Of a stretch of 64,000 bases of DNA, positions 1 to 64,000 are shown one piece after another. This stretch comes from Bacillota bacterium (GTDB lineage Bacteria > Bacillota > Dehalobacteriia > UBA4068 > UBA4997): positions 3,473-67,472 of the forward strand of contig JAETNY010000011.1 of the NCBI GenBank assembly GCA_021771915.1, in the 5' to 3' direction. Below the pieces are notes generated by a model that saw only the letters and a list, made by a program, of their open reading frames with translations, was not told where the DNA came from and ran no database searches. The translations under genes were made by a program, and so were the position numbers. Each line of letters begins with the position of its first letter. Within the stretch, counting starts at the first letter, position 1.

Positions 1-836
1 GTTTCTTTTGAAATAAGCGGCTCATGAGTGTTATCCAATCTGATCCATTCTTCCGGCGGCTTGCGTATTTTGCTCTTATCCTTATAAGTACGATTGCCGG
101 TATAGTTCATAATCAGATTACCGATATAAACCTCATTATTAAGTATCTTACGAATAATTGCATACTGCCATAAACCGCCTTTAGCCGAAGGTATATGTTC
201 ATTATTCAGCAAAGCGGCAATCTTGGCATAGGCCATACCCGCCGCCCTTAATTCAAATATCCGTTGCACCACCAAGGAGGTTTGTTCATCTGGCACAAGC
301 TTGTGGCTATCCAAGCCGCATTTGCGGTAACCATAGGGCGGATTGCTGGAAATATACTGCCCACTGCGTTTTCTGGCGTTAAGCACCGATTGCATTTTTC
401 GGCTCAAATCTTTCAAATGATAATCGTTAAGAATACTGCGAAAATGCAGCATTGTGGTATCGTCCTCACTATCCAGAGAATCGACCACCGAAACGAAGCG
501 ACAACCCAAAGCCGGAAATATTTCCTCAGTGTAACGGCCAACCTCCACATAATCCCGGCCTAATCTGGATAAATCCTTAACCAGAATAAGATTGATTATC
601 CCGGCTTTAGCGTCCTCCAGCATTTGCCGAAATGCCGGCCGGTGAAAATTACCGCCGCTCCAACCGTCGTCGCAATACACTTTTGTTTCCAGCCAACCGT
701 GCATTGCAATGAATTTGCGCAAAAGCTCCTTTTGGTTTTCAATACTTACCGACGCGTTAAACTCGTTTATGCCCTTGGCGGTGAAATCGTCCATACTCAG
801 GCGGCAATATGCGCCAACTTTATATAGCTGCTGCAT
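1..836 (-). CDS. Large serine recombinase 2 (partial, runs off window start; absent from ORF track)
   Basis: Manual translation from ATG 836: MQQLYKVGAYCRLSMDD...SIENQ...YCDDGWSG...KDLSRLGR...PPYGY; overlaps the stop of the upstream recombinase. Confidence 0.92.
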   Translation of the reverse strand, partial: MQQLYKVGAYCRLSMDDFTAKGINEFNASVSIENQKELLRKFIAMHGWLETKVYCDDGWSGGNFHRPAFRQMLEDAKAGIINLILVKDLSRLGRDYVEVGRYTEEIFPALGCRFVSVVDSLDSEDDTTMLHFRSILNDYHLKDLSRKMQSVLNARKRSGQYISSNPPYGYRKCGLDSHKLVPDEQTSLVVQRIFELRAAGMAYAKIAALLNNEHIPSAKGGLWQYAIIRKILNNEVYIGNLIMNYTGNRTYKDKSKIRKPPEEWIRLDNTHEPLISKE

Positions 837-2484
837 AATTCACACCCTCGTCCGCCGTCAGGCAATCGTCAACATTGCCTACATAGCGATACACTATCTT
901 AATATCACGCATCGGCCCAAGCGGAGTTTGCGCCAACTCGCCAACCTCAATACGGTCAACCAGTTCAAACAAAATACTTTCGTCCAGCTTTTGCAGCTCC
1001 GTATACTGCCGGATTAAGGCCAGCCAGTGATTAACATCCTGACGAACGCCCTGCTTAACCTTAACTTTCTCCTGTAAATCTGGCAGCAAAGCGGCTTTTG
1101 CCGCCCGCTCCGTTTCATACTTCTGCATTAGCATTTGGAAAACGCCCGGCGTAATATCTCCATTATATTTATCCTCATAGAGATTTTGCATAAGCTTTTC
1201 CAATTCAGCCAATCTTTTGTTTACAGCTTTCAATTCCTGCTCCGCCGAGGCGATAAAACCCCGCTGCTCGCTCTCCTTGAGGTAAACCAGACGCTCCAGC
1301 AGGCCGTCATAATCATACTCAGCATACTGAGCTTTCTCCCGAATATCCGCCAATACTAATTCATAAAGAATTTCCTCGCCAATGCGATGACTTGTGCAGC
1401 CGCTTTTGCCGGTACGATAATATGAGCCGCAGAACAGATATTTCAGCGTTTTTTTCGTTCCGTCATTATATTTTTGATTGACGGTTTTATAAACCATTTT
1501 AAAACCGCAATCAGCGCAATATACCAAACCACAAAATAAATTATTATTGGTTTTGGCGTTAGATGTTTTACGCACTTTTTTCTGGCTAACCGCTTTTACC
1601 GTATGCCAAAGTTCTTGGCTGATAATCGGCTGATGGGTTCCCTCAACTCTAATCCATTCGTCCTCCGGCTTGTCCACCTGCTTACGGATTTTATAGGATA
1701 TACTTCCATGCTGTCCTTGCACCATATTGCCGATATAAGCCTCGTTCTCCAAAATGCACTTGATAGTATTATTAACCCAAAGACGATTGACCTTGCGATT
1801 ATCCGTCTTACCTTTACGCTGATAATACAGCGCGCCCGGCGGCAGAATACCGTCCGCATTAAGCGCCGCCGCAATACCGCAGTAGCTTTGCCCGGCAGCC
1901 CTAAGCGCAAATATCCGGCGCACCACTGGAGCAGTTTCTTCATCAATTACAAAATGGTGCTTATCCTCCGGGTCGCGCAGATAGCCATAGGGCGGAAAAG
2001 TTCCCATAAACATACCGTTTTCGGCGCAGGCTTTTTTCACCGCCTTAACCTTTTTACTGGTATCCCGGCAATAAAATTCATTAAACAAGTTCAAAAAGCA
2101 CATCACATCGTTGCTGCTGTCCTTGTTTAGCGTGTCAATGCCGTTGTTAAGGGCAATAAAGCGACAGCCGATACTTGGAAAAAGATAGTCGGTATACTGG
2201 CCGAACTCAATATAGTTGCGGCCAAAACGACTTAAATCCTTAACCAGAATTACATTGATTTTCTTGGCCTTGGCGTCCTCGATTAAACGCTTAACGCCCG
2301 GCCGGTTAAAGTTCGTGCCGGAATAGCCATCGTCGATATATACGTCAATTTCATTCCAGCCCCGCTCCCGAACATATTGCTGCAAAAGCAGCTTTTGATT
2401 TTCGATACTAACAGACTCGCCGTCCCGTTCATCATCATTGCTCAGACGGCAGTAGATGCCGACATTGTATGTTTCGTTAGTCAT
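820..2484 (-). CDS. Large serine recombinase (TnpX/TndX-like)
   Basis: YCRLS catalytic Ser, DDGYSG, KDLSRFGR, PYGY, Zn ribbon CADCG...C, coiled-coil C-terminus. Confidence 0.96.
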   Translation of the reverse strand: MTNETYNVGIYCRLSNDDERDGESVSIENQKLLLQQYVRERGWNEIDVYIDDGYSGTNFNRPGVKRLIEDAKAKKINVILVKDLSRFGRNYIEFGQYTDYLFPSIGCRFIALNNGIDTLNKDSSNDVMCFLNLFNEFYCRDTSKKVKAVKKACAENGMFMGTFPPYGYLRDPEDKHHFVIDEETAPVVRRIFALRAAGQSYCGIAAALNADGILPPGALYYQRKGKTDNRKVNRLWVNNTIKCILENEAYIGNMVQGQHGSISYKIRKQVDKPEDEWIRVEGTHQPIISQELWHTVKAVSQKKVRKTSNAKTNNNLFCGLVYCADCGFKMVYKTVNQKYNDGTKKTLKYLFCGSYYRTGKSGCTSHRIGEEILYELVLADIREKAQYAEYDYDGLLERLVYLKESEQRGFIASAEQELKAVNKRLAELEKLMQNLYEDKYNGDITPGVFQMLMQKYETERAAKAALLPDLQEKVKVKQGVRQDVNHWLALIRQYTELQKLDESILFELVDRIEVGELAQTPLGPMRDIKIVYRYVGNVDDCLTADEGVNYAAAI

Positions 2485-2558
2485 TATTTTACCTCCCGAC
2501 TATATCCATACGCTGTGCGGCAAAGTGGCTCTCATTCAAATATTGTTTGAATGATTTA

Positions 2559-2587
2559 ATTATAGCCCATCACTAACCGCAACGCAA
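2559..2587 (-). promoter_or_regulatory. SigA-type promoter of the recombinase pair
   Basis: Minus strand TTGCGT-17nt-TATAAT; 9-bp inverted repeat tcattcaaa/tttgaatga at 2532-2554 just downstream. Confidence 0.65.
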
Positions 2588-2626
2588 ACTTGTCATCGCC
2601 TATTCCGCAATTTTTTTAAAACTTTT

Positions 2627-2791
2627 TTAAGAAACATTTTCTCCGGCAGCAGCCGCAGCCATAACCTTACGAACGGCCAGCTGTTCCAAAGTTTCCGCTA
2701 AATTTTTTTCACCCGTGAAAACGCTGGTAACCCTATACAGCGTTCCACCAATTTTGACTTCTTTGTAGGAAGTCTGCTGTTTGTTTTCCAT
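2627..2791 (-). CDS. TnpW-family small transposon protein (54 aa, absent from ORF track)
   Basis: MENKQQTSYKEVKIGGTLYRVTSVFTGEKNLAETLEQLAVRK...; RBS ggagtg; usual position before serine recombinase. Confidence 0.8.
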   Translation of the reverse strand: MENKQQTSYKEVKIGGTLYRVTSVFTGEKNLAETLEQLAVRKVMAAAAAGENVS

Positions 2792-2854
2792 TGTTATCAC
2801 TCCAATATATCATTAAATCATAAAAAAGTATCACCCTTATACGAGGTTTGAATT

Positions 2855-3125
2855 ACAGGCCGCCCTTGGCAGGGCTGTCATAACTCCAAACTGCCGCTAT
2901 ATCACGAACAGCCCAGAGTTCCACCGCAAGTCTGTGGGTGGGCGTGAGCAAGTATCATTATCATTCGACCACATAATGTAATCCTTTGAACATTACACCG
3001 TCTTGGCGGTCAATTTGCCAAATTGATTTTCATAGTTTACGCTTATCGCTCGTTCATATATAAGGAAGTCTTGGCGGCGCATCCAGCGACTGGACTCCCT
3101 CCGGTCGCTATGTTTCGCTCGGGTG
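2855..3125 (-). ncRNA. Candidate structured RNA/cis element with two tandem CGAGCGA-hairpin-CGCCAAGAC modules
   Basis: GC-rich non-coding island, several hairpins, repeated motifs 68-69 nt apart; strand inferred from flanking genes. Confidence 0.5.
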
Positions 3126-3231
3126 TAACTTTTGTGCCTGCAATACAAAAATATTAAATTATCAAAGAACCGTTATAGAAAATTCCTCAAATTATACTCA
3201 AGAAATTTATCTCTCTATTAAATGCATCGTT

Positions 3232-3717
3232 TTAAGGCATTTTGTTAAGTAGTTTAGAAAAATTTTTTATAATTTTTTTCTTTGCTGCCGAAATAGAATA
3301 ATATATACTCACCCTTGATGTGCCGTCTAAATCTGCAATCTTACTTAAAGATAATCCCTCCACATAATACAACCACAAACGCCGGAACTGCTTTTCAGTC
3401 AAGCAAGCCTTAATCTTGGCTACAAATGCTTGCTGTTCCACATCATTCAAACCTTTTAACAAAACCTGTTCGGCAGATCTGGCATATTCCTCACCTAAAG
3501 ACTGCTCCTGCATTTTCTTCTGCAAGCGTTTATAGCTTTGCCCAGCGTTGTATTCCTGACGATACTCATCGTCAGACCACTCTTTCCAATGCAAAAATTC
3601 TTCCTCGCTGGCAAACTCATCTTTAGTAAGGCGGACAATCTCACCAGCCGCATTCTGGCAAACAATAGCCTCTTTATTGTTTTTATTCAAAGCATAGTCG
3701 CTCTTTTTGTTAAACAT
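3232..3717 (-). CDS. Sigma-70 region 4 HTH regulator (Tn916 Orf7-like)
   Basis: LTEKQFRRLWLYYVEGLSLSKIADLDGTSRVSIYYSISAAKKKI. Confidence 0.85.
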   Translation of the reverse strand: MFNKKSDYALNKNNKEAIVCQNAAGEIVRLTKDEFASEEEFLHWKEWSDDEYRQEYNAGQSYKRLQKKMQEQSLGEEYARSAEQVLLKGLNDVEQQAFVAKIKACLTEKQFRRLWLYYVEGLSLSKIADLDGTSRVSIYYSISAAKKKIIKNFSKLLNKMP

Positions 3718-4028
3718 AAAAAATCTCCTTTATTTTCAAAATCTCTTTTCTCAGAAACCTTGAAAACAAGGAGGAGAACGACAATTTATATTTTGTACTG
3801 TCTTTATGAATTGCAGTACACTATTATAGCTACAACGTTTCGTTGTACTGCACTGAAATTCACTATTGTAATTCTAATATTTTGCCACGGCTTTTCTTGC
3901 ATAATTCATCTCCATTAAACATTGATATGAACCAGAATAGATAATAAAAGCGCATTACAAAGAATTTAATTAAACTACAATATGTTGTAAAATATATCTA
4001 TTGTAGAATATATTTGGGGTGAATTAAA

Positions 4029-4388
4029 ATGCTGAATTATACCAAATCATTAGGTGAGGCTATAAAAAAAGCACGTCAAGAGCAAGGACTGACTCAAGCC
4101 CAATTAGCGGTAAAAGCCAATATTGATGTGCGTACAGTAATAAATATTGAAAAATTTAGAGGTAACCCCAAAATGGAAGTTTTATATCCTTTAGTTAAAG
4201 CGCTAAAAATAGATGCCAGAGAAATTTTTAATCCAGAAATGCAGAGAGAAACACCTGCGATTCAAAGACTGCGCTTTTTAATTGAAGATTGTAATGAGGA
4301 GGAGGCTATTGCTTTAGCTTCTATCATTCAATCTGTTTTAAATGTAATAAGACAAAAACAAGCAAAAAATAAGCAAAATCCCTTATAA
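4029..4388 (+). CDS. XRE-family HTH regulator
   Basis: IKKARQEQGLTQAQLA...IEKFRGNP; divergent from the sigma-like gene. Confidence 0.9.
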   Translation: MLNYTKSLGEAIKKARQEQGLTQAQLAVKANIDVRTVINIEKFRGNPKMEVLYPLVKALKIDAREIFNPEMQRETPAIQRLRFLIEDCNEEEAIALASIIQSVLNVIRQKQAKNKQNPL

Positions 4389-4396
4389 AACAAAAA

Positions 4397-4430
4397 AAGT
4401 CTGAACCCAAAATCAACTGGATTCAGACTT
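4397..4430. terminator. Hairpin between convergent genes
   Basis: aagtctgaa/ttcagactt stem preceded by an A-run. Confidence 0.55.
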
Positions 4431-4619
4431 ATTACTTCGTACCATTTTGAACTGTACCACATCAACTAATGTCTCTGTTTTACATTTACTGCAATAAAGA
4501 GGAAAATTGAGCATAACTGTATCAAAATATACGCCAACTTTAGTTTTAGCGCCACAGTTTGGGCAATAAGCCCAACGAAAATCATCTTTATCAGGGTTTT
4601 TCCCAGCCTTAATATTCAT
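4413..4619 (-). CDS. Cysteine-rich KTR domain protein
   Basis: CPNCGAKTK...NFPLYCSKCKTETL. Confidence 0.85.
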   Translation of the reverse strand: MNIKAGKNPDKDDFRWAYCPNCGAKTKVGVYFDTVMLNFPLYCSKCKTETLVDVVQFKMVRSNKSESS

Positions 4620-4707
4620 AAAAATAACACCTTTCCAACGATATTATTAACTCTGCGTCTTGCGTCCGGTTTTTCATAATATCGCATTTTTCAGATATTC
4701 AGATACC

Positions 4708-6483
4708 TTATTTAACCAATTTATTTAAATAAGACTGTGGATTAGCCCTTAATTCAGCATAGCTGCCCTGCTCAGCAACCTGCCCCTTATCCAAAACAAT
4801 AATCTCATTAGCCATATTGCTTATCTGCTGTATTTTGTGGGAAATCATCAGGCAAATTTTATCATGTGCCAACTCGGTATAAATTTTGACAATGTCATTC
4901 TGCGCGTTTATATCCAAAGCGGCGTCAGGCTCGTCAAAGATATAAAAATCACCGTTTTTCATTATCGTTCTGGCAATAGCAATCTTTTGCCATTCGCCCA
5001 TTGAAAGCTGCTTGCCGTCATCGAACCAATAGCCCAGCTGTGTTTCCAGCTTTTTCTCATCAAGCAGCCTGAAAGGGAAATTAACCGTAGTAAGAGCCTG
5101 CATTATCTTTTCATCGTTATCTAGGCTAGCAATATCCCCATAGGCCACGTTTTCTCTGACCGTGCTTTCGTATTTGGTAAAATCCTGAAACAATACGCTG
5201 GTTAAGCCATAAAAGGAATTTCGCTCAATATCTCGCAGCTCAATACCGTTAAACAAAATTTCTCCCTCATAATTATCATAGAATCCTAACAGCAGCTTAA
5301 TCAAAGTGGATTTGCCAGAGCCGTTATTACCCAAAATGGCCATTATACTGCCTTTGCACAGCTTAAAATTAACATTTTGCAGTGAATAATTAGAACTGTT
5401 GGGATATTTATAGAATAAATTCCGCACTTCAATTTCATCAATGGAATCCAGAATCTGTCCGCCGTTCTGGTCCTGTTCAGCCACCGGCAAATCCATAAAG
5501 TCAAAATACATTCCGGCAAACAACGCGTTTTTAGCTATTGTTGAAAAAACGCTAAATATAGACTTGATTTTGGCCCGCACGTTAAAAACGCTTCGGGTAT
5601 AAGTTATAACATCACCCACCAGAATAAGCTGCAAAACGCCTCTGGAGATAATATACAGCAAAATAAAGCCGGAAATAACATAATCTAAAAAATCTAACAG
5701 AAAATATGTAACCGTCGTCCGCTTCACTATCTGTATATCCTGCCGGATAAATCCCAGGTTCAGCTGCTTAAACCTGTTCAGCATAAAGTCTTTCAAACGA
5801 AAAATCTTAAATTCCTTTATGCCAACCCCTTGAGTAATCAGATAAGATATATACCACGATTTGCGTTCTTTAGTGGTTCTGGCCTTTTGGATATTATATT
5901 GCACCCGGCTAATATGCACTGAATAGGCATATTGAAGAACAGGCACAAAAATCACCGGCAGCACAATCCAGATATTAAAGGCGGCCAAAACAACCAGCAG
6001 CGAGCCAATTGAAAGCAGCGCCTGCGCTGTGCTGACAATGGAGCTAAAAAAAGTTATTATCTGGCTGTTACCCTGGTTTACCGCTCGATTAATCATATTA
6101 AATGTTTCAGTGTTCTCAAAATCCTCCATTTTCAAGGACAGCGCTTTGTCCAAAACGCTTAAAGTCAATTTCATATTCAAATCATAAGTTATCTTACTGG
6201 TATAAAAGCTATATATGGCGGATATCAAAGTGCTGAAAATATCAATAGAAACATAGATTATAAGCATAATAATTATTCTTTTCATATCGTTTAAATTCAG
6301 CTGTATCTGATTCAATATATCCTGCAAAACAACCAACGACACAGCCGGCAAAATACCCAGCAGAATATTTACCACAACTGTCAGCAGCATATATGCTTTG
6401 CTATATGAATAAATCAACTTTAGACATTTGAAAAAAACTGCTAATACCCCATTAATATTTTTCTTTTCTTCCACTTGTTTCAT
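4708..6483 (-). CDS. lanT: Lanthipeptide exporter, NisT/SpaT-like ABC transporter without peptidase domain
   Basis: N-terminal TMD; GNNGSGKST, LSMGEWQK, IFDEP; adjacent to lanC. Confidence 0.88.
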   Translation of the reverse strand: MKQVEEKKNINGVLAVFFKCLKLIYSYSKAYMLLTVVVNILLGILPAVSLVVLQDILNQIQLNLNDMKRIIIMLIIYVSIDIFSTLISAIYSFYTSKITYDLNMKLTLSVLDKALSLKMEDFENTETFNMINRAVNQGNSQIITFFSSIVSTAQALLSIGSLLVVLAAFNIWIVLPVIFVPVLQYAYSVHISRVQYNIQKARTTKERKSWYISYLITQGVGIKEFKIFRLKDFMLNRFKQLNLGFIRQDIQIVKRTTVTYFLLDFLDYVISGFILLYIISRGVLQLILVGDVITYTRSVFNVRAKIKSIFSVFSTIAKNALFAGMYFDFMDLPVAEQDQNGGQILDSIDEIEVRNLFYKYPNSSNYSLQNVNFKLCKGSIMAILGNNGSGKSTLIKLLLGFYDNYEGEILFNGIELRDIERNSFYGLTSVLFQDFTKYESTVRENVAYGDIASLDNDEKIMQALTTVNFPFRLLDEKKLETQLGYWFDDGKQLSMGEWQKIAIARTIMKNGDFYIFDEPDAALDINAQNDIVKIYTELAHDKICLMISHKIQQISNMANEIIVLDKGQVAEQGSYAELRANPQSYLNKLVK

Positions 6484-6498
6484 AACAAGACACCAAAA

Positions 6499-7848
6499 TC
6501 AGCTTATCAGCAAATGCTTTTCGTGCATTGAACCTGGATTAAATAAAGATAGCAAGGCTAATATAACGCCAGTAGTTCCATTCAAATAACTATCGTCGTC
6601 TTCCTCTGGCAAATCTTTCGGCCCATAATCAATGTTTTTGAAGCCATACTTAAAATCCGGATTATACAGGTTCAAAATCTCATCTAAACACATATATAAG
6701 CCAGGCAACAGTTCTTTAAACGATGTTTCTCTATATATCTGATTAAAAATAGCCATAGTGCCGGCAAAACCGTGACAAATAATAGGTGATAATAAATTGT
6801 AAAATCGCAAAGGCGTTTTTGAAATTATCTCCATATTACGTAAATATTCGCTGCCGTCTTTGCCTAGACATTTATACGCCTGATACAGCACACAGGAAAT
6901 GCCTATTGAACCATAACACCAACTCATACGCGTATCAGTTGCTGCCACATTTTGCTTTTTGTATAATTCTGCTGGCAAAATCATCGGCCAGTACATAATA
7001 TCGTTTTTTACTGTTTTATGTTCATCCATAACACTGATTAACTTTTCTATTGCCAGCTGCTGACTGTCAACAGAAATATTTCGTGCCGCAGAATAAGCCA
7101 TAAGGGCTAACGGCCCAGCAATGCCATGCGCCACGCCAAAATCCAAAGTCCCATGTAAATATTGCGTTCTGCGCTCCACCGGCCAGAGATTTTCATTCGT
7201 TACATAAAAACCGATAATTTCTTTATCTTCAACGGTAATATTTGCCGATTTTTTTACCAGATAGCGCAGGATTTGCACCAAAGCCTTTTTTTCAGTTGTA
7301 CAATCCTGTATATACCCCAAGCTTTCTATATACATAAGCAAGTATCTGCCCACGCCAGTCATACCGATAATTATATCATAGTGCTGCACCAGTGTGTTTT
7401 CATTCTCTATTTTGGTTAACTTTGTCATTGTTAAATCACAAACAATTTTATTTAATGATTTAAGAAATTTACTAAATTCACCTGATTTAATCGTTACACC
7501 CAAAAGAGCAAAAGCCATATCTGTTAAACCATGAAAAAGGGCTAAACTATCATAATGCTCTATATTTTTCTTAAAATAAACTAATATATTATATACATTG
7601 TTTAGCCAGCGTTTTTTTTCAAGCAAGAAATCATAGCCATCGCCAATCGCCAACAAGTACGAAGCCAATAAATGACCGTCTATACAATCTCTGTCCTGTT
7701 TCCACATATTCTGTTCATTAGCTGCTAAGTCCTGCAAAACGCCGTCAATTCGGTTATAATAGGCTTCTAATATATCTATGATTTTTTGTTTCTGCTGCTC
7801 ATCTAAAGGAGCCATATTTTGATTAAAAAGTTCTTTATTTAACATCAT
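6499..7848 (-). CDS. lanC: Lanthionine cyclase
   Basis: GVAHGIAG, SWCYG, ICHG Zn-ligand motifs. Confidence 0.95.
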   Translation of the reverse strand: MMLNKELFNQNMAPLDEQQKQKIIDILEAYYNRIDGVLQDLAANEQNMWKQDRDCIDGHLLASYLLAIGDGYDFLLEKKRWLNNVYNILVYFKKNIEHYDSLALFHGLTDMAFALLGVTIKSGEFSKFLKSLNKIVCDLTMTKLTKIENENTLVQHYDIIIGMTGVGRYLLMYIESLGYIQDCTTEKKALVQILRYLVKKSANITVEDKEIIGFYVTNENLWPVERRTQYLHGTLDFGVAHGIAGPLALMAYSAARNISVDSQQLAIEKLISVMDEHKTVKNDIMYWPMILPAELYKKQNVAATDTRMSWCYGSIGISCVLYQAYKCLGKDGSEYLRNMEIISKTPLRFYNLLSPIICHGFAGTMAIFNQIYRETSFKELLPGLYMCLDEILNLYNPDFKYGFKNIDYGPKDLPEEDDDSYLNGTTGVILALLSLFNPGSMHEKHLLIS

Positions 7849-10800
7849 TAAACTGCGCTCCTTTTTTTACATTGCTCGCGTCATGCAGCAACATATTACT
7901 TTTGGTAAAAATAGCATGTCTAGTTAAAAATGACACCTTATGTTCCCACTCACGATTACCGTCATATCTATTGCAGAACATATGGATTAAGGTTAGCAAA
8001 ATATTGTCTATACTGTTAGCGAGCTGCCCAGTTGCCTCTACCTGTTTAATCTGCCGCGCATATTGTTGAATAACCGCTGTTCTCTCCTCAGCAATGCGCT
8101 GAACTTTGGCTGAAAAATTTTTAATATAGTTATCTTCTATCGCATTTAGATAGTCCTTTTTCTGTTTGCGGAATACCTCTTTATATTTAATATTATCCAT
8201 ATATTTAACAAAAAAATCATTAGTTGCCTGTATACCATCATAAAAACAGCCAACCAAATTTTGCATAACCCAAATACCAATTTTCTCCCGCTGAATTTCA
8301 CCTGCATTCTTACTTATTTCTTGTAGCAAGGCAATAACGAATCGACTATCATAGCAAAAATAATTTTCAGCATATCTGATTAGATTTGAACCACCATATC
8401 TCTCAATTTCTCTTTCATATTGAGAAATAATATATTCATAGCTAATCAGATTTTCCTGCAACAAATTAAACCATTCTCTAAATTTCTGCATAATCTCGCC
8501 CAACTTATCTGGCTTTGTAATTTGCAACCGCAGGCGAATATGATATTTAGGATCAGCATACTTTATGAAAAAAAATTTTTTTATAATCGACTGATAAAAC
8601 ATATCATCAATAAACGGTTCCAGATATTTTGCCAAAAAGGTAGAAGCCTGCATTTTATTTACATATATTTTAAAATATATCCACCCCTCGTCTCCTGGAT
8701 ATAGCACTCGATCAGGCGTATAAAAACTAGACAATACATTTCTTACTGCATAAAAGGAACCAGAAGTATTCTCATTTGCACTAGAAATATGCTCCTGCAA
8801 ATCAACCCTGAAAAATGGAACGCTGAATTCCGCAGCATAAAATCTATGCTTCTCGTCCTTAACTAAAGAAGTCGAAATATTTTCATATTCCATTCTCTCT
8901 AAAACGACTTCCTTTCTTTGCTTAACCAATGCTCTATATAGCAATTTAAAAGTAAACTCATTTTCCAAATCCAACACTAACCGATTATCCATATGAGCAT
9001 AATACACATACTTAGGTAACTTCCAAATTTGCAGGTATTCTTTTAGCTCCGTTGCAAACTGGTCCAATAATTTGCCTGTGAACTGTTCAGGATCCAAGCG
9101 CCATTTTTCATTAGACAGAACAATATTGCCAAATTTAATTTTAGGGCAGTAAGCATATTTCATACTTTGCAACATAAATAAATTTTGAATCGGCGACACC
9201 TCATAAGTAGCAGAAATACTGCGTAAAAAACGAATAACCGGATTGCTGGAAAAAACATTATACATACTGTTTGTTATAAACTTCACTCTTTTTTGCAAGG
9301 ACTTAGACCAAATAAACATCTGATTTTTTTTGGGATCATGCCCCAAGTACAAATCATTCAGATTTAACGAAGTGTTATGCTCAAACTCAGTGATACCTAG
9401 ATACAAATTATGATCATACTGACGCTTATAGCTGTACAAATTGGTATTTCTCAAATAATGAGAGACTTCATAAACATCTGCAATAACATAATCTTCACTA
9501 TGATGTAGCTTTTCTCGTCTATATATTTCGTCCATTTCCTGCGAGAAATCAGTATTCAGGGCACTGTCAAAGCGACTGATACCATTACCAGCTTGAGCAG
9601 AGCCTACATTTGGCCCAATGTATATTTCATAACCGGTATCTGCATTGGTAACAAATACGTTTAAGCTGTATGAACTAGCATAATTCAATTTAGCCATTTC
9701 CTCACTATCTATGGCCTTTATGGTTTCAATATCTGCATCTGTTATTTCCACAACAGATCGTCCTTGCCGAAGCGCAGTCATTATTTTATTTTCTAGCATT
9801 CCTTTTATAACATTTAATTTTCTATATGCGTGCCGAGAATTTCCACCTTCTGCTGCTTCAGCCATATACCCATTATATGGTAATCCCAAACCAATATCTG
9901 TGTCAATCACCTCGGTTAGAGGGATTAATGCGTCAGAACCATACTTTACCATAAAAATATTCTTAAAGGCTTGCAACTTCTCGTCTTCATTATATGGCGT
10001 AGCTAGACTCATCATAAAGTCTGAGAATTCTTCCAATTCATTTTTAATTTTAATATCCAACTTGTTATTTTCTGAATCCAATTTCAAAATTGTATAAATA
10101 TAATTCTTGGCCTTAACCACCTGTTCCATAAGCCCGGTTAGGCTTGCCAAAATTTCTTCTCCCTTACCAAACTGCGCCTTAGCATATTCCTCACGCAACT
10201 TGTCTATCTCAACCAATTTATCTATAAGAGCCTGTTCCTCCGCCAGCAAATCTATAAACTTATTGTTTTGCAGCAGGCTGTGCAGCGGATCATCTTCCTT
10301 TGATAATACACAGATATTTGTATATATGTATTCATTTTGCAACAACTCTTTTAAGAATTTGTCAATAATTTTCTGCGGCACATTGGGGTTTTTGGCAAAT
10401 AAAAAGTTGCGCAAATCCTTAAAAGGCACAAAATCGGCGGCAAACTCCCGTACATAATCCACCTGTTTGGTATATTTGATACTTAAATCCTCGGCATGTT
10501 CAACATTTTCCTTGCGCAAGTTAGAGCAATAACAGTTTTTCAAACGAGATTTTGCCTTATAGCAATGCTTATTAAAAATTACCTGCAAATTCAGCAACAA
10601 GCCCGGCATTTCCTCAATTTTCTTTACCAGCTTAAAATACCACTCGTTATCGACCCGGCAAATTTTATGGTATTGCTCTTGCCCAGCCAAGCAAATATCC
10701 GTACCCTCACTACTGAACTCCGCCGTAGCCACACCAGCAAAAAGGCCATATGGCGTTGGTCTAGCAGTCATTCTACCATAATATTTTTTAACCGACTCAA

Positions 10801-11005
10801 TCATTCTATCTGTGGTTTTAGTTGAGCTATCTGCATACATTTTATATAAATCCTGCGAGGCAATAGCCACTGCCTCGGCAAATAGTTCATCTTGCCGGCA
10901 GAAAGCCATAACCTCATCATCTGCCAGTTTTGCAAAATCATAAAATTCATTCAAACTTCTGGCAGGACAACGCATCAATACATGGTTTGCCGCTTGATAC
11001 TGCAT
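7835..11005 (-). CDS. lanB: Full-length lanthipeptide dehydratase
   Basis: RMTARPTPYGLFAG; WIYFKIY, FFIKYADP..HIRLR, YEREIERYGG, HMFCNR; ATG 11005 follows RBS gaggtg. Confidence 0.96.
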   Translation of the reverse strand: MQYQAANHVLMRCPARSLNEFYDFAKLADDEVMAFCRQDELFAEAVAIASQDLYKMYADSSTKTTDRMIESVKKYYGRMTARPTPYGLFAGVATAEFSSEGTDICLAGQEQYHKICRVDNEWYFKLVKKIEEMPGLLLNLQVIFNKHCYKAKSRLKNCYCSNLRKENVEHAEDLSIKYTKQVDYVREFAADFVPFKDLRNFLFAKNPNVPQKIIDKFLKELLQNEYIYTNICVLSKEDDPLHSLLQNNKFIDLLAEEQALIDKLVEIDKLREEYAKAQFGKGEEILASLTGLMEQVVKAKNYIYTILKLDSENNKLDIKIKNELEEFSDFMMSLATPYNEDEKLQAFKNIFMVKYGSDALIPLTEVIDTDIGLGLPYNGYMAEAAEGGNSRHAYRKLNVIKGMLENKIMTALRQGRSVVEITDADIETIKAIDSEEMAKLNYASSYSLNVFVTNADTGYEIYIGPNVGSAQAGNGISRFDSALNTDFSQEMDEIYRREKLHHSEDYVIADVYEVSHYLRNTNLYSYKRQYDHNLYLGITEFEHNTSLNLNDLYLGHDPKKNQMFIWSKSLQKRVKFITNSMYNVFSSNPVIRFLRSISATYEVSPIQNLFMLQSMKYAYCPKIKFGNIVLSNEKWRLDPEQFTGKLLDQFATELKEYLQIWKLPKYVYYAHMDNRLVLDLENEFTFKLLYRALVKQRKEVVLERMEYENISTSLVKDEKHRFYAAEFSVPFFRVDLQEHISSANENTSGSFYAVRNVLSSFYTPDRVLYPGDEGWIYFKIYVNKMQASTFLAKYLEPFIDDMFYQSIIKKFFFIKYADPKYHIRLRLQITKPDKLGEIMQKFREWFNLLQENLISYEYIISQYEREIERYGGSNLIRYAENYFCYDSRFVIALLQEISKNAGEIQREKIGIWVMQNLVGCFYDGIQATNDFFVKYMDNIKYKEVFRKQKKDYLNAIEDNYIKNFSAKVQRIAEERTAVIQQYARQIKQVEATGQLANSIDNILLTLIHMFCNRYDGNREWEHKVSFLTRHAIFTKSNMLLHDASNVKKGAQFNDVK

Positions 11006-11027
11006 AATAATCACCTCGTTAATTTAG

Positions 11028-12209
11028 TTAATCATATCTTAAAGCGTCTATCGGCTCTAAACGGGCGGCTCTGTTAGCTGGCAAAAAGCCGAAAACAACG
11101 CCCAAACCAACCGAAACGCCAAAGGATAACAAAATCGAATCCACCGCCAGCATAAAGGGTAAATTCATAACCTGACAGGCAACGAAACCGACCGCTGTGC
11201 CGGCAGCAATCCCTAGCAGGCCGCCCACGGCGCTGGTGCTGGCAGCTTCGATAATGAATTGCAGGCGAATATCACTGCGCCTTGCCCCGAAAGACTTGCG
11301 CACGCCAATCTCTTTAGTGCGCTCCTGCACAGAAACCGACATAATATTCATAATGCCCACGCCGCCCACCAGCAGCGCAATACCAGCAATTGCTTTCAGC
11401 ACCGAAAGCATACCGCTCTGCATAGATAACATCATTTCCATACGCTCCTTTTGGCTGGTTACGTTAAAATAATCATCTTTTTCGTAACATTCCAGCAGGC
11501 TCTTTTCAATCGCCGCCACCGCCTGCTCCGAGCAGTCCCGGCTCACTGAATTAAGATTGAAGCTGCTCACAAAAGGCGTTTCGCCTAGCTTCAGCACGTT
11601 AGTGTAAGGAATATAAACCACATCATCAGCGCTGCCTGCGCCAGTTTCCAATTCGCCAAAGCTATTAAGCACGCCAACAACCGTATAATTTCTGCCCCGT
11701 ATTTTCAACGTACCGCCCAATGCCGCACCGTTCATAATCTCCTCGGCCACAAAACGCCCCACCACGCAGACGCTGGCGCGGCGTTCAATATCCATATACT
11801 GCAAAAAATCACCCTCGGCCACTTCCATAAGCTGGGTTTGAGGATAGGCCTCGCTGACCCCGGAAATAACCGTCTGCATATAACGCTTATTTCCGTATTT
11901 AACGCCGCCGCCCAAGCCCACAATCGGACTTAAATCACAGAGCAGGGTAGGATTATTGCTCACCAACTCATACATATCCGAAACCGTAATCCGTCTTGTA
12001 GAATCCCTGTTATAGATATTAACGCTAATCATATTTGCGCCCATATTGTCAAACTGCGCCTCCACCTGCGCCAACGTGCCCCGGCCAATGGTCATAATCA
12101 CAATAACCGCCGCCACGCCTACAATAATACCCAGCATAGTCAGCAAAGAGCGCATTTTGCGTGCCAACAGGCTTTTCAGAGCCATTACAAAGGCTTGCCG
12201 AATATCCAT
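11028..12209 (-). CDS. MacB/FtsX-type ABC permease
   Basis: RSLLTMLGIIVGV, GGVGIMNIM..ERTKEIG, PANRAARLEPIDALRYD. Confidence 0.93.
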   Translation of the reverse strand: MDIRQAFVMALKSLLARKMRSLLTMLGIIVGVAAVIVIMTIGRGTLAQVEAQFDNMGANMISVNIYNRDSTRRITVSDMYELVSNNPTLLCDLSPIVGLGGGVKYGNKRYMQTVISGVSEAYPQTQLMEVAEGDFLQYMDIERRASVCVVGRFVAEEIMNGAALGGTLKIRGRNYTVVGVLNSFGELETGAGSADDVVYIPYTNVLKLGETPFVSSFNLNSVSRDCSEQAVAAIEKSLLECYEKDDYFNVTSQKERMEMMLSMQSGMLSVLKAIAGIALLVGGVGIMNIMSVSVQERTKEIGVRKSFGARRSDIRLQFIIEAASTSAVGGLLGIAAGTAVGFVACQVMNLPFMLAVDSILLSFGVSVGLGVVFGFLPANRAARLEPIDALRYD

Positions 12210-12937
12210 TATTCCGCCGCCACAACCGCCTCCGGCGCGTCTGCCGTTCCGTCATAAACAATTTTGCCGTCCTCAAGCCGAATAATTCGCTGTGCCTGCC
12301 GGGCAATGGCGTTATCGTGAGTAATCAGCACCACCGTACGCCCCTCAATATTCAGCTGCTTCAAATAAGCCAAAATCTCCCGACCAGTTTGGCTGTCCAA
12401 TGCACCGGTGGGCTCGTCCGCCAAAATCACCGCCGGCTCGCCAGCCAAGGCTCTGGCAATCGCCACCCGCTGCTGCTGACCGCCGGAAAGCTGATTCGGC
12501 ACATTCTGCGCTTTATCCGCCAGCCCCACCTGCTCCAACAGTTTCAGCGAGCGTTTGTGCCGCTCTCCTGCGGGCATACCGGCGTATAGCATTGCCAGTT
12601 CCACATTCTCGCAAAGGTTCAGCTTGGGTATTAAATTATACTGCTGGAAAATAAAGCCCAGCGTTTTGTTACGCAGTTTGGCCTTGGCATTATCGTCCAT
12701 ACTTAAAACATCTGCCCCGGCCAGATGATAACTGCCGGAGGTGGGCTTATCCAAACAGCCGATGATATTCATACAAGTGGATTTGCCGCTGCCGGAGGCC
12801 CCCACAATCGCCGCAAACTCGCCTCGGCGTATTTCCAAGCTTACGCCGTCCAAAGCGTGAACCGACGTTTCCCCAGTTTGATAAATTTTATATACATCTT
12901 GCAATTTGATGAGAACATCGTTATTTTGTTCATTCAT
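12209..12937 (-). CDS. MacB/LolD-type ABC ATPase
   Basis: GASGSGKST, LSGGQQQRV, ILADEPTGALD. Confidence 0.95.
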   Translation of the reverse strand: MNEQNNDVLIKLQDVYKIYQTGETSVHALDGVSLEIRRGEFAAIVGASGSGKSTCMNIIGCLDKPTSGSYHLAGADVLSMDDNAKAKLRNKTLGFIFQQYNLIPKLNLCENVELAMLYAGMPAGERHKRSLKLLEQVGLADKAQNVPNQLSGGQQQRVAIARALAGEPAVILADEPTGALDSQTGREILAYLKQLNIEGRTVVLITHDNAIARQAQRIIRLEDGKIVYDGTADAPEAVVAAE

Positions 12938-12955
12938 TAACTGTATACTCCTTGA

Positions 12956-14437
12956 TTAGTTTTCGGCTGTGCCGACTGCTCCTGTCGGAATGACTATTTT
13001 CTCGCCCTCCTGCACGCCGGAAACAATTTCTACATAATAATCATCATTCATACCCAACTCTACCTGCCGCCAAGTATAGCCCGGCAAATCGCTTGGCTGT
13101 CCCTCCGAACCCTCGACCAGCAGCATATTGCCCCGGCTTACGGCGTTCATCGGCACAACCAGCACATCTTCTGCCTGCTGCAAAACCACCTCGGCGTTGA
13201 CGTTCATACCCGGCAACAGTGCGCCGAACTCGTCCAGCGTTACAGTAATGGGGTAAGTGGTAACGCCGTTGCTGCTGTTGCCTTTAATGCTGATTTTGCT
13301 GACATAGCCTGCAAACTCTTGCCCCTGCAAAGCATCAGCCACCACCTGCACCGGCTGGCCAACTTTAATCAGGCCGATGTCCAGTTCGTCAACGTTCATC
13401 ACAAATTCCAGTTTGCTCATATCGTAGATAACTGCCATTTCGCTGGCGTTATTATTACTGTCGATTGTGTCGCCCTGCTCGAATTTCTTTTCAATCACCG
13501 TCCCAGCAATCGGCGAAGTGATTGTGTAATACGCCAGCGCCGCCTGTGCGTTATCCTGCTCAATTCTGGCTCGGCGCAGGTCATTTTCCAAACTATCGTC
13601 AGATAAACGAATAAGCGTCTGGCCTTTCTGCACACGCTCGCCCTCGCTCACCAGAATTTCCGCAACATCGCCGCTAGCTTTGGCTAAAATCTGCTCACTA
13701 TAATTATATTCCAGCAGACCACTGCGCACACTGGTAAAACCGCCAGCATCGGCCGCCGCCCAATCCCCCTCCTGCAAACTGCCGGGATTTTCAACAGCAA
13801 TAGTTAATTTATGGGTCAGCACGCCGCCGGAGCTTACCTGTTCCACACTGGAAATTGCCTTAATCGTGCCGCTGATACGCTGACCGTCGTTTTCCAAAAT
13901 AACCTCTGCGGCCTGCCCAACTTGCAGCTGCTCGGCTTCGTCAGTTTTGAAAGGCGCGTCCAGCAGCATAATATCCCGGTCGCGCAGATACAAAAGCTGA
14001 CTGCCCACATTCACGCTGTCGCCAGTCTCGCAATGGACTGTTACGACCTGACCAGTCTCCGGCGCAGTTACATTCAATTCCGCAATCTCTGTTTCGGCTT
14101 CTTGCAAGTTAAGTCGAGCCAGATTATAGCTGTTTTGCGCCCGGCCTGCGTCTATCTGATATAGCAGCTGCCCGGCTTCAATCATATCCCCCTCGCTAAA
14201 GGGTGCGCTTAAAACATCGCCGGTAACCAGCGCCTTAACGGTATAGGAGTTCACCGGCTGCACAGAGCCTACGCCCTCCATAATTGAGATAATAGAGCTG
14301 CGTTCCACTAATTGATAGCGATACGCCGGACTTTCCGCATTTTGCGCTCTATCCTGCCGGCCAACAAACCACCAAATTGCAATTCCCGCTATTATTAGCA
14401 ACAAGATAGCAATTACAATTTTTTTCCTTTTTAACAT
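12956..14437 (-). CDS. Membrane-fusion/adaptor protein (MacA/YknX-like)
   Basis: N-terminal TM anchor, repeated lipoyl-like motifs (VSEGERVQKGQ, ITSPIAGTV), LLPGMNV. Confidence 0.9.
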   Translation of the reverse strand: MLKRKKIVIAILLLIIAGIAIWWFVGRQDRAQNAESPAYRYQLVERSSIISIMEGVGSVQPVNSYTVKALVTGDVLSAPFSEGDMIEAGQLLYQIDAGRAQNSYNLARLNLQEAETEIAELNVTAPETGQVVTVHCETGDSVNVGSQLLYLRDRDIMLLDAPFKTDEAEQLQVGQAAEVILENDGQRISGTIKAISSVEQVSSGGVLTHKLTIAVENPGSLQEGDWAAADAGGFTSVRSGLLEYNYSEQILAKASGDVAEILVSEGERVQKGQTLIRLSDDSLENDLRRARIEQDNAQAALAYYTITSPIAGTVIEKKFEQGDTIDSNNNASEMAVIYDMSKLEFVMNVDELDIGLIKVGQPVQVVADALQGQEFAGYVSKISIKGNSSNGVTTYPITVTLDEFGALLPGMNVNAEVVLQQAEDVLVVPMNAVSRGNMLLVEGSEGQPSDLPGYTWRQVELGMNDDYYVEIVSGVQEGEKIVIPTGAVGTAEN

Positions 14438-14450
14438 TTTTATAAATTCC

Positions 14451-15677
14451 TTAATCGCTGTTTATAGCGTCTACAATTTCCATTTTCGCCGCTTGTTTTG
14501 CCGGATATGTACCAAAAGCCCAACCAATCAATATAGTAATAACAACTGCCACTAATACAGGCCAAATAGCAGCATACAAATAACTGAAAGAAGATTGTGT
14601 CCACAGTATAAGAAATAAAACTACAAAAAAACCTGATAAGACACCTAATAAACCGCCTATCAAACCAGTAATAACCGCCTCCAGTGCAAATTGTTGCTGA
14701 ATATTGCGATTAGTTGCGCCAAAAGCCTTGCGAATACCAATTTCTTTAGTTCGAGCCTGCACACCAGCTAGCATAACATTCATAATGCCTACGCCGCCGA
14801 CAAGCAACACAATACCTGAAAAAAAACTCCAATGAATAGCATCACCAAGAATATAACCGCGTACCATTTCCGAGGTATCTCCAATGCTATAAACCTGCAA
14901 TATCCAACCATTATTTTCTTCTCTTCTAGTGCGCTCACAAAGCATTTCTTTTATTAAGACCTGGGTTTTATACATATTTTCTTTACCATTGGCACAGACA
15001 AAATATTTATCATTATAATTACCATAGGAACTTATTGATTCACCATTAATCTTTCTAGCATTAGTGTAAGGAATATAAACCTCATTATTTCTGATAGGTA
15101 TAATATCATTTTGCACATCAGCAAACACACCAATTACAGTGTAATTTTCACCCCAAATTTTCAAAGTTTGTCCTAATGCATTGCCTTCCATCAAGTCATT
15201 AGCAATACTGTGGCCAATCACACAAACATTACGCTCTCTGGAAATATCCATATATTCCAGAAAACGTCCCTCATGCAAACGCAACACCGGCACCATATCA
15301 AGATAGCTGCTGTTCACACCATAAACTCGCGCATCATCTTTCGTTCTTTCACCATATCTCACGCCTCCAGGCAAGTCAAATTCAACATATGGTGATATAC
15401 CACTGATAATCTCTGGATTGTCCTGCGCTAGTTGTTCCATATCGCTTGGCATGACTTTCATTGGCAAATCCACACTCACATAAGTCCAGGTTTGCATAAG
15501 CGTTGGAGCATATTCATCTTGCTGTATCTGAAGATCCATCAATGAAATATTATTGGCAGTCCAAGCAAAAACAAATCCAGCTATACCGATAACCATACCT
15601 AGAATAGCTTGCAAACAACGCCCTTTATTAACAAATAAACTTCTGACAGAATTTTGCAATGTTTGTCTAATATTCAT
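14451..15677 (-). CDS. Second MacB/FtsX-type ABC permease
   Basis: GGVGIMNVM..RTKEIGIRKAFGA; start placed at ATG 15677 (MNIRQ, RBS aagga; parallels MDIRQ of the paralog). Confidence 0.9.
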   Translation of the reverse strand: MNIRQTLQNSVRSLFVNKGRCLQAILGMVIGIAGFVFAWTANNISLMDLQIQQDEYAPTLMQTWTYVSVDLPMKVMPSDMEQLAQDNPEIISGISPYVEFDLPGGVRYGERTKDDARVYGVNSSYLDMVPVLRLHEGRFLEYMDISRERNVCVIGHSIANDLMEGNALGQTLKIWGENYTVIGVFADVQNDIIPIRNNEVYIPYTNARKINGESISSYGNYNDKYFVCANGKENMYKTQVLIKEMLCERTRREENNGWILQVYSIGDTSEMVRGYILGDAIHWSFFSGIVLLVGGVGIMNVMLAGVQARTKEIGIRKAFGATNRNIQQQFALEAVITGLIGGLLGVLSGFFVVLFLILWTQSSFSYLYAAIWPVLVAVVITILIGWAFGTYPAKQAAKMEIVDAINSD

Positions 15678-15755
15678 TCTATATTCCTTTGGCATAATGT
15701 TCTGATAAAATATATACAAATGTGGGCTATAAAATTTCAAAATTTATTTAAGTAA

Positions 15756-15938
15756 TTATCTGTCGCAAGGCATAGTAGACACACCACCGCAGGACATGCT
15801 ACAATCACCACAAGTATCACAATTGGAAAGACAATCATTGCATGTACCACAGCCAGTTCTGAAAGTGATTGCCTTAGTGCTATCATCAACATTTGTTCCA
15901 ACAGTTACATCCAGATCAAAATCTTCGTACATTGCCAT
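15756..15938 (-). CDS. lanA: Class I lanthipeptide precursor, FDLD leader
   Basis: MAMYEDFDLDV leader; Ser/Thr/Cys-rich core; strong RBS aggaggaggtg; same strand as lanBC. Confidence 0.93.
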   Translation of the reverse strand: MAMYEDFDLDVTVGTNVDDSTKAITFRTGCGTCNDCLSNCDTCGDCSMSCGGVSTMPCDR

Positions 15939-16027
15939 TATTTTTCACCTCCTCCTGCTTGCTGACCAAGTTTACACAAATGCGTCCTCGCATCGGCCAA
16001 CACAAACCTTTGCAACAATTATTTGCC

Positions 16028-16059
16028 GCAGATGATAGCTAAAATTTGCTATCATCTGC
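16028..16059. promoter_or_regulatory. Perfect 12-bp hairpin/operator in the lanA leader
   Basis: gcagatgatagc-taaaattt-gctatcatctgc. Confidence 0.6.
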
Positions 16060-16189
16060 AACATCGTTTTATAATGACTGGCCTTGGTAAGTATTTTATA
16101 GCCCACAAATGTATCAAATTTAATAGATTGATAAAAATTACTTTTCATAATAATCTTGTTTGATAATTTATTTAGTAATTTTTACCTTT

Positions 16190-16230
16190 CTATTATATAA
16201 GCAGCACGAGAAGGGCAAAATGTAACGCTA
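16190..16230 (-). promoter_or_regulatory. Putative ECF-sigma promoter upstream of lanA
   Basis: 35/41 identical to 17677-17717. Confidence 0.7.
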
Positions 16231-16284
16231 AATTTTAAAATATTTTCGCAAACCTAACTTTTAGCTTCATTTTGCCATTTAAGC

Positions 16285-16327
16285 AAAAAAAAATTGCACA
16301 TCACAGAAGCAAATCTGCAATGTGCAA
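16285..16327 (-). terminator. Intrinsic terminator of the anti-sigma operon
   Basis: ttgcacat/atgtgcaa stem followed by 9 T on the minus strand. Confidence 0.75.
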
Positions 16328-16354
16328 CAAATAAAATTATCAAATTATAATTTA

Positions 16355-16783
16355 TTATACCGCAGCCGTGATAAATTCTCTGGAATCATATCCGCCTTTT
16401 TCAGCATAAAAATATACCTTGGCTCGATATTGGTAACCTGATTTAGCGCCATAATAATACACATTTGATGCATGTCGTCTGGTATTATAGGCCAACATAT
16501 TAGAATTATCATTACTGGACATTGTAGCCACCGCTGTCCAACTGCTCGAACCCAGCGCTTTCTCCTGAATAACGATCGTTTTAGCTCCGATTACATCCAT
16601 TGTGCCAGTACCGCTTATATTAAAAGTTACTGTTATTGTATTTCCAGAAGAACGAGCTGCCTGTGCCACGCAATCTGTAATATATTCACTGGAATAAATT
16701 GTAGCATTAGCAACAGATGTAATACAAAAAAATGCAACCAAAATTAATGATATTAAAGAAATTCTTTTATACATTATTTTCAC
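16355..16783 (-). CDS. Secreted hypothetical protein coupled to the anti-sigma gene
   Basis: Signal peptide ending ANA; 4-nt overlap with upstream gene. Confidence 0.8.
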   Translation of the reverse strand: MKIMYKRISLISLILVAFFCITSVANATIYSSEYITDCVAQAARSSGNTITVTFNISGTGTMDVIGAKTIVIQEKALGSSSWTAVATMSSNDNSNMLAYNTRRHASNVYYYGAKSGYQYRAKVYFYAEKGGYDSREFITAAV

Positions 16784-17661
16784 TCTCCATAAATTGAATT
16801 TATTATATTTTCAGCATCTTCTAAAGAGAAATGACCTTTAATAGAACCTGCATAATCTTCATTCCGCCATACTATTGCTCTAATACCTAAATTATCCATA
16901 ATATAATACTTGGTACCATACATTTCATATTCAGTAACTTCCGAAGTATCTTTTTCATATAATGGAGTATTATTATCGTTTATGGGAAACATATAATCTA
17001 TATACAATTCATCAATGCTGTTATTTTTTTCTCTGACAAAATCGGCACAAATACTATTTAATGCACCATCTTTGAATAAATCTACTTTATCAAATACATA
17101 ACCCTCCGGCAGCCATTCAGGCACTAATTGAAGTCCCCCAGCATAATCCGCTACAACATCAGCTAACTCGGTAGTTACGGTAACCGGTTCAAACCAAAAC
17201 TGATCGTCATTCCATCTGCCGATAACGCCAAGAGGGTTATAACCCAAAGCATATGCCGTAGCGGTCCCAATAGATAGAAACAACACCAGAACTGCTACCG
17301 CGCTAGAAAATTTACGCCAGCTTTTTTTGACAAAAGATAAAACCTTACCTTGAGAATTTTCCTGCGGAATATTATTGCTTACCTCTTTGTCCGTCTCATC
17401 ATCAAAGGTATATAACCCTTCTTCCTTTTGAGCCATAGGATAATAATATTCAAAAAATTCATTCAATGAAGTTTCAACATCTTTATGCTCAACATTACGG
17501 CGTTCCGCTATCAGATTGGCAATATATAAGGCCTCCTCCGCATCAATCTGTTCAGCTTCTGGGGCGTCAAAATCAGCTCGCAGAATCGCCTCTAAAACAG
17601 ATGTATCTAGCAAGTCGAATTTCTTATAATTTGGACACCCTTTTGCTTCGACTTTCGACAT
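16780..17661 (-). CDS. Single-pass membrane anti-sigma factor (DUF4367-like C-terminus)
   Basis: Central TM helix, VPEWLPEGY motif, directly downstream of the ECF sigma. Confidence 0.78.
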   Translation of the reverse strand: MSKVEAKGCPNYKKFDLLDTSVLEAILRADFDAPEAEQIDAEEALYIANLIAERRNVEHKDVETSLNEFFEYYYPMAQKEEGLYTFDDETDKEVSNNIPQENSQGKVLSFVKKSWRKFSSAVAVLVLFLSIGTATAYALGYNPLGVIGRWNDDQFWFEPVTVTTELADVVADYAGGLQLVPEWLPEGYVFDKVDLFKDGALNSICADFVREKNNSIDELYIDYMFPINDNNTPLYEKDTSEVTEYEMYGTKYYIMDNLGIRAIVWRNEDYAGSIKGHFSLEDAENIINSIYGE

Positions 17662-17676
17662 AACAAAACCCCCCTC

Positions 17677-17717
17677 CTATAATATAAGCAGCATAACAAG
17701 TGCAAAATATAACGCTA
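17677..17717 (-). promoter_or_regulatory. Putative ECF-sigma promoter upstream of the anti-sigma gene
   Basis: Second copy of the 41-bp sequence, ending just before RBS ggaggg. Confidence 0.7.
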
Positions 17718-17745
17718 CAATTTATGTTTTTTTATAAAAATTTCA

Positions 17746-18333
17746 CTATTTTTTATTGCCAAATAATTTGCGTATTTTTATTCTTGCCCGATATAAACGC
17801 TGCTCAATTACTCTAATGCTCACGCCATACTTATCTGCAAGATCTTTTAAGGATTTATCCTCGACAGTAAATTCTTTTATCAGCTGGAACTCCTTATGTA
17901 CAGCTAAATCAGAATATAAGAAATCTACATCTTCATCCATAGGCTTGTTATCAACAAAATCTTCCATACCCATCTCAACACCAAATTCTATATCCGCCTG
18001 TTGAGGTAAATATACCATTAATTGTGCAAGCTGCTGTTTTTTTCTTATAATCTGCGATATAGATAACTTTAAAGATTTATAAAGCCATTTTACAGGATCA
18101 TCATATTGCATAACTTTCTCTATCTTATACTTACCATCATCATCTTTCTTATCTTTCCTGCAAAGATCTAAAAAAACATTTTGCACTGCCTCTTCCGCAT
18201 TACTTTTTTCCAAACGACCTATTGCATAATTAAAAAGCGACTCCTGATTAGTTCTATATAATTTTTCTATAAATTCTCGTTCTTCCTTAGTTAATTCACA
18301 TCGCTCCTGTCGTCGCTTGTCCATAATTCCCAT
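17746..18333 (-). CDS. ECF-type RNA polymerase sigma factor
   Basis: Region 2 AEEAVQNVFL...WLY; region 4 SLKDLADKYGVS..RLYRARIKIR. Confidence 0.85.
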   Translation of the reverse strand: MGIMDKRRQERCELTKEEREFIEKLYRTNQESLFNYAIGRLEKSNAEEAVQNVFLDLCRKDKKDDDGKYKIEKVMQYDDPVKWLYKSLKLSISQIIRKKQQLAQLMVYLPQQADIEFGVEMGMEDFVDNKPMDEDVDFLYSDLAVHKEFQLIKEFTVEDKSLKDLADKYGVSIRVIEQRLYRARIKIRKLFGNKK

Positions 18334-18353
18334 TCCACCTCACAAAAAATATA

Positions 18354-18725
18354 TCACATATTTATTATATCACTTTCCCTGGAATTTTCCAGAGCTTTAA
18401 CCAAAGTTCTCATAACATCTTCCACTATCTCCAAATCTTTTTCGTTTTTACCTTTTAATAGAGCTATAATGTTATTCATTGTAACATTGTCATCTTCCTC
18501 AGCAAATAAACTATCCATACTTATTCCAAGAATTTCCGTTATTTTAACCAACGTGTTAACAGTCATTTCCCTTGACCCATTTTCGATTTTGTTATAAAGA
18601 GGTTGTGTTATACCAATATTGTGAGCCATAAAATCTTGTGTAAGATTCATTTTCTCACGGTAAAAAAGTATATTTTTTATAAGCCTTTGTTTTACCTCAG
18701 AATCTAATTTATATTTCATTACCAA
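18354..18725 (-). CDS. XRE-family HTH regulator
   Basis: YREKMNLTQDFMAHNIGITQPLYNKIENG. Confidence 0.9.
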   Translation of the reverse strand: MVMKYKLDSEVKQRLIKNILFYREKMNLTQDFMAHNIGITQPLYNKIENGSREMTVNTLVKITEILGISMDSLFAEEDDNVTMNNIIALLKGKNEKDLEIVEDVMRTLVKALENSRESDIINM

Positions 18726-18994
18726 TCTCCTTAAGCATAATATGTTATATATAGTATAACTTAATCTTTTTGTTTACATAATGCACTAACTGGCATATTA
18801 TTTATGACATAATATAAGGACATTATATTTTACAGAAAACAAACCAACCTAGAATAATTTTTTTAGTTAATTGCTATTGACACACTGGCTATTTTTTCAA
18901 ACGTATGTTAAAATGCTTAATAACCAGCTGCACAAAAAAGATTCTGGACTTTAAACTCGCTATGTGCTAAACTATTTATAAAGGAGGATATCTA

Positions 18995-19966
18995 ATGGAA
19001 CAAGAAACAGCTATCAATCCACAAAAAAATCAATATGACGCAATGTGCAAAAACCTCCTAGCCAAGAAGTATACTTTGGCAAGAATTATGCAAAGTTGTA
19101 TGAGAGAATATCGGAATTACAGCTTGAATGATATTGCCGAAAACTTCATTGAAGGGCAACCTGAAATTGGCAAGACAAAAGTCTTTCCAGATGAAACAGC
19201 AATGATTGACGGTATTGCCAATGAAGATACATCGGTTGAAGAAGGTACGGTAGTTTACGATATTCGCTTTAAGGCTATCCTTCCTAAAAACGATGGCTAT
19301 ATAAACCTAATTATCAATGTAGAGGCTCAGGCGAATTTTAACCCCGGTTATCCGCTGATAATGCGCGGCATATATTATTGCAGCCGTATGCTTTCCACTC
19401 AGTACAACCGGGAATTTACTAAATCGCATTACGAAAAGCTAAAAAAGGTAGTGTCAATATGGGTTTGCACCGAGCCTACAAAACAGCGTTTTTGCACTCT
19501 GAACGAATACAATATAGCAGAGAATAATATTATTGGCAGTACGAAAGAAGATTCAGCTAACTATGATTTAATGTCAGTATTTATGATATGTTTAGGCAAC
19601 CCTGATACTGAAGATTATAATGGTATTCTTAAATATTTGGACGTTCTTTTATCAAAAAAATATTCCAAACAGGAAAAGAAACAAATACTAGAGAAAGAAT
19701 TTGATTATCATTTTAACGCTGAAACAGAAATGGAGGTCGATGAAATGTGTAATTTAGCTCAAGCGATAGAAGATAAGGGCAGAGAATTAGGCAGAATTGA
19801 AGGTATGCAAAAGGGCATTGAAAAGGGCAAGCTTGAAACCACACTTGCCAACATTCAAAGCTTGATGTACAAAGTTAGTTGGACTGCTGAACAGGCAATG
19901 GACGCACTCAATATTCCACAGGAGGAGCGCAGCCAATACCTGCCCAAACTTAAACACCTTAACTAA
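18995..19966 (+). CDS. Rpn/PD-(D/E)XK recombination-promoting nuclease family protein
   Basis: YDIRF...INVEAQ...RGIYYCSRM; C-terminal KGxExG repeats. Confidence 0.82.
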   Translation: MEQETAINPQKNQYDAMCKNLLAKKYTLARIMQSCMREYRNYSLNDIAENFIEGQPEIGKTKVFPDETAMIDGIANEDTSVEEGTVVYDIRFKAILPKNDGYINLIINVEAQANFNPGYPLIMRGIYYCSRMLSTQYNREFTKSHYEKLKKVVSIWVCTEPTKQRFCTLNEYNIAENNIIGSTKEDSANYDLMSVFMICLGNPDTEDYNGILKYLDVLLSKKYSKQEKKQILEKEFDYHFNAETEMEVDEMCNLAQAIEDKGRELGRIEGMQKGIEKGKLETTLANIQSLMYKVSWTAEQAMDALNIPQEERSQYLPKLKHLN

Positions 19967-20027
19967 TTTTATCCACTAGTAGAATAATTTTATCTTAAAC
20001 TAAAATTATACCTTAATACTTGATTTT

Positions 20028-20180
20028 AACAAACTCACCCTCTGCCCGGCTTTGCAGGGCAAGGGTTGAGTTTGTTGCAGCAAGCGATGTGTCTGGGTAC
20101 CCAAACACAAAAATAGCCTATTCGGTGTTACCCGAATAGGCTGTTTTGCTTGTTGGGGGCAAATCCCCCAATCCCCCTCT
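20028..20180. promoter_or_regulatory. Triple-hairpin region, candidate oriT of the ICE
   Basis: Inverted repeats 20028-20076, 20110-20147, 20153-20171 next to the relaxase gene. Confidence 0.5.
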
Positions 20181-20323
20181 TGAACGCTCAAACAAGTTTC
20201 TCTATGCACAAATGCATAGAGATTAGTTCTCACTAAATTCTGCCTGCTGCTCCGCATTGGCAATCATTAAGTGTTCACTTATGAGCGGCGGCGCATTTCT
20301 CCCGTTGGTCGAAACGCTTATGT

Positions 20324-21736
20324 TCAGCGATTCGTTTCCACTTCACGCTGAACATTTTTCTCTTTGCTGTCGCTAACCTCCAGCAAATTATCTACATTGG
20401 CCTTAACAGTTAAAAGCTGCTTCATTTCCTCTCTGGCCTGCCGGTAGTCGCCATAAGCCGCTTTCTTCTCATTCAGCAGTTGCGCATATTCCGTCTGCAA
20501 GCTTTTAACCGTTGGCAGCTTTTTCAAACCTAAATCGTCAAAGGCTTTCTTTGCCGCCCTATGTAACAGCAAAGCGCTTTCGTGTTCCGCAGCAAACTTT
20601 TTAGAATAGCCAGACTTCTTGTATGCTGCAAAAATTTCCCTCGTCTTATGGTAGTTTATGATGTGCGTTTTCAGCACAGCAATTTCAGCCATACGGCTTT
20701 CTGCTGCCTTAATTGTGCAGGATAACTCATCATATTTCTGCGTTGCTGTCGCAGTTCTAGCCACCAATTCATCATAACTCAGCAGGTTATTTTCATTAAG
20801 ATAGTTATAAGTTTTCGCCAACTGTTTAAGATTGAAAACTGTTGCCCATTTAGCGTAGCCGCCGCCCTTACCCTCGGCTAACTTCTGCTGAATATCTACC
20901 AACAGATTTATTTTATCCTGCGATTGGGGCATTTTCTTGCTGGCTATAACCGCTCTCAATTCAGCTTCAGAATATCCATCACCTAATCTATCTAACCGGG
21001 CAAACTGTTTCCAGCCTGCGGCTTTTAAGCGCCAGTTTTTCCCTCGCTTGCTAACCTCAATACCCACCTGCTCCAGCAGTTTTAACAACTCATCAAAATC
21101 TGCCGGTTGCTGTGTTAGCGCCTTATCTATGGCCTGCCGCAGCACATCTTTTTGCGTTGGTGTTTGGACAATGCCCTGCTGCTCCTGCCACTTGTTATAG
21201 CTTAACCCCCAGCGGTTTTTCGGCTCATCAATTACTGAATAACCATTCTCGATACAGATTGTGTCGCTCAAGCGGCGTATCGCTTTTGTACTGCCCCAAA
21301 AGTTACAGAACTTGCGATTATATTCCAAATTTACAGAATTGAAGATGATATGGTTATGCAGATGTTGGCGGTCAATATGGGTACAGACGATAAAGGAGTG
21401 TTGGCCTTTAGTAAATCTCATTGCTAACTCATAGCCCAGCCGATTTGCCTCCTCCGGGGTAATCTCCCCAGGCTTAAAAGACTGCCTTATCTGGTAGGCT
21501 ATGACATCATTTTTCTTTGGTTCTCTGCCGCTTTTGGTCTGATAAATTCTATGCGCAAGGGCAAATTCTGCGTCGGCTATTCGGCTATCACACTCATAGC
21601 GGCTGATGAGCCTGCCGTCATCCGTCTTGGCCGGATTTTCCATATAGTCGATTATCCGAGCGATTGTCGAGCTAACCTTGCGGCCTTGGCTGTTATGCAA
21701 TGGTATCAATCTTGTTGTTGCGATAAACATCACCAC
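20324..21736 (-). CDS. MOBP relaxase
   Basis: IDYMENPAKT, YQIRQSFKPGE, HIDRQHLHNHI (3H motif). Confidence 0.93.
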   Translation of the reverse strand: MVMFIATTRLIPLHNSQGRKVSSTIARIIDYMENPAKTDDGRLISRYECDSRIADAEFALAHRIYQTKSGREPKKNDVIAYQIRQSFKPGEITPEEANRLGYELAMRFTKGQHSFIVCTHIDRQHLHNHIIFNSVNLEYNRKFCNFWGSTKAIRRLSDTICIENGYSVIDEPKNRWGLSYNKWQEQQGIVQTPTQKDVLRQAIDKALTQQPADFDELLKLLEQVGIEVSKRGKNWRLKAAGWKQFARLDRLGDGYSEAELRAVIASKKMPQSQDKINLLVDIQQKLAEGKGGGYAKWATVFNLKQLAKTYNYLNENNLLSYDELVARTATATQKYDELSCTIKAAESRMAEIAVLKTHIINYHKTREIFAAYKKSGYSKKFAAEHESALLLHRAAKKAFDDLGLKKLPTVKSLQTEYAQLLNEKKAAYGDYRQAREEMKQLLTVKANVDNLLEVSDSKEKNVQREVETNR

Positions 21737-21739
21737 GCT

Positions 21740-22087
21740 TTATTTGATTTTATCCAGCCCACGCAAAATATCGTTAGCTGAGTTTTCCAAATGAGCAAAG
21801 CTCTGCCTTATATCCTCTAAATCCTCAGCATAAATCCGCCCTGTCGTATTAACCCTCTTTGTCAGCTGATTAAGGTTATTAGAGGAACGCCGGAGCAATG
21901 AGATTAAATCCTTCAACTCCGGCATTTCTAAATTGATTATATAACCGTCAATAGCCATTTTGCGCAGATAAGCCGCCATATTGGAAGTCCCAAGTAAAGC
22001 CATTTTCTGCTCTATAAGCCCTCGCTCCTCCGGCGTAACCCTAAACTTTAACTGCACCTCTCGCTGCCTTTTTTCCGTTTGTGCCAT
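21740..22087 (-). CDS. mobC: Relaxosome protein MobC
   Basis: RHH N-terminus, LRRSSNNLNQL. Confidence 0.88.
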   Translation of the reverse strand: MAQTEKRQREVQLKFRVTPEERGLIEQKMALLGTSNMAAYLRKMAIDGYIINLEMPELKDLISLLRRSSNNLNQLTKRVNTTGRIYAEDLEDIRQSFAHLENSANDILRGLDKIK

Positions 22088-22090
22088 AGA

Positions 22091-22945
22091 TTAACGCTCC
22101 GGCTCTTTAGGCTTTTTCTTGGGTGTTGGCGTTTTGGGCTGTTGGGTCTTTTGCTGCAATTTAGCCAAAACTGACGGTCTGGCTTTTTGCTGTTCCTGCT
22201 CAAACTCTCTAACGCCGCTGGCAAACATATCCAGCAAGCCGGGGTGAGTGCTTAAAGCAATATAATCCTGGCTATGCCGCTCCACTGCTGGGGCAGGAAC
22301 GGTTTTTGCCCACTCCTTATTTTGAGCGGATATTCTGCCGTCCCAGTCCAGATACCGCACCTGATTCGCCAGCACAAATTTTATTCGTTCCATACCAAAC
22401 CGAGGAAGAAGCTCCTCTATTGCCCTAACGCTATCCAGCGAATAGCCGAAATAATTATTATGTATAGCTTCCTCAATAGCCTGGCCGCAAGCCACATTGG
22501 CCTGATGAGATTTCCTAAACAAGTCAATATCCCCACAATCCGCCGCACATTCATAGGTCTGGTTATATAAAGGCACATTGGCAAACTGCATAAATTCCTC
22601 CTGCTCCTGCTGCAAAAAGATGTTAGCCCGCTCCGCGATTGTATCCAGAATATCTTGCATATAATCTGTTTCTTTCTTTGTCCAATCCTTATAAATATCT
22701 TCCAGCGGGCTGGAGGATTGTAGCAGCGCTCTGGCCTGCGCCGTAGGCAGCGGATTATCGTCCAAAGCCATTAAAATATCCTCTTTGGTAACATATTCAT
22801 AGGTATGATGCAAAATCTCGGATACCGTCTGACTTTCCAGCCACGCCCGAAATTTATCCTGTTCCGCCCGCATTTTATCATATAAGGCATTATTCAATTC
22901 CTCGTTATTCATTTCATTGATTTTTTTCAAATTTTTTTCGTCCAT
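22091..22945 (-). CDS. ICE protein with DUF3848/DUF3849-like domains
   Basis: LYDKMRAEQDKFR, DGRISAQNKEWA, RPSVLAKL...EPER tail; start at MDEK after RBS ggagg. Confidence 0.72.
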   Translation of the reverse strand: MDEKNLKKINEMNNEELNNALYDKMRAEQDKFRAWLESQTVSEILHHTYEYVTKEDILMALDDNPLPTAQARALLQSSSPLEDIYKDWTKKETDYMQDILDTIAERANIFLQQEQEEFMQFANVPLYNQTYECAADCGDIDLFRKSHQANVACGQAIEEAIHNNYFGYSLDSVRAIEELLPRFGMERIKFVLANQVRYLDWDGRISAQNKEWAKTVPAPAVERHSQDYIALSTHPGLLDMFASGVREFEQEQQKARPSVLAKLQQKTQQPKTPTPKKKPKEPER

Positions 22946-23041
22946 ATATTTAATTCCTCCTAACATAATCTCAAAAAAATATTTTATCAAAATTTATTCT
23001 ATGGTATAATTTTAAACAAATATATTGTAAAAGGTGATTTT

Positions 23042-23284
23042 ATGGCAAACAGTGAACAGCTTTGGCAAGAGGCCAAAAAGAAATGCCGTTTAAACAATGA
23101 AGATATTGCTTTAGCCAAACGGCTAGGTTTAAATCCTCGCAGCCTTATCAAAAACATACCCAGCAAAAGCGAGCCTTGGAAAGCGCCGGTAAAAGACTGG
23201 CTGCACGAAATTGATGAAAAACGGCAGAAAAAGACTGCACAAAAACAAATGCGCAAAGAAAAGGCGCAGGGAAATAATAATTAA
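23042..23284 (+). CDS. Small basic hypothetical protein, opposite strand
   Basis: RBS aaggtg, upstream TATAAT, fills the intergenic gap, stop overlaps helicase stop. Confidence 0.75.
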   Translation: MANSEQLWQEAKKKCRLNNEDIALAKRLGLNPRSLIKNIPSKSEPWKAPVKDWLHEIDEKRQKKTAQKQMRKEKAQGNNN

Positions 23285-26200
23285 AGCTCCACTCCATAAT
23301 GCCGGGGCTTAATAGCCGCAGCTGCAACCTCCGGCCTTGGCGGTAAAGGCTGGCGAAGGCGCTCCAACACCGAGGCTCTCGCCCGCTCGGCCAATTCCGG
23401 CTTAATAGCTTTTTCTTCGGCCTGCACTGGTTCATTTGCCGCTGGCGCTGGCCCCGCCGTCATATTATCCATATTAAGTTCCATATCCAATTCAATCAGC
23501 CGGGCGTTTTTTTGCGCCAACTCCGCCTCAAATTCAAACGGCTTATTCTGCTCAAGTTCAGCCGCCTGCACTTGGCTTTGCAGGTTAATCAACTTATCCT
23601 CCCGCCTTTGGATTTTCTTATCTATATGCGCCAAAGCATTATCCAACCGAATAATGTTGCCGTGAACGTCTTTGCCTAAATCCGTGCAATGGTCTAGCAG
23701 CCCCTTTAAGGTCATTTCCAAGGTCTGCCCAAATCCGTGCCGGCTCAAATACAGCCCAAAACCCCGGTAACTGCCAATCTTCTTCGGAGCCGTGCCGGTA
23801 TATTTCTCACATTTTTGCAACAGAGCCGCCCCAGCCTTATCCTTTTCGTGGTAAGTAACCCCGTCAATCTCCATACCAATAAAACCGGCTGACGGGTGCT
23901 GATGAGCCAGCGCCGTTGCTTTATCCGCTTGCAGCGCCGCCAACTCCTCCTGCGTTTCTTTTATCTGCCTTGGGAAATGCTTGGTCAGATTATCTTGCAG
24001 TCTGAACTGCTGACTTTGGTGGTTTGCTTTCATCGTCTTTAATTTGCTAACTTCCACATCTAATTCCATACGCTCCTTAATGCGAGGGTCGCCGGCGCAT
24101 AAAGCTTTAATCTCCGCATAGGAGAGCGCCGCCTCGTCCACATCCTCACAGGTACGCACCGGGGATTTAGAGGTCATAATTTGAGAAATAAACCGCTGTT
24201 TAGTTTCTACCGTCTGCCATAAATAGCTGTCAAACGTGGCCTCGGTAACATAACGGCAGACGTGGACTTTTTTATTCATATTGCCCTGCCGCCTGATGCG
24301 CCCCTCGCGCTGAATTAAATCCCTAGGCCGCCACGGGCAGTCCAAATCGTGGGAAGCTATAAGCCGGTCTTGCACGTTCGTCCCGGCGCCCATTTTGGCA
24401 GTGCTGCCAATTAAAACTCTGACCTGCCCGGAGCGCACCTTAACGAATAACTCTTTCTTCTTCACATCCGTATCCGCCTCGTGGATAAAAGCAACCTGCT
24501 CCGGCCGCATACCCCCGGCAATCAACTTCTTTTTAATATCCGAGTAAATATCCGTAAAGCCCGGCTCACCGTCAAAAGTTTTCTGAGGCGTGGAAATATC
24601 GCAGAACACCAGCTGGGTCAGGCGGTCTTTCTCTCCCTCGCGCCAGTATTTCAAAACATTTTCCACGCACAAGTTCACCTTTGTTCCCGGCTCATCCGGC
24701 AAATCTGGGTTAATTATCCTTTGGTCTAAGCCCAGCTTGCGCCCGTCCGAGGTAATTTTCAGCATATTATCTATACGCGAATCAACCATTTTTTTATGGA
24801 TTGTCTCCGCCCTTTCAGATAATTCCTTGACCATAACTTTTTGATGTTCCGTGGGTTTGGCGGCGAAGGTGAGATAGTCCACCTCCGGCGTAGGCAGATT
24901 TAGCTGGTCAGCCGTCTTAATATCCGCCGTTTCCTTAAACAGGTTCATCAACTCCGGTACATTAAAAAACTTGGCAAAGCGCGTTCTTGCCCGGTATCCC
25001 GTACCCTCTGGAGCTAATTCCAGCGCCGTGGCAGTTTCCCCGAAGCGGCTCGCCCAGCTGTCAAAATGCCCCATACCCATCTCTTGCAGCTTATCGTACT
25101 GCAAATACCGCTGAATGGTATACATTTCAGTTATCGAATTGCTGATTGGCGTGCCGGTGGCGAAGATAACGCCCTTGCCGCCGGTTATCTCGTCCAGATA
25201 ACGGCACTTGGCGAACATATCCGAAGATTTCTGGGCGTTGGTGGTGGATAGCCCGGCCACATTGCGCATTTTGGTGTAGATAAAGAGATTTTTATAAAAG
25301 TCGCTCTCATCTACAAACATTCTATCAACGCCCAATTCCTCAAAACAGATAACATCGTCCTTGCGTTTATTTCCCTGAGCGTACAGCTTGTTTAATTTCT
25401 CCATAAGATTTTTCTTGCCCAGCTCCATTTGTTTAATGCTGAAATGCTCGCCCCGATTTTCTTTCAACTCGGCAATACCGGCGGTCAACTCCTTAATCTG
25501 CGCCAAAAGCAAGCGCTCCTGCCGCTCCGGGCTGATAGGTATTTTCTCAAATTGCGACTGGCCGATAATTATCGCGTCATAATTGCCGGTGGCAATCCGG
25601 GAGCAAAACTTCTTGCGGTTTTCCTTGGCAAAATCCCGTTTATTAGTTACCAGCACATTGGCCGCCGGATAAAGGCGTAGGATTTCTGAAGCCCACTGTT
25701 CTACCAAATGATTAGGCACCACGAACAGGCTTTTATGACACAAACCCAGCCGTTTACTCTCCATCGCTGCCGCAGCCATTTCAAAGGTTTTGCCAGCGCC
25801 CACCTCGTGCGCCAGCAGGGTATTGCCGCCGTAAAGAACTCTGGCAATGGCGTTTATCTGATGTTCCCGCAAAGTAATTTCCGGGTTCATTCCCACAAAG
25901 TTAATATGACTGCCGTCATATTCTCTGGGGCGGATACAGTTCATCTCCTCGTTGTATTTATTAACCAGAGTTTCCCGGCGCTCCGGGTCGTGCCAAATCC
26001 AATCCTTAAAAGCGTCTTTTAGAGCCTGCTGCTTCTGCTGGGCGAGGGTAGTTTCTTTGGCGTTCAGCACCCGCTTTTCACCGCCCTCCGGCATTTGTAC
26101 GGTATCGTAAATCCGCACGTCTCGCATATTAAGGCTGTCCTCCAAAATTTTATAGGCGTTGGCCCGCTCCGTGCCATAGGTGTTATACGCCGCCACATCG

Positions 26201-29200
26201 TCGAATGGAATTGCGCTTTTGCGCTCAATACGCCACTCGTTAGCATAACTGCTGTACACCAATTCCACAGTGTTGCGCAGGTGCCGTGGGGTTTGCAGAA
26301 CCTCCCACATAAACTGCTTAAAATACGCTGGCGGTATCCAAGTTGTACCCAGCCGCACCTCAATTTCCTGCGCCTCTAAATCTCTGGGCTGCACCTTTTG
26401 TAGCGCCTCCACATTGATAGCCAGAGCCGGATTGTCTGCTGCCATCGCTTCAGCGATTTTTAATTTCCATCGCACATTGCCGGAAAGATACTCGTCCGCC
26501 GGCTGCCACTGCTTCCAAACAGGGTCAAAGAAAATTATTCCCTGCAATTCGGCAGTTAGTTCCTCCTCGGTTTTGCCGGTTAATTTCATCATATAGGGCA
26601 GGTCAATTCTGGCCTTTTCGGAAATAGATATGGCGTAAGCTTCAATAGCGGTATCCGCTTTTTCCGGGGCTTTATGGGGCATAATAGTGCGCTTGCTGAA
26701 CATATCCGCCTTTTGTTTTAAGCGCCCTTTGTCGTCCAGAATTTCCAAAGCGCAGAGCAGATAATAGGAACTATCCTGCGAGAACGCCAGCCGGTTAGCC
26801 CGGTCGTTTATCAGGCCAAACTCAGCGGTAAAGCTATCGTAGAGGCGGTTTAATTCGTACTGCTGCTTTTTTATCTCATAATCGCCGGTATCTTCGTTCA
26901 TTTGCAGAGCAATAAGTTTCCGGGTGCAGTCCCGCAAATCAATTAAGCCCTTGACCCGGCGTTTGGCCGCAGCGCCTAAATTCTGCTTTTCGTTCTGGTT
27001 ATCTATCCGATAATAAATATCACCGTTTATAACGCCGAAAGAGTAATTTGCAATCTCCACCCCGGAAACATCAATCACTTCTTCTGACAAAGGCTCAATA
27101 TCCAAATCAGGCATAACTGGAAGATATTTGCCTTGAATATTGCTAATCGCTCCTTGCAGCTGTTCGGCCAAATCCGCGCCGGGGATTGGTATAACCGTAT
27201 AATCCTGCGCGGCATATTGGGTGCTAACGGCGCTGGCCTTGCCCAAAACCTGCTCCGGCCTGTCCAGAAAGTATTGGTTAATCTTAAAACCATCGGCGTT
27301 TTCGCCCACATTCACCCAATCCGGCCTATCCTCGCTTAAATCTCTTAATTTCTCTCGCTTTTGCAGAAAGATAATATCCGATACGACCTCAGTTCCGGCG
27401 TTATTCTTAAAGGTGTTGTTAGGCAGACGGATAGCGCCCAACAAATCCGCCCTCTCCGCCAAATATTCCCGCACCTTGCTGTCTTTAGCGTCCATAGTGT
27501 AGCGGCTGGTAACAAAGGCCAGCACGCCGCCGGGGTGGATTTTAGCCAGCGCTTTAGCGAAGAAATAGTTATGAATGGAAAAATTATACCTGTTATATGC
27601 CGGGTCAAAAACGCTGTAATTGCCGAAAGGCACATTACCAACCGCTATATCGAAGCTGTTATCCTGAAAATTAGTTTCTTCAAAACCTTTAATCTGGATA
27701 TTGGCCTTGGGGTAAAGCTGTTTGGCAATGCGCCCGGTAAGGCTGTCCAGCTCTACACCGTAAAGCTGACTGTTTCTCATTTCCTCCGGCAGCAGCCCCA
27801 AGAAATTACCCACACCGCAGGAGGGCTCTAAAATCTTGCCGCCTGCAAAACCCAGTTTACTTAAACCCTCATAGATAGCTTTAATAACCGTGGGACTGGT
27901 GTAATGAGCGTTCAAAACGCTTTCTCTGGCCGCGGTATATTCCTCGCCGATCAGCAGTTCTTTTAATTCGGCGTATTCCGCCTGCCAGTTTTCTTTGCTG
28001 CTGTCAAAAACCTCCGGCAACGCGCCCCAGCCCACATATTTAGCCAATATTTCCTGCTCCTCTGGCGTGGTTTGACGATTTTCCGTCTCAATTTGTTTTA
28101 AGGTACGGATTGCCGCAACATTCATTGCATATTTGGCTTTCTGTCCGCCTGCGCCCAAATCATCGTCTGTGATATGGTAATTTTCAACCGGCACAGCCTC
28201 GACAATCTCAACTTCTGGCTCGACAATCTCAACTTCCGAAATAAATTCATTTTTCGGTGTTTCGTCAATAATATCTTCTGGCTTAATATCAAATATTGCT
28301 GTCGTTTCTTCCCTGTTAAAAAGAAAATCATTGCGCTTGTCCTGCCGCAGCAGCCACGCAAAGTTTTCTTTATTTTCCACCCGGCCAATGGGATAAACCA
28401 AAGTTGGGTCAAGCAGGTGTATATGATACTGGTCTATTTCCTCAATGCGAAAAGGCTTGTTATCCAGATACACCGTATCGCCAACCGTATATTTAGGCTC
28501 ATTCGGTAAAACCTCAACTTCCGCCGTTTCTTCCGCAAGAACTTCCGGCTCGTCAATCTCAACATTTGAATTCGGCGTTGGCTCAATAATACTTTCAGTT
28601 TCTGCACTCACAACCGGCAGGGTGTAAATTTCCTTGCCAGTTTCCACAACCGTTATGCTTTGTGTTTTCTGCAAACGTGTTTCCGCCTGCTCCGCCCATT
28701 CCGCTAATTCTTCCGGCGTAACATAACGTCCCTGCTCAATGATTTTATCTATGCGTTTAGCCGTCATATTCCAATTAAGCCGCACATCTGGGCAATGCTT
28801 TTTATTAAAAGTAATACCCCGGCTATCGTGATTTTCGCCAAACTCCAACCAGCCCGACCGCACAGGTATACTGCCGCCCGTGCCATATTCGTTTTTGAGA
28901 AAATCCGCCTTTTCCTTGGCCGTGTGGCTCTCTTGAAAGAAGTTATATATCCGCTGTTTGCCGCCGGAAACATTGCCGCCCTCGCCAAGCGCCGCATTTA
29001 TCTCATCTTCGGTAATAAACTGCGAAATCTCATTAACCTCGACTATCTGGCTTTTATATTCCAGCCTTGGCAGCGGCAAATCCTGAAGCAGGCTTTGCAC
29101 CTCATCAACATACCAATAGTTAAAGCGCATAACAGCGTGGTCTGCCTTATACGCCGCCAAGAACTCGGCATATTCCCGGATTATTCTATCCCGGCTCTCC

Positions 29201-30951
29201 GGCTCGCTTAAAAGCTGAGCGCATTTTTCCGCTTCAGCCGGGAAACCGCCGCCTTTAACCTTATTGACCTCCGCTTGAAGATAAGCAAACAAACCCTTTT
29301 CCTTGCCCTCATCGCTTAAATCTCTGGCAATATACCAAAGCCGCTCAGCAATCTGACGACGCTCATAGCCCAAAGCCTCGGCTACTTCCAACTCGCTTGC
29401 AAACTCACCAGCGTTAAGCAACTCGTCTATCCGCTCCGCCGCCTGCTCCCAGCTAACAACCTGCACATTTTTCCCATATCTGGCGCTGTCGCCGCGGCCA
29501 AGGCGAATACCCTCGTCCGCATACCACGCCGCAACATTGCCCTCATCACGCAGGAAACCGTTGCCGCCGTTAAACAGCCTGCTCAAATAGGCCGCTTTAT
29601 CTGACAACGGCTTTTGTTTAGAAAATTCTGCGGCAATCTGCATACGGTTATTTTTAGCATTGCCGCCAAACCGCAGTACATTGTCTATAACCTCTTGACT
29701 AAATGCTGGCGTAGGTATAAACGCAAAAGGAGCGGCCTTTTCAATGTCCGCCCTCTGCTGCTGTTCGCTTGGAATAGCTATATCAAAAAAGCTTAATTGT
29801 TCTGAACTTTCTGTTAGATCAGAACTATCTCCGCCAAGACTATTTCCTCCGCCTGCTGGCGCAGGCTGTTCATCAACCCCACCCACTTCAGGGGATTTTG
29901 CGCTTTCAACTCCTCTGTCAGCCCGGCTTTCACTGACATTTCGCTCATCAACTGTTCCAGCCTGCGGTTGGCCTCCGCCTCCACTTCCAGCAGGTGTTTG
30001 TTCAGCTGACCGTTCACGGAAAGGCTTGTCCACAGGACTGGCCTCTGCTCCCGCAGATACTTCCGCCGCAGCAGGCCGTATTTGCCCAGCGTTTGCATTT
30101 CCAACCCGTCCATACTCAACTCCGGCAATAGATAATCGCCCCTCTGCCGGTATGTCAGCTCGTTCATTTCCCGCACTTCGTTCATTTTGCTCAATCCTTT
30201 CTTGTTTATGTTCCCGCTCATAAGTTTTCACCACAATTTCAATCTGGCGTAAAACCTGCTCACTGCAATCGCTTACCGCCGCGCCCAACACCGCCACAGT
30301 TGCCGGTGTTGTAAAGTCAAAGATACTCAAAAATTCCTCATTCTCAAAATACAACTCTGGCGCGAGTCCGCAGCGAGAAAGCAGGGTATAGGCGATACTC
30401 ACTCTTGCCGCGTCCACATATTCAGCGGCAATATCTTCCTCCGGCAATCTGGATAAAGCGCTGCCAATGACCTCGCCTAAAATATCCTGTCGGTTTTGCT
30501 CCCAATATTCCGCCGCCATACCCTCGGCAATTTCTTTCAGCTGACCGGCCAAACCTAAGCTTTCCGAAACGCCGTACTCCTGTTCTAAGGCTGCACCTAC
30601 CGTCTCGCTGTGCCGCTGCTCATCATACTTCCACAAATAAGGCTTTCGTTTGCCGCCGGTATCCGCCACGTCAAACACATATTTAAGCCTTGGCTGGCCG
30701 CTGTTTTGGTCAATAAGGGCAATACCTTTAGAGCCGCGCCGCACATAGCGCTGCATACGCTTATTCCAAAAATCGTATTCGGCGCAAGCCTCGGCCTCCG
30801 GGCGCTGGGCATAGATTAACAACTGCTCGGCAAAGGGATATTTATACAGCCTGCCGGACAACCGTAGAAAATTCGTCCATTCCTCCCGGCTGGCCGTTAT
30901 CTGCCTTGCCGTATCCCCGGATAAAATTGTATAGCTTAATACCTTGTCCAT
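23281..30951 (-). CDS. Giant N6-adenine methyltransferase/SNF2 helicase fusion (DarB-like)
   Basis: LEPSCGVG, NVPF, AHEVGAGKT, ATGTPISN, QREGRIRRQGN. Confidence 0.93.
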   Translation of the reverse strand: MDKVLSYTILSGDTARQITASREEWTNFLRLSGRLYKYPFAEQLLIYAQRPEAEACAEYDFWNKRMQRYVRRGSKGIALIDQNSGQPRLKYVFDVADTGGKRKPYLWKYDEQRHSETVGAALEQEYGVSESLGLAGQLKEIAEGMAAEYWEQNRQDILGEVIGSALSRLPEEDIAAEYVDAARVSIAYTLLSRCGLAPELYFENEEFLSIFDFTTPATVAVLGAAVSDCSEQVLRQIEIVVKTYEREHKQERIEQNERSAGNERADIPAEGRLSIAGVEYGRVGNANAGQIRPAAAEVSAGAEASPVDKPFRERSAEQTPAGSGGGGQPQAGTVDERNVSESRADRGVESAKSPEVGGVDEQPAPAGGGNSLGGDSSDLTESSEQLSFFDIAIPSEQQQRADIEKAAPFAFIPTPAFSQEVIDNVLRFGGNAKNNRMQIAAEFSKQKPLSDKAAYLSRLFNGGNGFLRDEGNVAAWYADEGIRLGRGDSARYGKNVQVVSWEQAAERIDELLNAGEFASELEVAEALGYERRQIAERLWYIARDLSDEGKEKGLFAYLQAEVNKVKGGGFPAEAEKCAQLLSEPESRDRIIREYAEFLAAYKADHAVMRFNYWYVDEVQSLLQDLPLPRLEYKSQIVEVNEISQFITEDEINAALGEGGNVSGGKQRIYNFFQESHTAKEKADFLKNEYGTGGSIPVRSGWLEFGENHDSRGITFNKKHCPDVRLNWNMTAKRIDKIIEQGRYVTPEELAEWAEQAETRLQKTQSITVVETGKEIYTLPVVSAETESIIEPTPNSNVEIDEPEVLAEETAEVEVLPNEPKYTVGDTVYLDNKPFRIEEIDQYHIHLLDPTLVYPIGRVENKENFAWLLRQDKRNDFLFNREETTAIFDIKPEDIIDETPKNEFISEVEIVEPEVEIVEAVPVENYHITDDDLGAGGQKAKYAMNVAAIRTLKQIETENRQTTPEEQEILAKYVGWGALPEVFDSSKENWQAEYAELKELLIGEEYTAARESVLNAHYTSPTVIKAIYEGLSKLGFAGGKILEPSCGVGNFLGLLPEEMRNSQLYGVELDSLTGRIAKQLYPKANIQIKGFEETNFQDNSFDIAVGNVPFGNYSVFDPAYNRYNFSIHNYFFAKALAKIHPGGVLAFVTSRYTMDAKDSKVREYLAERADLLGAIRLPNNTFKNNAGTEVVSDIIFLQKREKLRDLSEDRPDWVNVGENADGFKINQYFLDRPEQVLGKASAVSTQYAAQDYTVIPIPGADLAEQLQGAISNIQGKYLPVMPDLDIEPLSEEVIDVSGVEIANYSFGVINGDIYYRIDNQNEKQNLGAAAKRRVKGLIDLRDCTRKLIALQMNEDTGDYEIKKQQYELNRLYDSFTAEFGLINDRANRLAFSQDSSYYLLCALEILDDKGRLKQKADMFSKRTIMPHKAPEKADTAIEAYAISISEKARIDLPYMMKLTGKTEEELTAELQGIIFFDPVWKQWQPADEYLSGNVRWKLKIAEAMAADNPALAINVEALQKVQPRDLEAQEIEVRLGTTWIPPAYFKQFMWEVLQTPRHLRNTVELVYSSYANEWRIERKSAIPFDDVAAYNTYGTERANAYKILEDSLNMRDVRIYDTVQMPEGGEKRVLNAKETTLAQQKQQALKDAFKDWIWHDPERRETLVNKYNEEMNCIRPREYDGSHINFVGMNPEITLREHQINAIARVLYGGNTLLAHEVGAGKTFEMAAAAMESKRLGLCHKSLFVVPNHLVEQWASEILRLYPAANVLVTNKRDFAKENRKKFCSRIATGNYDAIIIGQSQFEKIPISPERQERLLLAQIKELTAGIAELKENRGEHFSIKQMELGKKNLMEKLNKLYAQGNKRKDDVICFEELGVDRMFVDESDFYKNLFIYTKMRNVAGLSTTNAQKSSDMFAKCRYLDEITGGKGVIFATGTPISNSITEMYTIQRYLQYDKLQEMGMGHFDSWASRFGETATALELAPEGTGYRARTRFAKFFNVPELMNLFKETADIKTADQLNLPTPEVDYLTFAAKPTEHQKVMVKELSERAETIHKKMVDSRIDNMLKITSDGRKLGLDQRIINPDLPDEPGTKVNLCVENVLKYWREGEKDRLTQLVFCDISTPQKTFDGEPGFTDIYSDIKKKLIAGGMRPEQVAFIHEADTDVKKKELFVKVRSGQVRVLIGSTAKMGAGTNVQDRLIASHDLDCPWRPRDLIQREGRIRRQGNMNKKVHVCRYVTEATFDSYLWQTVETKQRFISQIMTSKSPVRTCEDVDEAALSYAEIKALCAGDPRIKERMELDVEVSKLKTMKANHQSQQFRLQDNLTKHFPRQIKETQEELAALQADKATALAHQHPSAGFIGMEIDGVTYHEKDKAGAALLQKCEKYTGTAPKKIGSYRGFGLYLSRHGFGQTLEMTLKGLLDHCTDLGKDVHGNIIRLDNALAHIDKKIQRREDKLINLQSQVQAAELEQNKPFEFEAELAQKNARLIELDMELNMDNMTAGPAPAANEPVQAEEKAIKPELAERARASVLERLRQPLPPRPEVAAAAIKPRHYGVEL
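29814..30185 (-). CDS. TnpV-family protein nested in an alternative frame of the helicase gene
   Basis: YRQRGDYLLPEL, GKYGLLRRKYL, GLTEELKAQNPLKWVGLMN; RBS gaaagga before ATG 30185. Confidence 0.8.
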   Translation of the reverse strand: MNEVREMNELTYRQRGDYLLPELSMDGLEMQTLGKYGLLRRKYLREQRPVLWTSLSVNGQLNKHLLEVEAEANRRLEQLMSEMSVKAGLTEELKAQNPLKWVGLMNSLRQQAEEIVLAEIVLI

Positions 30952-31094
30952 AATAAATTATTTCAACCCCCCAATCAAGTTTGTCATCGCTAAAATGAGC
31001 TTTTTAAGGCTCGTTTTATGCTTTTAGGATAAACCATACGCGCAACCCTAAAACCGCTCTCCCAAACCCTTGCTGCATAAGGCTTTTATTATCG

Positions 31095-31457
31095 CTAAAA
31101 GCTCATTTTTACACTTTGTTTTTTCCGCCGCCGCTCATATTCTGCCTGCCTTTTCCGCCGCATAGCAATCGCACATCCAGAACAATATTTTGCCCGGCCA
31201 GATTTAATCTGCAAGGATTTGCCGCAAACTACACAACGCCGTACATTGTCCGCTTTAGATATATCTGCACACAAAGCCGCACACTCCCGGTCAGGCAGAA
31301 CCGCCTCCTTGAAATAATTACACAGCAGCGTATACGAAGCGCTTTGCGGGCAAGGGCTATCCAGTATTAAACAGCGCCCCTTATCCCAATTAGCGCAAAG
31401 GGCGGCAATATGCGCTCTTGCCTGCCGCAGCTGCTTATCCGTCATAACTTCAGCCAT
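31095..31457 (-). CDS. Cysteine-rich VLP domain protein
   Basis: CANW...CPQ...CNYFKEAVLP...CVVCG...KYCSGC. Confidence 0.85.
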   Translation of the reverse strand: MAEVMTDKQLRQARAHIAALCANWDKGRCLILDSPCPQSASYTLLCNYFKEAVLPDRECAALCADISKADNVRRCVVCGKSLQIKSGRAKYCSGCAIAMRRKRQAEYERRRKKQSVKMSF

Positions 31458-33243
31458 TAGCAGACCTCCGCTGGACAGGCGGAAACAGCACTTCTACACC
31501 CTGAACGGCCTTGCTGTTCGCAACCAAACCGCCCACCATATCCGCAATCAACTGCATAAATTCGTCCTCTGGCAAATTGCCGCGCTCAACCTCCAACAGC
31601 TTTTGCTCCCATTCAGCGGTCAAAAGCGGCGATTGCAATTCCTCCGGCAGAACGGTGATGAGCGCCTTGCCCAGCTGGGTCGGCAGCAGATTGGCCGCTT
31701 TTTTACCCTTTTTACGCTCCAGCAGCCCCACATTCACCAGCTTTTCAATAATCCCAGCTCTAGTTGCCGGTGTACCTATACCTTTTCTCGCCGTCCCAAT
31801 AGGAATATCTTTTGCCCCGACTCTCTCCATTGCCGCTAACAGCGTATCCTCGGTGTAATGGGCTTTAGGCTCGGTTTTCCCCTGCTTAACTGCTACATTT
31901 TCAACCTGACGCGTTTGCCCCGCGACAACTTCACCGCTGAATTGCTCCAAAACCTTATCTTTCGGGCAATATTGCTGCCAACCATAGTCCAGCATTTCTT
32001 TAACGCTGGCTGTAAATACAGCGCCGCCGCACTCCGCCGTAATTTTAATCTGGGCATAGCGGCAGGGAGCGGCAACCGCCCGGAGCAGGCCGAAACAAAC
32101 CAGCCCCAAGACTGCCGCCTCCCCCTTGGGCAATTCAGCAACTTTATCTGGCGTTAAACTCTTGGTCGGAACAAGAGCGTGGTGATCGCTCACCTTGGCC
32201 GAATTGCAAACTTGGGCTGACAAAATTTCACCCGGCGCTTTCAAACCGCAGACCACTGAAGCAATCTCCGCTAAATCTGGCACAACGCTTGCCATATCCC
32301 CGGTCAGATAGCGGCTGTCCGTTCTCGGATAGCTTACCAGCTTTTTCTCATAGAGGGCTTGCAGATAATCCAGCGTTTGCTTGGCGGTATAGCCCAAACG
32401 CCGGTTAGCCTCCCTTTGCAGCGCGGTCAAGTCATAGAGCATCGGCGGCTTGTCCTCTTTCTTCTGCCGCTCCGCAGATTTTATGGTTATGTTTTCTTGA
32501 CGGCAAGCTGCTGCCAATGCCTCGGCTGCTTTTTTATCCGCCATTCTTTCACTTGTCAATTTCAAATTTTTAGCTTCAACCTCAACTGTATAGAATTTTT
32601 CTGGCTGAAAGGCGGCAATTTCCGCCTCCCTCGCCACAGTCAGAGCCAGAGTTGGCGACATCACCCGGCCAACGTGCAAAGTGCGGCCATAAAGCAGAGA
32701 AAACAGCCTAGTGCCGTTAATCCCCACCAGCCAATCCGCTTTTGCCCGGCAAAGCGCCGCCCTATAAAGCCCCTCGTATTCCTCGCCGGGTTTGAGGTTG
32801 GCAAACCCCACCCGGATAGCGCTTTCCTCCATACTGTTTATCCAAAGGCGCTTAACCGGCTTGCTGCAACCAGCCAGACAATAGACGCTGCGAAAGATGA
32901 GTTCACCCTCGCGCCCGGCGTCGCAGGCATTTATGACTTCGTCCACCTCATCTCGCCGCATAAGTTCCTGCAAGATTGCAAACTGCTTTTTGGTGCTGGC
33001 CGCAATCGTCATTCGCCAGCTGTTGCCTGGCAAAATGGGCAAATCCTCTCTGCGCCATTTGGCATAATTTTTGTTGTAAACCTCTGGTGCAGCCAGCCCG
33101 GCCAAATGCCCCACGCACCAGCTAACCAAATAACCGCCGCCCTCCATATAGCTCTCTTTGCGGGATTTTGCCCCCAGAACTTTCGCCAAACTCATCGCCA
33201 CGCTGGGTTTTTCTGCAATAACTAATTTCATTTTTTCTTTCAA
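31450..33243 (-). CDS. topB: DNA topoisomerase III (ICE type)
   Basis: IAEKPSVA, DAGREGE, SYPRTDS, GIGTPATRA. Confidence 0.93.
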   Translation of the reverse strand: MKEKMKLVIAEKPSVAMSLAKVLGAKSRKESYMEGGGYLVSWCVGHLAGLAAPEVYNKNYAKWRREDLPILPGNSWRMTIAASTKKQFAILQELMRRDEVDEVINACDAGREGELIFRSVYCLAGCSKPVKRLWINSMEESAIRVGFANLKPGEEYEGLYRAALCRAKADWLVGINGTRLFSLLYGRTLHVGRVMSPTLALTVAREAEIAAFQPEKFYTVEVEAKNLKLTSERMADKKAAEALAAACRQENITIKSAERQKKEDKPPMLYDLTALQREANRRLGYTAKQTLDYLQALYEKKLVSYPRTDSRYLTGDMASVVPDLAEIASVVCGLKAPGEILSAQVCNSAKVSDHHALVPTKSLTPDKVAELPKGEAAVLGLVCFGLLRAVAAPCRYAQIKITAECGGAVFTASVKEMLDYGWQQYCPKDKVLEQFSGEVVAGQTRQVENVAVKQGKTEPKAHYTEDTLLAAMERVGAKDIPIGTARKGIGTPATRAGIIEKLVNVGLLERKKGKKAANLLPTQLGKALITVLPEELQSPLLTAEWEQKLLEVERGNLPEDEFMQLIADMVGGLVANSKAVQGVEVLFPPVQRRSANG

Positions 33244-33275
33244 AATATCAACCTCCTAATTTGTGCAGATAGACA

Positions 33276-33313
33276 AAGAACTGCCCTGCGAAATATCTCA
33301 CAGGGCAGTTCTT
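33276..33313 (-). terminator. Terminator-like hairpin after the surface-protein gene
   Basis: aagaactgccctg/cagggcagttctt 13-bp stem. Confidence 0.72.
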
Positions 33314-33324
33314 ATCATCTAAAA

Positions 33325-36300
33325 CTATCTATTCCAACTTTCAGCGGTTTTATCTTTATTATCATAAACCGCCGTATGGCTGTTAGCCGCCTCCAGAATA
33401 GCGGCATATGCCCAGTGCTGGGTGTAAACATCGCTAAACAGATTGAGCCTGCGGCCGCTCTTGGCAATATATTCGCTGTCCGCCACTCGCCCCAGCAGAT
33501 TATTTATAAGCGTTACCGCCTCAGCACGGGTAATCTTGGCTTCAGCCTTAAAGCTGCCGTTGCCGCCTGTGCCCGCATGGGTATATCCCTGTACCCAACC
33601 GTAAAGCGCCGCCTCCTGAATGTAGTCCGCCGCCCAATAGCTGCCGGATACATCGTTGAAATTGTTTGCAGCAGCATTTTTAGCGTTGGTTACGTTTTGT
33701 TTTTCACCAACTACTTCAAAATAGCGCACTGCCATAGCCGTCAGTTCCGCCCGGCTAATATCTTCATTCGGCCTAAAGGCGCTCTTATCGCCAACAATAA
33801 CGCCGTAGCCCACCAGATAATTTACATAATCGGCATACCAAGCGTTGACGGTGGTATCCGCAAAGGGCGCATATTTGGCCGGGGAGATATTTTCATTTTT
33901 AGCCGCAGCCAGCAGCCGGGCAAAAATCGCCGAAGCCTCAGCGCGCGTCATTTGCGCTTCCGGCCTAAATGTACCGTCGGTATAGCCCACAATGTAGGCG
34001 CTGTGTTTTTCCGTTTTCGGTGCGCTTTCCGGGAGCAGCAGCTGGCCGTCCTTATCCGTTTCGCCCATGCCTTTCTGGTTTAAATCCCCCTTAACCGTTA
34101 CCGGTACATCAGGTTTGGCCTGCTGTTTCTGGTCGGTAATATCCACCAAAATCTGGTTTTTCTCGTCCATATCCACACCCTCTGGCAGCTGAATATTCAC
34201 ATCACCCTTTTTGGAAGTGTTTACTTCAGCGTTTTTAATCGGGCGGTTAGTGTCGCCCTTGCTGACCTTAACCGTCAAAGTCTGCTTAACGCCGTCGTCT
34301 GTCCGGCCAATAGTAACCACGCCGTCGCCATTGGTGTTGCCGGAAGTAGCCGGGACAATAAGCTGGCCGGTGTTGTCCGTTTTACCGGCAGAATAATTCT
34401 TATTCACATCGGTTACAGATACAGGCATAGAAGATACCGCTTTTAGATCCTCCTTGGTTTGCACTTTAACCGTTGTCTGTTCGGCATAGTCCAGCAGCCT
34501 ATTGCTGGGCAGATTTACGGAAATTGTATCGTCATTATTAAGGCTGACAACCGCTCCCGCTATCCGACTCGCCCCTCCGGGACTCGCTGGACTCCCTGCG
34601 GTCGCAGGATTTTTGCTATCTGTATCAGTTACGGTAACAAGATATTTGCCCACAACAGCTTCGCCCTTGCCGTCGGTTACCGACTGGTTATACACTCTTT
34701 CAATAGCTGCCGTTTCCACAACTGCGCCGCACTTGGTGCAAGCCTTATGTTTGCTACCCTCGGCGGTCAATGTGGGCTGCTTATCTACAATCCATTCTCC
34801 GGCGGTATGCCCAGTAGGGTCGGTATAATCTGCGGTGTAACTGTCGCTGCAATATTTGCAGGTAAAAGTAGTATATCCCATTGCCGTACAAGTAGCGGCT
34901 GTCGCCTTGCTCACATAATCGTGGCCGGTTGCCGGCTGCAAAATAGCGTTACATACGGTACAAATTTGCGGCTCGGTGCAGGTTGCGCTCGCTCCCGGCT
35001 TATGACCCAATGGAGATTCCGCCTCCAATCTATGCAGGCCGCAGCTTTCACAGCGGTATTCTGTCATTCCCTCGCCATTGCAAACAGAGTTAATAACCTT
35101 GGTGCCTGCGTCCCACTTATGACCGGCAGGCTCGGTGTAGTCGGCCACATAACTATCCTCGCAGTATTCGCAGGTATAGGTGGTGTAGCCTTTTTCCAAA
35201 CAGGTAGGCTCGCATACTTCCGGCAGATAGTTATGACCGGTAGGTTTGGTATATTCCGTTTTATAGCTGAAACCGCAGTTTTCACAGGTGAAAGTAGTAT
35301 AACCCATATCCAAGCAGCTGGCCGCTGTTATTTCTTCCTTAAAGGTATGCCCCAAAGCCTGCTGGAGGATTGCCCCACAGGTGGTGCAAACCTGCGGTTC
35401 ATTACAGTTAGCCGCTTCGCCCGGCGTATGCCCTAAAGCGGATTCCGCCTCCAGCCGCACCTCGTTACAGTTCTCACAACGGTATTCCGTCATACCATCG
35501 CTATTGCAGGCAGAGCCGACAACAGTTTTGCCGCCGTCCCATTTATGGCCGGTGGCCTCAGTGTAATCGCTGACATAGCTGTCGCCGCAGCGGTCGCAGG
35601 TGAAAGTAGTGTATCCGCCCTCGGTGCAGGTAGCCGAAGTAACCTCCGGCAGATAATTATGCCCCAAGGGTTTGGTATATTCCGACTTATAGGCGTAACC
35701 GCAGCCCTCGCATACATAATCGGTATAGCCCATATCCAAACAAGTGGCCGGGGTTACTTTTTCCACAAACTTATGCCCCAAAGCCTGCTGGAGGATAGCG
35801 CCGCAGTCGGTACAAATCTGCGCTTCAGTGCAGGTTGCCGCTTTGCCCGGCGTATGGCCTGCCGCCGCTTCATTTTCCAACCTTACCGCCTCGCAGTTTG
35901 CACAACGGTATTCGGTCATTCCCTCGCCGCCGCAGGTGGGACTAACCACCTTATGGCCGCCGTCCCATTTATGACCAGTGGCTTCAGTATAATCGCTGAC
36001 ATAGCTATCTCCGCACTTGGTGCAGGTATAGGTGGTATACCCCTCCGCCAAACAAGTGGGAGCGGTAACATCTTTAGCGTAATTATGCCCCAGATGGTCG
36101 GTATAATCGGTTTTATAGGCAAGGCCGCAGTCTTTGCAGGTTACGGTAGTATAGCCAATGTTAGTGCAGGTGGGCGCAGTAACATTCTGCTCCAGCCTAT
36201 GCCCTTTGGCGTTCTGCAAAACCGCTCCGCACTTGGTGCAAAGCTGTGCTTCTGTGCAGGTAGCAGCCACGCCCGGCGTATGCCCGGAGGCGCTGGCCGT

Positions 36301-38565
36301 TTCTAACCGCACCGCATCGCATTTTTTGCAGTGGTATTCGGTAATGCCAGCCCCGTTACAGGTGGCGTTTACTTTTTCCGTACCGCTGTCCCAAATATGG
36401 TCGGTCATTTCCCGGAAGTTCCCAACATAACTATCGCCGCATTTCCGGCAGGTGTATGTGGTATAGCCCTGCTGGGTGCAGCTGGGAGCGGTTACCTGCT
36501 CGGAATAGTTATGCCCCAGTGCGTTTACATAATCGCTCTTATAACTCTGGTTACAGTTAATGCAGGTGTATTTGGTATAGCCCATTTCAGTGCAGTTGGG
36601 CTGGCAAGACTCCTGCCAGTATCGGTGTCCCGTGGCTTCCGCCAAGACTGCGCCGCAGACTACACAGGTTTGCGGGCTGACGCAGGTCGCCGCTGCTCCG
36701 GCCACGTGGCCGCTGCCGGCTTTCGTTCCCGTGGAGGAATAGGCGGTATTTGCAGCAGAGCTAAGAACCGTATTTGCCGAATTGAACACCTGATTTTGTA
36801 CCGGCGCTTTCAGCAAAGATGTATTCAAAGCGGTATTCAATGCTGTTTTATGGGCGTTATTCCAAAAATCCTCGCAGGAACTATGCAGGCCGCTGGCCAC
36901 AGTTTCCCGTTTAGTAGCGCCGCAGCGAGTGCAGGTATATTCCATAATGCCGTCCTCAGCGCAGGTCGGCTCAACGATATATTCCCCCTCGTTCCAAGCG
37001 TGGCCTAAAGGTTCAGTATGATCGCCGATGAAAGTGCTGCCGCAGCCCTCGCAGATATATGTTGTCTGGCCGCCGGTGGTACAGGTGGGCAGAACTGTAT
37101 GCGCCGCATAATCGTGAGGCAGAGCGTTAGTCATTGCCGTAATGTGTCTGTCGCCGCAGACGGAACATTCCTTGACCGTATAGCCGGGACTGGTACAGGT
37201 TGGAGCTACATTAAAAGTACCATACTTATGCTCGCCCTTGGGTGTGTATTCCACTTCGGACAAGCCGCAGCGGGAGCAGATATTCAGCACTTTACCGTCC
37301 ACCTCGCAGGTGGCCTCCCGAATTAAAATCTGCTGCATAGCGTGTCCCAGAGAATCCACATAATCCCGCTTTTCAATCTTGCCGCAGTTTATGCAAAGAT
37401 AGCGGTCGTAACCCAGCGCCAAACAGGTAGGCTTAATGCTCTCAATAAGGCTGAATTTATGGTTTTCGCCGCAGGTGTTTTTGCAGCAGTTACCGCCGCA
37501 GTTAGGTTTTTGACAATCGCAGTTCGGATCACCACAACCGCAGGCGCAGCCGCCGTCCGGCTCTCTTTCTTCGTGCAGCCACACATAAGCTACGCCGCTT
37601 TCCACCATTTCGGTGCTATCGTCATACTTATACGTAACCTCATAATAGACTGTATACTGACCGGCTTCGGTAAAGTTTGGCGCAGAAGTTAATGTGCAGT
37701 TATTGGCGCTGGTGCCATAGCGAATAGAAGCCCGAACTCCGGCCTCCGACAAATCGCTGATAGTGATAGTGTGGGGCTGGCCGTCCACCACGCCGTAGTA
37801 ATCCGCCACAACCACCTTTGCCGCCACATAATCGTACTTGATATAATCGCAGTCGGTACAGTGCGATACAATAGCAAACCTCTGATTAGCCAGCTGAGGC
37901 AACACCTCTTTGGTCATATTGTGGGGTACTAAACGGCTGCTTTTATTATGCAGCGTGCCATAACAAAAGGCGCAGTATTTACCGCCCTCCCGCGTTTCCT
38001 TGTGGTACTGGCTGTCCACATATTCAAAGCTGACCTGCTCGTCCAAATTCTGCATAAACTCGGCGGCGCAGTCATAAAGCCAGTAAATATTCTTCTTGAA
38101 ACAATACTCGTCATAATCCATTTGGGTATTGAAGTTGCCGCACTGGGAGCAGACAGCTTTCGTCCAATGGTGCTGAGCATAGTAAGCGTTTACGCCCGGC
38201 TTACCGCTGTTGACATTACCTTTAGTAACGCCGTCCACCATTGTGCCGTCGGAATACTTCACATTCCGGGTCAAATCGCTGTTGCCGTCCCTAGTATATT
38301 CCGGGGCTCGCCAAACATCAAATTGGGTTGCCCTGCCGCACACAGCGCACAAAAATGTTTCCGTTGTAACAACCGCATTGGCGTCCAGCTCGTTTGTCCT
38401 GTTACCAGAGGTCGTCCAATGTTCGGCAGGGTCGTGATAGCTGTTCTGTTGCGCCGCATAAACTGCTTGCAGCGGCATAAACGGCATAAACTGTCCAACC
38501 AGCACCGCAAACATAAGCACCAAGGCCAGCAAACGTCTATAATTCTTACTGATTTTCGTTTCCAT
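33325..38565 (-). CDS. Large secreted surface protein with Cys/His repeats and C-terminal SLH domains (putative mating adhesin)
   Basis: Signal peptide; many H..TC..G..CxxC repeats; SLH motifs GYTDGTFRP..TRAE. Confidence 0.88.
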   Translation of the reverse strand: METKISKNYRRLLALVLMFAVLVGQFMPFMPLQAVYAAQQNSYHDPAEHWTTSGNRTNELDANAVVTTETFLCAVCGRATQFDVWRAPEYTRDGNSDLTRNVKYSDGTMVDGVTKGNVNSGKPGVNAYYAQHHWTKAVCSQCGNFNTQMDYDEYCFKKNIYWLYDCAAEFMQNLDEQVSFEYVDSQYHKETREGGKYCAFCYGTLHNKSSRLVPHNMTKEVLPQLANQRFAIVSHCTDCDYIKYDYVAAKVVVADYYGVVDGQPHTITISDLSEAGVRASIRYGTSANNCTLTSAPNFTEAGQYTVYYEVTYKYDDSTEMVESGVAYVWLHEEREPDGGCACGCGDPNCDCQKPNCGGNCCKNTCGENHKFSLIESIKPTCLALGYDRYLCINCGKIEKRDYVDSLGHAMQQILIREATCEVDGKVLNICSRCGLSEVEYTPKGEHKYGTFNVAPTCTSPGYTVKECSVCGDRHITAMTNALPHDYAAHTVLPTCTTGGQTTYICEGCGSTFIGDHTEPLGHAWNEGEYIVEPTCAEDGIMEYTCTRCGATKRETVASGLHSSCEDFWNNAHKTALNTALNTSLLKAPVQNQVFNSANTVLSSAANTAYSSTGTKAGSGHVAGAAATCVSPQTCVVCGAVLAEATGHRYWQESCQPNCTEMGYTKYTCINCNQSYKSDYVNALGHNYSEQVTAPSCTQQGYTTYTCRKCGDSYVGNFREMTDHIWDSGTEKVNATCNGAGITEYHCKKCDAVRLETASASGHTPGVAATCTEAQLCTKCGAVLQNAKGHRLEQNVTAPTCTNIGYTTVTCKDCGLAYKTDYTDHLGHNYAKDVTAPTCLAEGYTTYTCTKCGDSYVSDYTEATGHKWDGGHKVVSPTCGGEGMTEYRCANCEAVRLENEAAAGHTPGKAATCTEAQICTDCGAILQQALGHKFVEKVTPATCLDMGYTDYVCEGCGYAYKSEYTKPLGHNYLPEVTSATCTEGGYTTFTCDRCGDSYVSDYTEATGHKWDGGKTVVGSACNSDGMTEYRCENCNEVRLEAESALGHTPGEAANCNEPQVCTTCGAILQQALGHTFKEEITAASCLDMGYTTFTCENCGFSYKTEYTKPTGHNYLPEVCEPTCLEKGYTTYTCEYCEDSYVADYTEPAGHKWDAGTKVINSVCNGEGMTEYRCESCGLHRLEAESPLGHKPGASATCTEPQICTVCNAILQPATGHDYVSKATAATCTAMGYTTFTCKYCSDSYTADYTDPTGHTAGEWIVDKQPTLTAEGSKHKACTKCGAVVETAAIERVYNQSVTDGKGEAVVGKYLVTVTDTDSKNPATAGSPASPGGASRIAGAVVSLNNDDTISVNLPSNRLLDYAEQTTVKVQTKEDLKAVSSMPVSVTDVNKNYSAGKTDNTGQLIVPATSGNTNGDGVVTIGRTDDGVKQTLTVKVSKGDTNRPIKNAEVNTSKKGDVNIQLPEGVDMDEKNQILVDITDQKQQAKPDVPVTVKGDLNQKGMGETDKDGQLLLPESAPKTEKHSAYIVGYTDGTFRPEAQMTRAEASAIFARLLAAAKNENISPAKYAPFADTTVNAWYADYVNYLVGYGVIVGDKSAFRPNEDISRAELTAMAVRYFEVVGEKQNVTNAKNAAANNFNDVSGSYWAADYIQEAALYGWVQGYTHAGTGGNGSFKAEAKITRAEAVTLINNLLGRVADSEYIAKSGRRLNLFSDVYTQHWAYAAILEAANSHTAVYDNKDKTAESWNR
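34810..36708 (-). repeat. 426-bp (142-aa) higher-order coding repeat, about 4.5 copies
   Basis: Equivalent His codons at 36708, 36282, 35856, 35430, 35004. Confidence 0.9.
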
Positions 38566-38635
38566 ATAAATAAATCACCTCTCTATTTTCTTTCTTCTAT
38601 AAATATAATTAGTTACATATCCAACAAGCGTTTAG

Positions 38636-39397
38636 TTAATTTTCTGACACCACCTCGTCTTTCTCGTTATCTTCCGTTTCTTCTGTTTCTTCCGCCTCCT
38701 CATCATCTAAATAATCTTCTTCGTCCGCATCTTCATCGTCAAAATCTGGCGTTTGCCGCTTGTCCGCCTGTTTGGCAATAAAGCTTTTATACAGATAAAA
38801 ACCGCCTGCGCCAAACATTACCAATAACGCCAGCAGAGCAGCCACGGCCAAAGCCGGATTTTGGGCTTTTTCCTCCTCCGGCTTGCTGACTTGCTGCTCA
38901 TTGCCCAAGCAAGACTGCATATCCACAGCGCAAACCTCGCAGGCCGTATTCACAGAGCCGACAAAGCATTTATCCCGCCCCTTGCAGGTGCAAACCGGCG
39001 TTTTCTGGGTAGGCTCGTCCTCCAGCAAAGCCAGCAAATCCGCCTCGTCCACCTGATTTAAGAAATGCACCGTCTGCTTTCCCTTGCTGTCCCGCTCAAT
39101 GATGATGTAAAAGTAATTGCCGCTTTTGGTTTGTACGGTCAAAAACTCCTTATCTGAAGAACTGAAAGTCTGCACATCGTCTACCAGAGTCAGATTGCCC
39201 TCCGGGGTCAGCGCATTTGCGCTGCCCCAATCCTGCAAATCATCAAGCTGCGTTTGTCCCGAACTTTCTTTGTTCTCCGACTGTTCCGGCGTATCCAGCA
39301 CAAAAGCGTAAACCGGGGCGCTGCAACTGCTTAAACAAAAGGCGATAAGCAGCAGCATTGCCAGCAGCCTCTGCGCCCTAACCATTCCAAACCTCAC
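38636..39397 (-). CDS. DUF4366-like ICE membrane protein
   Basis: [34 protein letters not shown]; TM helix then acidic tail. Confidence 0.85.
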
Positions 39398-39719
39398 CGT
39401 CGCTCAAGTTTTCTGTTGCGTAGTCCTCCGTGGCTACCGCATAGGCCGCTGCAACCTCGTTGTTTAATTCCGCCGCCGTATCCGCCGGATTTTCTTCCAC
39501 AGCAGGCGCAGCTTTTGGCTTGTCCTCGCCGTTAATCAGTTCGGCCAATTCCTCAAAACTCATACCAAGACCGCGCACCATTCCTACAATCTCCAGATTT
39601 TCCAGCGCCGTACACTGTTTTTCAATTTCCTGCTGCCGCTCCATAAGAGCGGCCATCTTCTTGTCGTTCTTGGCGTATTCCGCCTGCAATTTCTCAAGCT
39701 TTTTCAAATTTGCGTTCAT
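39378..39719 (-). CDS. DUF4315-like coiled-coil ICE protein
   Basis: [12 protein letters not shown]; typical position after the hydrolase. Confidence 0.78.
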
Positions 39720-39736
39720 ACATTCTCCTCTCTTTT

Positions 39737-41053
39737 TTAGTTTCTATCCAGCCTGCCAAACCCCAGCAGGTGATTTTGCCAATAGCGGTCGGTAATATCA
39801 GCGTAGGATATAGGCGAGCCGCAATGTATCATCATTCCGTTGCCTACATAAATTCCCACGTGGCTTGCTCCCTTGGGCGCATTGGCGTAAGTATCTTTGA
39901 AGAACACCAAATCCCCCGGCCGGGCGTTATTCGGCGATACCGCCACAGTTAAATTCCGCAAACCATTGGCCGTAGTTCTGCCCACGTTAGGCAACCCCTC
40001 GGTATGGTTAATTACCCAGCAGACAAAGCCGCTGCAATCGAAACTGGTGTTAGGATTAGAGCCGCCCCAGACATAAGGATAGCCCAGATACTTTTCAGCC
40101 TCGGTAATCATCGCCGCAAATATCTCGTCCGCCATAACCTCCGGCGGTATTTCGTAAACCAGCGGCGGCTCAATAACCGAAGCGTTGGGATATTCCGCCT
40201 TATCGAACAAATCCGGCCTGTTGCCCAACGTCCTCATATACAGAGCATAAATTTCTAATTTATCCCCGGTTAAAATCGCCGTTTGCTGTGCCAAATCCCG
40301 GTTGTACAGTTCCACATAGCAGACATACCAAGGATAGTTGTTTCCCTCATCATCGGAGCGCACTTCCATTTCTACCCGCTCAACCAGCAGATACTGCCTG
40401 TCGAATAAATCCTCAATGAGTTCTTCCACCCCGGCAAATTTCCACTCGCCACCCATATAGGCGGTAAGCAGGGAAATTAGTACATAAGGGTCGTGGCCAA
40501 TTTCGTCCAACTCAAAGTGATACTCATCATAGTTGTGCGTATTTTCATAATCGGCCAAATAGCTTTTTAGTTCGTCCTCACCGGCGGCATATGCAGCCTC
40601 GGCCTTTAGCATATCCTCATCTTGGCTGGGATAGGTAGAGCCGCCCAAAGCAGAAAGTCCGCCTTGCAGCAGCATTGAACAGCCGTTCACACAGTTTAGA
40701 CAAAATCCAGCCAACAGCAAAACGATTAGCGCTATTACCAGACTGCGTTGGCTTTTCTGCCGCCAAACAGCCGTCCTTTGAGTTTGGCTTACTATTATTC
40801 GTCTGCTTGCCGCCGCTTTTTTCTGCCGCACCTGAGTGGCGTATTTCTTCTTTATACCTCGCTTTTGGGCTTGGCGTTTAGTCTGTTTTTTCTTCCTGCG
40901 CCGCAGATAGTTGGATATATCCGCTCCCGTATCAAATGCTTGGAGTTCGCTGTTTTCCCCGCGTTCCTCATCGTCAAAGCGCAGTTTAGATAGTTTAGTC
41001 AAAGCTGTTATTCTCCGGCGGCTCACAATCTTCGGTATATTCCGGCAGTTCAT
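39737..41053 (-). CDS. NlpC/P60 conjugative cell-wall hydrolase (true start may be TTG 41002)
   Basis: YLGYPYVWGG, FDCSGFV, HVGIYVG. Confidence 0.92.
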   Translation of the reverse strand: MNCRNIPKIVSRRRITALTKLSKLRFDDEERGENSELQAFDTGADISNYLRRRKKKQTKRQAQKRGIKKKYATQVRQKKAAASRRIIVSQTQRTAVWRQKSQRSLVIALIVLLLAGFCLNCVNGCSMLLQGGLSALGGSTYPSQDEDMLKAEAAYAAGEDELKSYLADYENTHNYDEYHFELDEIGHDPYVLISLLTAYMGGEWKFAGVEELIEDLFDRQYLLVERVEMEVRSDDEGNNYPWYVCYVELYNRDLAQQTAILTGDKLEIYALYMRTLGNRPDLFDKAEYPNASVIEPPLVYEIPPEVMADEIFAAMITEAEKYLGYPYVWGGSNPNTSFDCSGFVCWVINHTEGLPNVGRTTANGLRNLTVAVSPNNARPGDLVFFKDTYANAPKGASHVGIYVGNGMMIHCGSPISYADITDRYWQNHLLGFGRLDRN

Positions 41054-41144
41054 CGGCCAACTGGCTGCAAACCTCCACCAGCCCTTCAGTTATTTCCGTC
41101 AGTTTTGCCGCCAAAAGCAGCAGGTATTTAAGCTGTTTTTCCAT
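40995..41144 (-). CDS. Small acidic hypothetical protein (49 aa, absent from ORF track)
   Basis: MEKQLKYLLLLAAKLTEITEGLVEVCSQLADELPEYTEDCEPPENNSFD; RBS ggagga; fills virB4-hydrolase gap. Confidence 0.55.
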   Translation of the reverse strand: MEKQLKYLLLLAAKLTEITEGLVEVCSQLADELPEYTEDCEPPENNSFD

Positions 41145-41168
41145 ATCTTTTTATCCTCCAAATTATAT

Positions 41169-43544
41169 TTATTTGACCACTTGTTCACCGGGGCGAGTGG
41201 TCATAATTTTATATAGACTGCTGTCCGTCGGAAAACGGTCAACGAAAGGCAAGATGACATTGCCGTAAAAAAGCAGCCCCTCGCCAGCCCCAGAGTGGGT
41301 AACATAAGATAGCTGATGCGGCGAAATATTCAACTGTTTAGCCAAAATCTCCCTGTCCCCTCTGGCTTGGTTGAGCATATATAGAAAGTCGCTGTTTTCC
41401 AGAATATTAGCAATCTCCGGGCTGGCTAAAAGGTCTTTGCTGTTCTGGGTGATACCCGTAGGAATACCGCCCCATTTGCGAAAGCGTTTCCAAATCTCCA
41501 CGCTCCAAGCGGCCAACTCACCTTTCAGCAGCAGGTGAAATTCGTCCACATAGTAGCGGGTGGATTTTCCTGCCGCCCTGTTTACCGTAACCCTGTTCCA
41601 AACCTGATCTTGAATAACCAGCATACCAAGCTGCTTTAGCTGCTTGCCCAACTCCTTAATGTCATAGCAGACAATACGCTTGTCAATATCCACATTAGTA
41701 CGGTGATTAAATACATTCAAACTGCCCGATACATACAACTCCAAAGCCGCCGCTATCCTTTTAGCCTCCGGCTCAGGCTGTTGCAAAAGTTCATTATACA
41801 AATCCTCTAAAACCGGCATTTTCTCCGGCACTGGCTCGGCTAGAAAATCCCGATAAATCAGCCGGACGCAGCGGTCGATAACCGTCTTTTCTACCGGCTG
41901 CAAGCCCTCTTTACCGCCGATAACAATATCGCAGAAAGACAAAATAAAATCCACTTTCAAAGAGAGTGGATTTTCATCATCACTGTAATTCAAATTTAAG
42001 TCCAGCGGATTGACATACTGCTTGCTTACCGGCGAAATCTGCACCACCTGACCGCCCAGCCGCTCAACTAGCGAAAAATACTCGGCCTCCGGGTCGCAGA
42101 TAAGAATATCGTCTGGGGTAGATAGAAACACATTGAGTATTTCTCTTTTGGCTGAGAAGCTTTTACCACTGCCCGGCGTACCCAGAATAAGGCCGTTGGG
42201 ATTTTTCAGCTGCTTGCGGTCTACCATAATCAGGTTATTACTTAAAGCGTTTAAGCCGTAATACAAAGCCTCGCCGCCATTCTGGAACAACTCCTGCGTG
42301 GTAAACGGCACAAAAATCGCTGTGCTGCTGCTAGTCAAGCCCCGCTCAATCTCAATCTGGTTGTAACCCAAGGGCAAGCTGCTCATAAAGCCCTGTTCCT
42401 GCTGCCAATCCAGCCGCACCAGCTTGCAGTTATGCTTTTGGGCAATGCTCGCCGCTTGAAACACATTATTTTCCAGCTGCCGCTTTGCCGCCGCCGTATT
42501 AACAATAATGAAAGTTACCAGAAACATACGCTCGTTGCGGCTTTGCAAATCCTCCAGCAGCTTTTTCGCTTCTGTGCCGTAAGCCGCCAAATCCGAGGGA
42601 ATTATGTCCATATCGTAGCCTGCGCGTACCGCCCGCTTTTGTTCCTCAATTTTCTGACGGTCGAGGTCAGTTATTTTATGCTTAACCTGCTTAATTGCCG
42701 CCGTCTGGTCGATAGGCTGAATATGCAGGCTCACAATCTGCGAACTATCCATATCCAAAAAGTCAGCCAGCATACGGTCGTTTAACTCCGGCGCTAAAAT
42801 CTGCACAAACGAGGCCGCACCAAAGCTTTCGCCAACTCGAAAACTGCGGCTGTTGCCAAACTCAAAAGAAGACGGCGCAATAAAGTCCTTGGTAGATAAG
42901 CCACTTGGCGCAAGCCAACGCCAGTCAAAGGGCATTTTCTGTGTGTCCAAATGCAAAATGTTATGCAGAAGTTCCAGCCATTCTTGACCGTCTAAGGGCT
43001 TGGCAGCAACCCCTAAGCGCTTAAAGTTATTCAAAATATCCAACTCCAGCCGCTCCAAGCGAGGTTTGGCCTCCCGCAGGCTGGCCGCCTCAATGCCAAA
43101 CGTGAGATATTTCGTTTTAGCCAGGCCGTTATTGCCTTTAGCCAACTGCCGCTGCAATATGCCGGAATATTCCTCACGAGTATCGTCAAAGCCGTCGCCT
43201 TGCAAGGGGATAGAAATACTCTGCACAGCGCCGCCGTCGCTCACCGCCAAATCCACAAAGGTCAGCTGCAAATGCACTGAGGAATCAAAGTAGTTCAGAA
43301 AATCGCACCAGCCCTCAAATATGGCCTCCTTATCCTCCTTTTGCGCCAGCTGATAATTTACGTCTTGAAACTGCATTGTTTTAGTGTAAGTATTGCCATT
43401 CACCCGGCAAACGCCCTCCGGCCAAATCCGCTCATAAGGAATAGACTGTTGAGCAGAAATCTTTTTGCCGTCCTCTCCTTTAGCCCTGCGAATAGCAGAT
43501 TCAATCTGCCGCCTATCTGCACTTGACAGTTTTTTGCTTGACAT
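41169..43544 (-). CDS. virB4: VirB4-like conjugation ATPase (start uncertain)
   Basis: GTPGSGKS, DPEAEY, YVDEFH, RFRKWGG. Confidence 0.93.
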   Translation of the reverse strand: MSSKKLSSADRRQIESAIRRAKGEDGKKISAQQSIPYERIWPEGVCRVNGNTYTKTMQFQDVNYQLAQKEDKEAIFEGWCDFLNYFDSSVHLQLTFVDLAVSDGGAVQSISIPLQGDGFDDTREEYSGILQRQLAKGNNGLAKTKYLTFGIEAASLREAKPRLERLELDILNNFKRLGVAAKPLDGQEWLELLHNILHLDTQKMPFDWRWLAPSGLSTKDFIAPSSFEFGNSRSFRVGESFGAASFVQILAPELNDRMLADFLDMDSSQIVSLHIQPIDQTAAIKQVKHKITDLDRQKIEEQKRAVRAGYDMDIIPSDLAAYGTEAKKLLEDLQSRNERMFLVTFIIVNTAAAKRQLENNVFQAASIAQKHNCKLVRLDWQQEQGFMSSLPLGYNQIEIERGLTSSSTAIFVPFTTQELFQNGGEALYYGLNALSNNLIMVDRKQLKNPNGLILGTPGSGKSFSAKREILNVFLSTPDDILICDPEAEYFSLVERLGGQVVQISPVSKQYVNPLDLNLNYSDDENPLSLKVDFILSFCDIVIGGKEGLQPVEKTVIDRCVRLIYRDFLAEPVPEKMPVLEDLYNELLQQPEPEAKRIAAALELYVSGSLNVFNHRTNVDIDKRIVCYDIKELGKQLKQLGMLVIQDQVWNRVTVNRAAGKSTRYYVDEFHLLLKGELAAWSVEIWKRFRKWGGIPTGITQNSKDLLASPEIANILENSDFLYMLNQARGDREILAKQLNISPHQLSYVTHSGAGEGLLFYGNVILPFVDRFPTDSSLYKIMTTRPGEQVVK

Positions 43545-44025
43545 TTGGTTTGGCTTTTTTGCGCCGCTTTTTACCGTCCTTGTCGCCAACTCCGCATTGT
43601 CTGGCCTGCCTGCCGTCCCAAATAGGCGGCAAAAGCAGCTCCTGATTTTTCCGGCTGTTTGCCACAATATGCGCCACCTCCCTTTCCAAAGTATTCTGCC
43701 TGCCCAGCAAAGCATAGAAATTCTCTATCTTATATGGCCGCTGTTTAGGGCGTTTGAAGATAACATTTAGAATGTTCGCCAATACTTTTTCCAGCGGCTG
43801 GCCGTTTTTCTCATAGATAGCCAGCAGAAAAAAGGGCAGCATCGTCATTACCATTGCCATAGCTGACAGGCTTGAGTTGCAGCCAATACCGGCTTTCAGC
43901 CCAAAATACAGCGGCAGGCCAACCGCCGCTCCACTGCCGAAACAAACCAACTGCCGCGTTGTCAGCCCAAACATCACCTTGCTCCGCACTCTGCCCAAAT
44001 CCGCAGGCACGCTTACATATGCCAA
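43513..44025 (-). CDS. PrgI-family protein
   Basis: VPADL...KVMFGLTTRQL, two TMs, KNGQPLEK. Confidence 0.9.
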   Translation of the reverse strand: MAYVSVPADLGRVRSKVMFGLTTRQLVCFGSGAAVGLPLYFGLKAGIGCNSSLSAMAMVMTMLPFFLLAIYEKNGQPLEKVLANILNVIFKRPKQRPYKIENFYALLGRQNTLEREVAHIVANSRKNQELLLPPIWDGRQARQCGVGDKDGKKRRKKAKPNVKQKTVKCR

Positions 44026-44044
44026 TCTATCACCAACCTTTCTT

Positions 44045-44938
44045 TTATTTTTTTAAGCTTGACTTGTAGTCGGCAAAGCTATCCACCACATTAAAAATCC
44101 GCCTGTTGTTGACCCAGCGTTGCAGCTGACGAGTAACAGGCGGAGCCTCCGGCTTATTATATATCATCACATAAGGAGCATAACCCAAGGCTTTCAGCGT
44201 TTCAATGCGGTACAAATCTTCATTGAATGTACTATTGTAATTGCAAAGCACATATACGGATAGCCGCTGCTTGGCCTTAATCCGGCTTAACTTCATAAAC
44301 CTCTCAAAATGCCCGGTCAAATCTTCTTTAGGATTATCCCAAGCAAAATGCAGCATTTTACTTTTAACCCTGTTAAGCAAAGAAATATTATCCGGCGTAG
44401 TCAGGCGAATATCCAAACCCTGTGTAAAATCCACCCAAGCGCCGCTCTCCGCCAACTGCTCCAACAGCTTCTCGTGTTCCGAACAGGCCAGCAAATTGGC
44501 GTCCAAGAGTTTTATTTCTTTCTGACCTCGCCAGAACTCCGCTAAATCTGCCACCCTGCGGCTTTGCCGTCCCTCCTTTTGGCTTACAATGCAAAATCCG
44601 CAGCCTCTTGGACAGCCTCTGGTTAGAAAACCATAGGCCACGCCCTCAAACTGCGGATACAAGCCGTAATCCGGGTAGATATGCTCAACCTCCTCAATAA
44701 GCCGGTTTTGCAGCCCATAGCCAGTGCCGCCGCAAATAACCTTGCCGGCATTGTTTACCGCTATGTTATCCCTGGAGTACATATCTGTAAAAACTCGGCT
44801 CTTATACACCACATCATAATGACCGTCCTCCTGCCACCAACTGACTTCATCACCTCTGGCCTTGTGCCAAGCAGATATTTTCATCAAACACAGATTAGGC
44901 CAGTTATGACCGTCTACATCACATAAGCCTACTCGCAA
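44045..44938 (-). CDS. Radical SAM-like protein
   Basis: TRGCPRGCGFC (CxxxCxxC), DFTQGLDIR. Confidence 0.82.
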   Translation of the reverse strand: MRVGLCDVDGHNWPNLCLMKISAWHKARGDEVSWWQEDGHYDVVYKSRVFTDMYSRDNIAVNNAGKVICGGTGYGLQNRLIEEVEHIYPDYGLYPQFEGVAYGFLTRGCPRGCGFCIVSQKEGRQSRRVADLAEFWRGQKEIKLLDANLLACSEHEKLLEQLAESGAWVDFTQGLDIRLTTPDNISLLNRVKSKMLHFAWDNPKEDLTGHFERFMKLSRIKAKQRLSVYVLCNYNSTFNEDLYRIETLKALGYAPYVMIYNKPEAPPVTRQLQRWVNNRRIFNVVDSFADYKSSLKK

Positions 44939-44986
44939 ATTCTTCTCTCAATCCTCCAATCTACTACATTTAATGATTTAGGGCAT

Positions 44987-45024
44987 AAAAAACCGTCATA
45001 AGGATTAATCCAGAATGACGGTTT
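44987..45024 (-). terminator. Intrinsic terminator after the toxin gene
   Basis: aaaccgtcat/atgacggttt stem with T-run on the minus strand. Confidence 0.72.
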
Positions 45025-45030
45025 GAAAAT

Positions 45031-45312
45031 CTATCTATTAAATAAATCACTGTGCGTTCCTGTACGAGATAAAGTCAACACCAAAACATCGTCGTCAATA
45101 CGATAAACCAATAGCCAATCGGGTTGAATATGGCATTCCCGATGCCCTACCCAATCGCCAGATAACGAATGATCTTTGTTTTTCTCAGGTAATATTTCGC
45201 CTCTTGACAATGCACGAATAATATTATCCAGCAGCTCAATATCCATATTACGCTTAAGCGCAAGTTTGTAGTCTTTCTTAAATTGAGTTGTCCAAACAAT
45301 ATCCCGTTTCAT
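45031..45312 (-). CDS. yafQ: YafQ-family (RelE fold) mRNase toxin
   Basis: FKKDYK, KDHSLSG, RECHIQPDWLLVY, RTGTHSDLF. Confidence 0.94.
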   Translation of the reverse strand: MKRDIVWTTQFKKDYKLALKRNMDIELLDNIIRALSRGEILPEKNKDHSLSGDWVGHRECHIQPDWLLVYRIDDDVLVLTLSRTGTHSDLFNR

Positions 45313-45584
45313 TTCTTCAACTCCCGAAGCGCGTCTTCAACGTCGGAATAGCGCTTAACATCTGGGTCGTGAGCAATCCGTTCTGCCTCGAGCATAGCGG
45401 CAAGCGTTTCTTTATTAGGCTTATCCAGCTTAACCTCAAAAGGAAAGCCGCCTACTCGCAGCGATTGACGCAGAAAAACATTGATTGCTGTAGTAAGATT
45501 CATACCCAATTCCCCATAAAGTGTTTCGCATTGCTTTTTTATATCGCTGTCCATTCGGACGCTGAAATTAGTAGTGTTTGCCAT
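45309..45584 (-). CDS. dinJ: RelB/DinJ-family antitoxin
   Basis: SVRMDSDIK...LGMNLTTAINVFL...PF...PNKET; 4-nt overlap with toxin. Confidence 0.92.
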   Translation of the reverse strand: MANTTNFSVRMDSDIKKQCETLYGELGMNLTTAINVFLRQSLRVGGFPFEVKLDKPNKETLAAMLEAERIAHDPDVKRYSDVEDALRELKK

Positions 45585-45620
45585 ATCATTGCCCCCCCTT
45601 TTGCATTTCATCACACCTCT

Positions 45621-45649
45621 ATTATATACTATTTGCAATGCAAAATCAA
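45621..45649 (-). promoter_or_regulatory. SigA promoter of the TA operon with palindromic operator
   Basis: TTGATT-17nt-TATAAT; tttgcattgcaaa palindrome over the spacer. Confidence 0.75.
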
Positions 45650-45657
45650 CTTCTTTT

Positions 45658-46527
45658 TTAATGCGCTCCAAATATCGCTTTACTCAAACTTCCCGTCTTA
45701 AACAGCGTGAAACATAAAAGCACCGTATATCCCATACAAGTCCAAATGGCCGTAGAGATGTTATCGTCCAAAACAATATGCTGCACCAACACCGCATAAA
45801 TGGCCACGCAGACCATTATGAGAAACGCTTGAAAACCCAGCGCAAACAATGAACGCAGATAATTCTGACCCATTCCGCCAAACTCCCGTCCCAGCATTGC
45901 CGCCATTGGCACAGAAGCCATTGAAGCCATTAAATATATTTCAATCATTCGGCCATAGACAATAATAAATATACAAATCACCAGCGCCCACATTGTCAAC
46001 CCCACAAACAGACTTTGAAACCACAACCCTATCAGCAAACCTAAATCCATTTCTGTAAGCCTTTCTTCCAAATCCGTCATTACTTCGGTTATGTCAATCG
46101 CCGTATTGCCGATTATTACTCCCGCCGCCTGATTAACCACCTGCTGGGTTAAATCAAAAACGCCCATTACAATATCCCAAGTATGCGATACGATGAGAAT
46201 TGCACAGGCTGTTTTGAATATCCACTTAAATATAACTGCACTTTCAATTTCGTGATAATTGTTTTTATCCAGCAATAGCTGCACCAACTCTAATGTCATC
46301 ACAAAAGCAAGTATAACCCCTGCCACCGGCAGTATGACTGTTTCAGAAAGACTATGCACCATATTGAATATGCCGCTGTTCCACGCCTGCGGAGTTGTAC
46401 CGACTTGTCCGGCAATATCGCTGACTTTATCGTTCATTGTATCGAACAGGCCGGAAAGATTACTCATTATACCGCTGACTAAAACCTCTTTCAGCCAGCC
46501 GGTTATCGACTCCCACAAGAAGTCCAT
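45658..46527 (-). CDS. VirB6-like polytopic T4SS protein
   Basis: Multiple TMs, YGRMIEIY, GQNYLRSLFALGFQ. Confidence 0.88.
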   Translation of the reverse strand: MDFLWESITGWLKEVLVSGIMSNLSGLFDTMNDKVSDIAGQVGTTPQAWNSGIFNMVHSLSETVILPVAGVILAFVMTLELVQLLLDKNNYHEIESAVIFKWIFKTACAILIVSHTWDIVMGVFDLTQQVVNQAAGVIIGNTAIDITEVMTDLEERLTEMDLGLLIGLWFQSLFVGLTMWALVICIFIIVYGRMIEIYLMASMASVPMAAMLGREFGGMGQNYLRSLFALGFQAFLIMVCVAIYAVLVQHIVLDDNISTAIWTCMGYTVLLCFTLFKTGSLSKAIFGAH

Positions 46528-46564
46528 ATCTTAAATCACTCCCCATTCACCCCAATCCCAAGCT

Positions 46565-46780
46565 TTAACCAAACAGCCCGGAGAGCAGGGGAACTAACGT
46601 CATACCAATAAGGGCAACGCCACCGCCTGCCATCAACTGCTTCATGCCCTGCGATTTGCTGCCCGGATTATCCTGCCCATAGCCCTCCAACAAATTAACC
46701 AAGCCCCAAACGCCTAAACCAGCGCCCAAGGCCACCACCAATGTCTGCAAAAGTTCAATACTCGCCTCGAAAAACTCCAT
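46565..46780 (-). CDS. Maff2-family membrane protein
   Basis: LLEGYGQDNPGSKSQGMKQLMAGGG. Confidence 0.92.
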   Translation of the reverse strand: MEFFEASIELLQTLVVALGAGLGVWGLVNLLEGYGQDNPGSKSQGMKQLMAGGGVALIGMTLVPLLSGLFG

Positions 46781-46835
46781 ATAATACCTCCCATTTTTTT
46801 AAGTTTTTGTTGTTTCTGTGTTTTCGGTCATATCA

Positions 46836-46963
46836 ACACTATACACATCGAGCCCTCCTTTCTGTTTTCTAATTGTCATAATTGCACGATGGTATGTGTT
46901 CGCACTACGAATCGGCCTGCGCCTATGGCTTGGCCTCCTCGATGCTCACACTATACACATCGA
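46836..46963. repeat. Direct repeat of the virD4 3' end
   Basis: acactatacacatcga at 46836-46851 and 46948-46963. Confidence 0.85.
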
Positions 46964-48707
46964 ACACCTCCTTTGTTTTAAGTTTTAATTGAGTTGAAAG
47001 AAAACGCCCTATGTTCAGAGCATTTTTCTTATCGCTATCCGCTAAAAATTTGTAATTCGGGTGCTGGGTTATATCGTATTTATCCGATAAAAACGGCCTA
47101 ACGCCCCTTAACTGCAAAATACATTTGCTGCCGTCCAAAACGGCCAGCTCGTCTTGGCTCATCAACTCCTTTCCCAATTTCTGATAATTCAAAGAATGGC
47201 TTGTTTCCTTGCCCCGGCTTTCGCCAGTGTTAAAGCTGTCTATCGTTTCCTTGCCCAGCGCCGCCGCCAACTCTTTGAGCGTTCCCGGCTCTTTGCCGCC
47301 AAGAAAAATGCTGCTGTCCATATTGCCAATAATGGTATCGGCATTATCCTTGTAGATTGCCTTTAACTGGCTTTGACTTTGCAGGATAACCACCGCCGAA
47401 ATTTCCCGACTGCGGATTGTTGCAATCAGCTTTTCAAAGTTCGGTATCTGGCCGATATTGGCAAACTCATCAATCAGGCAGCGCACATGGCAAGGCAGCC
47501 TCCCTCCGTATACATCGTCTGCCTTTTCACAAAGCAAATTAAACAGTTGGCTGTAAATCATTGAGATTAAAAAGTTAAATGTGCTGTCCGTATCTGACAT
47601 AATCAGGAAAAGCGCCGTTCTCTTATCCCCGATAGTATCCAAATCCAACTCGTCATAGGCGGTAATCTCTCGCAGTTCCGCAATATCAAATGGCGCTAAC
47701 CTTGCGCCGCAGCTCACAAGAATAGATTTAGCTGTTTTGCCAGCGGCCAATTTATATTTAGCATATTGACGCACAGCGAAGTGATCCGGCTGTTTTTTTG
47801 CCAATTCCTCAAACATTAAATCCACCTGATTTTGAAAACTCTCGTCCTCCTCTCTAACTTCCATTGTATTTATCATCTCAATCAGGGTTGGAAAATTCCG
47901 CTCCTCAAGCGGCGCTTCATAATACAGATAACCAATAAGGGCGCAATAGAGCAGCGTTTCCGCCTTCGTCCAGAATTCGTCGCCTCCTTTCTGCTCACCC
48001 TTGGTATTGGTTATTAGCACGTTTACCAGCTTCAAAATATCCTTTTCACTGTGAATGTAGGCAAGCGGGTTGTAATGCAGGCTTTTTTGGAAGTTTATGG
48101 TGTTAAACACCTTCAGCCGGTATCCCTTATGCAGCAGCATTTTGCCGCACTCAATAACCAAGCTGCCTTTCGGGTCGGTTACTACAAATGAGCAAGGATA
48201 TTTTCCTGAATCGCACTGCATTAAGTTTGGCTTAACCCAAAACCGCGTTTTGCCGCTGCCAGAGCCGCCCACAATAAGCACATTCTTATTCCTTGCCGTT
48301 TTCGGCTCTTTGGGGCGGCTGTTCATCGTGAGCCGCTCAGTTTGCGTTAAGATGATATTGTCCTCAAATTTCGGTGCAATGTAGGGCTTAATGTCTACCG
48401 TCGTTCCCCAACGAGCCGAGCCATATTCAACTCCTTTCCTAAATTTCTTAGAGTTCTGGCTATGAATTGCCACAGCCAGCCTTAAAAACAAGGCGCAGAC
48501 AAGGCCAACCAATAAATCTGCTAGGTAAAAGCTGGGCAAGAACGACTGAAAAGCCGCCCCAAACCCCTCGGCCAAGTGCAGCAGCTTAACGCTGGCGTTA
48601 TCCCCAGCAGCCAGCCGCCACGCCTGACCGATTTTGCCAGCATAAAGCCCAATGAACAGATAAGGCAGGTTAAGCAACAGCAGCTTTTTGATGTTTATAT
48701 CTCTCAT
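46923..48707 (-). CDS. virD4: VirD4/TraG coupling protein
   Basis: YGSARW, GGSGSGKT, TDPKG, LIDEFANIG. Confidence 0.95.
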   Translation of the reverse strand: MRDINIKKLLLLNLPYLFIGLYAGKIGQAWRLAAGDNASVKLLHLAEGFGAAFQSFLPSFYLADLLVGLVCALFLRLAVAIHSQNSKKFRKGVEYGSARWGTTVDIKPYIAPKFEDNIILTQTERLTMNSRPKEPKTARNKNVLIVGGSGSGKTRFWVKPNLMQCDSGKYPCSFVVTDPKGSLVIECGKMLLHKGYRLKVFNTINFQKSLHYNPLAYIHSEKDILKLVNVLITNTKGEQKGGDEFWTKAETLLYCALIGYLYYEAPLEERNFPTLIEMINTMEVREEDESFQNQVDLMFEELAKKQPDHFAVRQYAKYKLAAGKTAKSILVSCGARLAPFDIAELREITAYDELDLDTIGDKRTALFLIMSDTDSTFNFLISMIYSQLFNLLCEKADDVYGGRLPCHVRCLIDEFANIGQIPNFEKLIATIRSREISAVVILQSQSQLKAIYKDNADTIIGNMDSSIFLGGKEPGTLKELAAALGKETIDSFNTGESRGKETSHSLNYQKLGKELMSQDELAVLDGSKCILQLRGVRPFLSDKYDITQHPNYKFLADSDKKNALNIGRFLSTQLKLKTKEVFDVYSVSIEEAKP

Positions 48708-48713
48708 CGCCTA

Positions 48714-49208
48714 TCATCGCTCCCTTTCCTTGCGTTTTTCCTTATCCATAACCGGCTTTTTAACCAGCTCCTTAAAAGCGGCCAGCTTGGCCAGCACCGA
48801 GGGGCGCTCCCGCTGCTCCTTTTTGTTAATTTGCTTTTGCGTATATTCCTTAAAAGCCGCCGTCAACGCGTCTGCGTCCCTTGCCTTAAAGAAGATAAGA
48901 TATTTGGGCGGCTCAACGCCTTTCTCTCGCTTAACGGCGTAATCCACGCCATATTTTCGGGCAATCCGCTCAAACTCCCGGCTGGACTTATCGTTCAACT
49001 CAATATTGCTAACGCCCTGTCCCTGCTCAACCAACTGCTTAACCGTCTGTTTGCCCCGATGATTTACAGGACTGCCTCTGGCCTTATCCAGCTTGATTGA
49101 CCGGCGGTGAGCCAGATATTTGCCTATCGCCTCCTTGAGCGTCCTACCAGTGAATTTGCTGCTACTGACAATAAGGGTCAGCGTTCTGCTCTCAACTTCT
49201 TCCTGCAT
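48714..49208 (-). CDS. PcfB-family protein
   Basis: GKQTVKQL, ARKYGVDYAV, FFKARDADAL. Confidence 0.88.
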   Translation of the reverse strand: MQEEVESRTLTLIVSSSKFTGRTLKEAIGKYLAHRRSIKLDKARGSPVNHRGKQTVKQLVEQGQGVSNIELNDKSSREFERIARKYGVDYAVKREKGVEPPKYLIFFKARDADALTAAFKEYTQKQINKKEQRERPSVLAKLAAFKELVKKPVMDKEKRKERER

Positions 49209-49209
49209 A

Positions 49210-49968
49210 TTAGTTCCTCAAAAACAGGTTTACAAAGTATTCCTGCCCCAGGCCGGTTACCTTGGGAGTTTTCATTACTTTGCTTAAACCGCCGTTATGA
49301 ATAACCACCGTTTCCTTAACCTCCATAATGCCCATTTCCATTGATTTTTGGGTAGGCATATTATAGCTTTCACCTTTGCGCCGGCAAAGAAACCCATGTT
49401 CACGCAGCCATTCAAACAGCCGGTGCTGGCCGATGTTCACACCGTTTTGGCAAAGGATTTTTGCCAAATCGCCAATAAGGATACTATCTGGCGAGGTTAC
49501 AATAGCCTCGGCCAGCTGCACTTTTGGCGCATTGTCAACAGCCTGCCGTTCCAATTCCTGCCGCATATTTCTTTCTGCCTTGAGTTCCAAGGCCAGCTTG
49601 ATTATGGTATCCGGGTTAAGGATTGCTGCCTCCAGAGTCTCGTCCGTCAGATACATTCCGTGCTTGCGGATAGTGGGCAAAATCTCACAGACTACCCAAT
49701 CCGTAAATTTTTCCGCTGCCGGCAGTTTAGAACTAAAAATGAGCCGATATAAATCCGGCTCAGGGATAAAAAGCATTTCCTGTTCACCGCTGTTTGTAGG
49801 GATACGCCGTTTCAGCGTACCCCTAGAATGTCTTGCAATAGCTTCATTTGGCCTCGCATATCCCAGCGCCTTTGCTACATCACTGCCACAAAACAAAATT
49901 TCGCCGTTTTCAACCAGCGTTCTGACACGCCCAAATTCCGGGCTTTCAAACATCTGCATTTCCTGCAT
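49210..49968 (-). CDS. Bro-N/KilAC phage-type antirepressor
   Basis: FGRVRT, DVAKALGY, ILPTIRKHG, KVTGLGQEYF. Confidence 0.9.
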   Translation of the reverse strand: MQEMQMFESPEFGRVRTLVENGEILFCGSDVAKALGYARPNEAIARHSRGTLKRRIPTNSGEQEMLFIPEPDLYRLIFSSKLPAAEKFTDWVVCEILPTIRKHGMYLTDETLEAAILNPDTIIKLALELKAERNMRQELERQAVDNAPKVQLAEAIVTSPDSILIGDLAKILCQNGVNIGQHRLFEWLREHGFLCRRKGESYNMPTQKSMEMGIMEVKETVVIHNGGLSKVMKTPKVTGLGQEYFVNLFLRN

Positions 49969-49974
49969 AATAAT

Positions 49975-50880
49975 CTACCTCCCGTCTATCGCCAAATCGT
50001 GATTGACCTGCATTGTGTAGTGGTTATCCAGCGTGGAGGGCGCGTTAAAGAGAGCGGCCAGCAGATAAGCCTTGGTATTTTTGACATGTGTGGTGTTTTC
50101 TTCAATCCCAGCCAGCACTTTCTCGATGTGTGCCTGCCCAATTTTGCCGAAACGCTCCTGCACATAGGCCGCTGGGTATTCCATATCCCGGCCTAGCTTA
50201 ATAACCGGGCTTTTCGCCAAAGCAACCTCCAGCATAAGTTCCACCAGTTCGTCCAACTGCTGCCGGTTAGCCGCATTGCCAAGATAGGCATAACCAATTT
50301 GATTTTTAATACCCTCTCTGAGAGTTTTAATATCCGTCAGTCCGTCCGTCTTAGCAGCTTTGTCTTTTTCGTCCTGCTGTTCTGTACTTTCGACAGAATG
50401 ACGGAATGAATGAGTATTTCCTCCTTGGGTATTTACTCGATTAGTATTTTCTCTCTGGATAATTTCTTCTTGCGTATTTAATTCTGCGGCTGTTTTCGAA
50501 ACTGGCTCAACCATATCGGGAAAATCCATATTTGGCTTATTAAGATTAGAAACTTCCACATCTGACGGATTATCCTGCACAGCTTTATACGGCTGCTCAT
50601 AAATGGTGTACTCGGTATCGCTAATCCGTCCGTTAGCGCCCCGCAGCTGCCGCCGGATTATGTAGCCTGCCTTTTCCAACTCCCTAACCGCACTGCCGAT
50701 AGCGTCCACTCCCTCCTTACTGATAGCGGCCAGCCCCCGCAGAGTATAGTTCCATTCGTCCGGCAGGGACAAAATCATAGACAACAAGCCTTTGGCCTTA
50801 AGGCTCAACCCTCGGTCTTTCAGATGATGATTGCTCATCACTGTATAATCTCTAGTGCGTTCCACACGATAGATAGCCAT
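49975..50880 (-). CDS. Replication initiator-like protein (N-terminal wHTH, DUF6017-like C-terminus)
   Basis: YTVMSNHHL..LSLKAKGLL..ELEKAGYI; KNTKAYLLAALFNAP. Confidence 0.8.
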   Translation of the reverse strand: MAIYRVERTRDYTVMSNHHLKDRGLSLKAKGLLSMILSLPDEWNYTLRGLAAISKEGVDAIGSAVRELEKAGYIIRRQLRGANGRISDTEYTIYEQPYKAVQDNPSDVEVSNLNKPNMDFPDMVEPVSKTAAELNTQEEIIQRENTNRVNTQGGNTHSFRHSVESTEQQDEKDKAAKTDGLTDIKTLREGIKNQIGYAYLGNAANRQQLDELVELMLEVALAKSPVIKLGRDMEYPAAYVQERFGKIGQAHIEKVLAGIEENTTHVKNTKAYLLAALFNAPSTLDNHYTMQVNHDLAIDGR

Positions 50881-50902
50881 TGTTTTTCACTCTCCCAAAT
50901 AT

Positions 50903-51703
50903 TCAGTGGCATTTACGCCTTACATATTTTTCTCCTCGCTCCTCAGCAGCAAAACGCTCCTCCAGCTCCGCCACGCTCCAATTCTGCTTAAACTGGCCTA
51001 AAGGATTAGAGCCGAACTGTTCTCTGGCTCGTTTATCCATTGCCAGCAGCCTTGCCCAAAGCTGAGGGTGATGCAATCTTAATTGCCGCAACTCGCCAAT
51101 CCTCTGAAAAGGGCAACAAAAACAGGAGGCTCGATGATAAATCTCATACAAACCTCCAAAATCAAAACCACGGTCATAGCATATCTGCAACGCCTGCGCC
51201 TCGGTAACACCCCAATCGACCAGCGGATAATATTTGTTTTGCTCACCCTTGCAGCGCCAACTCTCGTCGGCGGCAATACCAATATATTGCCTAATTTCCC
51301 GGCCTGCCGCAAAGCGCTTTAATTCATTTTCCACAAGATGGGCTTTCAAATAACCAGTACACCAGCGAACTCGAATACCCGGCCAGCCGTTGCCACAAAG
51401 CGGCAAGCCCAAACTTTGCCGTTTCTCAATGCTTTTTGCTGCAACCTTGGGTTGCTCAAACATCAAATATTCAAAGCTTTTTGAACTATGCAGCGTTGTG
51501 ATGTGCAGCCCTCGCTCCCGATGCAGATATTCGTCCACCTTCTGCAAATGCTCATACATCTCAGGAAACTCCATTCCCGTATCCGCTGTCATAACATAGT
51601 CTACGGGCATACCCTTTTCAATCATCAGGATAAGCAGGGCTGTGCTGTCCTTGCCGCCTGATAGCGACACAACATTCAAATCGTTATTTTCTATATTATC
51701 CAA
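50903..51703 (-). CDS. PAPS reductase-family (PP-loop) protein
   Basis: SLSGGKDS, DTGMEFP, RWCT, SCFCCP. Confidence 0.88.
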   Translation of the reverse strand: MDNIENNDLNVVSLSGGKDSTALLILMIEKGMPVDYVMTADTGMEFPEMYEHLQKVDEYLHRERGLHITTLHSSKSFEYLMFEQPKVAAKSIEKRQSLGLPLCGNGWPGIRVRWCTGYLKAHLVENELKRFAAGREIRQYIGIAADESWRCKGEQNKYYPLVDWGVTEAQALQICYDRGFDFGGLYEIYHRASCFCCPFQRIGELRQLRLHHPQLWARLLAMDKRAREQFGSNPLGQFKQNWSVAELEERFAAEERGEKYVRRKCH

Positions 51704-52319
51704 CCTCCCTTTTTACAGTTTTTTCTCTAATATCCAGAGCTGCCAATCCATACCGATAGATAAGCAAGGCATTGACGATAAGACAAAACTCGCTCAACCC
51801 CACCGCCGATATATCCTCCAGCCTTTGCAGCAACCTGCCGATATTATCTACCGCAATACTTCTGGCCGCTGCAAACAGTGTGTAATCTCCGTCTGACATC
51901 TCGGCGATATTCGCCCAAGTCAGGTCAATACTTTGCCGCTCTATGCAGTTTATGGTCAGGCGGTTTAATTCCCGGCTGGCCGCAAACAGATACATCACCG
52001 CATAATATTTGGCTGTATCCTTTCTCCTTTTGCTGTACCTAAAACGAGCCATAAGGTAATCCCAGCGCTGTTTATGCTGCTTGTCCAACCACAAAGAGCC
52101 GAAAAACAGCTGCACTGCCATATGCAGTCTAGCCGCCAACCGTTTGTTTTCTGGAAAACTCTCCAGCAAAGCCTCGGCGTAACCAACAACGCCGGCCTCA
52201 ATTCTTTCAGCCAGCCAAGGACAGCCGCCGCGCATTGTGCAACCCCTCGGTTTTCGATATTCAGTACACAGACGGCAATCTACCATTGTCGGCGTGTACT
52301 TAAATGTGTTTAGAAACAA
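51696..52319 (-). CDS. Hypothetical ICE protein with N-terminal Cys cluster
   Basis: CRLC...C....CPW; RBS ggagg; coupled to next gene. Confidence 0.72.
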   Translation of the reverse strand: MFLNTFKYTPTMVDCRLCTEYRKPRGCTMRGGCPWLAERIEAGVVGYAEALLESFPENKRLAARLHMAVQLFFGSLWLDKQHKQRWDYLMARFRYSKRRKDTAKYYAVMYLFAASRELNRLTINCIERQSIDLTWANIAEMSDGDYTLFAAARSIAVDNIGRLLQRLEDISAVGLSEFCLIVNALLIYRYGLAALDIREKTVKREVG

Positions 52320-52342
52320 CCTCCCACCTCCGTTTGGGCAAC

Positions 52343-52378
52343 AAAAAAGGGACAGAAAAATAAAACTTTCTATCCCTT
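52343..52378 (-). terminator. Intrinsic terminator after parB
   Basis: Minus strand aagggatagaaa/tttctgtccctt (G-U pair) followed by T-run. Confidence 0.72.
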
Positions 52379-52399
52379 ATTTAGCTATATTCAATTTTT

Positions 52400-53311
52400 T
52401 TACCGCTCCTGCGCCCGCTGGCGTTTTTTCTGCCAAGCCTCCAATAGCCGGATTATGGTGTTTTCCATTTGCAGCGGCGTATAGGAACGAGGGAAATATT
52501 TACGCAGCTTTTCCGTCGAAAAACTAACGCTTTCTTTATCCGGCGTAACTTCTTCTTTGCGGTTTTGCTCCGGCTTTTTTTCTTCCTGCATAATTTCCAG
52601 TATTTTATCGCCGCTCAACTCTCCAGCTTGGCTCATTTTTTTCATTCGCTGTGCCTGTGAGAGCGAGGGCGTGGCCTGCTCGCTGTCGATAGCTTCAAGC
52701 AGCTGCTTTTGTTCCTCCGGCTGCAAGTAGGATAACTCCACCGCCGGTGTAAAGCCGATTTTTTTATCATCAACCAACTGCTGCAACTCCGGCTCCAATT
52801 CTGTCAGACGGATATACCGTTGAATTTGTCTGCCGCTTTCGCCGGTAGTTTCACCAACAATATCTGAACTTTCCAACTTCCCGACAACTTGTCGGGAAGT
52901 TAAATCCGTCCGCGCACCTTGCCGCTTAATGGCCTCCAGTTTCATTTTATACGCCTTGGCCTTTTCGCTGGGCAGGATATTTTCACGCTGCAAATTGCTG
53001 TCCACCATCATAATAACAGCGGTATCAGCGTCCATATCCTTAACAATAACCGGCATTTTATCCAGTCCGGCCAATTCGCAGGCGCGTTTCCGCCGATGGC
53101 CGGAAATTATCTCATAGCCGCCGCCCTCTCGTGGTCTAGCAATGGCCGGAGTTAAAACGCCATACTCCTTAATGCTAGCCGCCGTTTCCTGCATACTCTC
53201 ATCATCACGCACAGTAAAGGGCTGCTCAGGAAAAGGATAGAGTTCTGCAAGTGCGATGTTTACCACCTCCGCAACATTGTTTGTCTTTTTCTTCCTCGTT
53301 GTTTCTGCCAT
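52400..53311 (-). CDS. parB: ParB/Spo0J-family protein
   Basis: YEIISGHRR, VDSNLQRE, QIQRYIRL; ATG 53311 after RBS aaggag. Confidence 0.92.
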   Translation of the reverse strand: MAETTRKKKTNNVAEVVNIALAELYPFPEQPFTVRDDESMQETAASIKEYGVLTPAIARPREGGGYEIISGHRRKRACELAGLDKMPVIVKDMDADTAVIMMVDSNLQRENILPSEKAKAYKMKLEAIKRQGARTDLTSRQVVGKLESSDIVGETTGESGRQIQRYIRLTELEPELQQLVDDKKIGFTPAVELSYLQPEEQKQLLEAIDSEQATPSLSQAQRMKKMSQAGELSGDKILEIMQEEKKPEQNRKEEVTPDKESVSFSTEKLRKYFPRSYTPLQMENTIIRLLEAWQKKRQRAQER

Positions 53312-53411
53312 ATATATCACTCCTTTATGCTTTGCAGGATACAACAAGAGGGAATGTGTTATCTGTTTTTACATTCCCTCTAAAACAATATTTGAATGGT
53401 AAAATCACCTA

Positions 53412-55769
53412 TTATGCTGCTAAACATTCTTCACAGCCGAGAGCCACCTCACCGCAAAGCCGCATAAATACAGGCTTTTTAACTCTTTGATTTATTTTAT
53501 CTTCTTTCCGCAAATTGAAAATGTTGTTCTTGGTATAGCTCATCATTTCCTCTGCAACGTCAGTATCACGGATAGAAGATTCAGCGTCCTGAATGTTCTC
53601 GCGCATTACAGACAGGTTGTTGCTGGTATGGTCCAGACGGTTGCTCAAAGCGCCCAATGTACCACGAACAGAGGATACACTGTTGATAGCGTCTTTGATT
53701 ACGTTAATCGCAGCCTTTGCGCCCTCGGCAGTGCCAATATTAATACCGTCAATGCCCAAAGAAGCAGTGTGCATATCCTTAACGGAAACAGCCAGCTGGT
53801 TGAAATCATCAGATGTATCGCCAATCTGTAATGTCAAGGCACGACCCTCATAGCTATTGCTGGAAAGCTCAACCTTAGCGCCAATACGCTGTTCCTCAAC
53901 ATCAGTACCACTAATATCCTTGGATGTCAGGGTCATCTTGTTCCCATCGATTGTAACATTATACTTGGTAGCAGAACCACCAAAGGCCAAGTTTTTATTA
54001 ATAGCATTCTTCAATTCTATCAGAACATCATTAGTATTATATTCCGGAACTGTGCCGCCATTAGCCAAACCGAGTTTGGAAAGGTTAACAACAATATTTT
54101 GCTTCCCACCGGTTGCATTATCACCGTCAGTAAATTCAAAGGTTACACCATCAATAGTGATAGTATCGCCCTCTTTAATTTTAGTAACGTCCAGTTCAAA
54201 TGATACGCTGGCGGCTGCTTCTTTACTTGTACCAAAGAACTGCTTCATAACGCCGGCCTCTGTGCGCATATCGCAAACTGTACCCGTAGTACCGCCACCA
54301 ATATAGGCTGGATGATTTGCCGCAGAATTTGTATCACCATCATATGTGGAAAGAGATTGGAAAGTCAAAGTACCTTTACCGCCACTTACGCCGCCGTTAC
54401 CAACAGACCAGGTATTATTTTTATTGGTTTCATTAGTAGCGTTTTGATTTACAACGGAACCCATTTCGCCAACAATTTTAACCATAGCCGCAGCTTGTTT
54501 ATCTGCATCTAATAAATCAGCTTCGGTCTTGAAAATGTCTGTTAAATCAATAGTCTTCTTGCCACTGGTGCCATCATTAGCTGCCGTATTCAAACTGTCC
54601 AGTTTGAAATCATATTTCATATCGCCAACGTTCAGCGTATCGCCGTCTTTCAGCTTACTGAAATCAAGGTCAACGCTAACCTGCGCCTGATGTGTAGCGC
54701 CAATACCAATACCCGTCTTCGTATTTTGAACTTTCCAGTTCAAAGTACCGGTATCATCAGTGTTCTTAGCTTTCATTTCCACATCAAAATCCGGGTGAAT
54801 TGTGGTTCCTGCATCCTTACCCATCCAGTCAACCTGAGTAAAGGTTACAGTATTTCCAGCAGCAGACATTGCATAATAATGACCATCAATTTTTACATAA
54901 TTACTAGCAGGACTACCAGAGCCAGCCGCTAATCCGGCTTCCCAGTCAGCAGCCGTGCCTGCATCTGTTGTCATATCGGCTTTATTATCGGACTGATGCT
55001 TAATTGCATTAGCAGTTGTCTGCTTCATACCTGACTTAGCCAACTGCGCAGCAATATCACTTGCCGTCATAGCCTTGCCGGCAGAAGCAGCTTTAACCTC
55101 AAGCGTGGCGTCGCCGATTTTTACTTCCAAAGTTGCAGTAGTAGCCGCAGATTTTGGCTGAACAGCGGTTTTATCATCAAAAGTAATTTTGAACTGAGCA
55201 TTTTGCTGTTTAGTTGCAGCTTCCGGGCGATTGGTTATATAAGTAGCTTCAAAAGCATCGCTCGGGCGGTCTTCAGCCATATAATCAGTTGTGATAACAT
55301 TCTGGATTGCACTGCCCGCACTGATGTTAGCGGTACTTTCAGCGTCCAGAGAGCCGTCCAACAGCTTAATGCCGTTGAAGTTGGCGCTGTCAGCGATACG
55401 GTTAATTTCATCGCGCAGCTGGTCAACTTCAGCCTGCAAATTCTTGCGGTCAACCTCGTTGTCGAAAGTGCCGTTGGCAGATTCAGTTGCCAGATAAACC
55501 ATACGGTTCATCATGTCCTGAATTTCCTGCATAGCGCCCTCGGCAGTGTTTACCAGAGAGATGCCGTCCTTAACGTTCTTCTGGGCAGCTTCCAAACCGG
55601 TAATCTGAGCGCGCATTTTTTCGGAGATAGCCAGACCGGCAGCGTCATCGCCAGCGCGGTTAATCTTGTAACCAGATGACAATTTCTCCAGGTTTTTGCT
55701 CAAAGCAGAAGTGTTCTTGTTGTAGTTACGATAGGCGTTCATCGCCATAATGTTGTGTTGAATACGCAT
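53412..55769 (-). CDS. fliC: Flagellin with large variable domain; native C-terminus replaced by 35 ICE-encoded residues
   Basis: MRIQHN, LSSGYKINRAGDDAAGLAISE; ESSIRDTDVAEEMMSYTKNNI then unrelated sequence. Confidence 0.95.
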   Translation of the reverse strand: MRIQHNIMAMNAYRNYNKNTSALSKNLEKLSSGYKINRAGDDAAGLAISEKMRAQITGLEAAQKNVKDGISLVNTAEGAMQEIQDMMNRMVYLATESANGTFDNEVDRKNLQAEVDQLRDEINRIADSANFNGIKLLDGSLDAESTANISAGSAIQNVITTDYMAEDRPSDAFEATYITNRPEAATKQQNAQFKITFDDKTAVQPKSAATTATLEVKIGDATLEVKAASAGKAMTASDIAAQLAKSGMKQTTANAIKHQSDNKADMTTDAGTAADWEAGLAAGSGSPASNYVKIDGHYYAMSAAGNTVTFTQVDWMGKDAGTTIHPDFDVEMKAKNTDDTGTLNWKVQNTKTGIGIGATHQAQVSVDLDFSKLKDGDTLNVGDMKYDFKLDSLNTAANDGTSGKKTIDLTDIFKTEADLLDADKQAAAMVKIVGEMGSVVNQNATNETNKNNTWSVGNGGVSGGKGTLTFQSLSTYDGDTNSAANHPAYIGGGTTGTVCDMRTEAGVMKQFFGTSKEAAASVSFELDVTKIKEGDTITIDGVTFEFTDGDNATGGKQNIVVNLSKLGLANGGTVPEYNTNDVLIELKNAINKNLAFGGSATKYNVTIDGNKMTLTSKDISGTDVEEQRIGAKVELSSNSYEGRALTLQIGDTSDDFNQLAVSVKDMHTASLGIDGINIGTAEGAKAAINVIKDAINSVSSVRGTLGALSNRLDHTSNNLSVMRENIQDAESSIRDTDVAEEMMSYTKNNIFNLRKEDKINQRVKKPVFMRLCGEVALGCEECLAA

Positions 55770-55795
55770 AAAAAAATTTCCTCCTTAAAATACTT

Positions 55796-55816
55796 CAGGG
55801 ACATCCGTTTCCCCTG
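55796..55816 (-). promoter_or_regulatory. CsrA-type binding hairpin before flagellin RBS
   Basis: caggg-gaaACGGAtgt-ccctg with a second AGGA in the SD, as for Bacillus hag. Confidence 0.7.
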
Positions 55817-56059
55817 CTTATAAAATTTTTGCAAACAAGCATCATGCTTGCGCATATGTTTCCGCCGAGCGAACCTGCATCATGCAGGCTTTATGCAATC
55901 GCCAGGCAAAAACTTCAAAGGCACCCGGGCGTCCAAGCCCTGACACTCTGAATCCCCACGCCGGCTTGCGCGCCGAGCCAGCGTTTGAGTTAAGGCGCCG
56001 ACATAAAATTCGGCATCAACAGTCGGCCAAGTCTTATCGCTCAACTGCCCTCAATTATT

Positions 56060-56086
56060 ATATCGGCAACTTCTTAAAAAAAGTAA
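56060..56086 (-). promoter_or_regulatory. Sigma-28 (SigD/FliA) promoter
   Basis: TTAC-N15-GCCGATAT on the minus strand. Confidence 0.78.
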
Positions 56087-56144
56087 GCGCCAATCAGGAA
56101 TTTTTTGAAAAAATTTTTTTAAGAAAAAATCTTGCAGATAACCC

Positions 56145-56173
56145 TTGCTATTTTCCGGCAAAACAGCTAAAAT
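56145..56173 (+). promoter_or_regulatory. SigA promoter of pyrG-guaA
   Basis: TTGCTA-17nt-TAAAAT. Confidence 0.55.
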
Positions 56174-56258
56174 TAAATAGAGTATGTTCTTTTATGGGTG
56201 GTTATGCCGAAAAAAAAACCGCCTGAACTAAAAAATTCCCTTTTGGAGGTAAACAAAT

Positions 56259-57866
56259 ATGCCGACAAAGTTCGTGTTTGTAACCGGCGGCGTGGTTTCC
56301 GGCCTTGGCAAAGGAATAACCGCGGCTTCGCTGGGGCGCCTGTTAAAAGCCAGAGGCGTCAAAGTCACCATGCAAAAGCTGGACCCTTACCTGAATATTG
56401 ACCCCGGCACCATGAGCCCATACCAGCATGGTGAAGTTTTTGTCACCGATGACGGAGCCGAAACCGATTTGGATTTAGGCCATTATGAACGCTTTATTGA
56501 TGAAAGCCTGAATAAATACTCCAACGTGACCTCTGGACGCGTTTTTGACAGCGTCTTAAAGGAGGAACGCAGCGGCAGCTATGAGGGCGGCACGGTGCAG
56601 ATGATTCCGCACATCACCAACAAAATAAAGGAAAATATCCGCCTGAATGTGGAAACCGCCAATGCTGATGTCGCGATAATTGAAGTCGGCGGTACCGTTG
56701 GTGATATTGAGTCCCTGCCCTTTGTTGAGGCTATCCGTCAGTTCGGAAGCGACGTTGGTCGGGAAAACTGCGTATATGTACATGTGGCGCTGGTGCCATA
56801 TCTGGCTAAATCCTGCGAGATAAAAACCAAACCTACCCAGCACAGTATTCGCGAGTTGTTAAGTCAGGGAATACAGGCCGATATCATCGTCTGTCGCACA
56901 GAGGTTGAACTTCCCTACTCCGCCAAACGCAAAATTTCCCAACTTTGCAATGTGCCGGTAGAAATGGTCATCGAAAACCGCGATTTGGACAGCCTATATG
57001 CCATTCCGCTGGCGCTGGAACAGGAAAATTTGTGCCGTATTGTAGCCGAAAAGCTACGTTTGAATTGCCAGCCAGAACCGGATTTGGCCGATTGGCAGCA
57101 CATGGTTGAAACAAGCCGCAACCTGCAACACACGGCACGCATTGCACTGGTTGGCAAATATGTCGCCCTGCACGACGCCTACTTAAGCGTAGTAGAAGCG
57201 CTGAAACACGGCGGTTTTGCCAACAATGCCGATATTGACATTAAATGGGTGCAATCTGAAGATATCACCCCAGAAACTGTGGAACAGCTTTTGGGCGATG
57301 TTGACGGCATTTTAGTGCCAGGCGGTTTTGGCGAGCGCGGCGTGGAGGGCAAAATTCTGGCCGCCAAATATGCGCGTGAAACCGGCAAACCTTATTTTGG
57401 TATCTGTCTTGGCATGCAGATTGCCATGATTGAATTTGCGCGTCATGTTTTGGGCTGGCCAAATGCCAACTCCACCGAGTTTGATGAAAATACTCCCTAC
57501 CCAGTTATTGATTTTCTGCCCGGCCAACGTGAGGAACAAAATCTGGGCGGAACATTGCGTCTGGGTCTATACCCCTGTGCTTTACAGCCAGGCAGTAAAG
57601 CGCAGGCAATTTATGGTCAGGAGCAAATTAATGAACGCCACCGTCATCGTTATGAAGTAAATAACGCTTATCTGGACGATTATCAGACACATGGTCTGGT
57701 GCTGTGTGGACAGGCTCCGGATAAAAGTGTGGTGGAAATGCTGGAACTGCCCCAGGATATACACCCCTGGTACATCGGTTGCCAATTCCACCCGGAATTT
57801 CGCAGCCGACCCAACAAACCGCATCCCCTCTTTGCTTCATTCATTGCAGCCAGCCTGCATAAATAA
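56259..57866 (+). CDS. pyrG: CTP synthase
   Basis: [34 protein letters not shown]. Confidence 0.99.
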
Positions 57867-57894
57867 CATATAATTAAGGAAGGAATTTTTTACC

Positions 57895-59436
57895 ATGACA
57901 CATCAGTTTGTGCTAATTTTAGATTTTGGTGGTCAGTATAATCAGCTTATCGCGCGCCGCGTCCGCGAACATAATGTTTATTGTGAGGTTAAATCTTATA
58001 AAACGCCTATTGAGGAAATTAAAGCGCTCAAACCAATCGGCATTATCTTCACTGGCGGCCCAAACAGTGTTTATGACCCTGCCTCTCCCCAATGTGACCC
58101 GGAAATTTTTCAGCTTGGCGTACCAGTGTTAGGCATTTGCTATGGCTGCCAACTTATGGCGTTAACATTAGGCGGCAAGGTTATCGCCGCACAGGAAGAT
58201 ACAGCTCGCGAGTTTGGCAAAGCCACCACATATTATGATACAACCTGCCCCCTGTTCAAGGGATTGCCTGCTGAGGGAATATCCTGGATGAGCCACAACG
58301 ATTATATGGCCGAGGTTCCGGCCGGCTTTACCTTGCCCGCGCATACTGCCATGTGTTCTAATGCCGCCATTGCTGATGTGCAACGCGGCTTTTATGGCGT
58401 ACAATTCCACCCGGAAGTAAATCACACCAAAAACGGTTCCGCCATGCTACGCAACTTCCTGTATGAAATCTGCCATGCACATGGTGATTGGACAATGGAA
58501 GATTTTAAAAACTCATCTATTCAATCCATTCGCGATAAAGTTGGCAATGGTCAGGTTTTGCTGGCGCTTTCCGGCGGCGTAGACAGTTCCGTGGCCGCCG
58601 CCCTGCTGGCCGAAGCCGTAGGCAAACAGCTAACCTGCGTTTTCGTTGACCATGGTCTGATGCGCAAAGACGAGGGCGATGAGGTTGAAGCCGCCTTTGC
58701 GCGCTGGGATATTAACTTTGTCCGCGTTGATGCGTCCGCTCGCTTTTTACAGCGCCTGGCCGGTGTAAGCGACCCGGAAACTAAACGCAAAATCATCGGC
58801 GAGGAATTTATCCGGGTTTTTGAAGCCGAGGGCAAAAAAATCGGTCAGGTAGATTATCTGGTACAGGGTACAATTTATCCCGATGTAATTGAGTCCGGTT
58901 TGGGCGACGCCGCTGTTATCAAGAGTCATCACAACGTAGGCGGCCTGCCGGATTATGTTGATTTCAAAGAAATTATTGAACCGCTTCGTCAGTTATTCAA
59001 AGACGAGGTTCGCCAGCTTGGCCGCGAGTTAGCCCTGCCCGATTATCTGGTAAAACGCCAGCCATTCCCCGGCCCAGGTCTGGCTATCCGCATTATTGGC
59101 GATATTACTGAAGAAAAGTTGGCCATTTTACGCGATGCTGACTTCATTTTCCGTGATGAAATTGCAAAAGCCCAGCTTGAGGACAGCATGAACCAGTATT
59201 TTGCTGTTCTGACCAATATGCGTTCCGTTGGCGTACAGGGCGATGGCCGCACCTATGATTACACTCTTGCCCTGCGTTCCGTCACCACCACCGACTTCAT
59301 GACCGCCGATTGGGCGCGTATCCCCTATGAAGTGCTGGATAAAGTTTCCGTCCGCATTGTCAACGAAGTTGAACATGTCAACCGTATCGTTTACGATATT
59401 ACCTCCAAGCCCCCGGCCACGATTGAGTGGGAATGA
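57895..59436 (+). CDS. guaA: GMP synthase
   Basis: [34 protein letters not shown]. Confidence 0.99.
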
Positions 59437-59602
59437 GGAAAAAGTGGATATGGGCAGCTTAAAAGGCGCATAAACACTGGGTTTCTGAATTTCCAAAAGG
59501 CTGATTGATAGCAAAATGATAGCAGCTGCTTAAACGGAATTGTTTTATTTTGTTCCGAGTAGCCGACGGCTTGCAGGTCAAGGCTAAATATCCAAATCTA
59601 AT

Positions 59603-59658
59603 AAAAGGCTCTGTCAACTTTCTGTATCAAAAGGTACAGTTGGTTGGCAGAGCCTTTT
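59603..59658. terminator. Bidirectional terminator-like long hairpin
   Basis: aaaaggctctgtcaac...gttggcagagcctttt between convergent guaA and repressor. Confidence 0.7.
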
Positions 59659-59674
59659 TGTATTATCTATAACT

Positions 59675-60208
59675 CTATTTATCGGATTTATCTTTCCAAT
59701 CGGCAAACAACATATCGCTTAATGTTGCAGAGGGAACTTTAGCCCACTGTCTGCTGGTATCATTTTCCGGATAGTGATAACGCCAATGATTATATTCTTC
59801 TTTAGATATATCTCCTGCTTTCAATTTAGCAAACTGTTCTTGCCATTTGCAAAGCATTTCGTGAAGTTCGGCAGCCTCTTTACCATTCCGCACATCAACA
59901 CGCAGACAGATTTCACCGTCCAATTCGGCAATCTGCAAACCGTATCTATCTTCCAAAGTAAAAAAAGTGTGCATCAGTCCCACTTGCGAATCAATATCCG
60001 GCACAGCCAAGGCTTGCGGCGAAACATCAAGAGCCTGCGCCAAAGCAATGGTTAAATCCGCCTTGGGCGAGCGAGTTCCGGTTTCATACTGCGCAAGACG
60101 CACATCAGCTGATTTTTCTGGAAAGCCCAAAAGCTGACCGAGATATTTTTGCGTCATTCCTCGCAGAGTACGAAAAAAATGTATCCTTTCACCAATAGCC
60201 ATAAACAC
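59675..60208 (-). CDS. XRE-family repressor
   Basis: IGERIHFFRTLRGMTQKYLG..RLAQYETGTRSP. Confidence 0.9.
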   Translation of the reverse strand: MFMAIGERIHFFRTLRGMTQKYLGQLLGFPEKSADVRLAQYETGTRSPKADLTIALAQALDVSPQALAVPDIDSQVGLMHTFFTLEDRYGLQIAELDGEICLRVDVRNGKEAAELHEMLCKWQEQFAKLKAGDISKEEYNHWRYHYPENDTSRQWAKVPSATLSDMLFADWKDKSDK

Positions 60209-60238
60209 TTACTCCATTCGTTAAATAATGATATAAGA

Positions 60239-60339
60239 AGTATAACAGAAAAGCTTAGGATAGTCAATACAAACTAAACAAAAAAAGTTAGTAAAAGCCT
60301 CGAAAAACACTTGACATAAACTTAAATGCTTAGTATAAT
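60239..60339. promoter_or_regulatory. Divergent SigA promoters (repressor and xis-int)
   Basis: Plus TTGACA-17-TATAAT at 60311-60339; minus TTGACT-17-TATACT at 60267-60239. Confidence 0.82.
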
Positions 60340-60400
60340 AAATATATGCTAAACAAATAAGTTTAATATAATATAAAAATTAAACAGAAAGGAGAATATT

Positions 60401-60610
60401 ATGACCGCTACAAGCAAACAAATTTTTATGCGTGTTGATGAGGTGGCAGAAGAGCTGGGAGTTTCCAAACCCTATGCCTATAAACTCATCAAAAAACTGA
60501 ATGAAGAATTAGCCAAAACCGGCTGCATAACCATTTCCGGCCGCATTGACCGCAAGTTCTTTCACGAAAAATTCTATGGCACCAAAAACGAAATGCAAGG
60601 AGAAAACTAA
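60401..60610 (+). CDS. Excisionase-like HTH protein
   Basis: FMRVDEVAEELGVSKPYAYKLIKKLN; abuts the integrase. Confidence 0.85.
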   Translation: MTATSKQIFMRVDEVAEELGVSKPYAYKLIKKLNEELAKTGCITISGRIDRKFFHEKFYGTKNEMQGEN

Positions 60611-61684
60611 ATGGCCGCTTTCAAAGATAAACATAATGGCACTTGGTATGTGCAGTTCCGTTACACGGATTGGCGAGGCGAGCGCAAACAAAAACTCAAG
60701 CGAGGTTTCGCCAGCAAACGGGATGCACAGGCTTGGGAACGGGAATTTCTGATGCAGAAGCAGGCTGATGTTAATATGACCTTTGCCAGCTTCGTCCAAC
60801 TTTATGAAAAAGACATCAAACCAAAATTAAAACTGAACACCTGGCTGTCCAAGGAGAATATTATTAAGAATAAAATTCTACCCTATTTTGCCAAGCGCAA
60901 GCTGGCTGAAATAACAACCCGTGATATAATCAATTGGCAGAATGAAATCCGTTCCCTCACCGATTGCCGTGGCAAACCTTATTCGCCCGACTATCTAAAA
61001 AATGTGCATACTCAGTTAAGCTGCATATTCAATCACGCCATTAAATACTATGGTTTGCAAATCAACCCAGCCTCCAAGGTGGGCAATATGGGCAGCGAAC
61101 AACCCAAGGAAATGGAATTTTGGACAAAAGCCGAATATCTGCAATTTCTGGAAGCAATGTTGGACAAGCCGCTATCCTATTATGCTTTTGAAATGCTTTA
61201 CTGGTGCGGTATTCGAGAGGGCGAACTGCTGGCGCTAACCCCAGACGATTTTGATTTCACCAACAACACAGTCAGAATAAACAAATCCTATCAGCGAATT
61301 AACAAGCAAGATATTATTACCTCGCCTAAAACCAAGAAAAGCAACCGAATTGTGCAAATGCCGGATTTTCTCAGCGAGGAAATACAGGATTACCTAAACC
61401 AACTCTACGGAGCAGAACCAAATAGCCGCATTTTTCCGATAACCAAGCATTATCTCAAACACGAAATGCAGCGAGGCTGCAAGGAAACCGGCGTTAAACC
61501 AATTCGGATACACGACCTACGACACAGCCATATTTCACTTTTGATTGATATGGGCTTTACGGCTTTGGCAATCGCCGATAGGGTTGGCCACGAAAGTATC
61601 GACATCACCTATCGTTATGCTCACCTGTTTCCCACCAGACAGCAGGAAATGGCTCAAAAATTAAATATGGAAAGGAAGAATTAA
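60611..61684 (+). CDS. int: Tyrosine integrase
   Basis: GIREGE, PKT, HDLRHSH, VGH, YAH. Confidence 0.96.
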   Translation: MAAFKDKHNGTWYVQFRYTDWRGERKQKLKRGFASKRDAQAWEREFLMQKQADVNMTFASFVQLYEKDIKPKLKLNTWLSKENIIKNKILPYFAKRKLAEITTRDIINWQNEIRSLTDCRGKPYSPDYLKNVHTQLSCIFNHAIKYYGLQINPASKVGNMGSEQPKEMEFWTKAEYLQFLEAMLDKPLSYYAFEMLYWCGIREGELLALTPDDFDFTNNTVRINKSYQRINKQDIITSPKTKKSNRIVQMPDFLSEEIQDYLNQLYGAEPNSRIFPITKHYLKHEMQRGCKETGVKPIRIHDLRHSHISLLIDMGFTALAIADRVGHESIDITYRYAHLFPTRQQEMAQKLNMERKN

Positions 61685-61685
61685 A

Positions 61686-62003
61686 ATGTCCAATAAAAAT
61701 CTTGATAATCACAATCGCTGGCGCAATAAAACAGTGGCTTTTAGAGTATCGCCAGAAGAAAATGCGCAAATTAATGTTGCCGTGCAGCTATCCGGCCTAA
61801 CCAAACAGGATTACATAATCCAGAGGTTGCTGGAAAGGAATGTGATAGTGCAAGGCAATCCCAGAGTATACAAGGCGTTGCGTAACCAGTTGGCTGCGGT
61901 TCTGGAAGAATTAAAACGCATTGCTATAGGCCAAAATATTAACGCTGAACTTCTGGAGAACATCAAGTTAATTGCCAACATTATGGACGGAATGAAAGAA
62001 TGA
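61686..62003 (+). CDS. RHH mobilization accessory protein
   Basis: TVAFRVSPEE...SGLTKQDYI. Confidence 0.72.
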   Translation: MSNKNLDNHNRWRNKTVAFRVSPEENAQINVAVQLSGLTKQDYIIQRLLERNVIVQGNPRVYKALRNQLAAVLEELKRIAIGQNINAELLENIKLIANIMDGMKE

Positions 62004-62029
62004 CTGAATGAATAAAACAAAGGAGGATT

Positions 62030-63028
62030 TTGCCTATGGTAAATAACAACACCAACCTGACCACCATTACAATGCAGGAACTTTACGAGCAAATATACCG
62101 GAGCAGACCGCCGGTGATTGACGGCCTGCTCTACCCCGGCACCTACATATTTGCCGGCGCACCCAAAGTTGGTAAAAGTTTCTTTATGGCACAGTTGGCC
62201 TATCACATCAGCACTGGACAAAAATTATGGGAGTATGAAGTGCAGCAGGGAACGGTTTTATATCTGGCTTTAGAGGATAATTACCAGAGATTGCAGGAGC
62301 GAATGTTTAGAATGTTCGGTGTAGACAGTACAGAAAATTTGCATTTTGCCATTTGTGCCAGTCAACTGAATAACGGACTTGCTGAGCAGCTGGAGCAATT
62401 TATCAAGACGCACAACCATACCAAACTGATTATAATTGATACCCTGCAAAAAATTCGAGAGTTAGGTGGCGAGGCCTATAATTATGCGGAAGATTATCAA
62501 ATTATTGGCAGGCTCAAGCAATTTGCTGATGATAACAAACTGTGCCTGATAATCGTCCATCACACCAGAAAATCACCCGCCGGAGATAAATTTGAAATGA
62601 TTTCCGGCACCACCGGGCTACTGGGATGCGCAGACGGAGCCTTTATCCTACAAAAGGAAAAACGCACTGACAACACCGCCATTTTGAATATTGTTGGCCG
62701 TGACCAGCCAGACCAGAAAATCCATTTGGTACGCAATGAAGAAACATTGGCTTGGGATTTTTCATCAGCCGAAAAGGAATTATGGCAGGAACCACCAGAC
62801 AAATTGCTGGAAAGCATAGCCAAATTAATCACGCCTGATAAACCAAAATGGAGCGGCACGGCCACGGAACTTATCGCTGCATTAGGTCTGGATATAAAAC
62901 CCAACGCTTTAGCAATGCGTTTGAATGTGCGAGCCAGCAAATTAGCTAACGATTATAATATCAGTTACGTAAGTTCACGTTCACACGCTGGTCGAGCCAT
63001 CACTTTAACGCTGATTGAAACAGCCTGA
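62030..63028 (+). CDS. RepA-like AAA helicase
   Basis: GAPKVGKS, YLALED, IIIDT, VHHTRK. Confidence 0.88.
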   Translation: MPMVNNNTNLTTITMQELYEQIYRSRPPVIDGLLYPGTYIFAGAPKVGKSFFMAQLAYHISTGQKLWEYEVQQGTVLYLALEDNYQRLQERMFRMFGVDSTENLHFAICASQLNNGLAEQLEQFIKTHNHTKLIIIDTLQKIRELGGEAYNYAEDYQIIGRLKQFADDNKLCLIIVHHTRKSPAGDKFEMISGTTGLLGCADGAFILQKEKRTDNTAILNIVGRDQPDQKIHLVRNEETLAWDFSSAEKELWQEPPDKLLESIAKLITPDKPKWSGTATELIAALGLDIKPNALAMRLNVRASKLANDYNISYVSSRSHAGRAITLTLIETA

Positions 63029-63039
63029 TAAAAAAGAGG

Positions 63040-63104
63040 CGTGTCAACCGTGACGGCTGTGTCAACTTGAATAAGATAATGAAAACATCGTCACGGTTGA
63101 CACG
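63040..63104. repeat. 16-bp perfect inverted repeat, candidate replication origin
   Basis: cgtgtcaaccgtgacg (63040-63055) / cgtcacggttgacacg (63089-63104). Confidence 0.7.
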
Positions 63105-63160
63105 GCTGTCACCGCCAATCTTGCGGTCAGCACGGCCCTTAAAACCCTCGGAGAGCCCAC

Positions 63161-63204
63161 GACACTTTACGCTCCAAAGGAACGAAAGTGTCATAGTGGG
63201 TTAT
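63161..63204 (+). promoter_or_regulatory. MOBV (pMV158-type) oriT
   Basis: gacacttt/aaagtgtc inverted repeat followed by atagtgggttat, just upstream of mob. Confidence 0.75.
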
Positions 63205-63261
63205 TACACTTCCTCAGAAGTGCCAAAAGGTACCCAAATTAGTTTTTAAGAAAGGAGTTAT

Positions 63262-64000
63262 ATGCCCAGAAACGATGGAATTGATCGTGTAAGCGTCAGG
63301 AATGTTAATCTGACAGCTAACCAAATCAGCAATACCCAACGGCACAATGAAAGAGAAAAAGAAAGTTATGTCAACCCCGATATTATGCCGGAAAGAACAG
63401 AATTAAATGTGCATTTCAAACAGCCAACAGATAATTATGCCACTATGTTTGAGCAAATGAAAAACAATAAAATTATATCCACCAGAGGCTTAAAAGCCGA
63501 TGCCCACCTGTATGGCGAATTAATTTTTGATGTAAACTCAGCCTATTTTCATAATCACGGCGGTTATGAATTTGCCAAAAAGTTTTATGAGGACGCTTAC
63601 AAAGCAGCTATTGATATTGTCGGTGGTAAGCAATACATTTTGTCAGCCGTAATGCACGCCGATGAGCGCAACAGCGCAATGTCCGAAGCGTTAGGCCAGG
63701 ATGTTTACCACTACCACCTGCACGTTGTTTATATCCCAGTGGTAGAAAAGCAAATTCTCTGGACAAAACGCTGCAAAAACAAATCACTGGTTGGCACCGT
63801 TAAAGAAACCATTACCCAAGTCAGCAGCAGCAAAAAGTGGCAGTCCCACCCTGCCCTTGACGAAAATGGGCAGCCAATTTTACAGAAGAACGGCAAGCCA
63901 GTGCTGCGTAAATCATACAGCATATTGCAAGATGATTTTTTCAATGCTATGCGTGCAGCCGGTTACAAAGATATTGAACGAGGCGAGCGTGGTTCATCGG
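63262..64000 (+). CDS. Mob/Pre (MOBV) relaxase, partial (absent from ORF track)
   Basis: MPRNDGIDR...HNER...AVMHADE...HYHLHVVYIP; RBS aaggag. Confidence 0.9.
   Translation, partial: MPRNDGIDRVSVRNVNLTANQISNTQRHNEREKESYVNPDIMPERTELNVHFKQPTDNYATMFEQMKNNKIISTRGLKADAHLYGELIFDVNSAYFHNHGGYEFAKKFYEDAYKAAIDIVGGKQYILSAVMHADERNSAMSEALGQDVYHYHLHVVYIPVVEKQILWTKRCKNKSLVGTVKETITQVSSSKKWQSHPALDENGQPILQKNGKPVLRKSYSILQDDFFNAMRAAGYKDIERGERGSS

Follow-up and report, generated by a model that had tools for sequence, protein, structure and literature searches.

The window, which is the whole 64-kb stretch of DNA that was analyzed, contains an RNA element on its minus strand that belongs to an ICE of about 54 kb integrated in a flagellin gene. 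Specifically, an 11-bp core is present at window position 53528 inside the flagellin gene and again at contig position 2670 (contig C18) beside the flagellin 3' end; the gene is split in its 3' part with the last codons separated, and short inverted repeats flank both cores. Excision would restore the flagellin gene and could switch flagellin form or motility. In the direction of flagellin, the ICE carries parB, a putative replication gene, VirD4, a VirB6-like gene, VirB4, a topoisomerase gene, an SNF2/methylase gene and MobC plus a relaxase, and continues with a lantibiotic cluster, a sigma-r4-like gene, the RNA element, a weakly assigned tnpW-like ORF and two large serine recombinases. Most ICE genes are co-directional with flagellin, and the transfer genes, the sigma-like gene, the RNA and the recombinases all have the same direction. 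The RNA element follows the sigma-like gene, precedes the recombination genes and is co-directional with the transfer genes across the circle junction. VirD4 and VirB4 both pass their NCBIfam cutoffs. The large serine recombinases, the MOBP-type relaxase and the CD1110/CD1115-type (Tn1549-like) VirB4 and VirD4 set this ICE apart from Tn916.

A preliminary description of this DNA had placed the element between a sigma-like gene and tnpW, an arrangement that we also find, but both gene assignments are weak. The sigma-like protein matches sigma70_r4_2 at E 4e-5, which is below the Pfam cutoff, and it matches only sigma70-r4 and YlxM-like models. Its identity to Tn916 Orf7 is 27% over 64 aa (E 3e-4), it has a long N-terminal part with no assigned function, and no match to it was obtained in 400 genomes of the phylum besides its own. 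No Orf8/Sig8 (HTH_16) was recognized among the window ORFs that were scanned, and the pXO2-34 domain of ConAn1 was not found in the protein upstream of the RNA. The features of the element and its surroundings are listed here by window coordinates.

3232..3717, minus: sigma-70 region-4-like gene (161 aa), directly upstream of the RNA; weak relative of Tn916 Orf7/Sig7
3159..3170, minus: boxA-like motif GTTCTTTGATAA, ~60 nt past the stop codon of the sigma-like gene; predicted site for loading of NusB-S10
3137..3144, minus: P0 5' strand, closes the whole RNA with 2859-2852; 8/8 pairs in the window copy, 8/8 family pairs change on both sides
2852..2859, minus: P0 3' strand, partner of 3144-3137
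3122..3128, minus: P1 5' strand, partner 2999-2993; 7/7 pairs in the window copy, with family covariation
3116..3121, minus: outer predicted k-turn, non-bulged strand (first CGAGCG of the preliminary description)
3082..3107, minus: 26-nt hairpin insertion in P2, with no counterpart in four paralogs; similar to a repeat found between genes in related genomes
3068..3076, minus: inner predicted k-turn, bulged strand CGC-CAA-GA-C (k-turn definition of PMC5061560)
3053..3067, minus: P3 hairpin capping the inner predicted k-turn; ~3 bp in the window copy, 4/4 family pairs covary
3047..3052, minus: inner predicted k-turn, non-bulged strand (second CGAGCG of the preliminary description)
3031..3042, minus: P2 3' strand, partners 3081-3077 and 3112-3108
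3010..3026, minus: P4 hairpin, 7 bp, 3-nt loop
3000..3008, minus: outer predicted k-turn, bulged strand
2963..2988, minus: 26-nt hairpin insertion between P1 and the S3 motif; the C3 paralog has a longer insertion at the same place
2951..2963, minus: 13-nt S3 motif equal to canT +281..+293, with the canT(S3) loss-of-function bases at 2961-2959; the pemK and dinG models of Rfam begin with it
2860..2950, minus: divergent 3' multi-hairpin domain where a pemK/dinG domain would be; three hairpins common to 7 other subfamily members
2627..2791, minus: small tnpW-like ORF, weak assignment (E 0.054)
820..2484, minus: large serine recombinase 1
from 836 off the window edge, minus: large serine recombinase 2
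52347..52378, minus: predicted intrinsic terminator after parB at the far ICE end, likely equivalent of Tn916 T1
53518..53528, minus: 11-bp attachment core in the flagellin gene; twin at contig position 2670, outside the window start

Several other features of this region were observed. A strong 14-bp hairpin with a U-tract (4397-4430) is located between a Cys-rich KTR gene and a convergent HTH gene and likely insulates the sigma-like gene from cargo transcription; the same order of KTR, HTH and sigma genes is present in Tn925. The lantibiotic-type cargo (4708-15938, minus strand) codes for a LanB dehydratase, a LanC cyclase and ABC transporters, along with a candidate precursor of 60 aa that is rich in Cys, Thr and Ser (15756-15938) and has no Pfam or NCBIfam match. 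A similar transporter lies near the C3 copy of the element. The transfer region contains a RelB-family antitoxin gene with an adjacent small ORF that is probably a RelE/YafQ-type toxin (44900-45671), and another mobile element, located after guaA at 59675-63028, has genes for an HTH protein, a tyrosine integrase and an AAA_25 protein.

Extent and repeats of the RNA element

The element spans about 3170-2850 on the minus strand, from the boxA-like motif at 3170-3159 to the closing helix formed by 3144-3137 and 2859-2852, and is larger than the 2855..3125 interval first assigned to it. The two CGAGCGA...CGCCAAGAC repeats that drew attention to this interval are read directly from the window sequence at 3121-3068 and 3052-3000, and this pattern occurs nowhere else in the 2.3-Mb genome (two occurrences in total; reversed control 0). 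All of the hairpins named at that time are present (~3085-3109; 3026-3010 with 7 bp; GCCCT-GCCA-AGGGC), but the first of the two hairpins said to distinguish the repeats is a 26-nt insertion (3107-3082) that is missing from four other copies of the RNA in the same genome. A third GCCAAG, also proposed as a repeated motif, reads GCCAGG, GCTAGA, GCCAGG and GCCATG in these four paralogs and is therefore not conserved.

Folding-energy z-scores were -2.0 for 2820-3235 and -1.7 to +0.6 for six sub-regions. With thermodynamic stability this weak, the case for structure rests on covariation among homologs. Direct DNA searches recovered little. A blastn search of the region against 72,556 plasmids gave only eight short, chance-level matches and did not retrieve canT, and the DNA query matched three of 71 other genomes of the class, two of these solely via the inserted repeat. 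A strict pattern was present in at least six of 401 phylum genomes, and this pattern misses the window genome's own copies. A looser pattern scan of genome contigs gave 119 stretches, and the 80 of these that were listed came nearly all from GC-rich unrelated genomes and were not used. Metatranscriptome contigs from four runs of one study cover 1-8000 flatly at a depth of ~1-12, and are uninformative on transcription, strand or ends.

The element as a homolog of Tn916 canT

According to Wirachman and Grossman (2024; PMC11658703), canT of Tn916 is a cis-acting, orientation-specific and processive antiterminator that is independent of other Tn916 genes. In Tn916, transcription from the promoter Porf7 covers orf7, orf8, canT, xis and int, and in the circular form it goes on into the transfer genes (PMC11658703). 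As the Tn916 copy of canT we used Tn925 from pCF10, where the S3 bases are found at the published offset. Local alignment of the Tn925 orf8-xis interval with the window element gave a score of 120, a value reached by none of 1000 dinucleotide shuffles (80.7 +/- 8.9). Five motifs are collinear between canT and the window element, one of them a 13-nt identity that contains the S3 bases (2961-2959). By sequence comparison the window element is a divergent, collinear homolog of Tn916 canT. The resemblance extends to the same covarying helices and to the location, since in both elements the RNA is flanked by a sigma-r4 gene and the recombination module and precedes the circle junction. The differences are that the window ICE has no orf8 between the sigma gene and the RNA, and that its RNA has a divergent 3' domain and two insertions. 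Two other Rfam matches of Tn925, SQ2397 upstream of orf7 (L003:13143-13372) and Enterococcus sRNA_0030 upstream of the tet(M) leader (L003:16034-16198), are absent from the window.

The preliminary description had proposed an RNA that acts in cis and, once the element has excised, permits transcription to read through into the transfer genes by antitermination. This proposal gains strong support, by analogy, from the homology to canT and from the same element position, and we regard it as likely that the window element acts in cis as a processive antiterminator.

A three-motif pattern returned at least 118 metagenome loci plus 66 viral-collection loci (at least 184 together), and 174 of the 184 listed loci had enough flank to be grouped into 63 clusters at 92%. 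A covariance model was seeded with 53 of the 63 listed clusters, none of them from the window genome and one of them a Tn916 canT copy. This model recovers exactly five copies in the window genome and scores canT at 96 bits and the four paralogs at 40.9-69.6 bits, while the window copy is matched in two pieces of 36.2 bits (E 4.5e-5) and 19.2 bits. Zero matches were obtained in pLS20 1-45000 and pCF10 1-20000, which cover the conAn regions, or in three rrn loci.

The gene neighborhood is likewise shared across this family. The largest nearby upstream ORF, assessed for 49 listed clusters, is a sigma70-r4 gene in 29, an Orf8-like HTH_16 gene in one, Rep_trans in two, another gene in five and unassigned in 12, and some homologs sit after Rep_trans or HTH_3 genes rather than sigma-r4. 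Among 53 listed clusters the largest downstream ORF codes for an integrase, recombinase or excisionase in 37 cases, PemK in four, ParA in one and an HTH protein in one; two more carry a helicase C2 domain (DinG-like, a label that is inferred) and eight are unassigned. Every one of the five copies in the window genome follows a paralog of the sigma-like gene and precedes a recombinase or integrase module. The sigma-like gene and the RNA are thus a regulatory module that is swapped between element types inside one genome. The four paralog copies (genome G000) are at C21:35979-36321, C31:55302-55634, C13:180275-180596 and C3:52755-53177, and three of them are linked to serine recombinase modules, each a different one, and the fourth to a tyrosine integrase module.

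Individual homologs show further settings. One metagenome copy (L199) has a host lysyl-tRNA synthetase gene on one side and a parA gene on the other, a position that may begin an element's operon instead of preceding a recombinase. Two others (L328, L165) are directly 3' of Rep_trans relaxase/replication genes, with a nearest large ORF that is not sigma-like, which suggests use by mobilizable elements. In the window copy the insertion at 3082-3107 resembles short intergenic hairpin repeats in the related genomes G004 and G008 (L124, L125, L127, L128, L130), and the longer C3 insertion (near 52990-53060) looks by eye like another unit of such repeats. Such hairpins may form a small family of mobile repeats that insert where a structured RNA tolerates them.

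The tight linkage to sigma-r4-like genes (29/49 listed clusters, 5/5 in the window genome), together with the long N-terminal part of the sigma-like protein whose function is unassigned, could be read as a bipartite system in which this protein binds the RNA as a processivity factor, much as in the conAn system of pLS20-type plasmids. An RNA-plus-element-protein model of this type had been suggested at the outset, and we now regard it as highly improbable. The canT antiterminator needs no element protein (PMC11658703), and in Tn916 the upstream promoter has been described as the target of a split sigma factor made up of Orf7 and Orf8 (bioRxiv 10.64898/2026.10.01.756105). Moreover, the covariance model has no match in pLS20 1-45 kb or pCF10 1-20 kb, and the homologs that follow Rep_trans or HTH_3 genes do not fit this linkage. 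The likeness to conAn (ConAn1 plus conAn2, PMC8191782) is that both are cis, RNA-based systems for processive antitermination of Gram-positive conjugation operons. By contrast, conAn requires ConAn1 for processivity and is located at the operon start, not across an excision junction. Homology to conAn2 itself was considered and rejected, as no sequence or covariance-model similarity was found.

A covariation-supported fold with two predicted k-turns

An alignment of 67 sequences (median core identity 52%) was analyzed for covariation. The top 33 MI-APC pairs, which were obtained blind to structure, all lie within nested helices, and the mutual-information pairs define a closing helix P0, a long-range helix P1, helix P2, the P3 hairpin and the pemK junction. 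Changes on both sides are observed for 41 of 47 pairs, counted on the alignment that yielded the structure. With this structure 88.9% of cells pair, relative to 63.1% in shuffled and 38-43% in slid controls, values that are biased in favor of the structure since it was derived from the same alignment. On the minus strand, which is the strand of the element, G-U cells number 187 and A-C cells 92. The covariation among the homologs supports a model in which they fold as one multi-helix structure.

Because MAFFT misplaces P1 and the 3' domain of the window copy, the pairing of this copy was checked by hand. The window sequence forms 8/8 pairs of P0 (3144-3137/2859-2852), 7/7 of P1, 5/5 of P2b and 7/7 of P4, and only three of P3. 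In this fold the two repeats are not separate units; rather they are halves of two nested predicted k-turns, the inner one formed by 3076-3068 with 3052-3047 around P3 and the outer one by 3121-3116 with 3008-3000. Each predicted k-turn has three G-C pairs, a 3-nt bulge and then G.A, A.G and C.C, and in the window copy both motifs agree with the standard k-turn sequence definition (canonical helix, 3-nt bulge, G.A, A.G) given in PMC5061560. The outer k-turn was outside the search pattern, and its A2b and A1n are present in 61/63 listed homologs, with G1b in addition in 53/63; 26/63 are fully standard. In the 63 listed clusters the inner k-turn shows no variation, and neither does the S3 motif, because both were the search pattern. 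By the rule in PMC5061560, a C at position 3b predicts that these modeled k-turns would undergo ion-induced folding. The host genome contains two L7Ae-family genes.

The earlier parse into two side-by-side units fares less well. Its pairing shows no covariation, though its helices are nearly invariant and power is low, and the nested fold beats it by 2-10 kcal/mol in 5/5 genome copies when the k-turn helices are enforced. The nested model can also be set against published canT alleles. When mapped on the fold, the 162-nt canT deletion loses the 3' strands of P2, of the outer k-turn and of P1, plus the S3 motif and most of the pemK domain. As modeled, the covariation-supported fold accounts for both the canT S3 and the 162-nt deletion alleles.

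With its two 26-nt insertions, a P3 of few pairs and a 3' domain that scores too low for Rfam (see below), the window copy may be impaired. In one rival reading it would be a decayed member of an antiterminator family, with the insertions and a P3 of ~3 bp blocking folding and the ICE no longer fully transferable. The split model match, which is lower than those of the paralogs, and an unconstrained MFE that is 6 kcal/mol below the nested fold are both in line with decay. Nevertheless, nothing is lost from the boxA-like motif, the S3 motif, P0, P1, P2, P4 or either predicted k-turn, and each insertion is a self-contained hairpin, with the C3 paralog also carrying an insertion at the second site. 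In addition, the nested fold is still better than the swapped pairing, and VirD4 and VirB4 remain above their cutoffs. We consider such decay quite unlikely.

The 3' domain and the Rfam pemK and dinG motifs

The whole window has no Rfam match at the gathering threshold. Below it, the window copy matches the pemK motif (RF02913) at 2961-2878 with 16 bits (E 3.4; gathering threshold 34.8), the first 12 model positions being identical; the dinG motif (RF03082; gathering 46.9 bits) has no match in the window. The picture differs for the homologs, as 20 that were picked by eye from the 63 listed clusters and run against Rfam all gave matches above threshold, 19 to pemK and one to dinG, and canT itself matches pemK with 55 bits. 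This indicates that the two orphan motifs are 3' domains of the canT family. Among the homologs, L287 and L344 reach the gathering threshold of dinG. The four same-genome paralogs and three subfamily loci are below the pemK threshold. Both Rfam models start at the S3 motif, which the window copy shares, and both are partial models that cover just the 3' 61-87 positions of an RNA of ~290 nt. As to novelty, which a match in Rfam had been expected to remove, the window copy itself stays below threshold but the 3' domain of its family is already in Rfam as pemK/dinG.

The Rfam output assigns no function to either motif and types pemK as Cis-reg and dinG as sRNA. These labels, and the position of family members 5' of integrase, recombinase, PemK, DinG-like or ParA genes, are what a local cis-regulator of the next genes would show, be it an attenuator, a riboswitch-like leader or an sRNA; here these genes would be the tnpW-like ORF and the recombinases. 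Such a role is very doubtful, as the downstream genes have no common metabolic theme and no sense-strand terminator follows the RNA. Furthermore, canT mutants excise normally and lose transcripts past T1, and canT is inactive in trans (PMC11658703).

A boxA-like motif at the 5' end

A boxA-like motif, which was not part of the search pattern, is found just 5' of P0 across the family. A regex composed after inspection of the family alignment columns matches 50 of 61 listed clusters at -110 to -40, with 0 matches in 10 control windows (the reverse strand and nine flanking windows, 45-61 sequences each) and at most two in shuffles. Seven of eight additional loci carry a match, although four of the eight are close to sequences already used. 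Within 18 kb of Tn925 there is one sense-strand match, at canT +121, and in the 64-kb window there are three minus-strand matches, one of them at 3170-3159. As no rRNA operon is assembled in the window genome, rrn leaders of relatives were used for comparison, and 12 of 12 leaders from 10 related genomes match the regex. The window motif matches the Bacillota rrn boxA consensus, and the host genome contains NusB-family genes. NMR has shown that NusB binds the rrn boxA consensus of B. subtilis, AUGAUCUUUGAAA (PMC13753749). Regarding the conAn regions, a single regex match is present 3' of a putative prgR in pCF10 (L350:9285-9296), which is chance level, and there is none in pLS20 2000-3500.

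In half of the family this site reads TTGACA, which is a perfect -35 hexamer. A sigma-A-like -10 at the right spacing is present in just 1/50 motif-bearing clusters, however, and the reading as a sigma-A promoter was rejected; a promoter for an alternative sigma factor may still exist at this site. A nearby complement of the motif occurs in 2/50, a scarcity that is expected of a single-stranded protein site, and the motif has no covarying partner among the top mutual-information pairs.

Evidence against a strict need for the motif comes from canT itself. An active 452-nt canT reporter fragment begins at +126 (PMC11658703), and since the G of the canT boxA is at +121 this fragment cuts the motif and lacks its 5' five bases; some shorter fragments are also active (PMC11658703). 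An intact native boxA is thus not needed in the short-range B. subtilis assay. The canT authors propose direct polymerase contact (PMC11658703), and 11/61 listed clusters miss the regex. Taken together, canT-type antitermination might proceed by RNA alone through direct polymerase binding like HK022 put, with the boxA-like motif as an accessory, an RNA-processing site or a -35 for the element's own sigma. We view this as unlikely, while giving it more weight than the other alternatives. Against it, conservation exceeds the hexamer and agrees with rrn leaders (G at -5 in 56/56, C at -2 in 54/56, AA at +10/+11), and neither the rarity of a sigma-A-like -10 nor that of a nearby complement is in its favor. 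HK022 put and the Bacillus EAR RNAs do resemble the window element as cis RNA antiterminators without an element-encoded protein, and differ in being smaller than RNAs of conAn2 size (PMC11658703, PMC8191782). No put or EAR family was detected in Rfam scans of the window and the homolog loci.

The reading of the motif as a NusB-S10 loading site likens the window RNA to rrn and lambda nut, as a boxA-like motif opens a long untranslated RNA and matches both the rrn leaders of relatives and the NusB-binding consensus. It differs in that a large structured RNA follows instead of boxB or pre-rRNA, in its mobile-element setting, and in that the window RNA, with its predicted NusB site, would act on intrinsic terminators, judged by canT.

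Predicted terminators and the proposed mechanism

Past the circle junction, terminators are predicted at 52378-52347 (after parB), 49762-49740 and ~44992, which is at the ICE end and within the transfer operon. A script listed 15 sense-strand terminator candidates, several of them loose, and none lies between the RNA and the near end of the ICE.

The proposed mechanism starts from sequence features, namely a sigma-like gene, RNA, recombinases and transfer genes that are co-directional in a ~54-kb ICE within a flagellin gene. By comparison with Tn916, a promoter upstream of the sigma-like gene would transcribe this gene, the RNA, the tnpW-like ORF and the recombinases. The nascent RNA is predicted to expose boxA and to fold into a multi-helix body that is closed by P0 and kinked at two nested k-turns, and the folded RNA, with its pemK-like 3' domain, is predicted to modify RNA polymerase. 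In the integrated state, the predicted terminators after parB and further on would shield the transfer genes from the co-directional flagellin promoter. In the excised state, the modified polymerase would cross the attachment site and read through these terminators into VirD4, VirB4 and relaxase. As a whole, this model of a cis processive antiterminator that probably loads host NusB-S10 via boxA, with a k-turn-bent body that contacts polymerase or Nus factors, appears probable to us, if clearly less assured than antitermination as such.

A broader proposal can be advanced more tentatively, as one that may well prove incorrect. In this proposal canT would be the founder of a class of ~290-nt antiterminator RNAs with two k-turns, widespread among the ICEs and related elements of Bacillota, that hijack the host rRNA antitermination complex via boxA against intrinsic terminators, without an element-encoded N-like protein; the pemK and dinG motifs would be interchangeable 3' domains and the window element a third subtype.

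Discussion

canT is already known, and Rfam lists some of the family under different names. The canT paper leaves structure and mechanism open, does not recognize canT in several related elements, makes no mention of Rfam, pemK, boxA, NusB or covariation, and gives no consensus structure or k-turns (PMC11658703). Similarly, the conAn paper does not mention boxA, NusB, Rfam, pemK or Tn916 (PMC8191782), and the main text of Weinberg 2017 (PMC5737381) does not mention the pemK and dinG motifs, which its supplement may describe. We found no literature that joins canT, the pemK/dinG motifs, k-turns and boxA, in a search with thin coverage of subscription journals. The role proposed here has a close precedent, and the covariation-supported fold, the breadth of the family and the NusB prediction together make the open mechanism directly testable. 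Specifically, antitermination is predicted to depend on boxA and on host NusB.

Post-excision read-through is the switch for transfer in Tn916, an important vehicle of tetracycline resistance. With the present results the family covers elements with serine recombinases as well as ones with tyrosine recombinases, and two orphan Rfam motifs gain a candidate function. If the prediction is true, NusB of Gram-positive bacteria would also act outside rRNA operons, the host range of ICEs could be influenced by their compatibility with host Nus factors, and the contact between the RNA and NusB would be a candidate point to block conjugation. It is thus likely that mobile elements of this kind borrow the host's own antitermination machinery to switch on their transfer genes after excision.

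Follow-up and report, generated by a model that had tools for sequence, protein, structure and literature searches.

[quoted passage not shown] We hold with middling confidence that this duplex serves in processing or stability and sets the lanA message apart from the remainder of its operon. The arms are complementary, they are conserved in a paralogous locus with one change made on both sides of the stem, the stem strands are conserved where the adjoining loops have diverged, and contigs from RNA libraries run over both arms. The initial annotation had considered such an mRNA stem and an excisable or exchangeable precursor cassette to be equally compatible with the DNA. The balance no longer stands even: the presence of a promoter-like box upstream of the repeat, the RNA contigs, the two-sided change and the contrast between stems and loops now favour the stem.

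The repeat itself is as originally described, with perfect 15-nt arms, tgtgggctataaaat at 15721-15735 and attttatagcccaca at 16093-16107, separated by a gap of 357 nt; these are the only exact copies of the arm in the 64-kb window. Both outer junctions do read acaAAtgt in the same orientation on the + strand (15716-15723 and 16105-16112), the fuller sequences being ATACA-AA-TGTGG and CCACA-AA-TGTAT, and each contains a small dyad, ACA-NN-TGT. The lengths given for the unit also agree, since 15721-16107 comprises 387 bp, or 389 bp with one AA. On the + strand the pairing extends outwards as 5 bp, an AA/AA mismatch and the 15 bp, and the inverted repeat stretches to 35 nt at 80% complementarity (15701-15735 with 16093-16127). 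Perfect inverted repeats of at least 15 nt with a gap of 100-1000 nt number seven genome-wide and eight in three shuffled genomes, so that a single 15-nt repeat is by itself not significant; matches to the arm with up to three mismatches number five in the window, with 3.6 expected. The non-randomness of the repeat follows from the recurrence of its arms in the paralogous locus. A third arm-like site, at 18620 with two mismatches, was discarded: it lies within HTH coding sequence and is absent from that locus.

All features of the transcription unit lie on the - strand. The lanA gene (15756..15938) encodes 60 amino acids, and was recognized by its leader, its core and the neighbouring LanB, LanC and LanT genes. 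The leader, MAMYEDFDLDV (residues 1-11), carries what we take to be an F-D/N-L-D type box, while the core (residues 26-60) has nine Cys and many Ser/Thr residues. The gene order downstream of lanA is FtsX-HlyD-ABC-LanBCT, with LanB matching PF04738 and PF14028 (E 1.5e-116) and LanC matching PF05147 (E 2.8e-42). A search for a curated family model of the precursor gave no Pfam match and no relevant NCBIfam family. Relatives of lanA are very rare, with three clusters among 5.8 billion proteins; one relative, protein P0002, is 70% identical and is encoded on a contig of 2317 nt.

The arms had been said to enclose only the precursor gene, its RBS and its leader. These are indeed inside, the RBS being AGGAGGAGGTG at 15956..15946, but the bracketed segment also includes 155 nt of the lanA 5' UTR, in which a local 16-bp hairpin was found by repeat search and folding (16024..16063). 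A conserved 49-nt block of the 5' UTR (15978..16026) is identical at 45 of 49 positions to its counterpart in the paralogous locus; it had no Rfam match near threshold, and a search of the locus against Rfam gave three matches, all far under gathering scores.

About 85 nt upstream of the 5' arm is a promoter-like box, GTTACA-N21-TATATAATAGA (16189..16226). Boxes of the form GTnAC[CA]/GGAAAC - N19-21 - TATA..TAG[AG] recur 100-160 nt past the stop codon of a gene for a 140-amino acid protein (p140) in 10 of 15 homologous loci, whichever gene follows, and the sigma factor that reads this putative promoter is probably the ECF-type one encoded in the locus itself (gene 18333..17746). Next comes a predicted 5'-terminal RNA hairpin (16130..16186) with a 13-bp stem (16186..16174 with 16142..16130) and a 31-nt loop, present in both the MFE and the centroid structures of both loci. 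The 5' strand of the long-range stem (16093..16114), delimited by the repeat, by folding and by comparison of the two loci, consists of AUACA, UU and the 15-nt arm at 16107..16093, and would lie in the 5' UTR. The 3' strand (15706..15735) is made up of the arm at 15735..15721, UU, UGUAU at 15718..15714 and a U-rich run to 15706; it begins 20 nt past the lanA stop codon and ends some 30 nt ahead of the start of the first FtsX/MacB-type permease gene (14451..15677), which is next in the operon and has a putative role in immunity or export. No local terminator-like hairpin was found in the interval between lanA and FtsX.

Several simpler roles for the arms were considered and set aside. As a sigma-70 promoter the 5' arm gives a best match of 9/12, in a region with nine such sites in total and 7.9 expected; as promoters for the sigma factor of the locus, the arms have a spacing unlike that of the conserved box; and the 58-amino acid ORF that spans the 5' arm (16148..15972) lacks its start codon in the paralogous locus.

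That locus, part of a paralogous mobile element on another contig of the same genome (C3), carries a different lanA, flanked by the same arms in matching positions. In the long-range stem 18 of 20 pairs are unchanged and one terminal pair is lost. The initial annotation had looked to homologs for compensatory changes, and C3 supplies one: a G-C pair that has become A-U by change on both sides. The pairing thus appears to have been kept in a relative, on the basis of two loci and a single two-sided change, which could also arise if both arms were copies of a site for a single protein. Between the loci, identity is 91-100% in the paired strands, as against 39-52% in the hairpin loop, the UTR beyond the 5' arm, the lanA core sequence and the 3' UTR. 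In all, 41 of 44 stem positions are identical (P ~9e-7 at a synonymous-site identity of 0.60). The 5'-terminal hairpin follows the same pattern, its strands being 92% and 100% identical and its loop 52%, with 12 of 13 pairs kept; the local hairpin of the bracketed UTR is replaced in C3 by a different, shorter one. For calibration, 4 of 15 pairs differ between the loci, two of them by compensatory change, in an ordinary RNA structure, the terminator hairpin of the gene upstream, so that the 2 of 20 changed in the long-range stem are not out of line with an RNA stem. Conservation also extends to unpaired parts: the UU/UU mismatch, 14 of the 15 nt that precede the stem as a spacer, and 7 of 8 positions in the U-rich flank. 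The lanA leader codons are identical at 31 of 33 nucleotides (8 of 9 synonymous third positions, P = 0.07) and the core is unrelated. Elsewhere in the two elements the backbone is about 80% identical, and the recombinases 83%, LanB 70%, LanC 68%, p142 59%, the anti-sigma factor 47%, FtsXa 33-43% and the sigma factor 31%.

The 3' element occurs once more, by itself, in another genome (G005), where 28 of 29 positions match the C3 copy and no partner arm is found within 19 kb. Its core, TTTTATAGCNCACATTTGTATATATTT, is the same in the window, in C3 and in this solo copy save for one variable position, and the FtsX proteins that follow the element in the different lineages are 30-42% identical. Pairing cannot account for a conserved element that has no partner, which points to a sequence-specific constraint or to a recent deletion. 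As it stands, the proposed structure is drawn from one genome plus a remnant. A DNA search of the family (14 genomes) and of a phylum sample (401 genomes) gave, beyond the window, C3 and G005, only short matches that were due to chance or RBS-like, and the arm motif with up to two mismatches gave only scattered single matches (in L179 and L195) in 224 loci (1.3 Mb), at about the chance rate. Relatives carry tandem FtsX arrays, and a motif scan of such arrays from the order (50 genomes) revealed no additional arms. The search for p140 homologs covered the class (72 genomes). Scanning genome contigs with this 140-amino acid neighbour yielded four loci: the C3 locus as present in another MAG, where it breaks off at the 5' arm; two with other cargo genes; and one that is unrelated downstream. 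No match was obtained by blastn against plasmids, or in viral contigs searched by arm pattern and FtsX alignment. A metagenome scan with the lanA alignment gave 201 pattern matches, none confirmed by tblastn; a second, with a degenerate Leu codon that also reads Phe, had no lanA among the 80 loci listed, and caught instead the YEDFDFDV motif of large redox-enzyme subunits, proteins that presumably resemble NuoD or hydrogenase. LanB-family genes were present in 3 of the 401 genomes of the phylum sample, this one included, too few to judge how general bracketing stems might be. In genome G261 an unrelated, subtilin-like lanA has a perfect 12-bp hairpin 18 nt past its stop codon, and a weak bracketing repeat (35 nt, 71%) that we take to be chance.

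Folding favours the long-range pairing in both loci. In the window RNA the arms pair with predicted probabilities of 0.87-1.0, and in C3 those of 14 of the 15 pairs are 0.88-1.0; the MFE z-scores are -5.8 and -3.8, respectively, with 0 of 100 shuffles as good, and the duplex energies are -27.0 and -24.6 kcal/mol; these calculations leave out ribosomes and kinetics, and the 5' arm has to wait about 370 nt for its partner. In RNA libraries from three studies the 5' arm, lanA, the 3' arm and the start of FtsX are found in one piece, in contigs (X16, 15000-16172; X18, 15170-16130; X19, 15244-16127) that extend 20-65 nt upstream of the 5' strand and that reveal neither strand, ends, levels nor a single transcript, RNA libraries being liable to contain DNA. 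Since the contigs cross the 3' arm unbroken from lanA to FtsX in three of four runs, any cleavage or termination there is at most partial. Run X15 also contains the C3 paralog, because of which its contigs break at 16092/16093, and the loose ends are C3 sequence. The upstream ends of the X18 and X19 contigs differ by 3 nt and fall at the base of the 5' hairpin predicted there, which is a weak hint only.

Other features of the contigs are recorded here for completeness. In X16 the interval 16173-16355 is without a contig, and X18 and X19 have none above 16130; these gaps were not weighed as evidence. The high-depth contigs of X18 and X19 end inside FtsX (at 15170 and 15244) and lower-depth contigs continue. 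Since depth is one figure per contig, this pattern cannot be read as a drop in level.

We propose that transcription starts just past the promoter-like box, near 16186 on the - strand. The RNA would open with the 13-bp terminal hairpin and reach the 5' arm after about 80 nt; once the 3' arm had been made, the two would pair in vivo as 5 bp, a UU/UU mismatch and 15 bp (about -27 kcal/mol), closing the RBS and the lanA ORF into a 357-nt domain. The substrate of RNase III is double-stranded RNA of about two helical turns. The predicted stem, with 5 bp, a 2x2 loop and 15 bp, has this size, and its duplex of some 22 bp could be a substrate for this double-strand-specific enzyme, a gene for which is encoded in the same genome (PF14622 match, 127.5 bits, contig C29). 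The version that we prefer, held more tentatively, is that a staggered cut by RNase III would free a lanA mRNA with paired, stable ends; the FtsX-HlyD-ABC-LanBCT message downstream would then be open to attack at its 5' end. In terms of expression, a single promoter would supply abundant precursor and little of the machinery. If no cut is made, the duplex may simply clamp and protect the ends, as in Bacillus subtilis hbs, or may aid termination before the U-rich run.

The alternative that survives best, although we think it unlikely, is that a single regulator, perhaps the conserved XRE-type repressor (18725..18354), binds both arms as copies of the same DNA site, which would act as roadblocks or loop out lanA. 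This would explain why the sequence itself is conserved beyond complementarity (41 of 44 positions), why the solo element in G005 retains its sequence without a partner, and why each junction carries a small dyad; the repressor is moreover 78% identical between the loci, in contrast to the sigma and anti-sigma factors. However, the regulator's own promoter region has no arm-like site, the near-match at 18620 being in the HTH coding sequence and lost in C3, and a single arm is not a palindrome of the size needed by a dimeric HTH protein. A matched change in both copies would be unexpected for independent operators, and the combination of conserved stem and diverged loop is repeated in the neighbouring 5' hairpin, as fits an RNA.

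Slightly less probable is that the arms have no function of their own, but are a relic of the insertion or duplication of the precursor gene, which neighbouring conserved regulatory sequence would have carried along or recombination among related elements would have made uniform. The carriage of the arms by one genome and a remnant, together with the rarity of lanA relatives, would agree with this. So would the unusual conservation of the UTR block and of the leader (31/33) at the nucleotide level, which would fit patchy recombination between RiPP loci. Against it, stem strands that are 91-100% identical adjoin spacers at 38-52%, with a two-sided change that preserves pairing; the P value at the synonymous-site rate is that given above; and a third lineage keeps the element although its FtsX has diverged to the extent already mentioned.

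It is doubtful that the 387-bp unit works at the DNA level, either as a switch flipped by a recombinase or as a promoterless mini-cassette exchanged between att-like ends, although several features are compatible with one or the other: the arms are conserved in sequence, the AA core is on the same strand at both ends, G005 has its solo arm at a rearrangement junction, and relatives carry tandem FtsX arrays. As an inverton, which we rate as improbable, recombination between the arms would flip the 357-bp segment and place lanA antisense to its promoter while immunity and biosynthesis genes were still transcribed, making production phase-variable. With arms of 15-35 nt and a segment of a few hundred bp, the lanA unit shares the published anatomy of invertons in gut bacteria (PMC11892184; bioRxiv 10.1101/2023.03.11.532203), from which it differs in having its promoter outside the repeat, no nearby invertase and, in the contigs seen, a single orientation. 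The organism comes from mouse gut samples, the arm sequence is conserved as a recombinase site would be, and the recombinases of the two elements are 83% identical. All assemblies and RNA contigs seen nevertheless have the one orientation, and no strand-changing joint was seen in four runs, a weak result because contigs drop rare forms. No small invertase lies close by, and this contig has no serine recombinases other than the two large ones, 13 kb off; the nearest tyrosine recombinase (61124-61633) is about 45 kb away and outside the ICE, and the one small resolvase-type gene (240 aa) sits on another contig. Serine recombinases acting on sites that have the core in the same strand bring about deletion, not inversion, and this would hold here if AA were the crossover core.

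The reading in which a large serine recombinase of the ICE excises or exchanges the unit as a precursor cassette, its ends being akin to attL/attR, found no support, and we consider it very improbable. The attL and attR sites of large serine recombinases have a two-base, non-palindromic core in the same orientation, quasi-symmetric half-sites, and inner half-sites that are inverted copies. The unit does resemble them in its same-strand AA core, its quasi-symmetric half-sites and its inverted inner half-sites, which would join into a perfect palindrome, and the two large serine recombinases attributed to the ICE are present. The contig L009 of another MAG stops precisely where the 5' arm has its outer edge, with nothing beyond in that MAG; as a cassette boundary this single contig end was given no weight. 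The different lanA between the same arms that exchange would produce was found once, in C3, but its divergence is not cassette-shaped: it begins with the sigma gene and takes in at least 4 kb, as far as the first FtsX gene, so that its borders are not those of the unit, and conserved blocks (the leader and much of the UTR, 92-94%) sit inside the unit. With this whole stretch diverged, and LanB and LanC at 70% and 68%, C3 is not a swap of precursors under fixed lanBCT, as had been suggested. The empty site and circle junction predicted at the outset had no match with up to three mismatches in 3.5 Mb searched and no joints in the contigs of four RNA runs, and the empty p140-promoter-FtsX arrangement occurs in none of 13 other p140 loci. 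The solo arm of G005 is unlike the predicted empty site, its breakpoint lying at the lanA stop codon/3' UTR and not at AA. The AAtgt at 53520-53524, offered as extra support, is present at a real boundary between ICE and host, but it is only a 5-mer; that junction, with a flagellin-like gene and the one ICE end compared, matches the arm at 7 of 15 positions. The unit contains no recombinase, and we know of no serine-recombinase precedent for a 389-bp circle without a replication or recombinase gene.

If the mRNA duplex works in the way proposed, it would be a compact means of giving the precursor mRNA a fate separate from that of the enzyme and immunity genes with which it shares a promoter, the stem halves in the 5' UTR and behind the ORF replacing a local terminator. 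To our knowledge very few bacterial 5'/3'-UTR interactions have been described (hbs, icaR), and among the titles listed by a full-text literature search none described one for a RiPP precursor. In engineered lanthipeptide pathways such a duplex might also serve to tune the ratio of precursor to enzyme. Action at the DNA level, were it true, would matter more because it would mean that bacteriocin cassettes can be mobile or phase-variable in a new way: a flipped unit would mean phase-variable lanthipeptide production with constitutive immunity, and an exchanged cassette would make the large serine recombinases the drivers of an integron-like RiPP precursor system.

In lantibiotic operons lanA is usually followed by a local hairpin or a leaky terminator, the presumed purpose of which is to provide more precursor than enzyme message. 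The proposed duplex likewise comes straight after the precursor gene in the operon and presumably serves that purpose too, but whereas the usual element is a local stem-loop, as in G261, here the 5' half of the stem is 357 nt upstream in the 5' UTR. In the RNase III stems that bracket the 16S and 23S rRNA precursors and the early mRNAs of phage T7, flanks that are far apart pair, and the cut releases a unit with paired, protected ends. Those stems were established by end mapping, while cleavage at lanA is proposed from the predicted stem, with RNA contigs running over the 3' arm. In Staphylococcus aureus icaR the duplex of 3' UTR and 5' UTR is reportedly a target of RNase III, with the pairing covering the Shine-Dalgarno sequence and repressing translation; the 5' arm at lanA lies about 140 nt upstream of the RBS, so that repression of the occlusion type is unlikely. 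The likeness to icaR is that a 3' UTR pairs with the 5' UTR of its own mRNA, the 5'-3' UTR base pairing being described in a paper that deals with RNase III as well (PMC3868564). [quoted passage not shown] The hbs mRNA is reportedly monocistronic with its own terminator, while at lanA the 3' strand lies within an operon and the duplex is longer (20 pairs); the two cases share a Firmicute host, a short, highly expressed ORF and long-range pairing of the UTRs, with a duplex length and a size of bracketed RNA that are close.

The lan locus of the window is read on the minus strand and begins with an XRE-type HTH gene (18725..18354), followed by those for an ECF-type sigma factor (18333..17746), a DUF4367 protein (17661..16780) and a 142-aa secreted-looking protein (p142; 16783..16355) with its terminator (16328..16293). 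The lanA gene (15938..15756) specifies a 60-aa class I lanthipeptide precursor with the leader MAMYEDFDLDV and nine Cys in its core; the family is very rare, with three clusters among 5.8 billion proteins. After it come, in order, FtsX, HlyD, ABC and FtsX genes, then LanB, LanC and LanT, all on the same strand. Two large serine recombinases, again on the minus strand, occupy the window's left end. An ORF of 323 aa (18995-19966, plus strand) runs divergently from the XRE gene; its match to the Rpn family of recombination-promoting nucleases is weak and below threshold (TIGR01784, E 8e-4).

The initial annotation reported a perfect 15-bp inverted repeat around lanA, and both arms are exact in the sequence: tgtgggctataaaat at 15721-15735 (3' arm) and its reverse complement at 16093-16107 (5' arm); the window has no further exact copy. 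Between the p142 gene and lanA is a 415-nt gap, which contains the 5' arm at a distance of 155 nt from the lanA start. On the other side of the gene, 20 nt separate the lanA stop from the 3' arm, which in turn ends about 40 nt ahead of the FtsX start, and no terminator-like local hairpin was found between lanA and FtsX in the window. A repeat finder extends the pair to 35 nt with 80% complementarity, and the stem comprises 15 perfect pairs, an AA/AA mismatch and five outer pairs (ATACA/TGTAT). Genome-wide, a perfect repeat of this size is unremarkable: the 2.3-Mb genome contains seven whose arms are at least 15 nt long and lie 100-1000 nt apart; the total over three shuffled genomes, by the same criteria, was eight. 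Function is therefore argued from comparison between loci and not from the repeat alone. Other perfect inverted repeats of 16-21 nt (gaps 100-600 nt) occur in this genome on contigs C12 (1280-1300/1840-1860, the 21-nt pair being its longest such repeat), C29 (177267-177282/177390-177405) and C3 (32523-32538/33145-33160, within a second lan element).

When the arms were looked for elsewhere in the genome, a second pair came to light on C3, TGTGAGCTATAAAAT and a near-complement 359 nt further on, in the same two places as in the window. This paralogous element (ca. 35800-56750, covered in part by fetched loci L003 and L183) has the gene order of the window's element from the HTH gene to the two serine recombinases, with an extra FtsX gene. 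Its precursor differs, with leader MAIYEDFDLDV and an unrelated 41-aa core; the different lanA between the same repeats that had been envisaged for related elements thus exists in the same genome. Protein identity between the two elements is mosaic: the backbone stands at about 80% (HlyD 82%, ABC 86%, second FtsX 79%, LanT 82%, recombinases 83%, HTH 78%), LanB and LanC at 70% and 68%, and the stretch from sigma to the first FtsX at 31-59% (p142 59%, DUF4367 47%, sigma 31%, first FtsX 33-43%). A contig of another assembly with a C3-type locus (L009; CATJCJ010000320.1) stops precisely where the 5' arm has its outer edge; the assembly may have broken there because the site is polymorphic or repeated, and that MAG contains nothing further.

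Synonymous third positions of the two elements are near saturation, 0.60 being identical (1594/2642). The 5' strand of the long stem is identical at 21 of 22 positions and the 3' strand at 20 of 22, and at the above rate per site at least 41 identical positions in 44 has P ~9e-7. The two strands of a predicted 5'-terminal hairpin match at 12/13 and 13/13 positions; identity is 52% in its loop, 47% in the UTR just inside the 5' arm, 39% in the lanA core, 48% in the 3' UTR and 38% before the promoter. Eighteen of the 20 stem pairs are unchanged, one is altered on both sides (G-C in the window, A-U in C3) and the innermost is lost in C3. The compensatory change looked for under the long-range mRNA stem of the initial annotation is present once. 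As a yardstick for a plain RNA hairpin, the terminator of the upstream gene has 4 of 15 pairs changed, two of them on both sides, so that the 2 of 20 in the arms are not unusually rigid. The block 15906-16026 (49 nt of UTR, the RBS and 11 leader codons) has 89-94% nucleotide identity to C3, and by hand count 8 of 9 synonymous third positions of the leader are identical; this exceeds what protein constraint explains and points to RNA-level constraint or to patchy recombination around a hypervariable core.

Searches with the 142-aa gene yielded homologs at 4 loci from 185,579 species genomes and at 14 places in 72 genomes of the class. At 10 of 15 loci a box, GTnAC[CA] (or GGAAAC), 19-21 nt, TATA..TAG[AG], lies 100-160 nt after the stop, independent of the following gene; in the window it occupies 16226..16189 on the minus strand. 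We infer that it is a promoter used by the sigma factor of the locus, with an RNA start near 16186. Among the homologous loci compared the arms are confined to the two in which lanA follows; elsewhere the cargo is a secreted protein and arms are absent. The box precedes varied cargo (lanA operons or secreted proteins) in the window and at L174, L176, L179, L180, L184, L185, L186 and L010, and modules of sigma, DUF4367 and the 140-aa protein (p140) recur, with five copies in the source genome (G000) alone. Module and box together resemble a sigma/anti-sigma expression platform, portable and carried on mobile elements.

Six metatranscriptome runs contain the stretch, and contigs of four runs from four studies were compared. 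High-depth contigs at 15000-16172 (X16), 15170-16130 (X18) and 15244-16127 (X19) each span both arms, lanA and the FtsX start without interruption; those of X18 and X19 end at nearly the same point, 3 nt from each other, where the predicted 5' hairpin has its foot, and have no loose ends. The low-depth contigs of X15 are broken at the arm because that run also contains the C3 paralog. The cover is compatible with a single transcript carrying both arms, the contigs being blind to strand, ends and levels, and DNA may contaminate RNA libraries. They do argue against the 5' arm as the lanA promoter, a candidate which was rejected.

To these direct observations of anatomy, conservation and RNA-contig cover can be added the predicted folds of the window and C3 RNAs, from the inferred start to just beyond the 3' arm. 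The long-range stem appears in the MFE and centroid structures of both. For the window RNA the predicted arm pair probabilities are 0.87-1.0; in C3, 14 of the 15 pairs reach 0.88-1.0. The MFE z-scores are -5.8 and -3.8, respectively, with 0 of 100 shuffles equally stable, and the isolated duplexes have energies of -27.0 and -24.6 kcal/mol. The same folds place a 13-bp hairpin at the extreme 5' end, which explains the conserved block upstream of the 5' arm; pairing with the 3' side could not account for it. We put the chance that the arms form a 5'/3' duplex in the lanA operon mRNA at about even.

Against the duplex stand the small sample (two arm pairs, one two-sided change) and the conservation of unpaired parts, namely the UU/UU mismatch, the 15-nt spacer before the stem (14/15) and the U-rich flank (7/8). 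Furthermore, a relative, G005, has kept a solo 3' element of 29 nt, 28 of which match the C3 copy; its core is the same in the window, C3 and G005 except for one variable position. This copy (L021 9680-9846, G005:C26) lies at a rearrangement junction, preceding an FtsX gene whose transporter cluster lacks lanA, and no partner occurs within 19 kb; the FtsX proteins after the element in the three loci are 30-42% identical. A 29-codon HlyD remnant is fused there at the position aligning with the last lanA codon, stop and 3' UTR, and thus a deletion removed lanA in G005. If recent, it would leave the solo arm uninformative; if old, it would suggest a sequence-specific role of the element. RNA contigs also cross the 3' arm in three of the four runs, so that any cut or stop at this point would be partial. 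Permease paralogs of FtsX/MacB type, up to eight in tandem and 35-59% identical to the window's first FtsX, form arrays without lanA at L171 (G004:C91), L172 (G008:C24), L021 (G005:C26) and G000:C16 79889-86622, and may be stockpiled orphan immunity genes.

We regard it as unlikely that the arms are a pair of protein-binding sites. Less probable still is that they have no function. We consider a DNA cassette or switch quite improbable. The att geometry described earlier is correct: with an AA core each end resembles a hybrid att site, and a palindrome would result from joining the inner arms. Recombination between inverted arms would invert rather than excise, which makes an inverton, with the segment flipped, the more natural DNA-level rival; it is very improbable, there being no invertase nearby and a single orientation in the contigs (a weak test). 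Excision of a cassette with the arms as att-like ends is less probable still, as divergence spans sigma to the first FtsX and not arm to arm, the predicted empty site and 389-bp circle junction gave no hits (≤3 mismatches) in the 3.5 Mb of sequence searched, none of the other 13 p140 loci has a p140-promoter-FtsX arrangement without lanA, and no joints of any kind were reported in the contigs of four RNA-library runs (again a weak test). LanB and LanC exceed the backbone in divergence, and so the whole module has co-diverged, in contrast to a precursor swap under fixed lanBCT machinery. The ICE/flagellin junction invoked in favour of the cassette is a real boundary, since relatives have uninterrupted flagellin-like genes whose homology to the window sets in at about 53520; the junction's match to the arm is only 7/15 (hand count), and AAtgt, as a 5-mer, is trivial. 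This end of the ICE falls within the 3' end of a flagellin-like gene (ca. 53369-53530; ORF 53412..55769), and a second element end, 85% identical, lies at G000:C16 5662-5820 at a ATGTTGTT target, beside another large serine recombinase.

A local hairpin usually follows a lantibiotic structural gene directly, and an unrelated subtilin-like lanA in genome G261 has a perfect 12-bp hairpin after it. That locus (L223 5080-7357, G261:C14) encodes a 57-aa precursor and then a LanB reading frame with two TGA stops in its first part; the LanB gene may be broken or split. The 5'/3' duplex of the lanA operon mRNA would replace the usual hairpin. The predicted duplex, ~22 bp long, matches an RNase III substrate in size, and the genome encodes RNase III; rather more than half of our even chance for the duplex goes to cleavage by this enzyme. 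On this model, were the arms to pair in vivo, a staggered cut would yield a lanA mRNA paired at its ends and leave the downstream message with an exposed 5' end, with consequences for expression. Without a cut, the duplex could aid termination before the U-rich run or shield the mRNA ends.

Bacterial mRNAs with long-range 5'/3' pairing are already known, as are functional RNAs bracketed by RNase III stems. Full-text literature searches, with the titles of the leading matches checked, gave no description of a conserved stem bracketing a RiPP precursor inside an operon, and the present case has the thin basis of one genome and a remnant. In its possible shielding role the window duplex may be likened to the hbs mRNA of B. 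subtilis where a 14-bp 5'/3'-UTR interaction protects the mRNA ends (PMC5737220); the other known example of 5'/3'-UTR pairing is S. aureus icaR (PMC3868564).

What the first reader, a model, noticed from the sequence alone, without database searches (positions are those of the whole stretch)
15756..15938. Anionic 8-Cys lanthipeptide core with tandem CxxCxxCxxxC motifs
Seen: predicted core (cleavage after STKA is assumed) ITFRTGCGTCNDCLSNCDTCGDCSMSCGGVSTMPCDR has 8 Cys, 9 Ser/Thr, 4 Asp and 2 Arg, and a 10-residue internal duplication (TGCGTCNDCL / SNCDTCGDCS). Cys spacing gives two chained CxxCxxCxxxC motifs. Established: nisin/epidermin-type class I cores are cationic, have fewer Cys and carry a lipid II motif not seen here; CxxCxxCxxxC is the 4Fe-4S ferredoxin spacing. 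Inference: a new heavily bridged scaffold, or a partly cyclised metal-binding or signalling peptide rather than a pore former.
Basis: partly seen in the sequence, partly recalled or inferred. Interest (0 to 1): 0.75.

Follow-up and report, generated by a model that had tools for sequence, protein, structure and literature searches.

The report
Uncharacterised gut class I lanthipeptide precursor
This small gene encodes the precursor of a thioether-bridged bacterial peptide of a known general type but an undescribed, acidic and very cysteine-rich family, carried on a mobile element of a mouse-gut bacterium and probably used as an antimicrobial.

Summary
The 60-aa ORF at 15756-15938 (minus strand) is real. 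It has a strong RBS and an invariant FDLD leader box, and it heads an operon: lanA, MacB/FtsX permease, HlyD adaptor, ABC ATPase, second permease, LanB, LanC, LanT. The "10-residue duplication" is no more than chance. The ferredoxin-like spacing occurs in only 3 of 11 relatives, whereas Ser/Thr sit 3-5 residues before the Cys across the family, as thioether rings require.

It is therefore a class I lanthipeptide precursor of a small family that matches no curated model. I found 11 sequence clusters among 5.8 billion proteins and no characterised relative. None of the 11 predicted cores is cationic.

The closest solved enzymes are MadB and MadC (maddinglicin). No LanP-type or C39 peptidase was found in the genome; a Lys/Arg at residues 22-24 marks the likely cleavage site.

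The cluster is cargo on a conjugative-type element, and a diverged second copy lies elsewhere in the genome. Contigs from mouse-gut RNA libraries cover lanA.

An Fe-S or metal-binding role is not supported. An antimicrobial role is inferred, not shown. Interest is moderate.

The parts
15756..15938 (-). lanA: 60-aa class I lanthipeptide precursor (P0001), stop codon included
   Evidence: Translation. Relatives. Contigs from RNA libraries cover it at 100% identity in 4 of 4 runs laid.
15873..15938 (-). Leader peptide, residues 1-22 (MAMYEDFDLDVTVGTNVDDSTK). The FDLD box is residues 7-10 (nt 15909-15920).
   Evidence: M1, A2, Y4-D10 are invariant in 11 of 11 relatives. K/R lies at residues 22-24 in 8 of 11. 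The cut site itself is inferred.
15759..15872 (-). Predicted core, residues 23-60 (AITFRTGCGTC...MPCDR): 8 Cys, 9 Ser/Thr
   Evidence: C36, C43, C50 and C58 are invariant and C46 nearly so.
15946..15956 (-). Ribosome-binding site AGGAGGAGGTG
   Evidence: Read. Conserved in the three loci aligned.
16093..16127 (-). Upstream arm of the inverted repeat that brackets lanA
   Evidence: RNA folds close the long-range stem. RNA-library contigs of two runs end at 16127 and 16130.
15701..15735 (-). Downstream arm of the same inverted repeat, between the lanA stop and the start of the next gene (15677)
   Evidence: 35 nt, 80% complementary. Equivalent 21-nt arms occur in the two other loci, with one compensatory change.
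16024..16063 (-). 16-bp hairpin in the lanA leader region
16192..16197 (-). Candidate -10 hexamer TATAAT of the lanA promoter (inferred; the -35 is poor)
   Evidence: Conserved block. An RNA-library contig of run X16 ends at 16172.
14451..15677 (-). MacB/FtsX-type permease 1, AT-rich, the most diverged transporter gene between the two paralogous clusters (43% identity)
   Evidence: Pfam MacB_PCD 2.5e-25 and FtsX 1.2e-21. Paralogue comparison.
12956..14437 (-). HlyD-family membrane-fusion/adaptor protein
   Evidence: Pfam HlyD_3 8.9e-30 and HlyD_D23 1.1e-26.
12209..12937 (-). ABC ATPase of the MacB-type pump
   Evidence: Pfam ABC_tran 5.1e-33.
11028..12209 (-). MacB/FtsX-type permease 2
   Evidence: Pfam MacB_PCD 1.6e-36 and FtsX 2.7e-23.
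7835..11014 (-). LanB dehydratase (1059 aa)
   Evidence: Lant_dehydr_N 1.5e-116 (profile positions 1-649 of 649) and Lant_dehydr_C 3e-49. PDB 9g04 (apo MadB) 3.3e-103 and NisB 1.1e-58.
6499..7848 (-). LanC cyclase (449 aa)
   Evidence: LANC_like 2.8e-42. MadC 8byk 3.8e-33 and NisC 2.5e-24, with the WCYG, CHG and AHG motifs aligned and identical.
4708..6483 (-). LanT-like ABC exporter (591 aa) without a peptidase domain
   Evidence: ABC_membrane at residues 33-296 and ABC_tran at 368-520; no C39 match.

Best explanation
The ORF is the structural gene (lanA) of an uncharacterised family of class I lanthipeptides.

Shown:
- The gene is real, conserved, and covered by contigs from RNA libraries.
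- It carries the FDLD box used by LanB/LanC-type enzymes.
- It is followed in one direction by intact LanB, LanC and LanT genes and a four-gene MacB-type ABC/HlyD pump.

Inferred:
- LanB dehydrates core Ser/Thr through glutamyl-tRNA-dependent glutamylation and elimination.
- The zinc enzyme LanC adds Cys thiols to the resulting Dha/Dhb. This gives a compact polycyclic peptide built on five family-conserved rings. Each Ser/Thr donor lies 3-5 residues before C36, C43, C46, C50 or C58, and some rings are intertwined.
- This member has up to two or three further rings from its extra Cys (C30, C33, C40).
- LanT exports the modified peptide.
- The leader is removed after K22 (or R27) by a protease outside the cluster, possibly a trypsin-like gut protease, because the genome shows no LanP-type or C39 peptidase.
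- The MacAB-like pump protects the producer.
- The product is most likely a non-pore-forming ('type B-like') acidic antimicrobial, used in competition in the mouse gut and spread on a conjugative-type element.
For: Gene and family:
- ORF and RBS.
- 11 related precursors have a near-invariant leader and a variable core that keeps its Cys residues and a [ST]CGGVxxMPCDR tail.

Enzymes:
- LanB, LanC and LanT domains are full length.
- The zinc-ligand motifs align with NisC and MadC.
- The closest solved enzymes are MadB and MadC, whose substrate also has an FDLD box needed for binding.

Ring signal: Ser/Thr stand at -1, -3, -4, -5 of Cys in 29, 21, 22 and 23 of 70 Cys, against 8, 3 and 7 at -2, -6 and -7.

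Leader removal:
- No Peptidase_S8 or C39 match in the 98.55%-complete genome.
- K/R at residues 22-24 in 8 of 11 members.

Immunity: MacB-type pumps with adaptors protect Gram-positive producers from their own peptides, as YknXYZ does for SDP and AS-48EFGH for AS-48 (PMC5985334, passages read). Permease 1, next to lanA, is far more diverged between the two paralogous clusters (43%) than the rest of the pump (79-86%).

Expression: all 4 mouse-gut or faecal RNA-library runs laid (4 studies) hold 100%-identical contigs over lanA. In 3 of them the lanA contig has word depth 42-57, against 6-9 for its neighbours. The tool rates this as a weak measure.

Mobile context: relaxase, NikA/MobC, topoisomerase III and serine recombinases surround the cluster. 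LanB was found in 1 of 72 genomes of the class, the window's own.
Against: - No chemistry was done: dehydration, ring number, ring topology and activity are all inferred.
- C40 has no Ser/Thr at -3 to -5, so at least one Cys may stay free or pair in an unusual way.
- The cluster has no LanP, LanI, LanFEG or LanRK, so leader removal, immunity and regulation rest on analogy.
- 3 of 11 members (P0007, P0010, P0013) lack a K/R at residues 22-24.
- RNA-library contigs cannot show strand or level, and DNA carry-over is possible. Run X15 shows flat depth.
- An acidic peptide is atypical for a membrane-targeting lantibiotic.
Confidence: 0.72

Rival explanations
1. It is a genuine LanBC-modified lanthipeptide, but its role is not antibiosis. 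It could be a signal, a surface-active or morphogenetic peptide, or a factor that serves the mobile element.
For: All 11 predicted cores have net charge 0 to -4, unlike nisin-type pore formers. No nisin/gallidermin model is matched. There is no LanI or LanFEG immunity set. The cluster travels on a mobile element, with a second copy in the same genome.
Against: A four-gene MacB/HlyD pump sits directly after lanA, and its proximal permease diverges together with the peptide. This is the arrangement used for self-protection against endogenous toxic peptides (PMC5985334). The hypervariable core is typical of antagonistic peptides. Neutral or acidic lantibiotics that inhibit cell-wall synthesis are known (mersacidin type, recalled).
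Confidence: 0.17
2. It is a partly cyclised or unmodified Cys-rich peptide that binds a metal or an Fe-S cluster through the ferredoxin-like CxxCxxCxxxC spacing.
For: The chained spacing is real and non-random in this peptide (0 of 200,000 shuffles). There are weak composition-driven hits to an Fe-S subunit (E 0.093, 11.4 bits against a cut-off of 349) and to a 4Fe-4S cluster in the Atlas structure search, which rests on a model of pLDDT 0.30. One Cys (C40) lacks an obvious ring donor.
Against: The motif occurs in 3 of 11 relatives and the chain in 1 of 11. The first Cys is not conserved. No Pro follows the fourth Cys. No Fer4 Pfam match at E<=10 in 11 of 11 members. Intact LanB and LanC with zinc-ligand motifs lie in the same operon. 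The peptide is exported, and thioether formation would consume the thiols.
Confidence: 0.04
3. It is a silent or decaying cluster whose peptide is not made or not modified.
For: No leader protease was found. The cluster is absent from all 59 relatives searched, so it is a recent acquisition.
Against: All eight genes are intact and full length. The identical peptide was seen on 394 contigs. The DNA is held by runs of 13 studies, including 6 RNA-library runs from 5 studies. The paralogous cluster keeps every gene at 43-86% identity, which indicates purifying selection.
Confidence: 0.04

Closest known systems
Maddinglicin (MadA/MadB/MadC, Clostridium sp. Maddingley) and geobacillin I
   Same: Class I system with an FDLD leader box. 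MadB (9g04, E 3.3e-103) and MadC (8byk, E 3.8e-33) are the closest solved enzymes. Both peptides are Cys-rich (7 Cys / 7 rings) with intertwined C-terminal rings and no nisin hinge (PMC9889658, passages read).
   Different: MadA's N-terminal rings resemble nisin's (PMC9889658), and nothing like them is seen here. P0001 had no significant match to any lantibiotic chain in the PDB. The core here is acidic. The cluster uses a MacB/HlyD pump and has no protease.
Nisin/gallidermin family (Pfam PF02052, TIGR03731)
   Same: LanB/LanC/LanT logic and an FxLD leader box at a similar distance from the likely cut site. The Atlas feature search puts gallidermin/nisin and 'FDLD family class I lanthipeptide' clusters nearest (scores 0.84-0.85, below the tool's 0.9 bar, so a lead only).
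   Different: 0 of 11 members reach a family cut-off; one has E 0.055 to TIGR03731. By inspection there is no ring A/B lipid II motif and no cationic tail. There is no NisP, NisI, NisFEG or NisRK.
Type B (globular, uncharged or acidic) lantibiotics such as mersacidin and actagardine (class II; recalled, not tested)
   Same: Compact, heavily bridged and non-cationic. An acidic residue often stands just before a ring-closing Cys (NDC, GDC, DDC, DEC), which recalls mersacidin's essential Glu.
   Different: Those peptides are made by LanM enzymes, are shorter (about 19-20 aa), and share no sequence relationship. The resemblance is functional speculation only.
Nisin O of the gut bacterium Blautia obeum
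   Same: A class I cluster of a gut Bacillota that lacks a leader-cleaving protease (PMC11811420, abstract seen in the listing). Activation by a gut protease such as trypsin is my recalled analogy for this kind of cluster and comes from no call.
   Different: Nisin O is a cationic nisin homologue with two-component regulators. This family is unrelated in its core.
MacB-type self-protection pumps of Gram-positives (YknXYZ for SDP; AS-48EFGH for AS-48)
   Same: FtsX/MacB permease, ABC ATPase and HlyD/MacA-like adaptor encoded beside an endogenous toxic peptide (PMC5985334; Pfam).
   Different: This pump has two different permeases (35% identical to each other's paralogue) and one ATPase. It is attached to a LanBC cluster in place of LanFEG. 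Its function has not been tested.

Membership tests
Class I lanthipeptide (LanBC type) | Precursor with an N-terminal leader carrying an FxLD-type box | tested here: met
   FDLD at residues 7-10, invariant in 11 of 11 relatives. The box is required for MadB and MadC binding (PMC9889658 and PMC12241602).
Class I lanthipeptide (LanBC type) | Core rich in Ser/Thr and Cys, spaced suitably for (methyl)lanthionine rings | tested here: met
   8 Cys and 9 Ser/Thr in the core. Across the family, Ser/Thr are enriched at -3 to -5 of Cys (21-23 of 70) against 3-8 of 70 at -2, -6 and -7.
Class I lanthipeptide (LanBC type) | Full-length LanB dehydratase (glutamylation and elimination domains) in the cluster | tested here: met
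   PF04738 1.5e-116 over profile positions 1-649 of 649, and PF14028 3e-49 over 1-254 of 255. Catalytic residues were not checked one by one.
Class I lanthipeptide (LanBC type) | Separate LanC cyclase with zinc ligands | tested here: met
   PF05147 2.8e-42. The WCYG and CHG motifs align identically with NisC and MadC. Which residues are the ligands is recalled.
Class I lanthipeptide (LanBC type) | Thioether rings present in the product | not testable with these tools
   Needs mass spectrometry or NMR.
Nisin/gallidermin family | Match to PF02052 / TIGR03731 and lipid II-binding rings A/B | tested here: not met
   0 of 11 members are above a cut-off; the best is E 0.055 for one member. No A/B-ring-like N-terminus on inspection.
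4Fe-4S ferredoxin-type cluster-binding motif | Conserved CxxCxxCxxxCP motif and a match to Fer4 models | tested here: not met
   The spacing occurs in 3 of 11 members. No Pro follows the fourth Cys. No Fer4 hit at E<=10.
Radical-SAM Cys-Xaa-Xaa-Xaa repeat targets (TIGR04117) | Family match and an adjacent radical SAM maturase | tested here: not met
   2 of 11 members hit at E 0.02, below the cut-off. No gene in the cluster has a radical SAM domain.

The most novel reading that the evidence does not exclude
The mature peptide carries seven or eight thioether rings in about 38 residues and has a net negative charge. That would be the most densely bridged class I lanthipeptide, made by nisin-type enzymes but behaving like a globular 'type B' lantibiotic with a target or mode not yet described for class I. 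Its mRNA would be set apart from the operon by a conserved long-range RNA duplex (or a DNA inversion switch) formed by the inverted repeat that brackets lanA.
Probability: 0.2. Interest if true: 0.65.

Novelty: new variant of a known kind. Interest (0 to 1): 0.42.

Why it matters
The result adds an uncatalogued precursor family to class I lanthipeptides. The family is acidic, very Cys-dense, and paired with a MacB-type pump instead of the usual immunity genes. It is carried on a conjugative-type element, and its DNA stands in mouse-gut RNA libraries. If the product is active, it could shape competition in the mouse gut microbiota. It would also broaden the known substrate range of LanB and LanC enzymes, which matters for peptide engineering. 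It does not open a new kind of biology: genome mining regularly turns up new lanthipeptide cores.

Tried and rejected
Searches that found nothing or could not be made:
Strain variants and source names were therefore not seen.
- Two scans of genome contigs found no relative. The one hit, L006, is a chance MALYEDFD string inside a 400-aa membrane protein.
- The metagenome-contig scan gave a single locus, L008.
- The plasmid collection has no relative of the precursor. LanB relatives there are at most 29% identical.
- 400 other genomes of the phylum yielded only one LanB-like hit, at 24% identity.
- Rfam gave nothing above noise in 15700-16500.
- PDB sequence search with P0001 gave only Cys-composition hits.
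- Full-text search for YEDFDLD, SCGGVS and MPCDR gave no relevant paper.
- Supplements of PMC7268733 (1 file held) and PMC11953309 (4 files held) have no hit. Supplements of PMC11251773 could not be read. The sequence may therefore still sit in an unseen mining table.

Sequences left out:
- P0005 (1572 aa, 9 matched stretches, E 2e-6). I took it, without inspecting it, for a Cys-repeat protein.
- P0003, a 68-aa variant that diverges after residue 38.

Readings dropped:
- The sigma-like/DUF4367/142-aa genes upstream looked like a dedicated regulator. The 142-aa protein matches at 5 places in this genome, and 3 of them lack lanA. I now treat these genes as part of the mobile-element backbone.
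- The stretch 16171-16337 has next to no cover in three RNA-library runs. This is recorded here only, and one run bridges it.
- No strand-changing joints appeared in the four RNA-library runs. This is too weak to bear on the inversion idea.

Full report
**1. The observation**

On the minus strand, window 15756-15938 reads MAMYEDFDLDVTVGTNVDDSTKAITFRTGCGTCNDCLSNCDTCGDCSMSCGGVSTMPCDR plus a stop. AGGAGGAGGTG lies seven bases before the ATG.

The Cys spacing is 2,2,3,2,2,3,7, which gives two chained CxxCxxCxxxC motifs. That chain never arose in 200,000 shuffles of the core, and a single motif arose in 5,637. The spacing is therefore not random.

The claimed 10-residue internal duplication is weak. 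It has 5 of 10 identical residues (three of them Cys) and 17 of 30 bases. 2,190 of 5,000 shuffles gave an equally good self-match.

**2. The surroundings**

Eight genes run in one direction on the minus strand:

| Gene | Coordinates | Evidence |
|---|---|---|
| lanA | 15756-15938 | |
| MacB/FtsX permease 1 | 14451-15677 | MacB_PCD and FtsX domains |
| HlyD-family adaptor | 12956-14437 | HlyD_3 and HlyD_D23 |
| ABC ATPase | 12209-12937 | ABC_tran |
| MacB/FtsX permease 2 | 11028-12209 | MacB_PCD and FtsX domains |
| LanB | 7835-11014 | Lant_dehydr_N 1.5e-116 full length; Lant_dehydr_C 3e-49 |
| LanC | 6499-7848 | LANC_like 2.8e-42 |
| ABC exporter (LanT-like) | 4708-6483 | no peptidase domain |

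LanC aligns with MadC (8byk, 3.8e-33) and NisC (2.5e-24). The WCYG, CHG and AHG motifs are identical. That these motifs hold the zinc ligands and the catalytic His is recalled. LanB's best solved relative is 9g04 (3.3e-103), which is apo MadB (PMC12241602, passages read). NisB scores 1.1e-58.

The genome (98.55% complete) gave no Peptidase_S8 match and no Peptidase_C39 match, while the control genomes did.

**3. The family**

Three searches defined the family:
- A word-indexed search of 5.8 billion proteins.
- An exhaustive phmmer search of 1.84 billion representatives.
- A six-frame search of the window's own genome.

Together they gave 11 distinct precursors of 52-62 aa (alignment A2). I dropped P0003, a variant that diverges after residue 38, and P0005, a 1572-aa Cys-repeat protein that I did not inspect.

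What is conserved and what varies:
- M1, A2 and Y4-D10 (YEDFDLD) are invariant.
- The core varies but keeps C36, C43, C50 and C58, nearly always C46, and a tail [ST]C[GST]GVxx[MR]PCDR.
- Cys number ranges from 5 to 8. The window's peptide has the most, and its first Cys is unique to it.
- The ferredoxin-like spacing occurs in 3 of 11 members and the chain in 1 of 11.
- Ser/Thr stand at -1, -3, -4 and -5 of Cys in 29, 21, 22 and 23 of 70 cases, against 8, 3 and 7 at -2, -6 and -7. This is the pattern expected if each dehydrated residue closes a ring on a Cys 3-5 residues downstream, often with its donor inside the previous ring.

From this I infer five family-wide rings: T32 to C36, S38 to C43, T42 to C46, S47 to C50, and S54 or T55 to C58. 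This member could add T25 to C30 and T28 to C33. C40 has no donor at the usual distance.

All 11 predicted cores have net charge 0 to -4.

No curated model covers the family. No Pfam or NCBIfam cut-off is reached by any member, and the best hit is E 0.055 to TIGR03731 for one member. The Atlas feature search puts gallidermin/nisin and 'FDLD family class I lanthipeptide' clusters nearest, at 0.84-0.85. That is below the tool's reliability bar, so it is only a lead.

**4. Leader removal**

Eight of 11 members have Lys or Arg at residues 22-24, 12-14 residues after the FDLD box. The other three (P0007, P0010, P0013) have only K16, plus K27 in P0007.

For this peptide that points to a cut after K22, giving a 38-aa core AITFR...CDR. 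R27 is the alternative.

With no LanP-type or C39 peptidase found, I infer a protease outside the cluster. It may be a trypsin-like gut protease. The nisin O cluster of a gut Blautia likewise lacks a leader protease (PMC11811420, abstract seen in the listing).

**5. Function**

Dehydration, cyclisation and export follow from the enzyme set and are inferred, not shown.

The MacB/HlyD pump is read as self-protection by analogy with YknXYZ (SDP) and AS-48EFGH (PMC5985334, passages read).

Two observations fit a peptide-specific role for permease 1:
- Between the two clusters of this genome it is 43% identical, against 79-86% for the adaptor, ATPase and permease 2.
- It shares the low G+C of lanA (33-39%), whereas the other three pump genes sit in a roughly 50% G+C block.

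An acidic, fully ring-constrained peptide without a cationic tail is unlikely to form nisin-type pores. A compact 'type B-like' inhibitor is my preferred guess. The mersacidin analogy is recalled and untested.

**6. Mobility, habitat and expression**

Mobility:
- The cluster lies between a MobA/VirD2 relaxase with NikA/MobC, a topoisomerase III and an SNF2/methylase giant on one side, and two large serine recombinases on the other.
- A syntenic second element on contig C3 carries a diverged cluster. LanB is 70% identical, LanC 68% and LanT 82%. Its precursor is MAIYEDFDLDVQSG...CAGTCPR.

Distribution:
- The precursor family was not found in 59 relatives.
- LanB was found in 1 of 72 genomes of the class, the window's own.
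- One distant LanB-like hit (24% identity) appeared among 400 other genomes of the phylum.

Habitat and expression:
- The identical peptide stands on 394 contigs in the protein collection.
- The DNA is held by runs of 13 studies labelled mouse gut, mouse or faeces metagenome. Six of these runs, from five studies, are RNA libraries.
- All four RNA-library runs laid (four studies) hold 100%-identical contigs over lanA.
- In three of them the lanA contig has mean word depth 42-57, against 6-9 for neighbouring contigs. Those contigs end at 16127, 16130 and 16172.
- The fourth run is flat.
- The tool warns that contig depth is a poor measure and that DNA can be present in RNA libraries. This is a hint of strong expression, not proof.

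**7. Regulatory DNA (outside the finding)**

The roughly 400 bp upstream of lanA is 81% identical on average across the window, the C3 paralogue and metagenome locus L008. The precursors themselves are only about 50-60% identical.

The region contains:
- the terminator of the upstream gene (16293-16328);
- a conserved TATAAT-type element (16192-16197);
- a 16-bp hairpin (16024-16063).

In all three loci an inverted repeat brackets lanA:

| Locus | Upstream arm | Downstream arm | Length, complementarity |
|---|---|---|---|
| window | 16093-16127 | 15701-15735 | 35 nt, 80% |
| L003 (C3 paralogue) | 10422-10442 | 10789-10809 | 21 nt, 90% |
| L008 (metagenome) | 1200-1220 | 1599-1619 | 21 nt, 90% |

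The arms show one compensatory change: GTGGGC/GCCCAC in the window against GTGAGC/GCTCAC in the other two. RNA folds of the window and C3 versions close this long-range stem in both the MFE and the centroid structures, with z-scores of -3.25 and -4.10. Two RNA-library contigs end at the outer edge of the upstream arm.

Three readings remain open: a stabilising or processing 'panhandle' for lanA mRNA, a DNA inversion switch, or paired operator sites. Rfam has nothing here.

**8. Verdict**

This is a genuine class I lanthipeptide precursor of an uncatalogued, acidic, Cys-dense family with an atypical accessory gene set. The Fe-S idea is not supported. Novelty lies at the level of a new variant of a well-known kind.

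I found no paper that describes it, either in the full-text search or in the supplements I could read. Mining tables I could not see may still list it.

Noticed in passing
window 15701-15735 and 16093-16127; L003 10422-10442/10789-10809; L008 1200-1220/1599-1619: A conserved inverted repeat brackets lanA and its leader in 3 of 3 loci, with one compensatory change. RNA folds close it as a long-range stem (z -3.25 and -4.10). It could be an mRNA panhandle or processing site, an inversion switch, or paired operator sites.
   Followed up: partly
window 15939-16354: The intergenic region upstream of lanA is far better conserved (81% mean column identity) than the precursors it precedes. It includes a 16-bp hairpin (16024-16063) and a conserved block at about 15960-16010. 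No Rfam family matches.
   Followed up: partly
G000:C3:35800-51200 (L003, L009): A second, diverged copy of the whole lanthipeptide cluster sits on a related mobile element in the same genome. It has a 52-aa, 6-Cys precursor and one extra FtsX permease.
   Followed up: partly
window 10800-14400: The adaptor, ATPase and permease 2 genes form a block of about 50% G+C inside a cluster of 33-39% G+C. They are also the best-conserved genes between the two paralogous clusters, which suggests a mosaic origin for the pump.
   Followed up: no
window 16355-18333; also G000 C13, C21, C31: A sigma-like gene, a DUF4367 membrane protein and a 142-aa secreted protein with no Pfam family lie upstream of lanA. 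The 142-aa protein matches at five places in this genome, each with a DUF4367-like gene just upstream, and the cargo downstream varies. At least 124 relatives of the 142-aa protein exist in the protein collection. The function of this module is unknown.
   Followed up: partly
window 33325-38565: A 1746-aa secreted protein built of many Cys-rich repeat modules. By eye its C-terminal repeats look like SLH repeats; this was not tested.
   Followed up: no
window 15170-15244: The high-depth RNA-library contigs that cover lanA stop about 500 nt into the permease 1 gene in two runs. No terminator-like site was found there.
   Followed up: no
window 4413-4619: A small Cys_rich_KTR zinc-ribbon protein lies between LanT and the HTH gene. 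The C3 element has two copies of it.
   Followed up: no

Follow-up and report, generated by a model that had tools for sequence, protein, structure and literature searches.

The interrupted flagellin gene and its neighbours

We analysed a window of 64,000 nucleotides from a rodent-gut bacterium that has two flagellin genes, one of which carries an integrative conjugative element (ICE) in its conserved end (unprefixed positions are those of the window, prefixed ones those of the contig named, C18 being the contig of the window). On the minus strand, an ORF of 785 aa was found at 53412..55769, with its stop at 53412, and Pfam matched it to Flagellin_N (E 5.7e-43) and Flagellin_C (E 3.2e-16). The ORF, Pfam and an alignment to solved flagellins identified its first 751 codons (53520..55769, minus strand), up to ...MSYTKNNI, as a flagellin head comprising the N-terminal D0/D1, the C-terminal D1 and, between them, a large variable region. 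The Flagellin_C match covered profile positions 2-64 of 86 and ended at residue 751, and the similarity to the solved filament flagellin 6t17_A (276 aa) stopped at ...TKNNI as well, at about chain residue 250. After ...EEMMSYTKNNI the protein departs from the family consensus at 53519/53520 and continues with 35 aa, FNLRKEDKINQRVKKPVFMRLCGEVALGCEECLAA, and the complete C-terminal D0 helix of a flagellin (...LxQAxQAMLAQANQxPQxVLxLL) is not encoded. The ORF, Pfam and the family alignment bear out an earlier note on this DNA, which had described a consensus flagellin to MSYTKNNI followed by 35 unrelated residues from the ICE end. In 23 of the 120 homologues listed, the canonical ending ...NNIL.Q..QAMLAQAN..PQ.VLQL(L/M)(Q/G) occurred 20 times and the ICE-derived tail three times. 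As encoded, the predicted product is a truncated flagellin fusion.

The ICE-derived extension of 35 codons and a stop occupies 53412..53519 (minus strand), as read from the sequence and the ORF, and contains the right arm of attP (..CAATTTGCGGAAAG..). Its ICE1 and ICE2 versions, from the two ICE subtypes, differ at 10 of 35 residues, and the DNA is 84% conserved over the 170 nt from the core of the att site to parB; in our reading the tail is under no clear constraint at the protein level. A functional ICE-encoded C-terminal peptide was considered and rejected, since the residues differ while the DNA is conserved and the conservation runs beyond the stop codon. Also rejected was a 40-aa ORF across attP (MFNNIF...), the ATG of which lies within the attP inverted repeat and is not preceded by a Shine-Dalgarno sequence. 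A search of 53200-56300 against Rfam returned no family, the best matches (E 0.14 and 0.27) both falling below the gathering thresholds.

On the head side, the chromosomal flank carries pyrG, encoding CTP synthase (Pfam; 56259..57866, plus strand). On the other side, the ICE gene that the flagellin promoter would reach first is ParB-like (ParB_N and HTH_ParB; 52400..53312, minus strand, ATG at 53312), and the terminator scan called a terminator-like hairpin after it at 52347-52378. A module for conjugation and maintenance follows at 16355..52319 (minus strand, assigned by Pfam for each ORF), with a coupling protein (46923-48707), a VirB4-like ATPase (41169-43715), a topoisomerase (31450-33243) and a relaxase (20324-21736) with NikA/MobC, together with PrgI, a TrbL/VirB6-like protein, an NlpC/P60 hydrolase, a 2556-aa methylase/SNF2 protein and a YafQ/RelB pair. 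The Pfam set of the element comprised Relaxase, NikA/MobC, T4SS-DNA_transf/TraG-D_C, the TraG P-loop ATPase, PrgI, TrbL_2, NlpC/P60 and CD1107-like. The cargo, at 4708..15938 (minus strand, Pfam), consists of a lanthipeptide cluster with LanB (7835-11014), LanC (6499-7848) and an ABC exporter (4708-6483), along with MacB/HlyD-type transporters; we read a 60-aa ORF at 15756-15938, which pairs an FDLD leader with a core rich in Cys, Ser and Thr, as a candidate lanthipeptide precursor. Flagellin_N was matched in this genome only on C18, on C29 and, weakly, on C9, and the ICE carries no flagellin of its own.

Two large serine recombinases lie in tandem at the far end of the element. R2 (554 aa; 820..2484, minus strand) matched Resolvase, Recombinase, Zn_ribbon_recom and DUF4368, and the terminal R1 (523 aa) has its N-terminal 278 codons at 3..836 on the minus strand and continues outside the window to C18:2737. 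R1 matched Resolvase (E 9.3e-23), Recombinase (2.5e-25), Zn_ribbon_recom (1.3e-12) and DUF4368, and its homologues in the PDB were TnpX, SprA/YokA, the TP901-1 integrase and the PhiC31 integrase; the match to the TnpX catalytic domain (E 7e-23) signifies family membership, not close kinship. Both proteins show the serine-integrase order of resolvase catalytic domain, recombinase domain and zinc-ribbon, and they are 41% identical to each other. Small ORFs lie beside the recombinases, among them those at 2627-2800 and 3232-3717. With a relaxase, a coupling protein, a VirB4-type ATPase, mating-pore genes and an integrase, the element has the gene complement of an ICE, and all its conjugation and recombinase ORFs are intact, long and uninterrupted.

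The far end of the element and its att sites

The earlier note predicted that the missing flagellin codons would be found beyond the far end of the ICE, and they are present there. The 24 codons, LVQSAQAMLAQANQVPQGVLQLLQ and a stop, lie about 54.3 kb away and outside the window, just beyond the two tandem recombinases. R1 is followed by attL and the flagellin tail at C18:2670..2587 (minus strand), reading NNILVQSAQAMLAQANQVPQGVLQLLQ to its stop, and the encoded protein is identical to the C-terminus of the intact paralogue. That paralogue, a second flagellin of 749 aa on C29, is about 70% identical to the interrupted one and has a near-identical, unoccupied site. The tail on C18 differs by 8 nt from the tail at L142, a metagenome locus, and by 11 nt from that on C29, and all three translations are identical; judged from these sequences, a match by chance at the far ICE end cannot be the explanation and was ruled out. 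The tail was indeed replaced, as had been claimed, although the number of residues lost is 24 and not about 25. The insertion accordingly splits a coding gene and keeps its distal fragment, as in gene-rebuilding elements.

The attP and attB sites of serine integrases span about 40-50 bp and are imperfectly symmetric about a crossover of 2 bp, and beyond the core the target is not duplicated. In agreement with this, the junction between the head and the right end of the ICE (attR, 53518-53528) and that between the left end and the tail (C18:2660-2670) were found to be reciprocal hybrids sharing an 11-nt core, AACAACATTTT, which has a single match in the window (53518..53528, minus strand) and holds the two junctions in register. 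From these sequences the crossover dinucleotide was deduced to be the AA at 53527-53528. The attP symmetry is centred between the two A's, with 19 of 25 positions agreeing in ICE1 and 16 of 25 in ICE2, and other registers gave at most 11.

The refuting condition named by the earlier note, a junction unsupported by reads, does not apply, as contigs of independent runs bridge it. These come from two independent gut metagenomes of other studies: record 13 of X12 covers 53369-53557 with 0 differences, and record 18 of X13 covers 52871-53761 with 28 differences. The contigs of X11 end at 53517-53531; since conserved flagellin words cause the assembly graph to branch there, these breaks carry no information. 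In viral_contigs, the attR and attL junction patterns each had 0 matches.

The boundaries of the element were defined by the empty site of a sister species. At L161 (G005:C48), which is colinear, the head (up to C18:56993) continues directly into the tail and the DNA downstream of it (from C18:2658), and the ICE of about 54.3 kb occupies C18:2659-56992. The other condition raised earlier, that ICE-free relatives might share the same C-terminus, is contradicted by this empty site.

Recurrent use of the flagellin site

The same codon has been used in other alleles. The proteins P0001, P0002 and P0003 have an identical ICE1 tail and P0121 has an ICE2-type tail (78% identical); the four fusion alleles are all joined after ...TKNNI, and their heads are 36-70% identical to each other. 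The sequence comparison thus indicates that the conserved 3′ coding sequence of flagellin is the attB of this ICE family, in two ICE subtypes and at least four alleles, which upholds the earlier suggestion of a conserved, multicopy flagellin motif as attB; that flagellin is often multicopy was confirmed in this genome and in G008. Among 72 genomes of the class, the attR pattern was found in the genome under study only, in 2 places, and the sample of independent events is therefore drawn from metagenome proteins, which are known as proteins alone. P0001 groups 2 member sequences, found on 3 contigs. One ICE2-type end was seen in another gene, at a sequence that only looks like the site.

Another host provided indirect evidence of movement. 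At L142, the ICE part is identical over 310/310 nt, and the flank agrees at 330/421 nt (78%), the first difference lying 9 nt into the core. The empty form of this locus is L154 (G005:C31), which is 96% identical over 174 nt. An identical ICE end beside so diverged a flank implies, from the sequence comparison, a recent transfer.

We also surveyed homologues of the recombinases. A flagellin tail was present at 1 of 68 genome loci (L025, with a recombinase 73% identical to R1) and at 1 of 56 metagenome loci (L142, 100% identical over the last 79 residues present). Within genomes, flagellin tails adjoin recombinases only where the identity to R1 is at least 73%, namely on C18 and C3 of this genome and at G008:C49, so that recombinases 73-75% identical to R1 also have them as neighbours. 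Where the identity to R1 was at most 51%, no flagellin tail was seen at any of 67 genome and 55 metagenome loci; the flank at L144 (51%), for instance, is non-flagellin. These results suggest that specificity for the flagellin tail follows a single recombinase clade, that of R1.

Not all of these tails are well preserved. The tail on C3, a relic flanked by ICE2, has lost 6 codons, and the gene next to it is frameshifted. For the tail in G008, no head was found in that genome, which is 96% complete and holds two intact flagellins only and no attR match. Orphan and decayed tails of this kind suggest that some insertions become permanent and are not kept as switches. The intact paralogue and the decayed relics also speak against a requirement for the rebuilt gene.

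Interpretation and relation to known systems

We consider it probable that a complete ICE of about 54.3 kb entered one of two flagellin genes by attB-specific serine recombination, and that the silencing of this gene is a side effect and not a regulated switch. The element combines a Firmicutes-type conjugation module and lanthipeptide cargo with a terminal pair of tandem large serine recombinases. A near-palindromic attP would recombine site-specifically with an attB of about 50 bp, the conserved stretch of the gene that encodes ...EEMM.YTKN|NILVQSAQ..., where the C-terminal D0 helix begins. Insertion would swap the last 24 flagellin residues for 35 ICE-encoded ones and, from established flagellin biology, the fusion subunit should fail to polymerise and to be chaperoned normally. 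Excision by large serine recombinases requires a recombination directionality factor. As the tail is intact beside the recombinase genes, ordinary excision of the ICE would, by this mechanism, restore the gene exactly. The ICE family would target this attB because, from host to host, the sequence is highly conserved and, as a rule, redundant, and the flagellin attB can be argued to be a widely available and low-cost landing site. Motility loss through the insertion is unlikely, because the genome retains FlhA, FliS and the second, intact flagellin with its unoccupied site.

An assembly chimera that joined an ICE contig to a flagellin contig has next to no probability. Several related ICEs and repeated flagellin ends in one genome can confuse assemblers, but such a join is already contradicted by the reciprocal junctions with their common core, by the contigs of two other studies that bridge the junction, by the record of the same fusion protein from other assemblies and by the empty site in the sister species. 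The insertion might instead be fixed and immobile, leaving this flagellin copy as a pseudogene of the lineage. Related relics do exist, and among the protein database matches the interrupted allele was found only in its interrupted form (P0001), the intact form being absent. We nevertheless think this improbable, given the undamaged tail, the intact conjugation and recombinase ORFs and the recent transfer implied at L142.

The earlier note proposed a reversible switch of motility and immune visibility, and such a switch, benefiting the host, would mean that timed or selected ICE excision and re-integration toggles this flagellin or chooses between the two antigenically different ones, and thereby tunes motility and TLR5/NAIP-NLRC4 recognition in the gut, on the model of skin/sigK, SPbeta/spsM or the Listeria comK prophage. 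The clean split of the gene, its fully intact tail and nucleotide differences that leave the three translations identical are in its favour, as are two paralogues that offer two attB sites and a fixed direction of integration that always places the ICE downstream of the flagellin promoter. Two papers (PMC5578693; 10.1101/2022.04.12.488020) reportedly indicate that the C-terminal D0 matters in TLR5 signalling. There is also a hint, and only a hint, in an RNA library: record 25 of X15, a metatranscriptome contig of the exact allele, matched 53518-55344 with 0 differences and ran at the junction into 100 letters that do not fit the ICE and could be a diverged ICE end or another flagellin. However, with an intact second flagellin on C29 motility need not change, and the relic on C3 and the tail without a head in G008 point to decay and not to maintenance. 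The ICE2-type end in a look-alike, non-target gene is what a selfish element would be expected to leave. The proposal was not borne out, and we regard a regulated switch as unlikely. A bolder form of it would make the ICE family a mobile selector of flagellins, which enters the same codons of a free paralogue and exits precisely: its position would set which of the antigenically distinct flagellins is displayed and whether a non-polymerising fragment lacking D0 is made from the strong promoter, recognition by TLR5, NAIP and antibodies would change heritably and yet reversibly, to the gain of host and element, and read-through would feed back on the ICE genes. To this we assign a slim chance.

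The position of the flagellin promoter relative to parB raised another possibility, in which the site was chosen so that a strong flagellin promoter reads into the parB end and couples the ICE to the motility regulon. From parB onward, every ICE gene lies on the same strand as the flagellin, the terminator scan found no canonical terminator between the fusion stop and parB, and the 170 nt from core to parB are conserved between ICE1 and ICE2 without constraint at the protein level. The direction of the sigma-28 promoter towards the parB end had been correctly noted before, whereas the promoter itself is weakly supported. A perfect sigma-28/SigD-type -10 box, GCCGATAT, lies at 56060..56067 (minus strand), 292 nt upstream of the ATG, but its -35 is poor and the octamer occurs 9 times in the window. 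The full TAAA-N14-17-CCGATA pattern had no match upstream of the flagellin gene, and the paralogue has no conserved counterpart of this upstream region. Read-through would moreover be limited by the terminator-like site after parB and by a conserved hairpin with an 11-bp stem before it, at 53347..53381 (minus strand) between the fusion stop and parB, with the tail UGUUGUAU. The stem is retained in ICE2. The hairpin may act as a weak terminator; the z-score of the fold, taken over all 121 nt, is only -1.78, and the hairpin was not among the calls of the terminator scan. In the X15 RNA run no contig lay over the ICE at 53026-53509, which is no evidence either way. We judge such a capture of the promoter unlikely.

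The preferred reading, an ICE whose attB lies in flagellin, can be placed among known elements. Large serine recombinases drive the clostridial Tn4451/Tn4453 (TnpX) and Tn5397 (TndX), and streptococcal Tn1806-type ICEs have tandem recombinases. The element resembles these in its tandem recombinases at one end, its short site-specific core and its insertion, as is often the case, in a protein-coding gene, and it differs from them in its target, the conserved 3′ coding sequence of flagellin, for which no report as an ICE target was found in the literature searched. Gene-rebuilding elements such as skin (SpoIVCA, sigK), SPbeta (SprA, spsM) and the Listeria comK prophage excise at a defined stage of development or infection, when the rebuilt gene is needed. 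Like them, it is a large-serine-recombinase element inside a gene, with the 3′ fragment intact at its far end, and precise excision would rebuild that gene. Unlike them, it leaves an intact second paralogue that makes rebuilding dispensable, and it is an ICE, transfer-competent to judge from its genes, not a prophage or a defective remnant. In the phase variation of Salmonella (Hin/Gin type), Hin flips a promoter segment that is bounded by inverted repeats; a serine recombinase determines the flagellin made in both cases, but here it does so through a 54-kb insertion in the coding sequence and without an invertible segment. What we describe is therefore best taken as a previously unreported flagellin target preference of an ICE family, and not as a demonstrated motility switch.

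Gut Clostridia-like commensals present flagellins that are both dominant antigens and ligands of innate immunity, and commensal flagellins are reportedly linked to Crohn's disease serology. An ICE that lands in the D0-coding end would be a natural and potentially reversible editing of the gut flagellin repertoire by horizontal gene transfer. In a study of phage TldR (10.1101/2025.07.22.666180), RNA-guided transcriptional repression of host fliC is reportedly combined with a replacement phage flagellin; there too a mobile element alters host flagellin display, but the ICE breaks the gene physically and supplies no flagellin. By aiming at a conserved but redundant gene, a mobile element may come to use many different hosts. 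The serine integrase is also a possible tool, as its attB is defined, highly conserved and present in many motile Firmicutes, and it could help to engineer uncultured-type gut bacteria. Finally, the insertion explains flagellins with an odd C-terminus in metagenome catalogues (P0001-P0003, P0121), which would mislead flagellome profiling if they were taken as real variants.

Interruption of the flagellin gene

The flagellin ORF on the minus strand (window 53412..55769; 785 aa) lies in a genome assembly of 2.30 Mb in 47 contigs, the window being C18:3473-67472. In Pfam it matches Flagellin_N (E 5.7e-43) and Flagellin_C (E 3.2e-16), the latter match ending at residue 751 and covering only profile positions 2-64 of 86. 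Beyond ...DTDVAEEMMSYTKNNI it continues with 35 residues, FNLRKEDKINQRVKKPVFMRLCGEVALGCEECLAA. Against 6t17_A, a filament flagellin of solved structure (276 aa), the alignment was convincing as far as ...TKNNI (near chain residue 250) and had no identities beyond it, and 20 of 23 homologues examined, drawn from the best 120 matches, carry the canonical D0 ending. The Pfam match, the structural homologue and the homologue ends therefore confirm the switch from the flagellin consensus that the earlier note had placed here, at 53519/53520.

We further examined the junction in sequencing runs. The window or part of it was present in 20 of 24 runs listed, with at least half of its words in 15; runs with window words belong to 10 mouse and rat gut studies, two rows being flagged as possible sources. 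Contigs from two studies other than those flagged bridge the junction: record 13 of run X12 (53369-53557, 0 differences) and record 18 of run X13 (52871-53761), whose 28 differences and 4 gaps indicate a related head/ICE pair. These contigs exclude an assembly artefact. In run X11, contigs abut at 53517-53531 and leave the junction unbridged.

All sizeable ORFs left of 53519 are on the flagellin strand. Pfam assigned them to a ParB-like protein, a coupling protein, a VirB4-like ATPase, PrgI, a TrbL/VirB6-like protein, an NlpC/P60 hydrolase, a topoisomerase, a 2556-aa methylase/helicase, a relaxase with NikA/MobC and a YafQ/RelB pair, with a lanthipeptide cluster and transporters among the cargo. 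The cluster (4708-15938, minus strand) is of class-I type, with LanB, LanC, an ABC exporter and MacB/HlyD-type transporters; one 60-aa ORF (15756-15938), with an FDLD motif in its leader and a core rich in Cys, Ser and Thr, is a candidate precursor. The ICE also encodes a 1746-aa SLH-domain protein (33325-38565, minus strand) whose internal repeats show up as matches to itself at spacings of 426 nt and 852 nt (65-67% identity).

Flagellin coding sequence as the attachment site

Two tandem large serine recombinases, identified by Pfam, form the left edge of the ICE: R2 (window 820-2484) and R1 (523 aa; N-terminus at window 3-836, end at C18:2737). Solved homologues of R1 are TnpX, SPbeta SprA/YokA, TP901-1 integrase and PhiC31 integrase. 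About 65 nt past the R1 stop codon, C18:2670..2587 on the minus strand reads NNILVQSAQAMLAQANQVPQGVLQLLQ*, which is the missing flagellin tail and was the main prediction of the earlier note. Next come a gene of the YjfB_motility family and an ORF of 675 aa. The tail differs from those of metagenome contig L142 and of the second flagellin on C29 by 8 and 11 nt, respectively, while the three translations are identical, indicating that the tail is undamaged and that the intact gene would be regained on excision in the usual cycle of the ICE.

Both ICE junctions share AACAACATTTT, and the core 11-mer occurs once in the window, at 53518-53528. We reconstructed attP by joining the ICE-side halves of both junctions. 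Serine-integrase sites are usually laid out around a central crossover dinucleotide. Mirror symmetry in the reconstructed attP centres on the first two core bases, with 19/25 mirrored positions in this element (ICE1) and 16/25 in a second subtype (ICE2); any other register gave at most 11. We infer that the crossover dinucleotide of this ICE is AA.

In the sister species G005, contig C48 carries the empty site, in which the head (C18:59230-56993) is directly continuous with the tail and the DNA beyond it (C18:2658-2244). From this colinearity, the ICE occupies C18:2659-56992, about 54.3 kb. On L142, the left ICE end is identical (310/310 nt) while the flank matches at 330/421 (78%), the first mismatch falling within the core; the empty form of that flank is found in G005:C31 (96% identity over 174 nt). 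An identical ICE end beside a divergent flank indicates a recent arrival of the same ICE, at the same codon, in a different host. L142 300-3239 carries the flagellin tail, then a yjfB-like gene, an ORF several hundred residues long and rich in Cys, and pyrG on the same strand; in our genome pyrG is found on the upstream side of the flagellin head and is oriented away from it. The two species therefore differ in how the flagellin locus and pyrG are arranged.

We then searched 5.8 billion proteins with only the last 40 residues of the fusion. All four candidates returned (P0001, P0002, P0003 and P0121) are flagellins fused after ...TKNNI, although their heads share only 36-70% mutual identity. 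P0001 is our own allele (>99% identity), the ICE tails of P0002 and P0003 are identical to ours, and that of P0121 is 78% identical and of ICE2 type. Among loci of R1 relatives, a flagellin tail was present at 1 of 68 in genomes and 1 of 56 in metagenomes. Relatives adjoining a tail had at least 73% identity to R1 (our C18, our C3 at 75% and G008:C49 at 73%), while those at the remaining loci examined, at most 51% identical, lacked it. Empty sites, repeated fusions and this restriction to one recombinase clade support the proposal of a conserved, multicopy flagellin motif serving the ICE as attB, and we conclude that the conserved 3′ coding sequence of flagellin is the attB of the R1 clade.

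TnpX and TndX clostridial elements, skin/sigK, SPbeta/spsM and the Listeria comK prophage are established serine-recombinase precedents. Like the first two, this ICE shows standard serine-integrase integration into a coding gene, and like the others it leaves a split gene that could be rebuilt; it differs from all in its target, a flagellin gene. In full-text searches of literature largely outside subscription journals, we found no report of an ICE or serine-recombinase element integrating in a flagellin gene, so that a prior mention may exist. The nearest concepts found there were inversion of the Hin type (PMC3798978) and the repression of fliC by phage TldR (10.1101/2025.07.22.666180).

Host switch or selfish element

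The terminal D0 helices of flagellin are required for polymerisation and its C-terminal region binds FliS. We infer from this that the fusion protein would be unable to build filaments. The genome encodes the export gate FlhA, the chaperone FliS and a second flagellin with a complete C-terminus (C29:176710-174463, 749 aa; heads 70% identical), whose attB differs from the reconstructed attB at only a few positions. Most likely, the cell stays flagellated via this paralogue.

The earlier note favoured a reversible switch of motility and immune visibility by ICE excision. A 1927-nt metatranscriptome contig gives a hint in this direction, matching the exact allele from 53518 to 55344 with 0 differences and then carrying 100 letters that do not fit the ICE. 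However, three other insertions make such a switch improbable, and we did not adopt it as the best reading. On C3 (C3:56742-57100, outside the window), an ICE2 end lies beside a relic tail, MFNNILVQSAQAMLAQ/GVLQLLQ*, from which six codons are deleted, followed by a frameshifted yjfB-like gene and another mobile element. The adjacent recombinases (C3:53535-56742) are 75% and 41% identical to R1. No matching head was found in the assembly, where Flagellin_N occurs only on C18, C29 and, below cut-off, C9. The G008 element, 91.5% identical in DNA to that on C3, likewise adjoins a tail for which no head was found in the G008 genome. Finally, an ICE2-type right end (C16:5704-7278) joins the 3′ part of a large serine recombinase gene belonging to an unrelated element (...KLMAFTSNNI/FSLRRKNE...), at DNA resembling the left half of the flagellin attB; this amounts to an ICE inserted within another mobile element. 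The decayed tail, the orphan tail and the look-alike site fit a selfish element with a preferred site, unlike a maintained host switch.

Possible transcription into the ICE, and neighbouring elements

The earlier note also described a sigma-28 promoter pointing into the parB end of the ICE. The orientation holds by necessity, whereas the sigma-28 assignment is weak: a perfect GCCGATAT lies at 56060-56067, 292 nt upstream of the flagellin ATG, but the -35 is poor and the full sigma-28 pattern had no match upstream of the gene. The window contains 9 copies of the octamer (2.2 expected), and the promoter region is not conserved upstream of the C29 paralogue. Between the fusion stop and parB we found no canonical terminator; a hairpin with an 11-bp stem is present there and is kept in ICE2. 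Read-through from the flagellin promoter into the ICE is possible in principle. Across the 170 nt from core to parB, ICE1 and ICE2 share 84% identity. The non-coding DNA between the attP core and parB (window 53330-53517, minus strand, and C16:5600-5795) is unusually conserved, with long stretches of identity but no sign in this comparison of constraint at the protein level, suggesting that the ICE may have a regulatory element here, acting as DNA or RNA.

Relatives of the ICE were also found on contigs C3, C13, C21, C15, C16, C47, C8, C41 and C11, with 65-85% DNA identity to long ICE parts and many at contig ends; with several such elements in 2.3 Mb, related conjugative elements account for a sizeable part of the genome. 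Another mobile element, small in size (59675-64000), lies just after guaA (57895-59436) and encodes an HTH regulator, a tyrosine integrase (60611-61684), a NikA-like protein, an AAA_25/DnaB-like protein and a Mob_Pre relaxase running off the window. It resembles an integrative mobilisable element located at the 3′ end of guaA.
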